Below, piece after piece: positions 1 to 64,000 of a stretch of 64,000 bases of DNA. Position numbers and translations under genes: made by a program. Under the pieces are notes generated by a model that saw only the letters and a list, made by a program, of their open reading frames with translations, was not told where the DNA came from and ran no database searches. The first letter of the stretch is position 1, and every line of letters begins with the position of its first letter. This DNA is from Phyllosticta citribraziliensis (lineage: Eukaryota): contig NW_027117344.1 of assembly GCF_038025025.1 (NCBI RefSeq), positions 1,054,001 through 1,118,000 on the forward strand, read 5' to 3'.

Positions 1-3000
1 TAGTACTAACCTACTCCTACTTTAGGAGTATAGAACCTAGTACCTATAGATTACTTATTCCTATTTTTTATAAGGGTAGTAGTAAATATATAGAGCTCTA
101 CTAGTAGTATATTATCTCTTATTATATAGTCTATTATAAGAGTATAATAGCCTTCTCTATCCTATATTTCTTACTTATAAAGGTACTACTTTATACCCTT
201 AGGGACTAGGATATCTTTATATATAGAGAAAAGTAGTCTATTATAATTATAGATAGTAAGGCCTCCTATTACCTAGGGGTATATCTTATTAATATTAGAG
301 TTACTAGGCTTCTTTCTATTAATATACTTATTATAGCCTTCCCTACTAATAAGTCTATACTATTCTATAAGTATTATATACTAGATCTTACTATCCTTAT
401 CTTAGTAGTATAAGGCCTATTTATTAAGGTAATAATATAGGTTTAGTCCTCTATCTTTATAATAAAATAGCTAGAGTTAGTAGAGGTTATAGAACTTTAG
501 ATCTATTATTACTTAATAAGCTAAGTAGTAGAGGGTACCTATTATTATAGAGGATAGGCTTATATTAGGTAGGGGAAGATATTAATCTTTAATAAATATA
601 CCTAAAATATAGTTAATAATAGAAAAGTTACTAGTATCTATTAAGAATATAGTATCTTAGTCCTATTTATACTCTATAAAAGTCTTAGGATTATAGAATA
701 AATAGTATATACTTTCCTTTAAGAATAATTAGTCTTCTATTTTACCTTAGGGACTAACTACTACTAGTTTATCTAGTATAATATTAGGCGCGCCCCTTAG
801 TTTCTTTAATTATATAGTAATATTTAATATACTAATAGTCTTCTCTATTTTCTTTATCTTCTATAGTATAATTAGTCTCTTAGGTTCTACCCTTTCTTTT
901 CTCTACCTTAGTATTAGGGTATCTAGGAATTCCTTTTCTAAATCTATATTATTATTAGGAACTTAGGGTATATATTAAATTATAGTTATAATAATCTTAT
1001 TAGTATTATAGGAAATATTAATAAGTTAGTAAGTTTACTTTCTAATAGCTAAATTCTAGGCCTAGAGGTCTATATTAATAATATCTACTATTTTATAGCT
1101 TACCTTAATCTATAGAGTTACTCTAATTATACTAAAATTATAAGGAGTCTATATTAAACTATAATTATAAGGAGCTAGTATTCCTATATTAAGAAGGCTT
1201 ATAACTAGATTAAGGGTAAGACTAGGTTAAGGTATAGTTTCTAATAAAAAGATAGGTATCTACTATCTCTTATTCTTAATATCCTCCTCTAATTCTTTAG
1301 TAGTAAAGTACTTATACTTATTACTATAATTAGTATTATACTCTCTTATATATATTTCTAGTATACTACTATTATTATTACCTTAGTAGAAGCTATAGGT
1401 TTAATATTCTAAGCCTTTAGCCCCTAATATACTATATCCTTATATAGTTATAGAGGTAGAAGGTAGTATATTTATTATTAGTATATCTACTATTAGTATT
1501 ATAGTACTAATATATAGGATAGTCTTAAAGGGGTCTACTATCTCTTTATTATTAGTAACTTAGTTTAGTATATCCTATTATAAATACTTACTAGTATTAG
1601 GAGAGAAGTAGTTATTCTATACTTCTAGCCTAGGGATAGTATTATTTTACTTAAGGGTAGGTATACTATTACTAGTAGTAGGGGTATTATTTAGTATTAT
1701 ATCTACTAGTAGGACTATACCTATATTAGGTACTATATTATAATTATTATATAAAAGGTTCTACTATTCTTATAGGTTAGTAATATTTATTAAGGTAGTA
1801 CTAGTAAGTCTATTCCTATTATAGTTTAAAGGCTAACTATATTAGTCTCTTAGGTAGTTTATATATTTATATTATAGATAAGGTTATATAGTAAGGTTAG
1901 TATAGGGTTATAAGTTAATATCCTATAGGGCCTAGTATTAATTAGGTATATATACTATAGCTAATACTAGTTACCCTACTAATATATAGCCCTCTTCTTA
2001 CTTAGTAATACTTATATATATAAAATATTTTTAGTAGTAATATCCTTATAGGCCTCCCTTTATTAAGAGGTATTTAGGTATACTATATTAGCTCCTTCTA
2101 TAAGGTAGGTACTAATTTAGTACTCTTCTCTAGTAGTTTAAGGTTTCTTCTCCTTATTCTTTATACCTAGTAGATAATCTTACTACTTTAATACTATAGG
2201 AATAGCTATTTCTAGTAGTATATATAGTAGTTTATTATATAATAGCTTATCCTATAGTAGTTTATTATATACCTTAGTAGATAGTAGCTTATCTATATTA
2301 TTATTTTCCTTTAGGTCTTTAGATATAATAGTAGTATATTAAAGTAGTCCTAGTTTCTATTAGGGCCTATACTAGTCTAGCTTTACTATTATCTCTTTAT
2401 TTAACCTTATATTATATTCTCTAATAAGATCTATTACTCTCTCTAAATTATTTAAGTTATACTATACTTAATACTATAGCCCCTAGCCTTTCTAATTAAT
2501 TAAGTATTATAGTTTCCTAGTCCTATAATATTTATACCTATCTACTAAGTATAAGATTTTATACTTAGGTATTAGCTTATTAGTATTAATAATAGGTCCT
2601 AGCTCTAATATAGTATTATACTTAAAAGGGTTAGGACTATCCTTTTCCTTTTTTAATTAGGAGATATTAATAACTAGATAAATCCTTAAGCTACTAGGGA
2701 TAGCTAGTTTATAGGCTTATATACTAACTACTTATATTACTTTATAAGGTCTAGTATATATATTCTAGAGTTTCTATAGTAGATTACTATATACCTTATA
2801 ACTATAATATAACTATAGATATACCTTATCCCCTAGTTTAAACTAGACTAGATAGTATTTACTATTATATTACTCCTTTTATACTACTACTATAAAAGTA
2901 AGGGCTTCTTAGGCTTTAATATAGTAGTTTAAATAGAGGGTTTTTAAGTCTATATCCTTAGTAGATTCTATCTAGTTATATCTATTATCTTATAGGTTAA

Positions 3001-6000
3001 ATCTATATAAGATTTTATAGGGGGTATATCCTATTAAGGTATTTTAAGAAGAATTTATAGTCCTTTAAATATAAGGGAGAGTATCTACCTAACTCTAATT
3101 AGGGTTAGCTATAATAAAGAACTATAAGGTAATTTCTACTATTTAATTAGTATACTTACTTTACCTATCTATTTAGAGATAGTAAGTAGTAGTAGTATTT
3201 AGGTTAATTTTTATTATCTTAAAAATACTACTTATAAATTACCCTAACTAATAAGAGTCCTAGTCTATAATTATAATAGAAGGTAGACCCTACCTATATC
3301 TATAAAGTTCTTTAAACTATAAACCTCCTTAATTATCTATAGTCTAGGTCTCTTAACTAGGGATTAGTAAGATTACTTTAAAAAATTTATAGGTTATAGT
3401 TAAAAATATATTAAAACCCCCTTTACTATATATAGGTAGCTTAGTAATAAAATTAATATATATAGTAAAGAAGGGGACCTTTACTACTATAATAGGGACT
3501 ATTAACCTATTAGGTTTATATTAAGGTATTTAGTTAATATAATAGTTAGAATAGTAATTAATATATACCTATACCTACTAGTATAGGTACCTTATATAGT
3601 AGTAAGTATAAATATAATCTATATATTAGTCTATACCTTAATAGAAATACTAATTATATACTTATTTAAATACTACTTATTTATAGCTTTAGAGAATATA
3701 TAGCTATTCTTACTAGTCTCTTAAGTAGTCTATAAAGTAGATTAGCCCTTTCTATAGGAAGAAGTATAGATTAGAGACTAGTCCTTTATAGGGGTCCTTA
3801 TTTTCTTCTATATTATTAAGAGGAATAGGCTCTACTACTATAATAGGGGCTAGTATTACTATAGGTATAGGGTTTATACTAGTAGGTTACTCTATAGTTA
3901 TTATAGGGTTTACTAGCCTATAGTTATATTCCTACTACTACTTAAGGGCCTACTCTAAAATATAGAGTACCTTTACCTATTATATATTAGTACTATATAC
4001 TATATAGAGCTCTTACTTAAATCTATTAGAGAGCTTTACTAATACTATATAAAAGTAAGTAGTAGTATTACTACCTTTTAAGGTATACTAAACTAGGTCC
4101 TTATTATTAGGGAATTCTATACTATTAAGGGTATTATCTATATTTATAGTTACCTTAGATAGTAATTAGCTTAATATATTAGGGATAATATAGTTCCTCC
4201 CTAGCTAGTATTATACCTTTAATAGATACTAGCTTAGATATTAGCTTATATATATTAGATATAGGTTTAGTTACTCTATAGATTAGGAGTTTCTAAAGTA
4301 TAGCTAGTATATAATAGTAGTAACTACTAAATAGTTAGTAAATATCTAAGTATCCTTAGAGGCCTATATAAGTATTTATAATTTTTTAACTACTTAAATA
4401 ACTCCTATTATCTTAAGCTTAGTAGTCTAGTATCTTATCTTAACTCTTAAAAGATACTAGGATAAGAAGGCTATTAGCTTAATAAACTACTTTAGAAAGT
4501 CCTTAGCCTTTTTAAGCTAATTTATAGTAGGGTTTTTACCCTCTATATTCTCTATATTTATAGTAGGAGTCTAGTCTTCTATAACTAGTTTAGAATTACC
4601 TTTTATATAGTAGGCTATTATACTAAAACCTAACTCTTTACTAGTATCTATATTAATAAAAAGGGGCCTCTTAGGTATATAGTAAAAATACTATTATATT
4701 TTATAAAGGGTTATTTATATAGCCTTAAATAATACTACTAATACTAGGGAGTCTAGTAGTACCTATACTACTATATATTAGTAGTATACTTATTTATCTT
4801 TAGAAGTACTTTATAATAGTATAGTCTTTATAGCTTCTAGTAGTTCTACTAGTTATATATAGTAGGGATAGTTATCCTATAGCTAGCTAGTAAGCCCTAT
4901 AAAGATTTTTAGTTCTTAGAGGGTCCTTAAGAATTTAAGGTCTTTTAGAGCTTAGATCTTAGCTTCTAATATTATAATACTAAACCTAAATACCTACTAT
5001 CTTAATAGTATAATAGATAGGTATCCTAACTAAGACTTCTTAGTACTTAGGCTTATATTTATACTATTAAGGATAGTAAATACCTTTTTAAGGTAATCTA
5101 GGTATTCTTCTAATATTTTAAAGAAAATAGTAATATTATTAATATATATTTATATAAAAGTATAGTAGTCCTAAAGAAGAGTATTATACTACTATTATAT
5201 ATATTATATAGAGTTATAGTATCCTATTAGGGCTATATTTAACTATTTAGTACCTTAGTAGATAAGTATAATTAGCTTATATTAGTTATTAGAATAGATC
5301 TACTATTAATAGAAGAAAGAGATAGTATCTACTACTAAGATATAGAGGTAGCCCTAGATATTAGAGATAATATTAATAATTAGAGGGAGTAGTTATAAGT
5401 CCTTTTTACTAATAGTATTAAGGGCTTATATATCTATAACTACTTATCCTTTCTACTCTAAGGTCCTATTCTCTCTAGGGACTAGCTTTTATACTATAAA
5501 TATAGAGAAGTTAAGATAAGTATCTCTATATACCTATTCTACTTTTTCTTATTTATATATAGGGTTAAGTATAGTATCTTAGAATTTATAGTCCCTTTAG
5601 AATATAGGGTATAGTCTTTAATATTTAAAATATTTATACTAGCCTAGAATTAATAGTATCTTTATCTAATCCTTTTTAAGAACCTTAATAAATCCCTTTT
5701 AGTTATAGAAAAGGTCTTAAAACTAATCTACTAATTTCTAGTATAGTAACTAGACCTTAGGGTTTCTAAATATAATAATACTATTATTAAGCTTAGCTTC
5801 TTCTATAATAGGGATAGTAGGATTTAAACTAGCTAGGCTATATTCTATATTTATAAGGTAGTATACCCTATTAAATTCTATTATAATAATACTACCTAGC
5901 TATATATTCTAAGAGATTATAAGAGACTAATCTAAGTTATTTCTAGTAATAATCTAGTTTATATCTATACTAGTAACTATAGTATAAAGGGTACCTCCCT

Positions 6001-7342
6001 TTTATAGGAAAGGTATAGGATATATAGTTTTATTAGAATAGAACTTATATACTTAGTAAAGGAGGTCTAGTTCTAGGATTTTAATAAGTAGCTTTACCTA
6101 GGACTATAGGGGTATTATTATATTTTTTATAGTATATATATATTAATAGATAGGAGTAGAAAATAGCTTAGTTATTATACTAGTATTTAGTCCCTTTAGC
6201 CCTATATATAGCTATACTACTTAATTCTAACTAATATTAATAATTACCCCTTTAAGATATAGAAGGTTATTTCCTATAAGTAGAGGGATATTTAACTTAT
6301 TAGTTATCTAAGTATAATAGAGAAGAAAACTAAGAGCCTATCCTATTTTAATTTATCTAGATAAGTAAAGAGAAAGTATTATATAATTAGTATATTCTAT
6401 TTTATATCCTACTCTAGTAATAATTATAGGTTTTTTAAGTATTATTATCTTAATATTAAGGAGCTTTTCTTTTAAAAATATTCTATTTACTATTAAGGAG
6501 GAGGTACCTATATTAAGGTACCTAATATTTATTATTCCTATAGGGGTTAGCCTAAAACTAATCTCTATTAATTAATATTTAGGAAATAGAGATAGATTAT
6601 CCCCTATACTAAGTCCTATAAAGGCTATAGATAACTCTAAGATTAGTACCTTTAATTCTATATTAACTATAGCCTTATCCTTTATCTTCCTATATTTACT
6701 ATTAACTATATTAAACCCTAATATAGTAAGGTAGACTATTTAGTAATAGTATCCCTAACTAAGTATAGAAGTACCTTACTTATAGTACTATATTACCTAT
6801 ACTATAAGGCTAAAAGGAAAGATTAATACCTACTAAAGGGCTATAACTACTAGAGTAAAGATATACTAAAAGGGGATAATATATTATTTAGTTCTATTAT
6901 CCTAATAGCTTTTAGATACTAGTTATCTATTAATTAAATAGTACTTTATTTAGGTCCTAAGTCCTTAAGGGGCTTAATACTAGCTTAGTTTAAACTATAT
7001 TTAAAACTTATATCCCTTAGGTACTAATATAATTTATATTTAAAAGGGAAGCTTATCTAGTACCTATTATATACTTTCTAGGGATTAAGTATTATTATAT
7101 TATTACTAGGAGTATAGTTAAAAGTATTATCCTAGATAAGTATATATCTATACTAAGAGTAGTAGTTAGCTCCTATTATAATTATAGGCTTACTATTATT
7201 TAACTATAGGTTTTCCTTATTAGTTATAGGGGTCTCTATACTAGTATCCTTATTACTTTTAATATCTTTACTTCCCTTACTAGTATCCTTATACTTACTT
7301 TTAGAACTATTCTAGGTATAGTATTATATATATATAGTTAGT

Positions 7343-7384
7343 TTATAGTTATAGTTATAGTCACAGTTATAGTTATAGTTATAG
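7343..7384. repeat. Hexamer tandem repeat (GTTATA)n with one less-mutated GTCACA unit, in the gag region of A
   Basis: Seen directly; probably a RIPed dipeptide (Arg-Asp-like) coding repeat on the minus strand. Confidence 0.7.
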
Positions 7385-10300
7385 TAATTCTTAGGCTTTA
7401 AGTAGGACCTAGAACTAGACCCTTTTAGGTTAGGAGTAGGGAGTATACCCTACTTAAAGTAGGTTATCTATTTTATATTACTTAGTCCCCTAGTACTTAT
7501 ATTATACTAGGACACTAAACGCACTCTATTAGATTAATTATAGGATTAGCTAGTAGTCTATATTAAGATATATCCCTAATTCTAGCCCTTAGAGAAGAAT
7601 ACCTTATTAGTAGTAGTTATATTAAAATATTAGGATAGATATTCCTAAGTCTATTAGTAACTCTTAATATTCTTAATAAATACTTAGATAGTAGTATTTA
7701 CTATTAGTTTAGGGATCTACTACTAGAAGTAAGGGTTAATATATATATAGGTATTAGCTAATTAATTATATATAGTAGGAAAACTAGTAGCTTATTCTAG
7801 ATATATATAGGTAATAATAAAGTCTCTTATACTTTTAGTATAGACCTCTAAGAGCCTAAAGTATACTCTATTTAATATTTTAATAGCCTTATATTATATT
7901 ATACTAAAGTCTTTATATAGTAGTAAAGTCTAATTATTAATACTATATCTAGTATATATAAAAGCTTAGTCTTCCTCTATAAGTTAGGAGGTATACTATA
8001 TATTTAATAATCCTTTTAGATACTTCTATAGGTTAGTATAGATTAGATCTATTCTATAAGTAGTATAAGCTATTAAGGTACTATTAATAAACTATTCTAT
8101 AGTATAGTATAAGACCTTCCCTTATTTAATTATACTATCTCTATAGCTAATATCTTCTTCTAGTAGATTAGGGTTAAAGTAACTAATATTATCTAGATAG
8201 AAATACTAGGCTATCCTCCCTATATATAGTTCTAAAGCTAAGGCCTAGTTATACTCCTTATTATCTCCTATACCTTATAAGGGAATAAATTAAAAGGTAG
8301 TAGACTATTTATTCTCTTTATCCCTATTCTTAGAGGAAGGAGAGTTTAATAGGAGTAGTTCCTTTATCTTATACTAGATATATCTTTTCTAGTATCTCTA
8401 TCTTTAGTTTTTACTAAAGAAATAGTTCCCTTCCTATAATTATAGTAGTCTTAGTAGTACTCTCTCTCTACTTTAAGGTATATTTATTTTAAGTATAAAT
8501 AGGTATATATTAAGCTTCTTAAATTACTTATTAACCCCCTTATTTATTATAGTAAGGTTTATTATCTATACTTTCTATTATTTAGAGAATATATCTTAAA
8601 GTATATCTAGCTTTACTTCTAAAGATTTTAAGGTTATAATAGGCTACTAGATCTCCTTAGTCTAGTCTATAGTACTTTACTAGTTATATATATATAGGAG
8701 TATTATATTATATAGGGGTAGCTAGTTATAGTATATATATCTTAGGGGAGGATTCTAGTTTCCTAGTAGCTATTAATTAGAAAAAGGAAGACTACTATAT
8801 AGGTATTAGCTAGAGATCTAAGTAAAACCTAGGCCTATACTACTCTAGAAAATATTAGATAGTTAACTAAAAGGTTAGTAAGAATAGCTATAAGGTAGCC
8901 TATAATTAAATAGGAAGGGAAATTATTTAAACTAGCCTTTATAAATATAGCTAGTATCTTTCTTAAAGTTTAGTAGAATATACTAGTCTTTAAAATTATT
9001 ATCTATAGAAGAATAGGGACTTTATAAATTATATTTTAGCTTATTATTTATAGGTAGGCTACTAGTATAGGTAACTAGCTACTTTCCTTTAGAAGGTTTT
9101 AATTAAAAAGTCTAAAGAGGTATTATCTACTTATCTTAAAGCTAGTATAGCCTTATAGTTATATATATCTATAACTAGAGTTATTAATAGGTATATATAG
9201 AAGTAGAGTAATATAAAGAAGATAAGTATCCTTAAGTAGGTATAGGTATTAGTAAAATAGGTTATTAAGGCTCTATAAATAGTATAAGTTATGGATAAAT
9301 TAATATATAGTATAGAGATTTTAATTAAGGTTATCTATAAAGTAAGGTAATAGGTATTTATATCTAAGAAGAGGGTAGATCTATTAAGTAGATAACTAAT
9401 TAGCCCTTTCCCTATCTAGGTATAGTATAGCTACTAGTAGGAGGAGTAGGTTCTAACTATTCCTAGATTAACTCTAGTATAACTTCTAGAGTAATTATAG
9501 TAGGTCCTAAAGGTAACTAGGGTACTATCTTAGCTTATAACTAAGGATATACTTTAAAGACTATATTTAAGGCTAATACCTCTAATATAATAGGATATTC
9601 TAGTATAGTTAGAGAAAGGTACTAGAATAGATTATATAGAGACTAGGATATCCTTAAGCCTATATTTATATTATATTAGCCTACCTCCTTATATAGTATA
9701 GTTAGGACTAGGTTTAGTAGTAAATCTACTATATTAATAGAGGTTAGTATATTTAATATTATAGTTCTTATACCTTTAGCTAGAGCCTCTTCTATATATT
9801 CCTATTCTATAACTACTAGGTAATTCTCTAGGAATAGTTTAATATAGGTAGTATTAATTTATTCTAAGGCTTACTAAAAAGTAGCCTAGTTTATACCTTC
9901 TATAGAGTCCTAGTATACTAGATAATCTAGATACCTTTAAGAGGCTATAGTTTATTAAGTAGATACTCCTATACTATCTAGGGGCTTAAATATTTCTATA
10001 ATAAGGTTAATATAAGTCCTTATTACTAGGGTAATCTATTTAAGCTATTACTTATATTTACTATAATAAAGGAAGGCCTTAAGTTACTAAATAAATAGTA
10101 TATCCTTTTCTAAAACTAATATAGTAAACTTATTATTTAGGGACTATATTATAGATAATTCCTTATACTAGTACTAAGTATAAAAGGAAGGGATAAGAGT
10201 AGTAGAAATAAGGGTCCTACTATAATAATACTAGTACTAGGTTATATAAGAAAGGAGATCCTTACTAGGTACTATATAGAAGTATATTATTAGCTATTTT

Positions 10301-10596
10301 AAGGGGATCTTTCTAGGTTTTAGTAGAAGTAGACTTATAGTATTTATATATTAGTAGTAATAAAGGTCCTAGATATAGAGGGGATACTATAGTAAAAGGA
10401 AGTACTATAGTACTTTTAGCTATTAAATAATATTATAAGTTTAGTTAGGATATCTTTTCTTAAGTAAGGATTATATTATTATTATTTCTATCTTAGCCCT
10501 AGGGCCCTACTTATTCTTATCTATTTACTTATACTACTAAGCCTACTAGCTAGTACCTGCCTTGCTTACCTAAGGCATCCCTAACTATCTATAGAC

Positions 10597-11086
10597 TGTA
10601 ATATCCTTTTTCTCTTCCTTAAACCTAAATTACCCTTTACTTATAAGTTATACTTTTAGGTCTTATAATAGCTTTATATATAACTATTATAATAATAGCT
10701 TATTAGGAAATATAGTAAGATTCCTAAGAGCCTAATAGTATACCTAGTAAGTTAGGTACTAGGGGTAATATAAGGGTTTACCCCTAGATAGGTACTACTA
10801 TAAGTAGTAGAGTTTAGTCTATTATAATAGTCCTTACTATTTATAATACCTAAGCTAGTTTCCCTCTTAGCTAGTAGGGACTAGTACTAAGTAAGTAAAG
10901 ATTCCTTTCTTACTAAGAAACTTCTATCTTAAATATCTTTATAAGTACTAGTACTATAGACTTAAGAGCTATACTATTTAATAGGGCTTAGCCTATAGTA
11001 CTTATATATAATATTAGGGGATAAATAATCTGCTCGTTATCTTTATACTTTAGTATCTAATCTTAGATAAAGACCTTATTTTTATA
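10597..11086 (-). repeat. Putative 5' LTR of element A (~490 bp)
   Basis: Begins TGTAAT at 10597 and ends ...TTTATA (RIPed ...CA) at the junction with C'. The partner LTR is not in the window, so the inner boundary is unconfirmed. Confidence 0.55.
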
Positions 11087-13613
11087 ATAGAGGTCTAACT
11101 TTATATAGATAATAGCCTCTAAGATATAGTCTATTAGCTCCCTAATTAGTAGTAAAGGGTAATAATTCTTAATAGTAGCTTTATTAAGCCCCTAGTAATT
11201 TATATAAAGATATAGGGTCCTATTAGCCTTTAGAATAAAGAGAATTAGGGCTTTAATAGGTAACTTACTAGGTCTAATCTATTTAAGGTATAGTACTTTT
11301 TCTAGGTACTCCTTAAGGATACTTAGTTCTCTCTTAGATAAGTTATAGATTAGTAACTATAGTAGTATTTTACTATCCTCTAGATTAATTATATAGTTAT
11401 ATTCTATATTTTAGGCTAAGATACTAGTAAGTTTATTATTAAAGATATTATTAAACTTTATATACTATTCTAGGAGGGCCTTAAGGGGCTCTTTACTAGT
11501 ACCTATATAGGTTATTAAATCTTAGGTATAACTACTATTAGATATATTAATAGTAGCTATAAATAATTATATATCCTATAGGGTCTTTATAAGACCTAAG
11601 TAGCTAATCTATTAGGGTTACTATACTATAGTATCTATAGTCTAGGTATAGTAGATATATTCTTTAAGGCTAACCTTATCTTTTAGCTTATCTAATAAGA
11701 TATACTTAATTACTAGCTTATAATTTAGGTTAACCTAGAAGAATAATATTCTATATTTTTAGGAGTACTTAAAGTAGTACTTAGCCTTACCTATCTATTC
11801 TAGGCTAAGAATAAGATTAAATACTACCTTCTAACTTTTTTAGAATAGTTAGGGGCCTATAGTTTAACTATAATCTTAATTATTCTAGGTTATAGTTAGG
11901 AACTTATAGGCTAAGCCTAAGATAAGAGAAGACCTATCTACTAAGATAGTAATTAGGTAGTAACTAGGTAGTACTTAGATAAAGATTAATTCCTTATCTA
12001 AGACTATAGACCTCTAGATTATATTTAGGGTTATACTATTATTAATAAGGGCTATTAGAGAGTAAGTCCTAATAGCTATATTATATATAACTTATACTAC
12101 TAATAAATTATCTATTACTTAATAGCTTCTTTATCTATTCTCTTATCCTAGTTATTAAGAAGCTCTTAGATATATAACTAAGGTATATCTTTTTTTAATT
12201 TCTTATTAGCTAGTAATTAGTCTCTCTTTAGCTAGGGGGTACTATTTAAATAGCTTTAATTACTATTCTAGTATCCCTTTTAGCTATTCTTTAAGTATAC
12301 TAATTTATTAGTCCTACTCTTAGATATTAGTCCTTAGTACTTTTTCTCTAGCCTTAGCCCTTAAGAGGGTATTAAACTAGGTTTAAACTAGCCCTATTTA
12401 GGTACCCCCTTAGGATTATCCTTTTTAAAGGGCTATTTAAGTAGCTCCTTAGCCTTTTTAACTTTAGTAAATACTTTATATTTAATCTTTATCTAGCTCT
12501 TAATACTTATCTCTATTAGCTTAATATAGAGTATAGGGTATACTTATAAGAACTAGTATATAATATAATATTCTTTATCTATAATTTTAAACTTTAGATA
12601 GTATTTTTCTACTTCTAGTATAGACTATAGGCTTTTAAACTTCTACCCCTTTTCTTAGGTTATATTAAAGAACTTTATATATATTTTAAATCTCTATATA
12701 TTAGGGTCCTAGATTTAATTTATTATAAATATATAAAATTCTTTAAAGTATACTAAGGGGTTTATTTTTAAGTTAAGGGTATTAAATACCTTATTATATA
12801 GGTTTACCTTATTAATAGCTAGCCCCTAGATAGCCTATTATAACTAGTACTCTAAATCTTTAAAAGTACTATATATTTTAAATATATTATTTAAGGCCTA
12901 GAACTAGGAGTTAATATCTTTTACCTCTATACTTATAAGCTTAGATATAGGGGCCTTAATAAGAGAGTTAAGAGGGTTATAATAGGAGGCTTATAACTTA
13001 GGCTATAAGTAGCCTCTTATTAGGCCTAGATTAAATAGCCTTAAGAGGCTTCTCTTAATCTCTTAGAGCTTCTAGATTTACTAGTATATTTTAATAAGCT
13101 CTTTAGTATCTATTAAGTTAAATATTATTAGTAGTACTATAATCTTCTTATTAATAGTTACTATATATAGGTTTAGTATTAGTATAGCTAAGTAGTAGCT
13201 TATACCTTTATTTAGATTCTAACCTTTACTATAAGTATCTTTACTAATTAGGGGGTAGTCTAGCCTTTAATTAATAGACTCTTAGCTATTAAGTAGTTAG
13301 CTAGTAACTAATAAGCTAGTATTAAGAATAATACTTATTAAATAGATAGTAGGAGCTAGTATTTATTAATTTAACTAGTTATAGTAGTTAAAGGTTTTAA
13401 ATATAAGATTTAGTACTATAGGGGGTTAAATTAAGTAGGAATAGTATATTTAGTATCCTTAATAATAGATAAAACCTTAGTTTCTAAGGGTTTATCCTAG
13501 CTAGGGGTTTTATATATTCCTTACTTAGCCTTATAGCCCTTTTAGGGCCTAAGGGGGTACTATATAGCCCCTACCTAGGTTCCTCCTTAGTAAGGGTAAG
13601 GGCTAGTATTATA
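11087..13613 (-). mobile_element. Ty3/gypsy element C' (5' LTR, gag, protease, start of RT), interrupted by A
   Basis: Reverse complement aligns colinearly with element C 33408-~35925; 212-bp LTR at 13402-13613. Confidence 0.92.
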
Positions 13614-16431
13614 TAGGTATACTATTAAATATAGCTATTAATTACTAATAATTTTATATAGTATTAGTAGATTATCTTAATAGCCTTTAAGGATAATATA
13701 CCTTAAGCCTTCTTAGAGTAGAAGACCTAGGCTAAAAGGCTCTTTAGTAAGTAGGTTAAGTATATCTACTTAGATAATAGAAGTAAGTTTATAGAAGGTA
13801 ACCTTATATATATTACTTAAATTATAGGTATATATATAGAGCCTACTACTCCTTATAATCCTAAGTAGAATAGTATAGCTAAGTATAGTGTATATATACT
13901 ACTTAAGTCTATCTATATAATTTTATAAGGGGCTAATCTTTCTAACTATTATTTTAAGAAGATACTAAAGACTATAGCTAACCTATCTAATTTAGCTCCT
14001 ACTTTAGCTAATAAGGATATTACTCTATACTAGTACCTATATAAGGAACCTCTACCTATTAATAAGCTCTATATAGTTAGTTATAAGCACTAGATACTAG
14101 TTTCTTAGAAAACTAACTTAAAAAAGTTAGATAACTAAGCCTAGAAGGGCTACCGTCTTAGCTTTAATAAAGGGAAGAACTAGTATAAAGTATAGAACTT
14201 AGATATATAGTAGCTTAAGTTAGTATAGGATGTCTAGTTCTTTAAGGACTAGTACTAATAGCCTAATAAGGTAGTCCCTCCTATTATTAGGTAGCCTATA
14301 ATTAACCTAGAGAGTATTATTATAGGCCTTATATATAAGAAATATCCTGCCCCTATATTAATTAAGGGGAGAATACTAAAGGCTATAGTTATAATTAAGT
14401 ATAGGGAGGTAAATATAATATATATAGCCCTAGTTACTAAATAAGGTAATATAGATAAAGTTTTCTATTATAGAGAACTAGATAATAATCTAGTAGAAGT
14501 TAAGTATTAACTTATATACTTATTACTTAAAGAAGTAGTAGCTAGCTACTATAGGCCTAGTCTTACTTAAAGGTATAATATAGCTACTTTAGTAGTAGTA
14601 ATTATATATACCCTAGAGAAGAACTAAGGGAAGGAGCTAGCTCTAGCTACTAATACTATTAAGGTTCTAGAGGAGCCTAGGATATATAATAAAGTAGTAT
14701 CTAGAGAGTACTCTATATAGTAGAGTACCTCTATTAAGGATAAAACTAACTTAATAATAGAGAATAATATATTTAAAGTCTATAATCTATCTAATAGATA
14801 AAAGGTCCTTAGGGGATACTATATCTTTAAAATTAAGATAGATATTACTAGTAAGCCTAAAAGATTTAAGTCTAGATAGGTAGTATAAGGCTTTAAGTAA
14901 TATTATAGAGTTAACTTCTAAGAGACCTTTATATCTATAGTTAAGCCTATAATATATAAGGTACTCTTTACCCTTACTAATAAGTTAGGGTAGGATATTA
15001 ACTAGATAGATATTAAGACTACTTTTCTATATAGTCTTATTAATACTAATATATATATTAAACTGCTACTAAACCTAAAGGCTAAATATCTAGGGAAGGT
15101 CTATAAACTATAGGTACTTTATTTAATACCCTAAGTATAGTACTAAAGGACCTTAGATTTAGTTATATTAATAAGGACTATAGGGTATTTACTAGGAAGG
15201 ATAGTATTATTATTATAGTATATATTAATAATCTTCTAGTAATAGGTCCTAATTATCTAGCTATTAAGGAAGTTAAGCTAGTACTATTATAGTATTTTAA
15301 GATATAAGATATAGGAGCTATTAGCTTCTATCTTAGTATTAAAGTAATATAGTACTTTAATAGTTATAAATATAAGTACTTCCTTACCTAGAAGGCCTAT
15401 ATTAAAAAGCTTCTTAATAACTTTAGTATAATAAAGGCTCTACCTAAGTATATTCCTATATAAGATAAGACTCTAACTCTAGCTAAGGTAGGCTATAATA
15501 CCTCTATAGAGTATAGAATATAGTATTAATTAGTAGTGGGATTACTTATATACCTAATAGTATATATAAGACCTAATATTACTTATATAGTATTATAGCT
15601 AAGTTAATTCTCTATAAATCCTATAAAAAAGTATATAGAAGTAGTTAAGGACCTTATATAATACTTAGGTACTCCTAAAGATATAGGCTTAACCTTTAGT
15701 TTAATAAAGGATAGGTTTATTAGTTATACTAATATAAACTAGGCTTAGAATAATAATTAGTAATCTACTAGAGGATATATCTTTATACTCTATAGAATAG
15801 TAGTATCTTAGAGCTTAAAGGGATAAGCTACTATAGCTCTATCCTCTTATAAGGCCAAATATATAGTAGAAATAGAGGTAGTAAAGGAGGCTATCTAGTT
15901 AGGTTATCTTATAAAAAACTTTAGTAGTTAGAAGGATAAAGCTATTATTATTTAAGGGGATAACTAAGATACTCTAGTACTAGTAAAGAATCTAGTCCTA
16001 TAATCCTAGATAAAGTATATTAATATATAGTATTACTTTATATATAAGAAGGTTATAGAAGGTTTAGTTTATATAAAATAGGTTAAGTTAGGTAATAACC
16101 TAGCTAATATTATAATAAAACTATTACCTAGAGCTACCTTTAATAAACTTTATAAAGATATTAGGATAACTAGAGTTAGAAGGGCTTAAGTTAGGGGAGT
16201 AGGAGTTAAGGGACTAATAGTAAACTATTTTTACTTCTTATATTCTTTTAAGACCTATATATAAGAAGGAAACTATAGAACTAGTATTTAAAGAGGAGTA
16301 TTAAATAAGAGATTAATACTAGTCTATAGATAGGAATACTATTACTAAAGGGGTATATCTAGTAAGGTCCTTACTATATTTTAGTTAGTCTATCTAGCCC
16401 CTTTAGGGGGAGTAATCTATTATATTTAATA
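13614..16431 (+). mobile_element. Ty1/copia retrotransposon D, 3' part (integrase-RT-RNase H, PPT, ~133-bp 3' LTR)
   Basis: De-RIPed motifs in copia order: DDFTRY.W, SDNG.EF, PYNPEQNG.AE (integrase); EP.TY.EA, RFKSRWVV.GF, QMDIKTAFL, YVDDLL (RT); YTDADWA, SSCEAEY, GDNQ, TKHID, LADIMTKPL (RNase H). PPT AAAGAGGAG followed by an LTR-like segment at 16299-16431. Confidence 0.9.
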
Positions 16432-16795
16432 AGACTATACTATAGGCACCTATCTAAGCTAAGTAGATAAGGATAATAAGCTATATCCTATAGCTTATTA
16501 TTCTAGAGAACTATCTCTTATAGAATTAAATTATAATATATATAATAAGGAGTTACTCTCTATAGTAATAGCTTTTAAAGAATAGAGATATTATCTAGAA
16601 GGAGCTAATTATTAAGTAGAAGTAATAATAGACTATTTAAACATATACTATTTTATAATAATAAAATAATTAACTAGATAATAAGCTAGATAGATAGAAA
16701 TTCTAGCTAATTATAACTTTAAAATTATCTACTAGAAAGGAAAAGAAAATAATAGAGCTAGTACTCTATCTAGAAGATTAGATTATACTAATTTA
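16432..16795 (+). mobile_element. Ty3/gypsy RNase H fragment (element E), host of copia D
   Basis: De-RIPed G.CLSQ..LHP.AYYSRELS..E.NY..HDKELL.IV.AFKEWRHYLEGA...DH...QARW...ALSRR.DY. Confidence 0.85.
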
Positions 16796-17428
16796 GAGCT
16801 GCCTCTCTACTTATATTAGAGCTAAAATTACTATTAGGAATAGGAATAATAATACTAAAAATAACCCTCTAGAGCTATAAAAATAGTGCTAACTAGTAGT
16901 ACTATACTAGGAAGGAACTATTATTAAGGTATAGGTCTCTTTCTCTCCTTTTTAAAAAGCTAGAAGATCTATAGTTTATATAGTTACTAGATACTATTAT
17001 AACTCGCAGATTTCTTATTATATAGGTAAGGGCTAAAGGCAAACTACTAGAGAATATATATATGTCTTAATTAAATCTAATAAGTTAAAAGAATAAAATA
17101 TAAAAGATACTTACTACCTATATATTCCCTAGCCTTCTCTTTATACTATTCTGCCTCTTATCCTTTATATAAGGGTCCTTAGTCATTATTAGGTAAGTTA
17201 TAAAGGTAAGGTATTAATAGGCTATTATACTATATCTACCTAGGGCTATAGTAGCTAGTACTAGGCTATAGTAGCTGGTACTAGGCTATAGTAGCTAGTT
17301 ACTACCTAAGGTAAGGCTTATACTTCTTATAACTATATAATACTAGGTTTATCTATACTAGCCTTAGTACTTATATAGGTATATATATACCTATTATAAT
17401 ATGCCCCCCCTAAAGAGAAGCTAAAATT

Positions 17429-17851
17429 TGTCACAATAGGCATACACGCGCCTATACAAGTACCAGGGCCAGCATAGACAAACCTAGCATTACATAGTTA
17501 TAGGAAGTACGAGCCTCACCTTAGGCAGCAGCCCACCACAGCTTAGGCTAAAACCCACAGGCTAGCACCAGCCACTACAGCCTAGCACCAGCCACTATAG
17601 CCTTAGGAAGATACCATATAACAGCCTATTAATACCTTACCTTTATAACTTACCTAATAATAACTAAGGACCCTTATATAAAGGATAAGAGGTAGAATAG
17701 TATAAAGGAAGGACTAGGAAATATATAGGCAGCAAGTATCTTTTATATTTTATTCTTTTAACTTATTAGATTTAATTAAGATATATATACATTCTCTAGT
17801 AGTTTACCTTTAGCCCTTACCTATATAATAAGAAATCTACAAGTTATAATA
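17429..17851 (+). repeat. B1 5' LTR with ~20-bp internal tandem repeat (CTAGCACCAGCCACTACAGC)
   Basis: Direct repeat of 25246-25668; differences are almost all C/T and G/A transitions. Confidence 0.95.
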
Positions 17852-20800
17852 GATATAAAAGATTATTCTAAGTTTTAGCTCTATCCTACTTCTTTACCTA
17901 TAAAGGTATTATAATATTTAACCTAAGTAATATTGTGTGCAGCTATAGTCTTATATAAGACTACTTATTACTTTTCCCTAGTAAACCTAAGTTATCTTTA
18001 TTAGGCGCATTAGTATTATCTAAGGACTAAGGAGCATTAAGCACGTATTAACTATAGAAGTCTTTAGTTAAGACTATAAAGTAGTATATAAATATTTAGG
18101 AGGTATCCCATCTATAACCTGCTTAAGGGACATTCTAAGTAGAAGACTATAAAGATAGTATAGCTAAGAATAAAGCTAATACATCTAGTACTACTAAAGG
18201 TATCAGTACTAGTTAATTAACCTAATAAGATTCGCGCGAAGAAACTAAAGATTTATATAATACTAGACACTTATTAAATAATAATAAGAGAGGACCTACC
18301 CCTATTCTCCTATATAATTTCTACTTAGTCCTAGCAGTAGAGGTAAAAGAACATACCTAAGACCTAGGGTTAACTTATACAGTTTAAGCTCTAGTTATAG
18401 AGGCGTTTATAAAGGTACCGCGCTCAGATATTAATTAATTTAAATCTAAGATTACATCCTTAAACAAGTCTTAAGTACAGCAGCAACTAAACCGCGCACA
18501 AAGGCAAAACTAGGCTCTTAAGTAAATGCTCTTAAACTATACTAATAGACTTAGGGAAGTTCTAAGGGAAGGATATATTAGGCCCTCTTTATTAGTTTAG
18601 TACCTAAGACCTATTACCCTCTCTTAAGATCCTTCTACTAGTAGAGTTATAAGGACTCTTAGACCTCCTTTTAACTATATAAGGGAAACTACTACTAAAA
18701 CCTCTACTTTATCTTTAAGTAGTAAGAAATACTAAAGTGGTAAGGTTCCTAATCCTCCTCTTCTTACTAATAGAGAAGACCCCTTATATAAATACTAGAC
18801 CCTCCTTATATAAAACAAAATTAAATAAAACCACGATCACTTTACTAAAGATATAGTAGAGGAGACTAAATAGAATATTATAGGTTATATCATTTCCTAT
18901 ATTAGTAGAGAAGTCTTATATCACCTAACTCCTTTCCTTACTTCTTATATAAAGGCTAATAAAGTCACTCTAGATAAGGATATCTTTAAATTCCTAGATA
19001 ACCTCCTCTAGAGTCTATATAAATATAAGGATATAAAGAAGCAGTTACGCTCTCTTATATACCGCATCCCTATAGACCTTTAGAAGTTTTAATTAAACTT
19101 CATATAATTAGCCTTAGACGCAGATCTTCCCTAGGAATAGTAGAAAGAGGACTTTTATAATATAATAGATCCTCTCCTTTAAACCTATATAGTTACTATA
19201 GAGTAAGATAGGGATGTCAACTTTTATAAGTACCTCTAACAAGCCTACCCTATTACTTAAAGTCTCAGTAACTACTATTCTAACTATAGAAAACCAACGC
19301 TCACGTCGTATAAGGAACGAGTAAAGAAGAGATAATAAGAATAAGTAAAGATAACTACCTTAGGCAGTATAAGTACTTTATCTTCTAGTTATACCTAGGC
19401 GCGATCTATATCTAGGGCTCCCTCATATGATACAACCCATAAAGGTAAAGTAGAAGTCCGTATAGAGATTAGACTATATAATTACTATAGCCAGTTTAGC
19501 TATTTATAGAGACAATGCCCACAACCTAAGATAAAGGTAATAGAGTTAGTTAAAGAAGAAAGCACTAAAGATATCTATATAAATAAAGGAGATCAGTCTT
19601 TATTAGAAAATAATAAGGCCTAGGTAAAGTCTCCTGCCTTAGGTCTAAACTTAGAGCAATATATATTAAAGATTCTTATATAAATCTTAGTTACTTTATT
19701 AGAGGTGTACCCTTTACCGTATAAACCTTAATTGTATCTAATAGCCGCGCCTTAGAAATTCATGCCCTAGCTAATACTAGTACTAGTAGTATAAGTTTTA
19801 TTTACCCTAAGCTACTACTAACTCTCTAGTCTATAGGTGCTATAAAAAAGAGAATAATAGGCGAAGGGCTTAATATTACTAGGTTTAACTAATATATAAA
19901 TGAGAAAGTTAATTTTTACTTTTATCTTTAACTCTACTTCTAGGATTAAATAGTTTCTACTTATACTTTTATTTATAATATTAGCCGTAACAACATGATT
20001 CTTAGGTGATAGTTTTTTAACTAGTATGATATTCTTCTAGACTATAAATAATGTAAACTAGTCTAGAGATAGCTACTAGTTAACCAATCCTTTTAGCATC
20101 TTTTATACCTACTAAAAGTCTCCGTGCGAAGTAATAAACCGCAGAAAGAATATTAAGTAGATGCAGACTATAGAGATAAAAACTTTAATAAATACCTTCT
20201 TTCCTTAGTATAGGTTATTAAGGGAATTGAATTTTAAACTTAAGATGCTTTTAAGCTTTCTATCTATAAAATACAAGTTGCGCTAATAGAGATCTATACT
20301 ATTAACCTTATACAAGTTTAAGCAGCTCTTAAAGATAAAGAAACTAAGGAATTATTAGCTTCTAAGCTACTAGCTACTTATAAGGAATTTTAAGATGTAT
20401 TTTCTAAAATAGAGTCTAATAAGCTACTACTATATTACATAGGGGTTAATTATAAAATATCTCTTATATATAATAGTCTACTAGAGCTTCTGCCTAGTCC
20501 TCTCTATAGAATATCTCTAGAGCAGCTTAAGGCTATAAAAGAGTATATTATTAAGAACCTTTAGAAAGGCTTTATTACTAAGAGCTTTACTGCCTATGCT
20601 TCTCCTATTCTTATAGTAAAAAAGCCTAGTAGGGGATAGAGATTTTATATAGACTACTAACAGCTTAATAAATAAACTGCTAAGGATTCGCACCCCCTTC
20701 CTCTTATTATAGAGTTACTTTAGCGCATTAGAAAGGGCAAAATTTATACTAAGCTTAATATTTAATAAGCTTTCTACCACATTCATCTCACTAAGGATTC

Positions 20801-23561
20801 TAAAGACAAGACTACCTTCTATATAAGATATAGCTTATTTAAATACTATATCTTACTATTTAGATTAAGCAACAGACCTACAGCCTTTTAATATTTTATT
20901 AACCAGGTTCTCTTTAAGTATTTAGACGATTTTATTATAGCTTTTATAGACAACATGCTTATTATCTCTAAAAACCCTATAGAGCATAAGGAACAAGTAA
21001 AAAAAGTACTAGTAAGACTATAAAAAGTAGGACTACAGGTAGATTTAAAGAAGAGTAAGTTTTCAGTTACTTATATAAAGTTTCTTAGATATATTATTTC
21101 TATAGAAGGTATTTAAATAGACCTAGACAAGGTAGAACCCATATAAAACTAGCTAATACTAAAAACCCTTAAAGCTCTTTAATCCTTCCTAGGTTTCTAT
21201 AATTTCTACTAATAATTTCTCCCTAACTATAGATAAATTAGCCAGCTATTAGAGAAACTATACTCTAAGGTAAAATAGTAATAACTAGGACCCCTAGAAG
21301 AAGAGGTAATTTAACGACTTAAGAAGCTGATATATAGTGATATACTCCTAGCCAATTATAACCCTACTCTTAATACTCATATAGAGACTGACGCAAGTAA
21401 TAGAGTTACTACTAGCATTTTAACACAGCTCTAGCAACCTTTATATAATTAGAAACTAGTAGTATTCTACTCTAAGGTAATAGCAGACGCAGAACTTTAT
21501 TATAGAATTTTAGATAAAGAACTACTAGCTATTAAGAATAGACTAGAAGAATAGAGACTAATACTTATCAGCCTTAAAAAACCTTTTCTTATAATTATAG
21601 ACTATTAGGTATTAGAGTACTACTCTACTAAATGACAACTTAATTAATAACAAGCTAGATAGTCTAAGTTTTTTATAGAGTTCTATATATAATTCTCCTA
21701 TTAACTAGGAAAGGAAAATATCATCACCAATTACCTTACTTAAAAATAAGAAGACCTAAAGACTTAAAAAGAAAAGGTAAGGGCTATATAAGAGATGTAC
21801 CTTATCCTACTAGAAACTATTATCCCTCTTTCTATTTTAGAATAAGAACTTCCTCCTCTAGTATTATTTTTAGATAAACTCCTCTATATAAACTAGGAAG
21901 ATTCTAAATTAGAACTCTAGAGATAGAAAGCCCTCTTAAAGGACCTTAAATAAAGAAATAGTTAGGAACTAAAGGATGGTCTTTTACTATAATATAGTAT
22001 ACTCTTTATACTAGATTATAATAACCTCCGCGCAAGAATACTTAATACTTTATATACTACCTATATAACCACCTATCCTAGTATTATAAAGATGTGAAAA
22101 CTCCTTAAGCAATATTACTACTAGCTAGCTATAAATTATACAATTAATATTTATAGGCGAGGATACTATATTTACCACTAAATAAAAGAGTTTTATAATA
22201 AAGACCTAGGCCTTTTATAACCCCTAGAGATTCCTACTTAACCCTAGTAATACTTAGCTATAGATTTTAAAGAGATGCCTAAAGACTAAAAAGGCTATAA
22301 TACAATCCTAGTTATTATAGACTAGTTAAGTTAAAGAACCTTTAGCTTACCTTATATAAAGAAGATTAATACTAAAGGAGTCTCTAGACTCTTTTATAAA
22401 TATATCTACTATATTTATAGAAACCCTAAGTCTATCCTATCTAACTAAGGCCCTTAGTTCATCTTAGCGTTTATAAATAAACTATATAAGCTGACTAGTA
22501 TAGAGCAGTATTTTAACTTATCCTACTACTCTTAAACTAATAGTATTATAGAGATTATTAATTAGCATCTTATATAAAAATTAAGACCTTTTATTAATTA
22601 CTTTTAAAATAATTAGTCTGATCTTCTGCTATTAATAGACCTCATACAAGTAATACTTCTCTATAAAGCTACTAGACTTTTATCTTTTAAGATTAAGTTA
22701 GGATATTCCCCTTAAATATACTATAACTAGTAATAAAGAATAGAGACCCCCTAGTAACTAGAAAAGATAGCTTGTATAGTAGCGTAAATGCTATAAAAGA
22801 GAAGATAAGAAGCTTTTAAATTTATAAAGAATCTTATTCTTAAATCCTAAGAGTATATACGCTAATAAGCTAATAAATACCGTTGCGCGCTAGACTTTAT
22901 AGTTAGAGATTATATCTATATTAAGAAAACTAGATAGTCTACTAATTAGCTAAACCTTAAATTAGACTTCCCTAATACTAGACCTTTTAAGATTATAGGA
23001 ATAGAAGGACCCTCCTACATCCTTAATCTTCCCTTATATATAAAGATAGTCAACCTTTTCCACGCTAATAGGCTATATAAGGCCAAAATAGAACAGCTTC
23101 CTAGTTAGGAATATACTAAACCTAAACCTAAGATTATTTAAGACGAGCCTAAGTAGGAAGTAGACTATATTTAAGCTAGTTAAGTCTTATATAAGAAGCT
23201 TTAATACCAAGTTAAATAGACTAGATACGACTAAGATGACTAGTAGTATAATGTAAGTTCTTTTAGCAGCGCGCTATAGAAAATTAAAGAATTCCACTTA
23301 TTATACCCCATTATAGTAGGACTACTAAAAAATCTAGAAAAATAGAAGGCTGCCTTCCTCTAAGAAGAACTATAGATTAAAATAGAAAGTAATAATAAAA
23401 TAAGTTACTTAGGCCTATAGTAAATATTATAAAGATATAGAAAGTAGACTAATTAGTTTACTATCTACCCTTATATAAATACTATTAATCTTAACTTCTA
23501 CTCTCTAGTCTCTCCTTTTTACTACTTATTCCCTACTATCCTCTTTTTTAATTTCTACCCT

Positions 23562-24403
23562 TTACTTCTTTCCTTTTCCCTTCTTCTTATTATAATAGTT
23601 ATTATATAAGACTATCTCCTCTAGATCCTCTAGCTTATTAGGTAGGATGTCCTACTTAGCTAAAGCCTAATTAGTTTAATCCTCTAACCTGGCTTAGTAG
23701 TATAAGTTCTAGAACTCCTCTATATAAATTTTATCTTCACGCCTCTTATAATAAGTAGGCGGCTTGGCACCCTTTAAGTTACTTATAGTGTAGTTAAGGT
23801 TACCTATACCTTAAAGGCAGTTGGCGCAGCAGCCCTATAAGAAACTAGGTAGGTGGTAATAACTAATAAATGTGTAAGTATTAGTATTGTCGCGACACTT
23901 AGTATAGCTAATAGGGTTATTAATTCTAGTATACTAGATAAGAAAAGCATCGCGCGAGCTAGCTTAAGTTTTAACTAATAAGTAGTTAAATTGCTAAGTA
24001 GAAACTATAATATGTAAGTAAGGCATGCTGTTATCTAAGGCTAAGATGCGCTTAGTACACTCTTATGCTTTAGAACTACTAAGGCGCGCCTATATAGTTA
24101 GTTAGATAAGAATCCCTTATATTAGCAAGATAAACTTACTTATATAATACTCTCTATATTCTTATAAGGGATATAAAGTATTAACTTAAAGTCCTACTTA
24201 ATAGGCGCCTTATTAGAGCTAACTAGCAACGCCGTAACGTGAATCTTACTATTACTACTATTATATAAAGTAGCAGGTAGTAAGTACTTAGCTACTAGAA
24301 CCTAATAAGCTATAGGATTATAATAATGGTATGTATAAGTAGGCTCTTTACCTTCTTCCTCTAAAATAGGCTGCATAATAGTGAACCGGCAGCGACGCGG
24401 CAT
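23562..24403 (-). pseudogene. Antisense accessory ORF of B1 with Cys-rich DUF3716-like domain (RIP-inactivated; 5' end uncertain)
   Basis: One frame 23963->23562 reads ASSRDAFLI(Q).TG...P..(C).KCRD......F..(C).HLP(G)F..GCCANCL.G.GNLN(C)T...KKKGKGKK-stop; KCRD and GCCANC are literal. Internal stops are all TAG/TAA derivable by RIP. Confidence 0.72.
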
Positions 24404-25245
24404 AATAGGCTAGTTAGTAGCAGGCTATATAGCTATAGATGATAAACCTTACGCGATAACTAATAATACTAATTAAGTAGAACCTAATGCTATAGTATGC
24501 TATAGGTAAAGTGATAAGCCTATAGCTGTTTCTAGCTAAATAAGTAAAGCCTGGCCTAACTAAGTCTTTATATAAGTGTCCTCCTCTATAATTGTATTAG
24601 TTAGCAAGACGGGATAATGAAGTAGTAAAACCTAGATATATAATACTACTTAATAGCCTAGATAATAATTAGTAATAGTTAGAGATAGAATTAAAGTTTA
24701 CTTATCTTAGGACTCTACGCAATAGTCCTTATAGATACTGCTAGCTAAAACAGCTCTCTAAGTAAGTAGTAACTGCGACGGATTATAAATAATGCTATAT
24801 AATAATGACTTAATACCATAACTCTTATATAATAGTAATAAGTCCTAATAGACTAGACTATAATAAGCAGTAGATGCATTAAGCGTATAGCAGCTAGGAA
24901 TATCTACTTTACTATTAGTAGGGTATAAATTATTTAAATTATTAGAACCTTCACGCGCGACAGTTAGTTTACTAGATTATAGCTAAATTAGACTAGGATA
25001 ATAACATACTTTAATAGGGAGCTTTAGATATAGCCAAGCAAGATAGTGACCTTCTACAGGTTACATAGCAAAAGAGATAGTAATAGAAAGAGATAGTATA
25101 GTAGTAGACCTAGACTAATAATTATACTATACATATAGAATACTTAAATCACTAAATCACTACCATTATATATTATAAGTCTACGCCTACACAAGCACCT
25201 ACAGCTGCTAATTCCTATAATTTCAGCTTCTCTTTAGGGGGGGCA

Positions 25246-25668
25246 TATCACAATAGGCGTATATATGCCTATATAAGCACTAGGGCCAGCATAGACAAAC
25301 CTAGCATTATACAGTCATAAGAAGCACGAGCCTCACCTTAGGTAGCAGCCCACCACAGCTTAGGCCAAAACCTACAGGCTAGCACCAGCCACTACAGCCT
25401 TATACCAGCCACTACAGCCTTAGGAAGATACCATACAACAGCCTATTAATACCTTACCTTTACAACTCACCTAATAATAACTAAGGACCCTTATATAAAG
25501 GATAAGAGGTAGAATAGTATAAAGGAAGGACTAGGAAATATATAGGTAGTAAGTATCTTTTATATTTTATTCTTTTAACTTATTAGATTTAATTAAGATA
25601 TATATACATTCTCTAGCAGTTTACCTTTAGCCCTCACCTACATAACGAGAAATCTGCGAGTCGTAACA
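25246..25668 (+). repeat. B1 3' LTR
   Basis: Follows the PPT, ends GTAACA, followed by TSD AAATT. Confidence 0.95.
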
Positions 25669-26499
25669 AAATTATAGGAATTAGTAGCTATAGGTACTTA
25701 TATAGGCGCAGTCTTATAATATATAATAGTGGTAATTTAGTAATTTAAGTATTCTATATAGTTATAAAGTATAATTATTAGTCTAGCTTTATTACTATAC
25801 TATCTTTCTCTATTACTATCTTCTATTACTATATAACCTATAGAAGGTTACTATCTATCTTAGCTATATCTAGAGCTCCCTACTAAAGTATGTTATTATC
25901 TAGTCTAAATTAGCTATAATCTAGTAAACTAACTGTTATATATAGGCTTAAAGGAGCTATATTCTACTAAGAGTAATAAAGAAGGTCCTATACCTAGTAT
26001 ACTAGCTATGCTAGCTATACTAGCTGTGCCCGTTACTTATTATAGTCTAGTCTATTAGGATTCCTTACTATTATATAAGGCTTATCTGCTTAAGTTGTTA
26101 TTATATAGTATTATTTATAATCTATTATAGTTACTACTTACTTAGAGAGCTGTTTTAGCTAGTAGTATATCTTAGGACTATTATATATAAGGTAAGTAAA
26201 GTCTATCTCTTTAAAACTGTTACTAATTATTATTTAGGTTACTAAGTAGCTTTATATATCTAAATTCTACCACTTTATTATCCTATCTTACTAACTAATA
26301 TAATTATAGAGGAGAATACTTATATAAATAGGTAGTTAGGCCAGGCTTTACTTATTTAGCTAGGACTAGCTATAGGCTTATTACTTTACTAGCACTATCC
26401 TATAGTATTAGGTTCTATATAATTAGTATTATTAGTTATTATATAAGGTTTATTATTATTAGCTATATAGCCTACTACTAGCTAGTCTACTTCTCTTAT

Positions 26500-27345
26500 T
26501 ATTATACTATATTATTACTAGTTCGCTATTATATAGCCTATCTTAGAGGAAGAAGATAAGGAGCCTATTTATATATACTATTACTATAATCCTATAGCTT
26601 ATTAGGTCCTAGTAGCTAAGTACTTAGTACCTATAGGTTTATATAATAGTAGTAATAGTAAGATCTATATTATAGCATTACTAATTAGTTCTAATAAGGT
26701 ACCTATTAAGTAGGACTTTAAGTTAATACTTTATATTCCTTATAAGAATATAGAGAGTATTATATAAGTAAGTTTATCTTATTAATACTAGAAATTCTTA
26801 ACTAACTAATTATATAGGCTTACCTAGGTAGTCCTAAAGTATAAGAGTATACTAAGTATATCCTAGCTTTAGGTAATAGTATACCTTACTTATATATTAT
26901 AGTTTTAGCTTACTACTTTAACTACTTATTAGTTAAAACCTATACTAGCTTATTTAATACTTTTCTTATCTAGTATACTAGAATTAATAACCCTATTAGC
27001 TATACTAAGTATTATAATAATACTAATACTTATATATTTATTAATTATTACTACTTATCTAGTTTCTTATAGGGCTACTATACTAACTACCTTTAGAGTA
27101 TAGGTAACCTTAACTATACTATTAGTAATTTAAAGGGTATAAAGCTACCTACCTATTATAAGAGGTATAAAGATAAAATTTATATAGAAGAGTACTTAGG
27201 CTTATATAATTAAGCTATATCTAAGGATTAAACTAATTAGGCTTTAGCTAAGTAGGACCTCTTACTTAATAAGCTAAAGGATCTAAAGGAGATTATTTTA
27301 TATAATAATAGTTATAATAAGAAGAAAGGAAAGGGAAAGAAGTAA
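26500..27345 (+). pseudogene. Second copy of the antisense DUF3716-like ORF, in B2
   Basis: 26944-27345 aligns without gaps (402 nt) to B1 23963-23562 and ends in the same KKKGKGKK-stop. Confidence 0.68.
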
Positions 27346-30300
27346 AGGGTAGAAAGTAAGGATAAGAATAGTAAGGAATAAGTAGTAAAAAGGAGAGATT
27401 AAAAAGTAGAAGTTAAGGTTAATAGTATTTATATAAGGGTAGATAGTAAACTAATTAGTCTACTTTCTATATTATTATAATATTTACTTTAGGCCTAAGT
27501 AACTTATTTTATTATTACTTTCTATTTCTATTTATAGTTCTTTTTAAAGGAAGGTAGTCTTCTATTTTTCTAGGTTTTTTAGTAGCCCTACTATAGCTAG
27601 GTATAAAGAGTAAAACTCTTTAATTTTCTATAATATACTACTAAAAGAACTTATATTATACTACTAATTATCTTAGTTATATCTAGTCTATTTAACTTAA
27701 TATTAAAGCTTTCTATATAAGACTTAGCTAGCTTAAATATAGTCTACTTTCTACTTAGGCTTATCTTAAATAATTTTAGGTTCTAGTTTAGTATATTCCT
27801 AACTAGGAAGCTATTTTAATTTAGCTTTATAGAGCCTATTAGTATAGAAAAGGTTAACTATCTTTATATATAAGGGAAGATTAAGGATATAGGAAGATCT
27901 TTCTATTCTTATAATCTTAAAAGATCTAGTATTAGGGAAGTCTAATTTAAGGTTTAGCTAATTAGTAGACTATTCTAATTTTTTAATATAGATATAATCT
28001 CTAACTATAAAGTCTAGTATATAATGGTACTTATTAGCTTATTAATATATATACTCTTAGGATTTAAGAATAAGGTTCTTAATAAATTTAAAAGCTTCTT
28101 ATCTTCTCTTTTATAGTATTTATACTACTATATAAGCTATCCTTTCTAGTTACTAGGGAGTCTTAGTTTATTATTACTAATTATAATATATTTAAGGGGA
28201 ATATTCTAATCTAATTTTAAAAGGTAAAAGTCTAGTTACTTTATAAAGAAGTATTACTTATATAAGGTCTATTAAAGGTAGAAGATTAGACTAATTATTC
28301 TAAAAGTAGTTAATAAAGGGTCTTAATCTTTATATAAGATACTAATTAATAATCTTAGTAATATTATTAGTTTAAGAATAATAGGATAAATTAAAATACT
28401 ATTCTATACTAGTTAGCTTATATAGTTTATTTATAAAAGCTAAGATAAACTAAGGGCCTTAGTCTAAAAGAATAGACTTAGGATTCCTATAAATATAGTA
28501 GATATATTTATAAAAGAGCCTAGAGACTCCTTTAATATTAATCTTCTTTATATAAAATAAGCTAAAGGTTCTTTAACTTAACTAGTCTATAATAATAAGG
28601 ATTATATTATAGCCTCTTTAATCTTTAGGTATCTTTTTAAAATCTATAGCTAAGTATTACTAGGATTAAGTAGAAATCTCTAGGGGTTATAAAAGGCCTA
28701 GGTCTTTATTATAGAACTTCTTTATTTAGTAGTAGATATAGTATCCTTATCTATAAATATTAATTATATAATTTATAGCTAGCTAATAGTAATATTACTT
28801 AAAGAGTTTCTATATCTTTATAATACTAGAATAAGTAGTTATATAGGTAGTATATAAAGTATTAAGTATTCTTATATAAAGGTTATTATAATTTAGTATA
28901 AAGAGGGTACTATATTATAGTAAAAGACTATCCCTTAGTTCTTAACTACTTCTTTATTTAATATCTTTTAGAAGAGCTTTTTATTTTTAGGGTTCTAATT
29001 TAGAATCTTCTCTATTTATATAGAGAAGTTTATCTAAAAATAATACTAAAGGAGGAAGGTCTTATTTTAAAATAGAAAGAGGGATAATAATCTTTAGTAG
29101 GATAAGATATATTATTTATATAGCTTTTACTTTTTCTTTTTAAGTCTTTAGGTCTTCTTATTTTTAAGTAAGATAATTAGTAAGAATATTTTCCTTTCCT
29201 AAATAATAGGAGAATTATATATAGAATTCTATAAAAAACTTAGACTATCTAGCTTATTATTAATTAAGTTATTTTAGTAGAGTAGTACTCTAATACCTAG
29301 TAGTCTATAATTATAAGGAAGGGTTTTTTAAGGCTAATAAGTATTAGCCTCTATTCTTCTAGTCTATTCTTAATAGCTAGTAGTTCTTTATCTAAGATAC
29401 TATAATAAAGTTCTATATTAGCTATTACCTTAGAGTAGAATACTACTAGTTTCTACTTATATAAAGGTTATTAAAGCTATATTAAAATACTAGTAGTAAC
29501 TCTATTACTTATATTAGTCTCTATATAAGTATTAAGAGTAGGATTATAATTAACTAGGAGTATATTACTATATATTAGCTTCTTAAGTTATTAAATTACC
29601 TCTTCTTTTAGGGGTCCTAGTTATTACTATTTTATCTTAGAGTATAGTTTCTCTAATAGCTAGCTAATTTATCTATAGTTAGAGAGAAATTATTAGTAGA
29701 AATTATAGAAACCTAGAAAAAATTAAAGAGCTTTAAAGGTTTTAGGTATTAGCTAGTTTTATATAGGTTCTACCTTACCTAGGTCTATTTAAATACCTTT
29801 AATAGATATAATATATCTAAGGAACTTTATATAAGTAACTAAAAACTTATTCTTTTTTAAATCTACTTATAGTCCTACTTTTTATAATCTTACTAGTACT
29901 TTTTTTACTTATTCTTTATATTCTATAAGGTCTTTAGAGATATTAAGTATATTATCTATAAAAGCTATAATAAAATTATCTAAATACTTAAAGAGAACCT
30001 AGTTAATAAAATATTAAAAGGCTATAGGTCTATTACTTAATCTAAAAGGTAGGATATAATATTTAAATAAACTATATCTTATATAGAAAGTAGTTTTATC
30101 TTTAGAATCTTTAATAAGATAAATATAGTAGAAAGCTTATTAAATATCTAGCTTAATATAAATCTTACCCTTTCTAATATACTAAAGTAACTCTATAATA
30201 AGAGAAAGAGGGTATAAATCCTTAATAGTTTATTTATTAAGCTATTAGTAGTCTATATAAAATCTCTATTCTCTACTAGGCTTTTTTACTACTAGAATAG

Positions 30301-33300
30301 GAGAAGTATAGGTAGTAAAGCTTTTAGTAATAAAGCCCTTTTAAATATTCTTAATAATATACTCTTTTATAGCCTTAAGCTACTCTAGAGATATTTTATA
30401 GAAAGGACTAGAGAGAAGCTCTAGTAAACCCTTATATATAAGAGATATTTTATAATTAACTCCTATATAATAAGGTAGTAGCTTATTAGACTCTATTTTA
30501 GAAAATATATCTTAGAAATCCTTATAAGTAATAAGTAGCTTAGAAGCTAGTAGTTCCTTAGTTTCTTTATCTTTAATAGCTTATTAAACTTATATAAGGT
30601 TAATAGTATAGATCTCTATTAGTATAACTTATATTTTATATATAGAAAGCTTAAAGATATCTTAAGTTTAAAATTTAATTCCCTTAATAACCTATACTAA
30701 GAGAAGAAGATATTTATTAAAGTTTTTATCTTTATAGTCTATATCTACTTAGTATTCTTTCTATAGTATATTACTTTATATAGAGACTTTTAGTAGATAT
30801 AAAAGATATTAAAAGGATTAGTTAACTAGTAGCTATCTCTAGACTAGTTTATATTATTTATAGTCTAGAAGAATATTATACTAGTTAAAAAACTATTACC
30901 TAAGAATTATATTATTCTAGCTAATATTATAAATAAAAGTATATATAGAAACTATTTAATCCTAGAAATAAAGTTATAAATAAAAGTAGAAATTAACTTT
31001 CTTATTTATATATTAGTTAAATCTAGTAATATTAAGCCTATTACCTATTATTTTCTTTTTTATAGTACCTATAGACTAGAGAGTTAATAGTAGCTTAGAA
31101 TAGATAAAACTTATACTACTAGTATTAGTATTAGCTAGGGTATAAACTTCTAAGGTATAGCTATTAGATATAATTAAGGTTTATATAATAAAGGGTATAT
31201 CTCTAATAAAGTAACTAAGATTTATATAAGAACCCTTAATATATACTACTCTAAGTTTAGACCTAAGGTAGGAGACTTTACCTAGGCCTTATTATTTTCT
31301 AATAATAACTCTTCTTTATTATTTATATAAATATCCTTAGTACTTTCTTCTTCTATTAACTCTATTACCTTTATCTCTAGTTATAGGTATTATCTCTATA
31401 AATAGCTAAACTAGCTATAGTAATTATATAGTTTAATCTTTATATAAACTTCTACTTTACCCTTATAGGTTATATTATATAAGGAAGCCCTTAAGAAAGA
31501 TTATACCTAAGTATATCTAAAAGATAAAGTACTTATATTATTTAAGGTAGTTATCTTTACTCTCTCCTATTATCTCTTCTTAGCTTATTCCTTATATAAG
31601 GTAAGTATTAGTTTTCTATAATTAGATTAGTAGTTACTAAGACTTTAAATAATAGGATAGGCTCTTTAGAGGTACTTATAAAAATTAATATCCTTATCTT
31701 ACTTTATAGTAACTATATAGGTTTAAAGAAGAGGATCTATTATATTATAAAAGTCCTCTTTCTATTATTCTTAGAGAAGATCTATATCTAAGGCTAATTA
31801 TATAAAGTTAGATTAAAACTTCTAAAGGTCTATAGGAATATAATATATAAGTAAGTATAACTACTTCTTTATATCCTTATACTTATATAAACTCTAAAGA
31901 AGGTTATTTAGGAATTTAAAGATATCCTTATCTAAAGTAACTTTATTAACCTTTATATAAGAAGTAAGAAAAGGAGTTAAGTATTATAAGACTTCTCTAC
32001 TAATATAGGAGATAATATATTCTATAATATTCTATTTAGTCTCCTCTACTATACCTTTAGTAAAGTAATTATAGTTTTATTTAATTTTATTTTATATAAG
32101 AAGAGTCTAATATTTATATAAGGGGTCTTCTCTATTAATAAGAAGAGGAGGATTAGGAACCTTCCTACTTCTATATTTCTTATTAAAAGAAGAAGTAGAG
32201 GTTTTAGTAGTAATTTCCTTTATATAAATAGAGGGAGGTCTAAGAGTCCTTACTACTCTACTAGTAGAAGGATCTTATAAAAGGGTAATAGGTCTTAGGT
32301 TCTAGCTTAATAGAGAGGGCCTAATATACCCTTCTTTTAAGGCTTCCCTTAGGCTATTAGTATAGTTTAAGAGTATTTATTTAAGAGCCTAGTTTTACCT
32401 TTATATATAATTTAATTACTACTATACTTAAGGCTTATTTAAAGATATAATCTTAGATTTAAATTAATTAATATCTAAATATAGTACCTTTATAAATACC
32501 TCTATAACTAGAGCTTATATTATATAAGTTAGTCTTAGGTCTTAAGTATATTCCTTTATCTCTACTACTATAATTATATAGAAATTATAAAGAAGAATAG
32601 GAGGAGCTCTTCTTTTATTATTATTTAATAGAGGTCTAGAGTTATATAAATCTTTAGTTCCTTTATATAAGTCTTATTAAGTAGATTAACTAGTACTAAT
32701 ACCTTTAGTAGTACTAGATATATTAGCTTTATTCTTAGCTATACTATCTTTATAGTCTTCTACTTAGAATATCCCTTAAGTAGGTTATAGATAGGATACC
32801 TCCTAGATATTTATATACTACCCTATAGCCTTAAGTAAAGACTTCTATAGTTAATATATACTTAATACTCCTTAGTCCTTAGATAATACTAATATATCTA
32901 ATAAAGATAACTTAGATTTACTAGGGAAAAGTAATAAGTAGTCTTATATAAGACTATAGTTATATATAATATTATTTAGGTTAAATATTATAATACCTTT
33001 ATAGGTAAAGAAGTAGGATAGAGCTAAAATTTAGAATAATCTTTTATATCTATTATAACTTATAGATTTCTTATTATATAGGTAAGGGCTAAAGGTAAAC
33101 TACTAGAGAATATATATATATCTTAATTAAATCTAATAAATTAAAAGAATAAAATATAAAAGATACTTACTACCTATATATTCCTTAGCCTTTTCTTTAT
33201 ACTATTCTACCTCTTATTCTTTATATAAGGGTCCTTAGTCATTATTAGGTAAGTTATAAAGGTAAGGTATTAATAGGCTATTATACTATATCTATCTAGG

Positions 33301-33407
33301 GCTATAGTAGCTAGTACTAGGCTATAGTAGCTAGTACTAGGCTATAGTAGCTAGTTACTACCTAAGGTAAGGCTTATACTTCTTATAACTATATAATACT
33401 AGGTTTA

Positions 33408-36400
33408 TATAATGCTAGCCCTTACCCTTACTAAGGAGGAACCTATATAGGGGCTATATAGTAGCTACTTAGGCCCTAAGAGGGCTATAAGGCTAAGTAA
33501 GAAATATATAAAACCCCTAGCTAGGCTAAACCCTTAGAAACTAAGATTTTATCTATTATCTAGGATACTAAATATATTATTCTTACTTACTTTAACCCCC
33601 TATAGTACTAAATCTTATATTTAAAATCTTTAACTATTATAGCTAGTTAAATTAATAAAAAATAGCTCCTATTACCTATTTAGTAAGTATTATCTCTAAT
33701 ACTAACTTACTAGCTACTAGCTAGCTATTTAGTAGCTAAAAGTCTATTAACTAGAGGCTAGACCTCCCCCTAATTAGTAAAGATACTTATAGTAAAGGTT
33801 AGAATCTAAATAAGGGTATAAGCTACTACTTAGCTATACTAATACTAAACCTATATATAGTAACTATTAATAAGAAAATTATAGTACTACTAATAATACT
33901 TAACTTAATAGATACTAAAGAGCTTATTAAAGTATATTAGTAAATCTAGAAGCTCTAAGAGATTAAAAGAAGCCTCTTAAAGCTACCTAATCTAGACCTA
34001 ATAGGAGGCTACTTATAGCCTAAGCTATAAGCCTCCTATTATAACCCTCTTAACTCTTTTATTAAAGCCCCTATATCTAAGCTTATAAGTATAGAGGTAA
34101 AAGATATTAACTCCTAGTTCTAGGCCCTAAATAATATATTTAAAATATATAGTACTTCTAAAGACTTAGGGTACTAGTTATAATAGGCTACTTAAGGGCT
34201 AGCTATTAATAAGGTAAACCTATATAATAAGGTATTTAATACCCTTAACTTAAAAATAAGTCCCTTAGTATACTTTAAAGAATTTTATATATTTATTATA
34301 GATTAAATCTAGGACCCTAATATATAGAGGTTTAAAATATATATAAAGTTCTTTAATATAACCTAAGAAAAGGGGTAGGAGTTTAAAAGCCTATAATTTA
34401 TACTAGAAGTAGAAGAATACTATTTAAAGTTTAAAATTATAAATAAAGAATACTATATTATATACTAGTTCTTATAGATATACCCTATACTTTATATTAA
34501 GCTAATAAAGATAAGTACTAAGAGCTAGATAAAGACTAAATATAAAGTATTTATTAAAGTTAAAAAGGCTAAGGAGCTATTTAAATAGTCCTTTAAAAAG
34601 GGTAACCCTAAGGGGGTACCTAAATAGGGCTAGTTTAAACCTAGCTTAATACCCCCTTAGGGGCTAAGACTAGAGAAAAAGTATTAAGGATTAATATCTA
34701 AGAGTAGGACTAATAAACTAATATATTTAAAGAATAGCTAAAAGGGGTATTAGAATAGTAATTAAAGCTATTTAGATAGTACCCTCTAGTTAAAGAGAGA
34801 CTAACTATTAGCTAATAAGAAATTAGAAAAAGATATACTTTAGTTATATATCTAAGAGCTTCTTAATAACTAGAGTAGGAGAACTAATAAAGAAGCTATT
34901 AAGTAATAGATAATTTACTAGTAGTATAAGTTATATATAATATAGCTACTAAGACCTACTCTCTAATAGCCCTTATTAATAATAGTATAACCCTAAATAT
35001 AATTTAGAGGTTTATAATATTAGATAAGAGATTAGTCCCTATTTAAATATTATCTAGTTACTATCTAATTATTATCCTAGTAGATAGGTCTCCTCTTATC
35101 CTAGGCTTAACCTATAAGTTCCTAACTATAATCTAAAATAATTATAATTATAATAGGACTATAGGCCCTTAGCTATTCTAGAAAAGTTAAAAGGTAGTAT
35201 TTAATCTTATCTTTAGCCTAGAGTAGATAGGTAAGGCTAAGTACTACTTTAAGTACTTCTAAGAATATAAAATATTATTCTCTTAGGCTAATCTAAGTTA
35301 TAAGCTAGTAATTAAGTATATCTTATTAAATAAGCTAAAAGATAAGATTAGCCCTAAAGAATATATCTACTATACCTAGATTATAGGTACTATAATATAA
35401 TAACCCTAATAGGTTAGCTACTTAGGTCCTATAAGGACCTTATAGGATATATAATTATTTATAGCTACTATTAGTATATTTAATAGTAGCTATTCCTAGG
35501 ACCTAGTAACCTATATAGATACTAGTAAGGAGCCCTTTAAGGCCCTTTTAAAATAGTATATAGAATTTAATAATATCTTTAATAATAAACTTACTAGTAT
35601 CTTAGCCTAGAATATAGAGTATAATTATATAATTAATCTAGAGGATAGTAAAATACTACTATAGTTACTAATCTATAATCTATTTAAGAGAGAACTAAGT
35701 ATCCTTAAGAAATACCTAGAGAAGGTATTATACCTTAGATAAATTAGACCTAATAAGTTACCTATTAAGGCCCTAATCCTCTTTATTCTAAAGGCTAATA
35801 GGACCCTATACCTTTATATAAACTACTAAGGGCTTAATAAGGCTACTATTAAGAATTAGTACCCTTTACTACTAATTAAGGAGCTAATAGACTATATCTT
35901 AGGGGCTACTATCTATATAAAGCTAGATCTCTATAATACCTACTATTAGCTCTATATTAAAGTAGGGGATAAATAGAAAATAGCTTTTAAAATATACTAT
36001 AGCTATTATAAGTATATAATAATACCCTTTAGACTAGCTAATACTCTAGTATCCTTCTAGGTATATATCTATTATACCTTAGCTAGGTACCTAGACTCTA
36101 TCTATATTATCTATCTAGATAATATCCTTATCTACTCTAAAGATAAGATAGACTATATCTACTATATTAAATTAATCTTAGAATAGTTATAGGAATAGAA
36201 ACTATATATAAAGAGTTTAAAGTATATATTCTATATAAAGTATATTAAATTCTTAGGGTTTATAATTACCCCTAATAGTATCTAAATAGATACTAAATAG
36301 GTCTAGACTATTAAGGAATAGCTAGAACCTTAAAGCTACTAGAATATCTAAGTATTCCTAGGCTTTACTAACTTCTATTACTAGTTTATTTAGAACTATT

Positions 36401-39400
36401 CTATACTTATTTAGCCTTTATATAAGCTCCTAAGAGAGGCTAGTTAACCCCTAATAGGTAGTAAACCTAGGGCTATAGAGGTAAAGAAGAAAAAGACTAA
36501 GAAAGGGTCTATATAATAGTATTAACCCTAGTACTAGCTAGAACCTATCTAAATAGTATTCTAGTAGCTATAAGGAGCCTTCTTTAAAAACCCTCTATTA
36601 TAGTACTATAATCTATAGTATCTATTAACTCTAATTATAGATACCTCTAATTATATATATATAAGAATTCTCCTATAGCCTATAGTTAGGAGTAATAGGG
36701 CTATATACTAATACCTAATTACCTACTACTTATATAAGTTTATTACTACTAAAGTATAGTATAATACCTATAATAAAGAGTTATATACTATTATAAAATA
36801 CTTTAAAATATAGTAGTACTACCTAGTATATATACCTACTATTATATAAGTCCTTATAGATTATAATAACCTCTACTACTTTATAGAAACTAAGTACCTA
36901 ACTACTTAGTAGGCCTAGTATATAGAGTTATTTATAGAATTTAATTTTAAGATTAGCTATAAACCTAGCTTAACTAACCTTACTAATAGCCTATCCTATT
37001 ACCCTAACTATACTAGGGGCTTTAAAGAGATAGATAAATAGCTAGTATTAGATATTCTACTACTTATACTATAGTAGAAGCTCTAAATAAAGAACCTTAA
37101 GGAGTTTTTAGGTACTACTAGCCCTTTATATACTAGCTAGATAGATATATTATAATACCTACTTAGAGCTAAGGACTTAGTAATACTACCTTTAACTTAA
37201 GTCCTTTCCTATAATAGGAACCCCCTTATAGTAGCCCTAATTATTAATATTAATTTAGTACTAAGTTTAATATCTTACTAGGAGGTAGTAGTAGCTATTA
37301 CTAGTAAAATAGCCTATATTAACCCCTTTAAGTCTCTCCTCTAGCTACTTCTAGATAGCTAAAGAGTAGACCCTCTATATAATAAGGTCTATATAGATAG
37401 TATAATAGGGGTAGATAGTATTAGAGAGGGGTACTCTATAGACCCCTAAAGTCTTATCTATTAAGATAATAAGGTATAGATACCTAATAGTACCCTATTA
37501 TATAATAAGATCTTTCTATAGAACTATAATAACCTAGTTAGTAGGTACTTTAGTATTAAATATACTATTAAAGTTATTAGCTATAAATACTAGTAGCTAA
37601 TACTATTAGCTAATATTACTATATATATAGGAGACTATAATACCTACTAGTAGAATAAATTATAGTAGTACTAGCTATATAGGCTCCTTAAGCTAGTTTA
37701 AAAACTAACTATACCCTAATAATACTTTATAATAGATTTTATTATAGACCTTCTAGTCTCTTAGGACCTATTAGGATATAAATATAATATAATTCTAGTC
37801 CTAGTAGATAGGTTTATAAAGTTTATATAGTACTTCTCTATATAAATAACTATTAGTATAGATAGGCTTACTATACTTATCTAGTATAAGGTTATTATAG
37901 CTACTAGATACCTAGTTAATATTATTTTAGACTAGGGTAGCCTCTTTATAAGTAACTACTAAAGTACCTTTTACTACTACTTAAGAGTTATCTATAAGCT
38001 AAGTATAGTATTCTATTTATAGACTAATAGGTAGATAGAGTACTAAAACTAGGAGCTAGAGGTATATCTATATATATATATTAACTATAAATAATCTAAT
38101 TAGGCCTCTAGGCTTAGGGAGGCTACCTTTACCTATAATAGTAAGGTATATTCTATAATAAAATTTACTCTAATTTATCTAGTCTTTAACTAGATATTAA
38201 ATATCCCTAATAATATACTAGATACTATACTCTAAATAGGGGGGGGAATTAATAAGGATACTATAAGATATCTAGTTAAAGATAAAAGGGCTACTATAGG
38301 CCCTAATATTTCTATACTACCTAATTTAAAATAAGTCTAGTAAGTAGAGAGCTACCTCTACTAGCTAGTATATACTTATAATAAGGCTAGGAGGTATATT
38401 AAATATACTAGGATACTTTAGACTAAGTATACTAATTATTATTAATTAGATAAATAATTTAATATAGGGGATAAGGTACTTCTCTTATTAAAAAATATCT
38501 ATACTAAGTAGCTAATAAAGAAGCTAGATATCTAATATCTAGGCCTCTTTCCTATTATCTAATAGTATAGTAGGATAGTATATAAACTAGACCTCCTATT
38601 AAGTATAGTAAGAATCTATCTAATATTCTATATCTCCCTACTAGAGCCCTACTAGGGCTTAGTAGATACTAAACTACTCCCTATTAAAATTAATAATAAA
38701 GGTAATAAGTACTAGGAAGTAGAAATAATTATAGACTATAAGCTTACCCCTAAGGGGGTATAATACTATATTAAATAGGTAGGCTACTTAAATAAGTTTA
38801 ATAAATAGATATATAGGGATAGCCTAGAAAACTACTAAGAAGTACTAGATATATATAAGTCTTCCTATAATATTTTAAGAAACCTAACTAAATATAAGTA
38901 AATAGTACTTAAGAGAGTAGTAAGTAGGCTAGTAATAGTAACCCTAGTAAAGTATAGTTAAGGGTAACCCCTAGGGTTAAGAAATAGGCTAAAAGGGCTA
39001 GTAACTATAATTAAGGACCTCTTTAAGATCCTTTAAAAAGCTAATAATAGACTAGGAGATAGAGAAGACTATTTAAATAGTAACTTAAATAATAATATAG
39101 AACTATTAAGCTAGAAGGAGTATAATAATAGGTTATAAAGAGCTAGAAATAGGATAATAAGTAAAAATAGGAGGGAAGTAAGTATATTTTAAGAACTATT
39201 CTATAACTAACTATTATAGCTTAATATAAAAATAGAGCCTTCTTCTATTAACTATACCTATAAAAGAAACTATAACTACTATAAGGATATTAAAAAGGAC
39301 CTAAAAACTCTATTAACTAGAGCCTATTAAGACCTAAACTAAGGAAAACCTAGGTAAAGATAGAAGAAAGACCCTATTTTCTAACTTAAATATTATAATA

Positions 39401-41356
39401 GAGAGTATTATAGTAAGTAGAAGTAATATATATATATAATAGCTAGAGCTACTTAAGCTATATATTTATTATAATATTAGTAGGATTATTAGGGCTAAAG
39501 AAACTACCTACTCCCTATAAAGGTTAGTTAAAGAATAGTAAAGCTAAATAGGGCCTAAAGGGTAGTAACTTACCTACTAATACTCCTAAGTAATATAATA
39601 ACTTATATAGTAATAATAACTATACTTTATAACTATTATTCCCTCTACCTTTATATAATTATCTAGGGTCTTAGTAAAGTTCTATATTATCTAGTCTAGG
39701 GTATTAAAATAGCTAAACTAAGATACTAATAAATAGATAAATAGGTTATTATTAATTAAGGTAGTTATATTATAGATATTATTCTTTAAAAGCTTACTAG
39801 TATATAATAACTTAATATTAGAGTATACTAAAGGAATATATATAGCTACTATACTAGTAGCTAGTAGGTAGCTAGTTAATAATAAAGTAGTACCTTATAT
39901 CTAAGCCTAGGTCTAGTAATAAGGTAGTACTACCTAAGAAGTAATAGTATAAATTATATTTTAGATTAGATACTTATACTCCTCTAGAGTAATATTTACT
40001 ATATAGTAGAAATAGTTATTAATCTAAGGATAAAATAAGTAGATAAACCTTAATAGTACCTAAATAGTATACCTAATTATACTAATTAGCTATTAAGGTA
40101 TAGTATATATACTTACTACTACCTCTAATAGCTATATTATAGCTAATAAATAATATAGTAATCTAAGCCTAGATAATTATAAAATCCCTATATAAGGTTA
40201 ACTATATAAAACTATTAGATAATAGATAAAGGTAAACTTACTAAAGGTAAGTCTAAGGCTTATAACTACTAGAGCTAGTAGAACTACTATCTCTATTAGA
40301 TAAAGTACTAGGTATCTTATACTTATAAGATAAGGTCTATAGCTTTAGAATAGGTACTAAAGGGTTATCTAGTAGTATCTAATCCTAATACTAGATATAA
40401 TAAGAATAGCCCTAATATACTAAAAATAGCTAAGGTTAAAAGTATACTAGGAGGCTATCTATAGTAGTATATATAAGGTAAGTAGGAGCTATAATCTATA
40501 TAAGAGGAAAAAGTAGAAGGGTAAAGATTAAATATAGAGAAAGATTTAAGGCTAAAAGGTATAATACCTATTTATACTCTAATAGATACTAACTCTATAC
40601 CTATAACTAAACTACTAGGCTAGTTATACTTAGGTAGATATATAAATAACCCTAATAGATACTAGAGGTATATAGTAAGGAGGCTATAAAGGCCCTAATT
40701 ATAGGCTATAATATAGCCTAGTAACCTTTACTATACTCTAAAAAAGAAGCCCCCTAGTATTAAAGTAAAATAATACTATATAATAACTATAGATTAAGAC
40801 CCTTACTAGCTAGCCTAGAAGATACCTAGAGGCCCTTAATATAAAGATAGCTAGCTAATAAGGTAAGCCTAGGAAATAAAGGGTAAATAGTCTATCCTTA
40901 GTAGCCTATAATAGGATAAAGAACCTAACTAGGGGGCTAAAGGGACCCTAAGGAGTTATAATATAAATAGTAGTCTAACCCTATTATAAAAACTACTAGA
41001 GAGGTAGGAATACCCTCTAAAAGGCTAGCCTACTATAATAGCTAGGTAGCCTTTTATAATACTATTAATAACCCTTAAAAAAGGGTATACTAAGAGTAGG
41101 GGAACTAAAGGACTAGGGATAGTCCTTTTTAAAGGGGGGAATAATATAATACTAGCCCTTACCCTTATTAAGGAGGAACCTATATAGGGGCTATATAGTA
41201 GCTACTTAGGCCCTAAGAGGGCTATAAGGCTAAGTAAGAAATATATAAAACCTCTAGCTAGGCTAAACCCTTAGAAACTAAGGTTTTATCTATTATCTAG
41301 GATACTAAATATATTATTCTTACTTAATTTAACCCCCTATAGTGCTAAATCTTATA
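33408..41356 (+). mobile_element. Ty3/gypsy chromovirus C, full length (7949 bp), inserted in the 5' LTR of B2
   Basis: 212-bp LTRs at 33408-33619 and 41145-41356; TSD GTTTA (33403-33407, 41357-41361); PPT AAAGGGGGGA ~41131-41140. De-RIPed protease ALID.GAT (~34970), RT IYLDDIL (~36110-36130), RNase H TDAS (~36640), integrase (~37500-38640), chromodomain WEVE.I.DH...Y.VKW.GY (~38710-38870). Confidence 0.95.
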
Positions 41357-41504
41357 GTTTATCTATACTAGCCTTAGTACTTATATAGGTATATATATAC
41401 CTATTATAATAGATACCTAGGGCCTTAAAATCCTTATCTCTATAGTCTTTAAGTTTTAAGGGATATTAAACTAGATAAATAAATAAATAAATAAAAGTAA
41501 TTAT

Positions 41505-41885
41505 AGAAAGAAAGAGAGAAAGAGAGAAAGAGAGAAAGAGAGAAAGAGAGAAAGAGAGAAAGAGAGAAAGAAAGAAAGAGAGAAAGAGAGAAAGAGAGAA
41601 AGAGAAAAAGAGAGAAAGAGAAAAAGAAAGAAAGAAAAAAAGAGAGAAAGAAAAAAAGAGAGAAAGAGAGAAAGAAAGAAAAAGAGAAAGAGAGAAAGAG
41701 AGAAAAAGAGAAAAAGAAAAAGAGAAAAAGAAAAAAAGAGAAAAAGAGAGAAAGAGAGAAAGAGAGAAAGAGAGAAAGAAAAAAAGAAAAAAAGAGAGAA
41801 AGAGAGAAAGAGAGAAAGAGAGAAAGAGAGAAAGAGAGAAAGAGAGAAAGAGAGAAAGAGAGAAAGAGAGAAAAAGAGAAAGAGA

Positions 41886-41950
<65 letters not shown>

Positions 41951-41952
41951 AA
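41505..41952 (+). repeat. Homopurine microsatellite (AAAGAGAG)n grading to (AAAG)n, ~450 bp
   Basis: Only A and G on the plus strand throughout. Confidence 0.97.
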
Positions 41953-42198
41953 CCTTAGGTATATATATAAAAATAAGGGTTTATATGAATGTGTGAGTGA
42001 AACTAATAACAGAAAGTGTGGTGCGCCCTAGCATAACACAACTGTTATAGTACTAGAGGGCTCAACCACCGGACAGTATTTAAGAGGCACTGCCCGTCCC
42101 AACCCTTATCTAAAAACAAGCCCGAACCGGCCTATTCTAGTACTGGCAACGAGTAGGAATCCACTCATCCAATCAGCGGGACTAAAAGCACTACGGCA

Positions 42199-42963
42199 AT
42201 GACCGCACACTACATCCTCAACCCCAGCGCCGAGCATAGTCACACGGTGATTTTCCTCCATGGACGCGATAGCACAGCACCAGAATTTGCCGTGGAGTTT
42301 TTCGAGAGCCAAGCATCTGACGACAAAACACTTCCTGAAATATTCCCAAGCTTCAAATGGGTGTTTCCGACATCCACTCTTCGGAATTCTGCACGGTTCA
42401 GTATCGAGATGTCCCAGTGGTTCGACATGTGGTCTCTTGAAGACCCAGAGGAACAGAAGGAAACACAGAAGGCTGGCTTGTCCGAGAGCATCAGCTCTAT
42501 ACTCATAGCCATCGAAGATGAAGCCTCCTTGATAGGAACGGAAAAGATTATACTTGGCGGAATCAGCCAGGGCTGTGCTACAGCCATACATGCTCTTCTC
42601 CAAGGAGAGCGAAAACTCGGTGCTTTTGTTGGACTATGCAGCTGGCTCCCCTTCCAAGCCGAGATTCAGTCAATCACAAAAACGGCAAGAAGTCCAGCAG
42701 AGACGCGGGATCGGTTGCGTTGTCTGTTCAGACTGCAACATCACCGCGAAAACAAGTTAAACTCTGCCCTGGAGACTCCGGTGCTGCTTGCTCACTCTGA
42801 AGACGACGAGGTGGTCTCTATCCGATACGGAGAGAAACTGTCGAGAGGACTGATGGAGCTGGGTATGCCCGTCGAGTGGCGCACGTATAAGCATGGCGGG
42901 CACTGGGTGAACGAACCTCAGGGAATCGACGACATGGTTGGGTTCCTGAAAAAATTCTGTTAG
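42199..42963 (+). CDS. Phospholipase/carboxylesterase (acyl-protein thioesterase-like alpha/beta hydrolase), 254 aa, intronless
   Basis: IFLHGR, WFD, nucleophile GISQG, HSEDDEVV acid, GGHW catalytic His. Confidence 0.92.
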   Translation: MTAHYILNPSAEHSHTVIFLHGRDSTAPEFAVEFFESQASDDKTLPEIFPSFKWVFPTSTLRNSARFSIEMSQWFDMWSLEDPEEQKETQKAGLSESISSILIAIEDEASLIGTEKIILGGISQGCATAIHALLQGERKLGAFVGLCSWLPFQAEIQSITKTARSPAETRDRLRCLFRLQHHRENKLNSALETPVLLAHSEDDEVVSIRYGEKLSRGLMELGMPVEWRTYKHGGHWVNEPQGIDDMVGFLKKFC

Positions 42964-43770
42964 CGGAAGTTGCGAATGGAGTGTCTGATGGCTCCCGTGG
43001 CCCCGGGGTTTAGTATCAGCTGCTGAATGCTCCGGGCTCTTGCACCTCGCTCAGATCATTGTCCCGATAGAAGACAACTCGCTCGGGAACTTGGCTTTCC
43101 CTGGCAGTTGCCCCAGTGCCCTCTCATGCAGCACGTACAGCCACGAAGCGGGATCGTTTTCGTAGACCCCGCTGTCCCCGGCCCTGGAGTCGCATAGCAC
43201 GACTTGTCGGATCCAACCGGGAGAGGTCCGAGTTGGAAGTGGGCACATGGATTGGTCTTTCGCCCGCTCTAGACTACGACCTCGACCTCGTCTCTGCTAG
43301 CTGGGCATCTTCACAAGGGTCGGCATGAGTGGCGCATCTGCCTTGTGGGGTGCTGATAATACGACAAGGCTGGTCCAGATACGGGAGGCCATCAGGCGAC
43401 GATGCTGACCACCCTCTTGGAACAGTGGCATGTTTGGTCAAGCTGACCGAGTTGGAAATTATCGTGCATTCGTAGGGCTGATGACGCTGCGTCGCGTCAG
43501 TGGCGTCTGCTAGCGACATATTCATTCCGATTATGGACTTATTGCCTCTTTTGGCGGACTGCGTATGCATTGACTCTCTGCACGGTAAGCGGCCACGTGC
43601 CGCTTTTGACGGGGACAAACTTTTCTGGATATCAAAAGCAATTGTACGAGCTTAGGGCCCGTTAAGATTTGAAACATTACTTTAAATGGCAGGTCTCGCA
43701 AAACATGAAAGGTCGAAACAAACGCCACTGACTGCAGAGATGGAACAGCAGACGAAACCCCCATATTAGA

Positions 43771-45019
43771 TCAATGCCCGGGAAAATGCCCACCACGATG
43801 CTTGCATGCAGACACTGATGCTGTTGGTGTTATTGTTGTGGTAAAAGTAAACCTGGAAAATATTAGAATTGGCGACGAAGTTCATGAGCAAACAACATAT
43901 GACTTACGTTTTGTACAATGTTGCTATCTTGGTGATGGTCGTGTATGCCAATGCAGTCCGAGTCTTGGTGGGAGTCGGTGCTGTTACTGTAATGGTCTGT
44001 CTTCCCGAAAAGACGGTCTTTGGCGGAAGCGTCGTTGTGCTCGTAAGTGTCGTCAACTCGTATTCCGTCGTCGTCCTGGCTGGGGCGGTGTACGTAATCG
44101 TCGTGTTGACAACCGTATCCGCATTGACAAAGACGGTTGGCGAATCGGGAGAACGCTTCCCAAGTTGATGCTCAAGTAGGCGCTCGGGAACTTCCATGCC
44201 GCGTCTCAGGCGGGCTTCTCGCATACGGCGGCGAACTTCCACTGGATCCGTGGGTGTGTCCGCACCCTGGGCCTGGACGGCGATGAGACTTGTATAAGCT
44301 GCAAATTTGGGCTTTGTTGGGATGAAGGTAGCCTTGGGATCCGGATATTTGGGCCTGGGTGGAATGGTGCACGAAGCGGTCTTTGTTTCCGTAACAACTT
44401 TGAGAGACTTGGTAAAGCTCTGGCGAGTTCGTGTGAAGAATTTGGTCAACGTCGAGGTGACGGCTGGGGGCGTGATTGTCCTTCGGGCCGTGGCCGAGGG
44501 CGAGGTGATTGTCTGATTGTTTTGAGCAGTATTCACGACCGTGACTGTCGAAGGCAAAGTTGTTGTAATAATGGGCGTTGTCGTGACGTTCCACGTAACA
44601 GTACTCGTTATTGTGCTTGTGATTTGCTCGCCTACGGTGAGGAACAAGTCTCTTTCGTATGCAAACGAAGCATTCTTAGGGCCGTTGTTTCCCAGCAGAA
44701 GCAGCTTCCATTCTCCCGAGAACATTTGGCTCTTGAATATCGGGCACGTAGATAGCTGAGATACGTCGTCCGGAGTGACGGGGATGTCAGTGCAGACATA
44801 CTCCTCTCCTGTGGGATCCACGAGCAGGACGTCCGAATAACCAGCCGAGCATCCTTCGAACTGCGAGACGGAGGTGAAGTTCTGTGCCAAGGCTTTGTTG
44901 ATGAAGTATTGGCCACCATTTTGGAAATCAATACCGTAGGAGAGGCAATCTGCAGAGGCCGCGCCGGCAGATAAAAACACAAGGCCGACGGCAACGAAGA
45001 TGGAACGATAAGAAGGCAT
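43771..45019 (-). CDS. Secreted Thr-rich protein of unknown function, one intron (43853-43907)
   Basis: ATG at 45019 opens a signal peptide (MPSYRSIFVAVGLVFLSAGAASA); Cys-containing N-domain, Thr-rich segments, dibasic KR site. A GTAAGT..CTAAT..CAG intron extends the frame to TFTFTTTITPTASVSACKHRGGHFPGH-stop. Confidence 0.85.
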
Positions 45020-47554
45020 GTCTAACAAGACAGGCAAAGACATCAATTGAAAAGAATTGAGGCCCCGGTCGTCTGAAGAATTAGAGCGTTTCTGGCCAAA
45101 AGCGAAGCGGACAGAGATCCTGATCAACAAGTCATGTTGGCATGGAAAATCCAGGATTATAAGTCGCAGGGTGCTGAGGCAAGGTCCTCAACCCTCCGCA
45201 TACGCTGGAGGGAAAGAAGGAAATTGACTCCATCCCGCGGACACGGCTGACCAGACTGAGACGAGGATTGCCAGGATGCTGCTAGCCTGCCAAGATACAA
45301 TGGTCAGTCGCATGGAAAGGGTATGTACAGCAGCAGTGACATGACAAAGAGTTGGGCGGAAAGCCATGCGGAAGCGAACAGGTGGGCAGAAGCGAGTTGT
45401 GGCGGCTCTCGTGAGAGAAGTAAAAAGCCACCGGGGCCAGCGATATCATGAACGACGAGGTGGGGGAAAAGGTTGGCGGTGGAGGGGTTGTTGTTGTCGT
45501 TTGCCATGGGATTCGTCAGGCAGGCCAGCGGGTCAGGGGCAGGGGTAGGCGGATGGGGCGCGGGCAGTCACCAAAAAAACCCCGTTCGCGAGAAAGGGTC
45601 GAGTCAGGGCGCAAGATCTTATCTGATGGCCGTCAAAATTAAGCAGCGGGACTGACGCCACACTCCCGACTACCTATCTTTAGACTTCAAGGTTGTTGAC
45701 AAGGTTGGCTGACGGCGACGTCAAGCGCGCTATGTCATACGTCAAATGCAGCTCCCACGGATGCCTGCCTGCTCTGCTGCACTGCTGTGCTCTTCGTATC
45801 GTCCATGGGTCCTCGGTCGGGTGCGTGCGCCATCTCGTCCGCTGTCTTCGTGATCCGTCGTTGCCTGTGTACGTGGTGTTGATGATCCAGCCGCCCGACA
45901 AAGGCTTCACAGTCTGGGCAAGCCATTTACCAGGCCCTTGGGAAGCCTCGGCAAACGATCGGAAAGTTTGCGCAAACGACCGGATTCTTTTTGGTGATGG
46001 AGGGGGCCTTTGGGTGTCCGTGGCCCCATTGTCGCTTGCAACCCTCTTTTCCTCCGACTCCCAAATGGAACCAGCGGAAACAACAAGCCCCGTGGTGTTA
46101 TCCTCCGGAGTGCATGTCGCCACCAACCGGCGCTGACAACTCCCATTGGCCATGCGGCTGACCAGCTCAGCCCAGCCCAGCTCAGCCCAGGCACTGTTGC
46201 TTGTGCTTCCGAACCTCCATCATGGAACAGCCCGAATTGGGAACCTTCTGACGGATTGGTGGTGGAGGACATACGGGTAAGTAATCGCGATGGCGGTCGG
46301 TTGGGGTTTATTGCTGATGTGTCTCATCCCAGTAGGCAGATCATATGCACAATGACTTCGTCAATCCAAGTCCTGACTGCCATCTTGCCGTCCTCCTGCT
46401 GGGGGGCGAAGTCAAATTTTCCCTGCCATGAGGTCTTCCCGTTCGGCTGTTTTGATGACTGCCGAAGCCATCATCCTGGAGCCCCAACCCTCTTGCTCTC
46501 CATGGAGGTCAGGCCAGACTCCTGCTCTCTAGCCTTCCACGTGCCGCCACTCGACAACCCGTTCTAAAGTTAACATCCTTTCGAAAAGTCATTCCACAGG
46601 CCAATGGGGACTTCCGGCCCTCACTGACTACACCTTGCACTGTACTGACTGCTCAGCTTGGCTGTCAGGCACTCGCTTGCCAAAATGACCCGTGCAATCC
46701 ATCGCTTATCCCGGCTAATCTGCTCGAATTGTCGTGGGCGGAGGGGTTTGCCCGGTAAGATCGGTATAGAGTCAGAACCTCGAGCCGTCTTGGACTCTCA
46801 ACGGGACCAGCTGCGCACTCGGCCATTCACCACAAAGGCTAGCAGGATAGAAGAAGCAAAAGGCAGAACTAGAGACATTCGCAGCGACACCAGGCTCAAC
46901 AGAACACGTCCCACGAGACTTGACCTGACAGGGCTGTCGGGCAAATTATCGTATCTGGCGTCCGCATGTCAGCTCAGCTCCACACGCTGAAGGGCTAGCC
47001 TTATTACCACTCCACCTCAAAGCTGCATCACGCCTCGTTCCTTGGCTATATTGCCAGAGTGAGATATTCTTGGGACAGCACTCCACGATCCTCCACCATT
47101 TCCAGGCCCATATCGCCAAGGATAAGCTACAGCGGACCATAGAAGCTGTGGGCCGATACGGCCCATGAGGCTCGAGTTGTGGATACTGGCGGATGACAAG
47201 GTTCATCCTAAGCTTCGCTTAGCTGGGTTGCATGGGCATCCACAATCGCTGCTGAACTCGAGCCCAGGCGAGTTGACCACTCTGAACCTTTCTGCCGCCG
47301 TTCTGGACCCTTGATACTGGCTGCATTATGGCGTTTCAGGGCCCTCATATTATTCTTATCATCACGAAGGCAGACCAGGCTCAGTTTTACTTTAAAACAC
47401 GAGGAATTCTCGGCTTAGCCTCGTTCCTCGTCATCACCACCAACTTCCAGTTTTCACCTTCGTTTTGGACGAGGCTGAGGATTGACCCGTCCATTGCTTG
47501 ATTCCTTCGTTGACCCGAATTACTTGCTGTCAGGGAGCATTCTTTCGCTTCAAC

Positions 47555-49776
47555 ATGTTTCCATTTTGGATCATCGGGACATTCTTTGTGGTGCTCTTCA
47601 CTCAGAGCTTTGCAGCGACCATCCCACCTGCATTTGCGGATCTTGTGCGGCGGGCTGACGCTTCGTCGACCACGGCGAGCACTTCCACTACGTCAAGAGT
47701 TCCCGACTCAGAATGCACGAATGGACCAACCTCGCGAGCTTGCTGGGGTGGTGGATTCAGCATCGCAACTGATTTTGACACCAAGCACCCGACCACCGGC
47801 AAGACCAATTACTACACTCTCGAGATTTCGAATGTCACCGACTGTGCCGAATACATGAGCAAAGGCATTGGCGACGGCTTTTGCAGACCAATGCTACTCA
47901 TCAACGGTCAATTTCCGGGCCCTACCCTTACAGGAAGTACGTACCAATGCCTCTCAGGATTATGAACAGAGACCAGAGTGCCTGACCGAGCCTAGATTGG
48001 GGCGATTACTTCGAGGTCACAGTCGTCAACAAAATGCAAGACAACGGGACCAGCATCCACTGGCATGGCATCAGACAGCTGAACACCAATCAGCATGATG
48101 GAGCCAATGGTATCACAGAATGTCCCATTCCCCCTGGAAAAAGCCACACGTATCGGTTTCAGGCAACCCAATTCGGAGGTTTGTGTTTTCCCTCTCTGTC
48201 ATCGACACCAGCTTACGTTGTGGCAAGTATCATGGTACCACTCGCATCATTCTGCCCAGTACGGGGATGGGATCGCTGGCCCACTTGTGATCAATGGTCC
48301 GGCCACAGCCAACTACGACGTTGATCTAGGCCCACTTCCACTCTCCGAAACGTACGACGAGACCGCATGGACGAAGAATTCGCTCGCGATCCACTCCCCC
48401 GCTCCACCTCTCCCGTTGAATGTGCTAGTGAATGGCTCCATGGTCAATGCAACAGGCGGAGGCAAGTACACCACAATCACAGTCACCAAGGGCAAAAAGT
48501 ACCGCTTGAGACTGATCAATATTTCTGTCGACACCTATTTTATCTTCTCCATGGTAAGTAAGATACACCAATGATCGAAACCTTGTCAGTCTAACTCCGT
48601 CTAGGACGGGCACGACTTCGAAGTAATAGCAGCAGACTTTGTCCCCATCCATCCAATTCAGAAGACTTCCATCATGATCGGAATCGGTCAAAGATACGAC
48701 ATCGTTTTCACCGCGGACCAAGATGATGGCAGCAATTACTGGATGCGGACTGACATTGCATCGTGCAGCACAAATGCAATGACTACTGCCGCAGCCGGCA
48801 CTGTGCTTGGTGCTGTCTTGCATTACGATCAGGCAGGGACGGCTCTACCAACGACAGCATCTGCAACGGGCATCGACAAAGCCTGCAATGATCCTTCGGG
48901 ACTACAGCCGTACTGGGAGACCAATGTGCCCAGAGATGAGTTTGCCCAATTCTTCTCTGGACTCAACCTGACGTTCAACGGTGCGACATCTGACGGACTT
49001 GTTCAGTAAGTTGTCGGTCGAGGGATGACTCAGCAATTGTTGCTAAACAGTCCAGGTGGTATCTGAACGACAGCGCCATGGACATTGACTGGTCGAAACC
49101 GACATTGCAATACGTCTTGGATGGAGACACCAGCTATGAGAAGAGTCAGAACATCTATCACATGGACCAACCCGGAAAGGTACGCAGAAAAAAAGAAAAA
49201 AAAAACCGTTTTGGACCATTTTCAGATTCTAACCGAAGCAACCATCCAGTGGTACTTTTGGGTCATCCACAACACGGCTGCAGTGCCAATTGAGCACCCT
49301 ATACATCTGCACGGACATGACTTCTACATCTTAAAAAATGGAGTTGGGGACTGGGACGGTAATTTGGACGATCTCGTGTGGGATAACCCGCCGCGGCGCG
49401 ATGTTGCCATCATGCCGGGGTCGGCAACGGGTGGACATTTGCTAGTTGCGTTTCCCGCAGATAACCCGGGCGCATGGGTAAGTCGCGCCTTCCCCCCAGC
49501 GCAGACAGTCCTTTGCTGACCCTTTGTCTTTCTTTTTTTCCCAGCTCATGCATTGTCACATTGCCTGGTGAGTCAAGACTCTGGAACATGACGTCGAAGC
49601 TACGAATGGCTAACTCGGACAGGCATGTTACCGACGGACTGAGTGTGCAATTCTTAGAGTCGGCGGACCAGATCCTGGGGACGATTGGAGACATTTCAGA
49701 CATGCAGCAGACTTGTGCGGACTGGAAAGCTTACAAGCCGTACTGGGAGAGAGAAAAGGGCGACTCGGGCTTGTAG
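47555..49776 (+). CDS. Secreted laccase / multicopper oxidase (CAZy AA1), 7 introns
   Basis: Signal peptide and propeptide (LVRR); copper motifs HWHG, WYHSH, HPIHLHGH, HCHIAWH..GL; C-terminal DSGL. Introns 47937-47995, 48179-48227, 48554-48604, 49006-49055, 49180-49249, 49478-49544, 49568-49622 restore one frame. Confidence 0.96.
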
Positions 49777-50068
49777 AAGGGGGCGTGTGCTGCTGGGTTT
49801 CGGAGCAAAGGGCTTTTTGAGGCGTTGGACATGTATAAATACACAGCATCACGAGGAATCCGGATGAATATCATCGCCAAAATTTCGTCCCTGGTGGCTC
49901 GGTGGTGGATGAGGCGTGGGACTAGTCGAGTGGCGGAACAAGGGACAACGACAAGCAACAGAGACAGCCAAAATCCGGGGAACACAGGGCCGATTTAAGG
50001 TTTATGGGCAGGGATGGGACAGGGAGAGTGGCAGCGGGCCGCACAGCGTTCGGGGCGGGCGGCCATGT

Positions 50069-50073
50069 GGACG

Positions 50074-50114
<41 letters not shown>

Positions 50115-50670
50115 AGTGGGTGATGTGGTTTGAGGCATTTCGGTCGGTGAAGAGGACGGAGACGGGAGCCACTGGCGGACGAGGCGTCCACGTCGGTCGA
50201 CAATAGCCAAAGGTGCTATTGGGAAGATTTTGTACACAGGCGGCCGGTAATTGCATTATTTGTTGTGGTAGTGCCAACACATCACGGCGAGCAAGGAAGC
50301 GGGCGGTTGCTTTTTCGCACTGTCTAATGATCCCGGCCGCCGCCTGTCGCGTTCCGCGTAGGGACCGTACCGCAGGCAAACCTGCTCCGCCTCCTGTCCT
50401 GCCCTGCCCTGCCCTGCCTGCCCTGCCCTGAGGTGGACAATCATCGTCACGTACCACCAGCACCCTCTTCTCCACCCCAGCCAGTCTCCACTGCACCGAC
50501 TGCTCGTGCTCGGTCCTCTTGGTTGCTGTTCTTCGGTCCTCTCCCCATCGCCGACTCCGCTTCTTCCTCGTCCTCGTCTCGTCTCGTCTCGTCTCGTCCA
50601 TCGAATCAATCAACCCTGCCTCGACGCGACCTGCAGCTCGCAACGCACCGCACCGCACCGCACCGCACCC
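50069..50670. repeat. Cluster of short GC-rich microsatellites: (GGACGA)n ~50069-50114, (GCCCT)n ~50396-50430, (CGTCT)n ~50568-50598, (CGCAC)n ~50644-50668
   Basis: Seen directly in the intergenic/5' region of the large coiled-coil gene. Confidence 0.85.
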
Positions 50671-50944
50671 CTCATCCAACCAACCCAAACGATCCGCCCA
50701 TTTGCACGACAATGCCATCGACCCTGCTTGCCTAAGCTTGCTGCTCTCCGCCGCCGCGTCCTGTCCTTTCTTGGCCTTGTCAACATTCCTTTCGTCTCCC
50801 GGGTCCGCCCTCCCGTGCATCTTTGCGCGTCATAGCCACGCCGGCTTTCGTGAGAATTTCAGTCCTTGCAGGCCTCTCCCCCTTCCCCGCGACGCGTCCG
50901 CTCGCCCGCCGTCCATCCTCGCCAAGCCAAAACATTGATGTTGG

Positions 50945-53900
50945 ATGCAAGCTCAACGCGATCCCACCGTTCCAGTCCAAGGGAAAAGTGGCCGAGATCC
51001 CGCTGCCTCTCCTTCGCAAGACTCGTGGTCTGCACCCTCTCCTACCCAGACCCTCGGTCACTCGAGTCCTGAGCTTCCTCCGCTCCCAACCTTGCCGTCG
51101 CTTGGGGGCCTCCCTCGAACGCCGTTGAGCGCGTCAAAGCCTCCGGCCGACGACCCGGCCTATTTCACCACCAGCTGGGGATCCCCATACCAAGCCCCTC
51201 CGCCAGGCCTCAAGGAAAAGTCCACGCGGCACAATAGGGATACTTTTGTCAGCAGCGACGAGTTTGAAGACGAGCCGTCACCCAAGTTCGGCTTGGACCA
51301 TCTGATACCCAATCGCTTGGAGGACTCGAGCTCGCCCAAGCTTCGCTTTGGCCTGGACCATCTTCTCCCGAAGCGAATCCCCTTTCTCAAACAGGATTCT
51401 TCTAGTCCGACGCTTACTGGCGAAGAGTGGCAAGCAAAGGAACAAGACCAGGCCACCGGCTCGTCTAGAACCAACCAACCCCAGCTCTTTTTCCCCAAGG
51501 AGCCCACCGAGCGTTGGATCAAACAGTTTCTCACCGGCCAGTGGCAGTCAGAAAAGGCCAATTGGTGGAGCGACGGCTCGACAGAAGACGAGTCTGACGA
51601 AGAGAACCCGGCCGGCGGTCCTTCGAAGCGTCGCCCGAGGGCAGAGGGATCGACTCGAAAGAAACGCAAAGGTCACAAGTCACGTAAAAGCAACCTGACC
51701 TTGAAGCAAGCCGACTTTTGGGCACAATTCGGCCAAAAGGGCCGAGAGACCATTGAAAAGATGATGGCCTCGCGGTTTGCAGACCCAACACCCCCTGCGG
51801 TGCCTGAAATAAGCGACGCAGATCTCAAGGCCGAAGTCCTTTTCGATGCAGACGCTAGGAGTGATGTGCGGAGTCTGTCAAGTCGCCACGGGCCAGAGCC
51901 GCAACCCCAAGATAAGACGCTTGCTCCTCGCCCGCCGCCAAAAGATTCTCTAGCTCCTCCAGGGCCTCGTCCGCGGCCGTCCTCTCCACTGAATTCACGC
52001 CCGGGTTCCAGAGCTTCTGTTCCAGCACCGGCTCCAGCACCCCCTTCTACTGCCTCGAAGGTAGATAATCCACCGCCACCACCTCCAAAGGTCGCTGAAT
52101 ACCCCAAACCGCGTCCGAAGAAGCGGGTCTTGTGGAGAGGCAGGAACATTGTAATTCATGTGCCGCAAGATCACTTGAGAGGCAAGCAAGGAGGGCCGCC
52201 GCGGCCCCTGTCCCGTGGCGAGTTGGAGCAGCGATTGAAGCAGTTTGAGCAGGCCGGGTACAGCACTCGCGGGTTCGATACAGGTGACAGCAGTGTCCAA
52301 GAGCCATCGGCGCTATCTCAAGCACGCGCAATTTTCCCAGACCCCGAAGAAGAGGCTGAACAATGGAAGAATACTGGCAAAACCAGCATCCACATACCCG
52401 ACAAGGCGGAATGGGAGCAATATGTCGACTTTCTGACTGAACAGAGGCTTGCCGCCCTCGGAGTCAGCCTGGGAGGTGATGAACCAGTGGACGACCCTAA
52501 AACAATATCCCGGTCCGCTTCTGCACAATTTTCGGCCTTCTCCCCCCAACCGCAACCTGCTTCTGTGGGAAGCTCCGGATTTGGAGCTGTTTCCGCGCCT
52601 TTCTCGCTGCCCTCTGGGCCATCTCCAGGCATACCAGGCCACATGTCCAGAACCTCAATCGCCTCTCCAATCTCGCCATTTGGAAATGCTCGCCCCAGCG
52701 GGCACTTGTCGAGACATTCGACATATGCGTCGCCTGCCAACGTTCCTCAGCAGCAACCAACGCCGCCGCTTGCCGGGATCTCACCCAGCTTATTCATGGG
52801 TCACAACGCCTTTCGCGGAGGCTCTCCGGCCATGCCAACTAGCACGCCTATGCTTGGGGATACAGCCTCGCCCGTTTCGCCATACGGTGTCCAGCAGACC
52901 CAACAATATCCCTTTCCCCATTCGAACGACGTCTTCTCTCAAATGCAGCAGCAGCAACAACATTTGCAGGCGCAGCTCCTCCAGCAGCAGCAACAGCAGC
53001 AACAACAACTATTCTCTACTCGGCCACAGTCAACCCTGGACAAGTTACCGGAAGAAGAAACCGAAGAGGAAGGCTGTCAGGAGAGGCCTCGCACCCCGCC
53101 GCGCCCGACCCAAATGCAGAACCACCATCAGAACATCGTCGTTCCAACTCCGCGTGGTAGTCACCGCCACAACATCAGCGAAAACTTGGAGAGGGAAATA
53201 CGCGATGCTGAATATCATCTGGAGCAAGCCATCGATCGGCAACTAGACGAGGACGGTGAATTTGGCACCAAATATGGAATCTATAGCCCTCCAAACAAAC
53301 CAACGCAGGTCAATGGTTACGAGACTATGTGGCAGGCGAACCAGCCTCAACCACAAGATCAACCTTTCTCTGAGCATCTCGGAGGGCCTGGACCTGTGTT
53401 CCATGAGCGTGGCGACGACGATACCAAAACGACCATTTCGGACGCTGGAACCAACCCTAGCTTTGAGGGGCAGAACGATCGTTCGACGGCTACCGCTGGG
53501 ACATCTTCCTCGCAGCAGACTTTCGGCAGCTCCCAGTACAACAACAGCAGCCTCCATGTCAGCCACTCTAGTCAGGGCTCCATCAAATCGACAGCATCGA
53601 AATTGAATGTCAATGCGAAGGAATTCAAATTCAATCCGGGTGCTTCCTCCACCTCTTCAACTCCCACCACCTCTCAATTTGCCCCGATGCAGCAACAGCA
53701 AGAGCAGAATACCCAAGGTCTGCCGCCTAGCAGAGGTAGTACTAAACTCCATGCTGCTGTCCCAAGCTTCGTTCCCTCTTTCAAAGTCGGGAGCTTCGGA
53801 CCAGCGCAGCCTCAGCAAACCGTGTCCTCTATGCCGCGTTCTACGTTCGATTTCTCTGCGCAAGGTCCTGCTTTCAGGTCAGATGCCACGAACACGCAGA

Positions 53901-56900
53901 GCAATGCTGCACGACGTGCTCAAGCCGGCGACGAATCTGAAGGAAAGAGGCTGTTCAACATCGACATTCAAGATGCGGACATTGTCAAGCCCGCCAAACG
54001 CTCCAAAGCGATTCCAATCATCCGCCCGGATCCAAATCAACAGGTCCAGACCGATGAAGAGACGCTCGACGAGGCAGGTCGGCCAGTCCAGGCCGAGTGG
54101 AGGCAAAAGAAGGCGCGTCGTGGTGGGCAGGACGGTGACACCGAGCCGCAGTTTGCCAGACCGCACGTTCTTCCATCGAATGCCCCCCTGCAACCTCTTG
54201 GTGATGCTACTTTTGCACAGAATTCAGTTAGATCGGATCTGCCGCGATCTGCTGTCAGCCCAATTCCTGAAGGAAAAGAGAACCAAACCCCTGATAGTCG
54301 GACACCCCAAGCCTCGCCATTTGAGCCCAATGCTTCATCGATCTTTGAACCTCCCAAGCACTCACAGTCTACCAGTCACAGCCAGGAAGAAAGCAAGACC
54401 TCGGTTGACCCACAGAACTCGGGGTTCGAGGGTGCCTTCAACTTCGGCTTGCACGTCACCAAGCCTTCGATGGACGTCAATGAAGGCGACCGGAATACTG
54501 GACGTGCTAGTGCAGGTCCTGATGCATTGAGTCGTAGCCCGGCCCATACGAACACGTACCAGCCTAGTGAGGGAGGCTCGTTCATGACAGCCTTGGAACC
54601 CAACAAGCCTGCACAATACGGCGACAGCGAGGTTGAGGAGAGGCCCACATTTGACGAAATCGACGATGTTATGAGGGCCATGAATGATCAGGGGTCCGAG
54701 TACGGAGTATTGAAAGAGACTCCTCCTTGGACACGTTCGAGCCCGCTTCGGAAGAGACCGATTGAACGGCCTGAAGCGGCTCTATTCAGGAGCCCATCCC
54801 CTAGCACCCATGCTCAGCACTTGTACCCATCCACCGGAGCTCAGGACTCCCCATCAGCTCAAGATCCATTCAGTGATTCAAAGGCTGGTCTGGCTTACGA
54901 TTCTCCTGTCCACAGACTGAATGACCGAGACGATGTGCCCGTCAGCGATTGGGACGACATTGTCTCGACAGACGAGGAGGCCAAGGTTCAAGCTCGGAGC
55001 CGATTCTTTGATCACCATGTCGACAACATTATCGACAGCGTCTTACAAAGCCGCCTTGGTCCTCTTGAGAAGAGCATCCACCTTATCAGCGACTCTGTTT
55101 CCGCTCTGACCATGAAACAAACCGGGCGCAATCTCCGAAGAAGTCCATCCATTGGCACTGGGGAGAGCGACGCCGACGACGAGGACGATGAGCTGGAATC
55201 TTTCCCCCGCAATCGGTCCCCAGGAAGAAACCGCAAACTCGAAAAGATGAAAAGCGTTGTTGCCGAGGCCTTGAGCCAACACATTCCCTCGCAGCCAGCC
55301 AGCAACACCGGTGGTGTTGATGTTGCAGAATTCTACCAAGCGTTGGCTGACCTCAAGATGTCCCTCGCCAGATCGACTTCGACTGACCAACTGGATGACC
55401 TACGAGAGATCATGGAAGAAGCCCTCAACCGCCAAAGCATGGCACTGGTCGATGCCAGGAGAGCCGAGATCGATGCTGAGGCTGAGGCGAAGATCGCTGA
55501 GTTTCAGAGGACACTTGATGAAAACAAGCAAATCATTGAAGTCGCGACCGAAAGCCGCAGGATCGCCGAAAGCGCCGAGCATGATGCCCAACGGAGACTC
55601 GCTCTCACCGAGGAAGAACTTCAGCTTCTTCGAGCTCAAGTTCGGGATGATGACCAAAGAATGCGGTCCATGACCGAGGGAATTCACGATCTCAAATTGA
55701 GCCTGCAATCTTCGGAAAGAGACCAAGAAGAGCTTCGCCGCCGTCTGGTCACCCTCGAGACGCAAAACGAAGCGCTCGAAGCAACCCTTGACGAGTATCG
55801 CCTCTCATCGAAGAAATGGCATTCGGAGATTCAACAGGCCATTGAAGACAATGAAATCCTTCGTCGAAATATCAGTACTCTCGAGTCGCAGAATCACGAG
55901 TCTATCCGCGGCAGAGAGAAGATGCGCGCGAGACTTGAACAGCTCCAGAAGGACATGGTTTCCGCGGCGAGTCAAGTCGCAGACGAGAAATCGAAATGGC
56001 AGAAACAGGAAGAGGATCATGTCAAGCGTTTCGAGACACTCCGGGCAAGGATAGAGGCCGAAGCTCGAACCCGCGAAAGATTGGAACGAGAGATGGAAAG
56101 ACTCGAAACTCAAGAACGCGAGGGTATGAGGTTAAAGGTCATTTTGGAGCAGACACAGAGACAGAATATTGTCATGGAAGAGAACGCCAACAAATTCCGC
56201 TTGGAATCCTTGGAGTACCAGAAGAGAGCCGAACGATTTGAACGCGAATTTCACGAATCGCGGGAAGCCGCGAGGGCTGAAATCAAGCGCACTCGCGTTC
56301 TCATGGAAGCAGACCTCGAGGCTGCCAACAACCAGGTCAATGTCGTTCGGGCTGAACTCGAAAGCGAGAATAGCAGACTCCGGCAAGAAATCGACAGCGT
56401 CCGGATGGAGCGGGACACGGAGAAGGCCAGGCATGAGATCCTGCTCGAAAGTGAAGCTGACTCTAAGCGGGATGCTGTTCGCGAGGCTCATGAAGGTCGC
56501 GACCGTGCGCTCAAGGAGCAGCAGCATCGCTACGAGAAGGCAATTGAAGAGCAGCAGCAGCGCTATGAAAGAACTCTGGAGGACCAGCAACAACGCTACG
56601 AGAAAGAGATTCAGATTCAACAGCAGAGGGTTGCGCAGAGAATGGAAGATCAACAGCGACGCTATGAGAAGGAGATCGAGGAGTTGCACCGTCAGCACAA
56701 CCGTGACTTGGCCACAACCATCGAAGACAAGCAACACGCTGAAGAGCATCTGAATGATCGTCTTTCTCTTGCCAACGAGAAAAACGACTACCTTCAGGAC
56801 AAGGTCTTGCACATGGAAGAGAAGCTCGAGGTGGCCAAGTCTGCCGCACACGCCGCTGCTCTTGCAGCTCAGAGTGCCAAATCCCCCGCCGGACCCTCCC

Positions 56901-57835
56901 AAGAATCAGCTCTTCCCAGCGCCCAGGACAAGGTTTCGCCGCAAGCACTTCGTGAATCCATCGTCGTTCTCCAAGAGCAACTTCAAGAGCGCGAGCAGCG
57001 GATCGAGCGTCTGGAACAGCAGTTGCATGAAGTCGGTCCAGACTCGCCGCAGAGGGTGAAGCAAATGGAAACAGAGATTGGGTGGCTGCGTGAGCTTCTT
57101 GGAGTTCGGGTTGACGACATTACTGACCTCATCAATGCGCTCGCGACGCCGAATTTCGATCGTGAGGTCGTGCAGAATGCTGCCATCAGGATCCGGACGA
57201 ATTTGCAGATGGAACAGCACGAGAAAGAGCGGCTTAATGCAGGCGGAGGTAACATTTCATTCCCTGCTCTCGCAAGCATTTCCAACTTTGCCTCACCCAA
57301 GGCCGCACATTTCGCTGGGTTGCTCGGCGGTTGGCGCAAGAACCGAGAGAGTAGTGTCGGCGCGCGCAACAGGTCGAATGGAGAAGGCAGTCAGGAGCAG
57401 ACACCTTCGAGAAATTTGCCACCAACATCCGGTTTGCTCTCTGGCCTGATGACGCCTCCGACCAGTGGCTTGCGGTCCGGAAAGCTGCCCCAGAGATCAA
57501 GTTTGCGCCCTCGTGGCGCCTCGTTTACTTCTGATTCGAGTCGCCACAGCGGTCGTGCCTCAAGCTCGGCCATGCAAGCAGACTCGCGGCTCAGCGAAGT
57601 CCCAGCCACTCCGCCTAGGAGCCGTGATGGCCTACTACACAAGGGAGCCTACGACCAAGACGCCGAGGACAGCACATTCTCACCCACTGGCTTTGACTAC
57701 GACGCGTCGAGTAGGCACGAGGGCTTGAGCATCCACGAGGTCATGACCATGGAGAATCTCGCATCGATGGATATTCACGACCGCGACTCGATGGATGCAA
57801 TGCGGCCATTCGAACCATTCGGCGGCTTGGAATGA
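50945..57835 (+). CDS. Large (2296 aa) protein: disordered Pro/Ser/Gln-rich N-half, long C-terminal coiled coil (type often auto-annotated 'myosin class II heavy chain'; no motor domain visible)
   Basis: Uninterrupted 6.9-kb ORF; E/Q/R/K-rich helical region ~55400-57240; polyQ; no P-loop/GESGAGKT myosin motif. Confidence 0.9.
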   Translation: MQAQRDPTVPVQGKSGRDPAASPSQDSWSAPSPTQTLGHSSPELPPLPTLPSLGGLPRTPLSASKPPADDPAYFTTSWGSPYQAPPPGLKEKSTRHNRDTFVSSDEFEDEPSPKFGLDHLIPNRLEDSSSPKLRFGLDHLLPKRIPFLKQDSSSPTLTGEEWQAKEQDQATGSSRTNQPQLFFPKEPTERWIKQFLTGQWQSEKANWWSDGSTEDESDEENPAGGPSKRRPRAEGSTRKKRKGHKSRKSNLTLKQADFWAQFGQKGRETIEKMMASRFADPTPPAVPEISDADLKAEVLFDADARSDVRSLSSRHGPEPQPQDKTLAPRPPPKDSLAPPGPRPRPSSPLNSRPGSRASVPAPAPAPPSTASKVDNPPPPPPKVAEYPKPRPKKRVLWRGRNIVIHVPQDHLRGKQGGPPRPLSRGELEQRLKQFEQAGYSTRGFDTGDSSVQEPSALSQARAIFPDPEEEAEQWKNTGKTSIHIPDKAEWEQYVDFLTEQRLAALGVSLGGDEPVDDPKTISRSASAQFSAFSPQPQPASVGSSGFGAVSAPFSLPSGPSPGIPGHMSRTSIASPISPFGNARPSGHLSRHSTYASPANVPQQQPTPPLAGISPSLFMGHNAFRGGSPAMPTSTPMLGDTASPVSPYGVQQTQQYPFPHSNDVFSQMQQQQQHLQAQLLQQQQQQQQQLFSTRPQSTLDKLPEEETEEEGCQERPRTPPRPTQMQNHHQNIVVPTPRGSHRHNISENLEREIRDAEYHLEQAIDRQLDEDGEFGTKYGIYSPPNKPTQVNGYETMWQANQPQPQDQPFSEHLGGPGPVFHERGDDDTKTTISDAGTNPSFEGQNDRSTATAGTSSSQQTFGSSQYNNSSLHVSHSSQGSIKSTASKLNVNAKEFKFNPGASSTSSTPTTSQFAPMQQQQEQNTQGLPPSRGSTKLHAAVPSFVPSFKVGSFGPAQPQQTVSSMPRSTFDFSAQGPAFRSDATNTQSNAARRAQAGDESEGKRLFNIDIQDADIVKPAKRSKAIPIIRPDPNQQVQTDEETLDEAGRPVQAEWRQKKARRGGQDGDTEPQFARPHVLPSNAPLQPLGDATFAQNSVRSDLPRSAVSPIPEGKENQTPDSRTPQASPFEPNASSIFEPPKHSQSTSHSQEESKTSVDPQNSGFEGAFNFGLHVTKPSMDVNEGDRNTGRASAGPDALSRSPAHTNTYQPSEGGSFMTALEPNKPAQYGDSEVEERPTFDEIDDVMRAMNDQGSEYGVLKETPPWTRSSPLRKRPIERPEAALFRSPSPSTHAQHLYPSTGAQDSPSAQDPFSDSKAGLAYDSPVHRLNDRDDVPVSDWDDIVSTDEEAKVQARSRFFDHHVDNIIDSVLQSRLGPLEKSIHLISDSVSALTMKQTGRNLRRSPSIGTGESDADDEDDELESFPRNRSPGRNRKLEKMKSVVAEALSQHIPSQPASNTGGVDVAEFYQALADLKMSLARSTSTDQLDDLREIMEEALNRQSMALVDARRAEIDAEAEAKIAEFQRTLDENKQIIEVATESRRIAESAEHDAQRRLALTEEELQLLRAQVRDDDQRMRSMTEGIHDLKLSLQSSERDQEELRRRLVTLETQNEALEATLDEYRLSSKKWHSEIQQAIEDNEILRRNISTLESQNHESIRGREKMRARLEQLQKDMVSAASQVADEKSKWQKQEEDHVKRFETLRARIEAEARTRERLEREMERLETQEREGMRLKVILEQTQRQNIVMEENANKFRLESLEYQKRAERFEREFHESREAARAEIKRTRVLMEADLEAANNQVNVVRAELESENSRLRQEIDSVRMERDTEKARHEILLESEADSKRDAVREAHEGRDRALKEQQHRYEKAIEEQQQRYERTLEDQQQRYEKEIQIQQQRVAQRMEDQQRRYEKEIEELHRQHNRDLATTIEDKQHAEEHLNDRLSLANEKNDYLQDKVLHMEEKLEVAKSAAHAAALAAQSAKSPAGPSQESALPSAQDKVSPQALRESIVVLQEQLQEREQRIERLEQQLHEVGPDSPQRVKQMETEIGWLRELLGVRVDDITDLINALATPNFDREVVQNAAIRIRTNLQMEQHEKERLNAGGGNISFPALASISNFASPKAAHFAGLLGGWRKNRESSVGARNRSNGEGSQEQTPSRNLPPTSGLLSGLMTPPTSGLRSGKLPQRSSLRPRGASFTSDSSRHSGRASSSAMQADSRLSEVPATPPRSRDGLLHKGAYDQDAEDSTFSPTGFDYDASSRHEGLSIHEVMTMENLASMDIHDRDSMDAMRPFEPFGGLE

Positions 57836-58134
57836 GTGCGTCACTCACATCCTTCGTCAAAATTGAAAGCATTACCTGCAGATTTCTTGTTCATGTTTTC
57901 ACCAGAGCGTAGTGTTTACATCTGACACATCGCCCCGCTTATCTGGTGTTAAGTACATTCATTTTTACTACCTGCCTGATATGATGAGTCTTGACTTCAA
58001 TGTTTCCTTTTTTCAGCAACATCCTCGTAGCTTTTCCCTCTAGAGGGTACTTCTTCTGTAAACTCTTTTCGCAAGTCTTTAAAGGACACTTTGATACCCC
58101 CTGACCTGGAGGAGATCAGGAGAACGGACAGAAT

Positions 58135-58727
58135 AATTTAGTCATTTAGATTGCTACACTTTATAGAATAAAGATTATCTTTCCTAATTACTCTTCCTTA
58201 TACTATAGTCTTAGCCTTATATTGTAAAAGCAAGATATAAAGTAGAGAATTAAGAGTTAAGTATTAAAAATTCTTTATATCTAGCTCTATAATAGTAAGT
58301 AGTTAGAGTAAAGACTAGATAAAGAAAAATTAAGAATTAATATAAGCTTGTATTTTAGCTTAAATTAGTAGAAAGAGAGAAGATAGTAATCTTAATAAAT
58401 ATTATAGCTAAGAATTTTTAAGGCCTTACTTATTTAGGTTTAGTCTATTTTAGCTTATCTAAGCTAAAGGTTTAAGTAAGATTCTAATTTCTAAGAATAT
58501 TCTAGCTTTACCTCTATCTTACTAATTAGGCTACTACCTTACCTTCTACTTTCTTATACTAAAGAAAGAGAATAAAAAGGTAAGTTTTCTATAACACCCT
58601 TAAGCCCTTATTACCTTACTACTCTTCTTTCTCTCTATTTTTCTCTCTCTCCTCTCTAAGAGATACTCTATCTACTAATAGACCTAGAAAACATGGCTAG
58701 AAAAGGAATACTAATGTATCTATTTAG
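58135..58727. other. Small AT/TpA-rich RIP-like island (probable repeat relic)
   Basis: Abrupt switch to the TAG/CTA/TAA-rich, CpG/CpA-poor composition seen in 1-41 kb; no termini or motifs recognised. Confidence 0.8.
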
Positions 58728-58790
58728 GGTGAATCATGCTCAGGCAGGCGCTGGATGCGGTTACGGTCCCGCCTCGGCGGCGTGTCCACA

Positions 58791-60442
58791 ATGGCTTGGT
58801 GCGTCCGCTTCACTCCCAAGGTGCCCACCCAATTACTCGCCAACGCGTCACTCACGTCACCAGGTCAACGAAATTATCTGCCATCGCGTAGATCATGACT
58901 CAGTAAGACTTGACAGCCAACTGTGAGGTACACTCAGAGCTGACGCGCGTGAAGGTCGAGGAATATCTACTCCGCTGGGCAGCTCCCGCCGGCGCTCCCA
59001 CAGCCACACCTCTTTCCTGGCACCCAGTCAATGAGCTTTCGTCTTGCATCGAGAAGCTCCAAAAATACCTGGAGTCATTGTCAACCGGAAGCAGGTACGC
59101 CATCTGTCGCCATGCGAACGCGTAACCTGCTCCAGGTAGACGCTTGGGCTAACTCATCACGTGATGTCGCAGCGAGACGCGTCCTCGCGTTCACACAGGA
59201 AAGAACGACCGACGCCTGAATCAAGCCCAGTCTCCCATTTCCAATGTCAAGGTCTACAATGGAGAGCTGAAAGAGCTCGATGGCATGACGGTCGTAGTGC
59301 CGGTAACCAAGCCGAATCAGTGGGATTGTTCATTGCGCTCACAAAAATCACAGTCTTCAAGCCCCAACATCACTCGCGTCGACATTCGTCAGATTGTCAC
59401 ACCCTCCATGCTTGAGAACGCTCAGCATGCACGAACGGACACAGCGGAGAGAGCTGTGAGGCAAGAAGTTCTATCGCGCCTTGAGCGAATACCCGGTCCC
59501 AAAGTTGGCCTCATCAACGAGGTTGACAACTCCTCGCCGCCGTTAAGCTTCACGTTCATCGACAAGAACATCCTCGGCGACGGCGTTCATGCGGCTGATG
59601 AAGACACCGTCACTGGCTGCACAAAATGTCGCGCCCACATGGGCCAAGGCATTGGGTGCGAGTACTCGAAGCTGTGTGACTGCCTTGAATATGCCGCTGT
59701 CAACGACACAGAACGCATGCTCCCCGAGGAGCGCGCCCGCTGGGAGCGAATAAAAAATACAGGAGAGGGAGATACCACTGGGCTGCCAAAGAAGTTCCCA
59801 TACTACTCCAGCGGTCCTCGGGCGGGATGCCTCGTTCCTTTTTATTTGGAAAGACGAACCGTAATTTACGAATGCAACCCCAAATGCAAGTGCGGACCAA
59901 CTTGCAAAACACGAGTAGTCCAACACGGTCGGAAAGTCCCCCTGGAAATATTCAAGACCCCAGATGGAAGAGGCTGGGGCATTCGTTCCAAAACGCAGCT
60001 TAGGATCGGACAATTCGTGGATACGTATCGCGGTGAGATCATCACCGATGCCGAAGCCTCACGGCGTGAGAGTCTCGCCCATGGAGCGAAGGACAGTTAC
60101 CTTTACTCGCTCGACAAGTTTGCGGAGACGTGTGGCTTCGGCCAGGAGGAGCTGTACGTCATCGATGGCCAGTTTCACGGTGGACCAACGCGCTTCCTTA
60201 ACCACTCGTGCGATCCGAACTGCCGGCAGTACGTTGTATCTTACAACAAACATGACCCCAAGGTCTACGAAATTGCCTTCTTCGCGACCAGAGACATAGC
60301 TTCTGGAGAGGAGCTCACGTTTGACTACCTTGACAAGGAGGAGGAGGAGGATGAAGAGATGGATGAAGAGGTGGCCTCAGGAAAAACACGGATCAAATGC
60401 CGCTGTGGCACCAAGAAGTGCAGGAGATACCTTTGGCTTTGA
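58791..60442 (+). CDS. dim-5: Histone H3K9 methyltransferase, DIM-5/Clr4/KMT1 family, with putative N-terminal chromo-like exons (start codon uncertain)
   Basis: Pre-SET Cys clusters (GCTKC..C..CDC; ECNPKCKCGPTC), SET motifs GWG, YRGE, YLYSLD, RFLNHSCDPN, ELTFDY, post-SET CRCGTKKCRRYLW. Introns 58903-58954 and 59095-59172 join upstream exons in frame with ORF 59285-60442; possible first intron 58821-58863. Confidence 0.92.
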
Positions 60443-61476
60443 GGCGTTCAGAATCATGACTGCATCAAGAGGCAGTCCGGAGTTTCTTCACTCAGCCGCC
60501 GACTGTGGATTCTGGCGGTCGTTGCTTTTCAGGAGCGGAGGGGGTTGCGGCTTGGTCTTCAGAGTCAAGCTCGTGCAGTGCACTCGCGGGGGGAACATGA
60601 GAAAAGCATGGGTTCATCAGTGGTGTTATTGACGGGTTCGATTAGCTCGGATGAAAGTGCGACGAGGGCACGTCTAATTAATTAGTTAGCTGAACACCGG
60701 GGAGCAGCATGAATGTCAAAATTGAAGACGCCAGTGGGCACCGGCCCAAGCAAGCATGAGAACCGGCCCGCTCTCAGGCGTCAAACGATATTCAAAAGTG
60801 TCTCGACCACCACATCCATTCAAAGCATGGCTAAAAGCGCAACGAACATGTCCGTGGCTGGGCAGCAACTCCAAGCCTGCGAGTCACGGCCAAAAGAGGA
60901 CCAGCAATTATAGATCTAGGTCATCACATGCCGCCGCTTAAAGCCAGGACAAGAGGGAGAATGCAAGCAAACGGGCACAAGGCCGGTGTTTTGAAAAATG
61001 GAGGACCAGGTCCAACAATGGACAACCAGGTCGAGTTGGCCGGCAAAGGCGGATGTGCCGTCTGGGGGCGACAAGGCCGGTGGTGGACGAGGTCGGTTGG
61101 ACCAATCAGGCACAGCGCGGGAGGCACCGCCGCCATGTCCTGAATCCTACCCATGGCTTGGCTCGGCACATGGCCGCCGTTGGCTGCAAGTGCCGGGCGA
61201 TACGAGCGAGCACGATGGACAAGCCGTCAGGTTCGACGCGAGATGGATGGATGGATGCGCTTTGCCAATTGCCCATCCCATGGTCGCGTCACGCTTGCCC
61301 GTCACTTGGCCGCCGCCATCATCCCTACCGTACTCGGCCGTCGTCGCTCTACTTACTGTGTCACTCAGTCTTTGCTCTCTCTCACGCCTCTCGCCATCAA
61401 TGTTACCGTCTCTAGCCAGCTCTCCAAGACGCGTAGGGCGCTGCACCACACATCTGCTTCTCTTGAAACCGCGCCA

Positions 61477-63175
61477 ATGGCTGCCCTCAGACACGGCACT
61501 CTTAACGCCACTCTCTTTGGCCTCGTCAATGGCTCTACCCTGCACTTCCGCGGCATACGCTACGGATATGTTCCAGCGCGGTTTGCGCGACCATTTCCAG
61601 TGGACGATTGGCATGGGAGAGAGTTGAATTGCACTCAGTACGGGTACGTTGTGAAGTGAAATCCTGCCGCTAGACGTTCAAGACTAACGGCGACTGCAGG
61701 CCACGATGCCCTCAAGTGCACCTGGACGTCGGCCATCTATTACGTGTTCCTGAGGACATCACGTTCCCAGAGGAGCCCGAGGACGAGTTCGAATGCCTCA
61801 ATCTCGATGTTTGCGTCCCGGCTGGGGCAAGCGGTCCAATGCCTGTCATGATTTGGATTCACGGTCAGTTCCTTTTGAACCGCGCGTGCACTTTGACGCT
61901 CTTTTGACACTGGTGTAGGTGGTTCCCAGGTCGTTACCTTTGGCAGCGCAGCTTCTGGGATATGCGGCAAGTGATCCATCCATGACCCCTCTGTTGAATC
62001 TGCTGATTTGGGCGAAGATCCCGTCCACATTGTCCAAGACTCGGCAAGGCTGGGGAAGCCAATCATTTTCGTGTCGGTGCAGTACAGGCTCAACATTTTC
62101 GGGTTTGGGGACGGGACTGGCAGCAGGAACCTCGCGCTCAAGGACCAAAGGCTAGCCATCGAGTGGGTTCGAAAGCACATAGGAGGGTTCGGGGGAGACC
62201 GGGGCAACTTGACCCTGGCGGGCGAGAGTGGAGGAGCTGTCTACGTGCACGCGCACGTGGTGACGGACGCGCCTGTGAAAAGAGCAATCTTGCAATCGGG
62301 GACGCTCGGAATGTCGCCTCCGCAACCACCCTCTCGAGGCGACGCAATCATTGCCTCTTTGGGGGGCTCAGCGTTGCGAGGAGCGGCCGTCAAGGAGATT
62401 GTGGGGAATCTGGCCGTCTTGGAGGTCAACGCACTGTGGCTGCAATTAGACGACGAACTACCGCAGCTCAAAGATTGGGCGGGCAGGACAGGCAACGTGG
62501 AGGCATTTCTCATTGGGGACAACGAGTACGAGGTAAGCAAGGGTGTCGTCAGCTGCAAAGGGGGGGGGAGGGGGCTACCAGGCTAACTCGGGACAGTCGG
62601 TGTTGTGGAGGAACGGGGTCGAGGAAATGACGGCAGGAATGATACTCAGCGCGTTTAACTTGGCTGGGCATGGGAGCCGCGACCTCGGGCGCATGTATGG
62701 CATCTCGGCCAATCGCCCGACAGCGAGCAAGACGGGAGCGCTCGACTTTTGCGGCGATGTTCGGTATTCGTTTCCCATCAGGAAGCTGAGCGAGCTGTGG
62801 CTGTCGGCGGGACGGAAGGTATACTCGTACGTGTTCGACCAGGCGAACCCGTGGCAAGCATCGAGCAGAGCACACCACGGCGTGGAGCTGCTGATGCAGT
62901 TCAACGGATTGGACCTATCGTTCAACGCGGCGGCAGAAGCGGTGGGGGCCGAGATGAGGCGGCGATGGATCGCGTTTGTTCGGGGCGAGGAGCCATGGGC
63001 TGGCGAGCGTACGTTTGCATTTGGGCCGCACGGCGAGTGCAAAGAAGTGGATGCTGGGGGCTACAGGCAACGGCGGAGGGTCGGACACATGGAGTTGATG
63101 GAGGGCATGGACTGGACCAAGGTTACGGCAGCGTGCTCGGCGATAGCGGCAGGACGAGTGAGCCTGTTGAACTGA
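61477..63175 (+). CDS. Type-B carboxylesterase, 4 introns
   Basis: FRGIRYG, GPRCPQ, EDEFECLNL, PVMIWIHGG, QYRL, GESGG nucleophile, HHGVEL. Introns 61644-61699, 61864-61918, 61967-62017 (GC-AG), 62533-62596. Confidence 0.92.
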
Positions 63176-63518
63176 GGAGGGAGCCGGGTAAAGGAGAGGA
63201 GACGAGAAGAGGGGAAACGGGCGACAAGGTACAGAAGGGGTAGGGGACATGTAGGGTGGGTAGGATACAAGAAGATGGAGTTGAGCCAGGGCTTGGCAAC
63301 GGTGCGGTGCCGGTGAGGTCATGATGCGGTTCACGTGCTGGACACCTCAGGCAGCCTACGGCAGGCCGGGAAGAAGGTGAAGTCCCGGGCCCGGTCCCGG
63401 TCCCGTTGCGGTGGCAGCAGACGGGAGGCAAGAAGGTCGGGCGGCCTCGGCTGTCGCTCGCAAATAGGACCTCTTTTTATTACTGCACTGCATGGTCCTT
63501 GGGCACAATCATGGCTGG

Positions 63519-63569
63519 GAGAAGTAGAAGAAGAAGAAGGAGAAGAAGAAGGAGAAGAAGAAGGAGAAA
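63519..63569. repeat. (GAA/GGA)n purine-rich microsatellite
   Basis: Seen directly. Confidence 0.75.
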
Positions 63570-64000
63570 TTCCATGTATGACTGTGCCGGCCTTCGATGC
63601 GGTAGGTATGTCCATGTAAGCATCCAACGAGCCAAGGAATTACCAGCGCATACCTACCGACAGCCAGCCAGACGGGACAGCCATCCTAGCCAACACCCAG
63701 AAGAGAGCGACAAAGTACATTAGTAGATGTGTGCTTGTCGTGTGCGGGCACAGTAAGGTACATGTATGTAGCCAGCAGGTCGAGGTGAGTTGAGACCAAG
63801 AGTCAGGCGAAAGGTCGGCTACCGGCTTTTCCAGGTCCAAACTTTTCTAAATTGCAACCCACAACGCTACAGTACCATCCTCGTACCTTCTCTGCGCCCT
63901 CTCTCCGCTGCTCTGCCACCCACCTGCACTCTTCCTCTTCCTCTCCCTCTGTCTCTCTCCACCTCCATCCGTCCTCGTCCGCCGCTCTGCGCCATCCGCT

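Follow-up and report, generated by a model that had tools for sequence, protein, structure and literature searches.

The window, by which we mean the whole 64-kb stretch of DNA that was analyzed, is divided into two parts of very different composition, with a G+C content of 22–32% over positions 1–41,000 and of 51–62% in the remainder. A run of 56 tandem AGAGAGAA units (41505–41952) lies exactly where the AT-rich repeat block meets the GC-rich gene region. The first gene-like feature past the repeat block is a plus-strand frame (42157–42960) with a phospholipase/carboxylesterase (Abhydrolase_2) domain (E = 1.4e-24). Farther into the GC-rich DNA, a stop-free plus-strand frame of 2,298 codons (50939–57832) matched no Pfam family at E ≤ 0.001, and a second stop-free plus-strand frame (59165–60439) combines Pre-SET (E = 2.5e-14) and SET (E = 3.6e-23) domains, the architecture of histone H3K9 methyltransferases, at a distance of 18 kb from the degraded repeat block.

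A chromovirus nested in an older copy of its own family

The AT-rich part holds a complete LTR retrotransposon of the Gypsy/chromovirus type, here called B1 (17429–25668, plus strand), which was delimited by its LTR pair, its target duplication, Pfam matches, and pol homologues. Its LTRs are 423 bp long with TG..CA ends, and the element is flanked by a 5-bp target duplication, AAATT, at 17424–17428 and 25669–25673. The pol region (20616–23418, plus strand) contains reverse transcriptase, RNase H, integrase, and a chromodomain-like end, interrupted by many stop codons of the mutational type described below. Pfam recognized RVT_1 (E = 1.2e-16) together with two RT-RNase H models, and in a protein search that scored 7,999 candidates, 84 Gypsy polyproteins reached E ≤ 0.001 (best E = 2e-138, 97% query coverage); the named homologues came from Xylaria, Penicillium, and Podosphaera. 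These homologues carry rve, and several also carry chromo domains, while the chromodomain of B1 itself was recognized by eye only. A purine run that we assign as the polypurine tract (25236–25245, plus strand) directly precedes the 3′ LTR (25246–25668, plus strand). With its LTR ends, target duplication, reverse transcriptase, RNase H, and pol order, the carrier is a Ty3/Gypsy chromovirus. As the first-pass annotation had noted, about 1.8 kb separates the end of pol (∼23418) from the purine run and the start of the 3′ LTR (∼25236–25246), and it is this post-pol stretch that concerns us here.

B1 is inserted into B2, an older and more heavily mutated copy on the minus strand. The body and truncated 5′ LTR of B2 occupy 25674–33349, and its polypurine tract and 3′ LTR are separated from them by the B1 insertion, at 16994–17428, the insertion point being ∼20 nt upstream of the B2 polypurine tract and the B2 body resuming at 25674. 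Since B1 is nested in B2 with a target duplication, the two are independent insertions of a once-active family and not the arms of a palindromic or inverted duplication. The truncated 5′ LTR of B2 is adjoined by one of a pair of direct repeats (33407–33622 and 41144–41359; 216 nt, 97% alike, spacing 7.7 kb), which is probably another LTR element.

Repeat copies within the AT-rich part differ overwhelmingly by C/T and G/A changes, with 718 transitions and 119 transversions between B1 and B2, and TGA is almost absent (n = 59, compared with 5,122 TAA and 4,596 TAG). This substitution bias and the scarcity of TGA are the signature of fungal repeat-induced point mutation (RIP). RIP makes transitions only, no transversions, and yields TAA and TAG stops out of CAA, CAG, and TGG codons.

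The antisense frame and its Cys motif

The first-pass annotation had proposed that the post-pol stretch carries a conserved antisense ORF of 402 nt (23562–23963, minus strand) with a Cys-rich domain and a basic tail. Its literal reading proved accurate: from 23963 to 23562 the minus strand gives AFLI, a stop and YTR, then TKCRD and GCCANC, and ends in KKKGKGKK followed by a stop. The same frame in B2 (26944–27345, plus strand) keeps the register, as had been said, and is more RIP-mutated; KCRD has become KYYN and GCCANC has become GYYTNY, so that all four literal Cys residues of B1 are Tyr in B2. The term ORF does not hold, as the B1 frame contains eight internal TAA or TAG stops in addition to the terminal one within 134 codons, B2 contains seven plus the terminal stop, and a list of stop-to-stop ORFs of at least 60 aa has no entry in the 23562–23963 antisense stretch. 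The stop density of the claimed frame (9/134) equals that of its neighbor (9/133) and is about that of pol read in frame (85/939). When the antisense reading is extended to 313 codons, all 31 of its stops are TAA or TAG, and over 274 codons of the frame 25 stops are common to B1 and B2. A two-copy de-RIP of the frame left 29 of 275 stops and brought about no change inside the Cys motif. Upstream of that motif, both copies have an uninterrupted row of six TAA/TAG codons in the claimed frame (24246–24263, minus strand); these could be the RIP product of a short CAA/CAG (poly-Gln) run or, equally, a simple repeat.

The frame had also been called gap-free. B1 and B2 do align without gaps there, but the gap-free span runs from 21637 to 24386 (2,750 nt) and includes pol, so the register carries no information specific to the antisense frame. 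Indels were found only closer to the polypurine tract and LTR, in agreement with the earlier description: in the pairwise alignment, the first is a 12-nt difference, an in-frame length, at 24408, and it is followed by others of 2, 6, 18, 11, 1, 1, and 4 nt.

The Cys-rich motif itself, with its literal C...GCCANC, lies at 23790–23945 on the minus strand and was assigned to no Pfam family. It holds several Tyr and stop codons that are derivable by RIP from Cys, Gln, or Trp codons, and it fits the pattern C-x2-C...F-x2-C...G-x-C-x-N-C...C only when four Tyr codons are counted as former Cys. Such readings may arise by chance, and one alternative is that the post-pol stretch is non-coding internal DNA in which the Cys reading is a chance product of RIP-spared, CpG-rich patches. 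Several observations are in line with this: a single TGCTGC hexamer supplies two of the four literal Cys; a six-frame reading of the 41-kb AT-rich part contains 10 windows with at least four Cys codons per 30 codons, the majority from B1, the less damaged copy, in frames that do not code, and several in LTRs and antisense to pol; and, as given above, the stop density of the claimed frame is not below that of other frames. Against it stands the distance from pol to the polypurine tract, since 1.8 kb is long for a spacer.

Transversions as a record of past selection

Because RIP makes only transitions, we tested for past selection with the transversions that separate B1 from B2 (17559–24386), sorted by codon position. 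In pol they fall 7/2/27 on the three positions, 22 of the 36 are synonymous, and their density is 12.8/kb overall and 28.8/kb at third positions. Transversions of the gag region are biased likewise, in a residue class (frame) other than that of pol. The bias in gag and pol indicates that the two lineages diverged under selection and that the test has power. A RIP-invariant likelihood test based on purine/pyrimidine codons gave a signal that was too weak even for pol.

For the 402-nt frame as a whole, purifying selection had been inferred from differences that are synonymous at third positions. Two such ATA/ATT differences do exist (23613 and 23784), but they make up only two of 11 transversions, which are distributed 3/4/4 over the codon positions, with three synonymous and eight not; the other two frames give an identical split. 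At 27/kb the frame is about neutral, equal to the third positions of pol (28.8/kb), and a third-position share like that of pol is rejected (P = 0.0076). This check, which is of the dN/dS type, thus speaks for neutrality, and it does so weakly because there are only 11 transversions and the copies are RIP-damaged.

The transversions are unevenly distributed along the frame. The basic tail (23562–23789, minus strand) holds 10 of the 11 transversions, that is 10 in 228 nt or 44/kb, at positions 3/3/4, and it is clearly the least conserved part of the frame and evolved unconstrained. The Cys motif (23790–23945) has no transversion relative to B2 in 156 nt, where 4.5–6.6 would be expected (P = 0.011 at the rate of pol third positions and 0.0013 at the flank rate); it had been specified before the count was made, which argues against its being an incidental product of non-coding DNA.

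The motif stands at one end of a larger block of low divergence (23785–24435), whose boundaries were chosen post hoc. The block has 12 transversions in 651 nt, or 18/kb, compared with 36–52/kb in the flanks, and so diverged two to three times more slowly; set against 26 transversions in 612 nt of gap-free flanks, the conditional binomial P is 0.010, again with boundaries fixed post hoc. Within the post-pol region, all three of the longest stretches free of transversions belong to it, and the only indel inside it is the 12-nt one. The two copies thus provide modest evidence that constraint acted on ∼650 nt, the Cys motif among them.

What was constrained is harder to read from the block. In the claimed antisense frame its transversions fall 1/4/7, and the third-position share of 7/12 has P = 0.066 and is compatible with a gag-like 75% (P = 0.16). 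This excess in a frame that had been named beforehand, together with the in-frame length of the indel, weighs against a non-coding stretch. On the other side, synonymous changes make up only three of the 12 transversions when the claimed frame is read, a share that a lack of protein constraint would predict, and the neighboring antisense frame has fewer stops within the block (12 compared with 25). Non-coding DNA of the same element, the LTR and leader, is conserved even more strongly (8.8/kb, below the 18/kb of the block), so low divergence need not imply coding; in non-coding DNA, the block would be a cis-acting part of the element at the RNA or DNA level, for example one that serves packaging or reverse transcription, directs formation of the 3′ end, or acts as an internal promoter.

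A period-3 bias cannot tell the coding strand, and the third positions of the claimed frame coincide with those of a frame on the plus strand. A short third ORF after pol in sense orientation (codon start 1 mod 3) would therefore have the same 7/12 share, and it has the highest synonymous count of the six frames (4/12). We nevertheless regard it as very improbable, given that the sense frames hold from 18 to 32 stops in ∼217 codons and contain no recognizable motif; the single Pfam hit to one of them in the post-pol region, DUF3447 at E = 0.15, was at noise level and was discarded.

Searches for homologues and families

The first-pass annotation had likened the Cys spacing to DUF3716. The resemblance is to what we take to be the pattern of this fungal Pfam family, and the likeness rests on that presumed pattern. 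A profile search gave no match to DUF3716 (PF12511), the reading staying below the cut-off of 22 bits on the 59-position model. With stops replaced by X, hmmscan against Pfam returned no family at E ≤ 10 for the 313-aa readings of B1 and of B2; pieces of 60, 60, and 37 aa from the antisense reading matched no family, nor, apart from noise, did six frames of 23421–25247 and three frames of B2. Since the two-copy de-RIP alters nothing inside the motif, the Pfam result holds for the two-copy consensus as well.

Protein searches were equally unproductive. A phmmer search of the 313-aa reading against 1.84 billion representative proteins yielded two matches only, P0003 and P0004, both long repeat proteins that aligned through 10 and seven repeated stretches and were rejected as artefacts. 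Two word-indexed protein searches with the antisense frame scored 11 and 17 candidates, of which not one reached E ≤ 10, and a sequence search of the PDB gave noise, with a best E of 0.38. In IMG/VR, a phage contig (L001) was dismissed because it had a single pattern match and the patterns were RIP-made peptides. An exact 20-nt stretch of the window occurred at 20 metagenomic loci (19 with a GC content of 50–72%, one with 48%), whose frames were full of stops; we consider these to be chance matches.

Using an alignment of undamaged pol relatives, we also found 16 more distant Gypsy contigs in IMG/VR. No G-x-C-x-N-C occurs antisense to pol in these contigs, most of which end 80–600 nt after pol; the one match to this pattern among them is the zinc knuckle of gag on the sense strand and was set aside.

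The database misses are weak evidence, since RIP has turned most of the candidate Cys codons into Tyr and this damage is common to both copies. Two outcomes that had been put forward in advance as counting against the proposed gene, the lack of a profile match and a dN/dS near 1, were thus both found, and both weigh little in view of RIP damage and of the 11 transversions available. The absence of a homologue or family in any frame would suit non-coding DNA too; at the level of RNA, however, no Rfam family was found in 17000–33500 and no tRNA in the whole window. Taken with the evidence above, we consider non-coding internal DNA with a cis-acting block a possible explanation that deserves serious weight, although we lean against it.

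The stretch in other copies of the family

Contigs covering 23400–25260 were recovered from public runs in numbers of 526, 151, and 10 under three organism labels, with one more contig in a fourth run. The stretch, which both window copies share with hundreds of contigs under three organism labels, is consequently a constant internal component of the family, as had been supposed from the window alone. Between 23400 and 24678, no indel that shifts the frame on balance reaches a share of 10% among the family contigs.

These copies are more RIP-changed than B1 at the KCRD codons, not less, and at the G or C positions retained in B1 they mostly read A or T. Reverse changes (A>G or T>C at a share of at least 10%) were seen at only 34, 38, and 26 of 1,861 places, so a de-RIP consensus of all copies is unlikely to restore much. 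The density of RIP-type changes in the copies seen implies that no protein is expressed from the stretch now.

Comparison with known antisense genes and DUF3716 carriers

The statement that chromoviruses encode only gag and pol, on which the first-pass annotation had relied, is too strong. An additional antisense gene, brtn, has been described in Boty-like Gypsy elements of Botrytis and Sclerotinia, and published diagrams place it after pol and before the 3′ LTR, beside plant Grande1, RIRE2, Retand, and PvRetro13 (PMC8365987, PMC7264820, PMC4227169). Like the element studied here, Boty belongs to Ascomycota Gypsy, has a chromodomain-type pol, and carries an extra frame on the opposite strand between pol and the 3′ LTR. 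It differs in that brtn was described in GC-rich copies free of RIP, while the present copies are RIP-damaged and have no open frame; the two are likened by layout, not by sequence.

In plants, the corresponding aORF-3R is known from maize Grande1, rice RIRE2, Silene Retand, and Phaseolus PvRetro13, where its conservation in the majority of copies within a family has been used to argue that it is functional, its role being unknown (PMC7264820). The window stretch has the same position and orientation as plant aORF-3R, lying between pol and the 3′ LTR, opposite to the gag-pol strand, and inside the element. The differences are that the plant genes belong to another kingdom and to other Gypsy lineages and have no sequence link to the window, and that conservation here means a 650-nt block in two copies. 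Neither window copy has an open frame. With regard to conservation similar to that of gag and pol, the signals are mixed: the block has 18 transversions/kb, compared with 12.8/kb in pol and 36–52/kb in its flanks, and the Cys motif has none, but the named 402-nt frame is neutral and only three of the 12 transversions in the block are synonymous.

DUF3716 proteins have been reported from a transposon of another kind. REP9 of Zymoseptoria tritici, a class II element of the IS3EU type, encodes REP9-1 (193 aa) and REP9-2 (239 aa), both with DUF3716 (PMC8232023). These are small proteins in a fungal transposon, of unknown function, and would share their domain with the window reading if the presumed Cys pattern is right; REP9 differs in being a DNA transposon and not an LTR element, and the damaged window reading gave no match to PF12511. 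A host gene is also relevant, as Fusarium PSC58 is a DUF3716 protein reported as the ortholog of a Neurospora protein that binds telomeric sequences (PMC10776026). This would lend DUF3716 a DNA-binding role, with the caveat that PSC58 is a host gene whose link to the window sequence is presumed only. In the literature consulted, no connection between DUF3716 and an LTR element was found; the original brtn paper, reportedly Zhao 2011 (Virology 417:248), and some supplements might bear on the question.

REP9 also lends substance to the idea of a passenger. In this view an ancestor of the family once captured a fragment, either from a host gene or from some other transposon (such as a DUF3716 gene), which was then copied along and was of no use to the element. 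DUF3716 genes do ride REP9, and at 193 and 239 aa their products are similar in size to the block; the tail and the upstream part of the stretch are neutral; and no such cargo was seen in the 16 distant Gypsy contigs. Useless cargo should, however, lack the lowered transversion rate of the block and its clean Cys motif, and the window contains no second, element-free copy of the post-pol stretch. The DUF3716 identity is moreover itself conjectural, and we judge this explanation unlikely.

Discussion

The layout described here, in which additional antisense sequence fixed in the family separates pol from the 3′ LTR, is genuine and of a type already described. The reading that we tentatively favor, at not quite an even chance, is that the stretch is the RIP-killed remains of an accessory gene of the element, located between pol and its 3′ LTR in antisense orientation. 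It draws on position and strand, family-wide presence, the constraint on the block, the clean Cys motif, and the precedent of brtn and the plant elements, and it is further supported by the RIP-type identity of all 31 stops and by the change from Cys to Tyr at all four literal B1 Cys in B2. Against an accessory gene are the lack of a family, homologue, or structure in any frame; the neutrality of the 402-nt frame, the 3/12 synonymous share in the block, and the lower number of stops in the neighboring antisense frame; and, finally, the 10 chance Cys clusters, the stronger conservation of the LTR and leader, and the 16 IMG/VR contigs without the motif. That the stretch coded for a protein is a hypothesis, and membership of such a protein in DUF3716 a conjecture.

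If the stretch was an accessory gene, this Gypsy family would have carried an extra, backward gene between pol and the 3′ LTR in the aORF-3R layout, comparable to brtn. The constrained part may have coded for an antisense protein of ∼200–300 residues whose C-terminal domain was rich in Cys and probably bound metal; the slow divergence of the ∼650 nt falls in the period in which gag and pol were under selection. The KKKGKGKK tail would then be either a freely evolving, disordered end or sequence beyond the true stop. Most plausibly, the product would have bound nucleic acid or chromatin and acted on the element's own expression or integration. The proposal in the first-pass annotation of a nuclear, zinc-binding and possibly anti-silencing protein expressed from the 3′ LTR side is conjectural. 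A more specific version, which we think doubtful, is that a fungal chromovirus lineage carried an antisense gene for a small Cys-rich DNA-binding protein of the DUF3716 type and that DUF3716 is a recurrent accessory module of transposons, found in LTR elements as well as in REP9.

As it stands, the stretch is a dead, unreadable remnant within a RIP-degraded repeat block. Its analysis makes a point of method, in that transversions sorted by codon position recover past selection from RIP-damaged copies, clearly so for gag and pol, and show which portions of the proposed frame were constrained and which were not. If the accessory gene is real, it would be the second antisense accessory gene of a fungal Gypsy element after brtn and the first to be tied to a named domain family, one that also rides a DNA transposon, and it would suggest that fungal transposons deal with their host, or with their own chromatin, in a common manner. 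Should the DUF3716 module reading be true, an unstudied fungal domain family would gain a testable role in transposon control.
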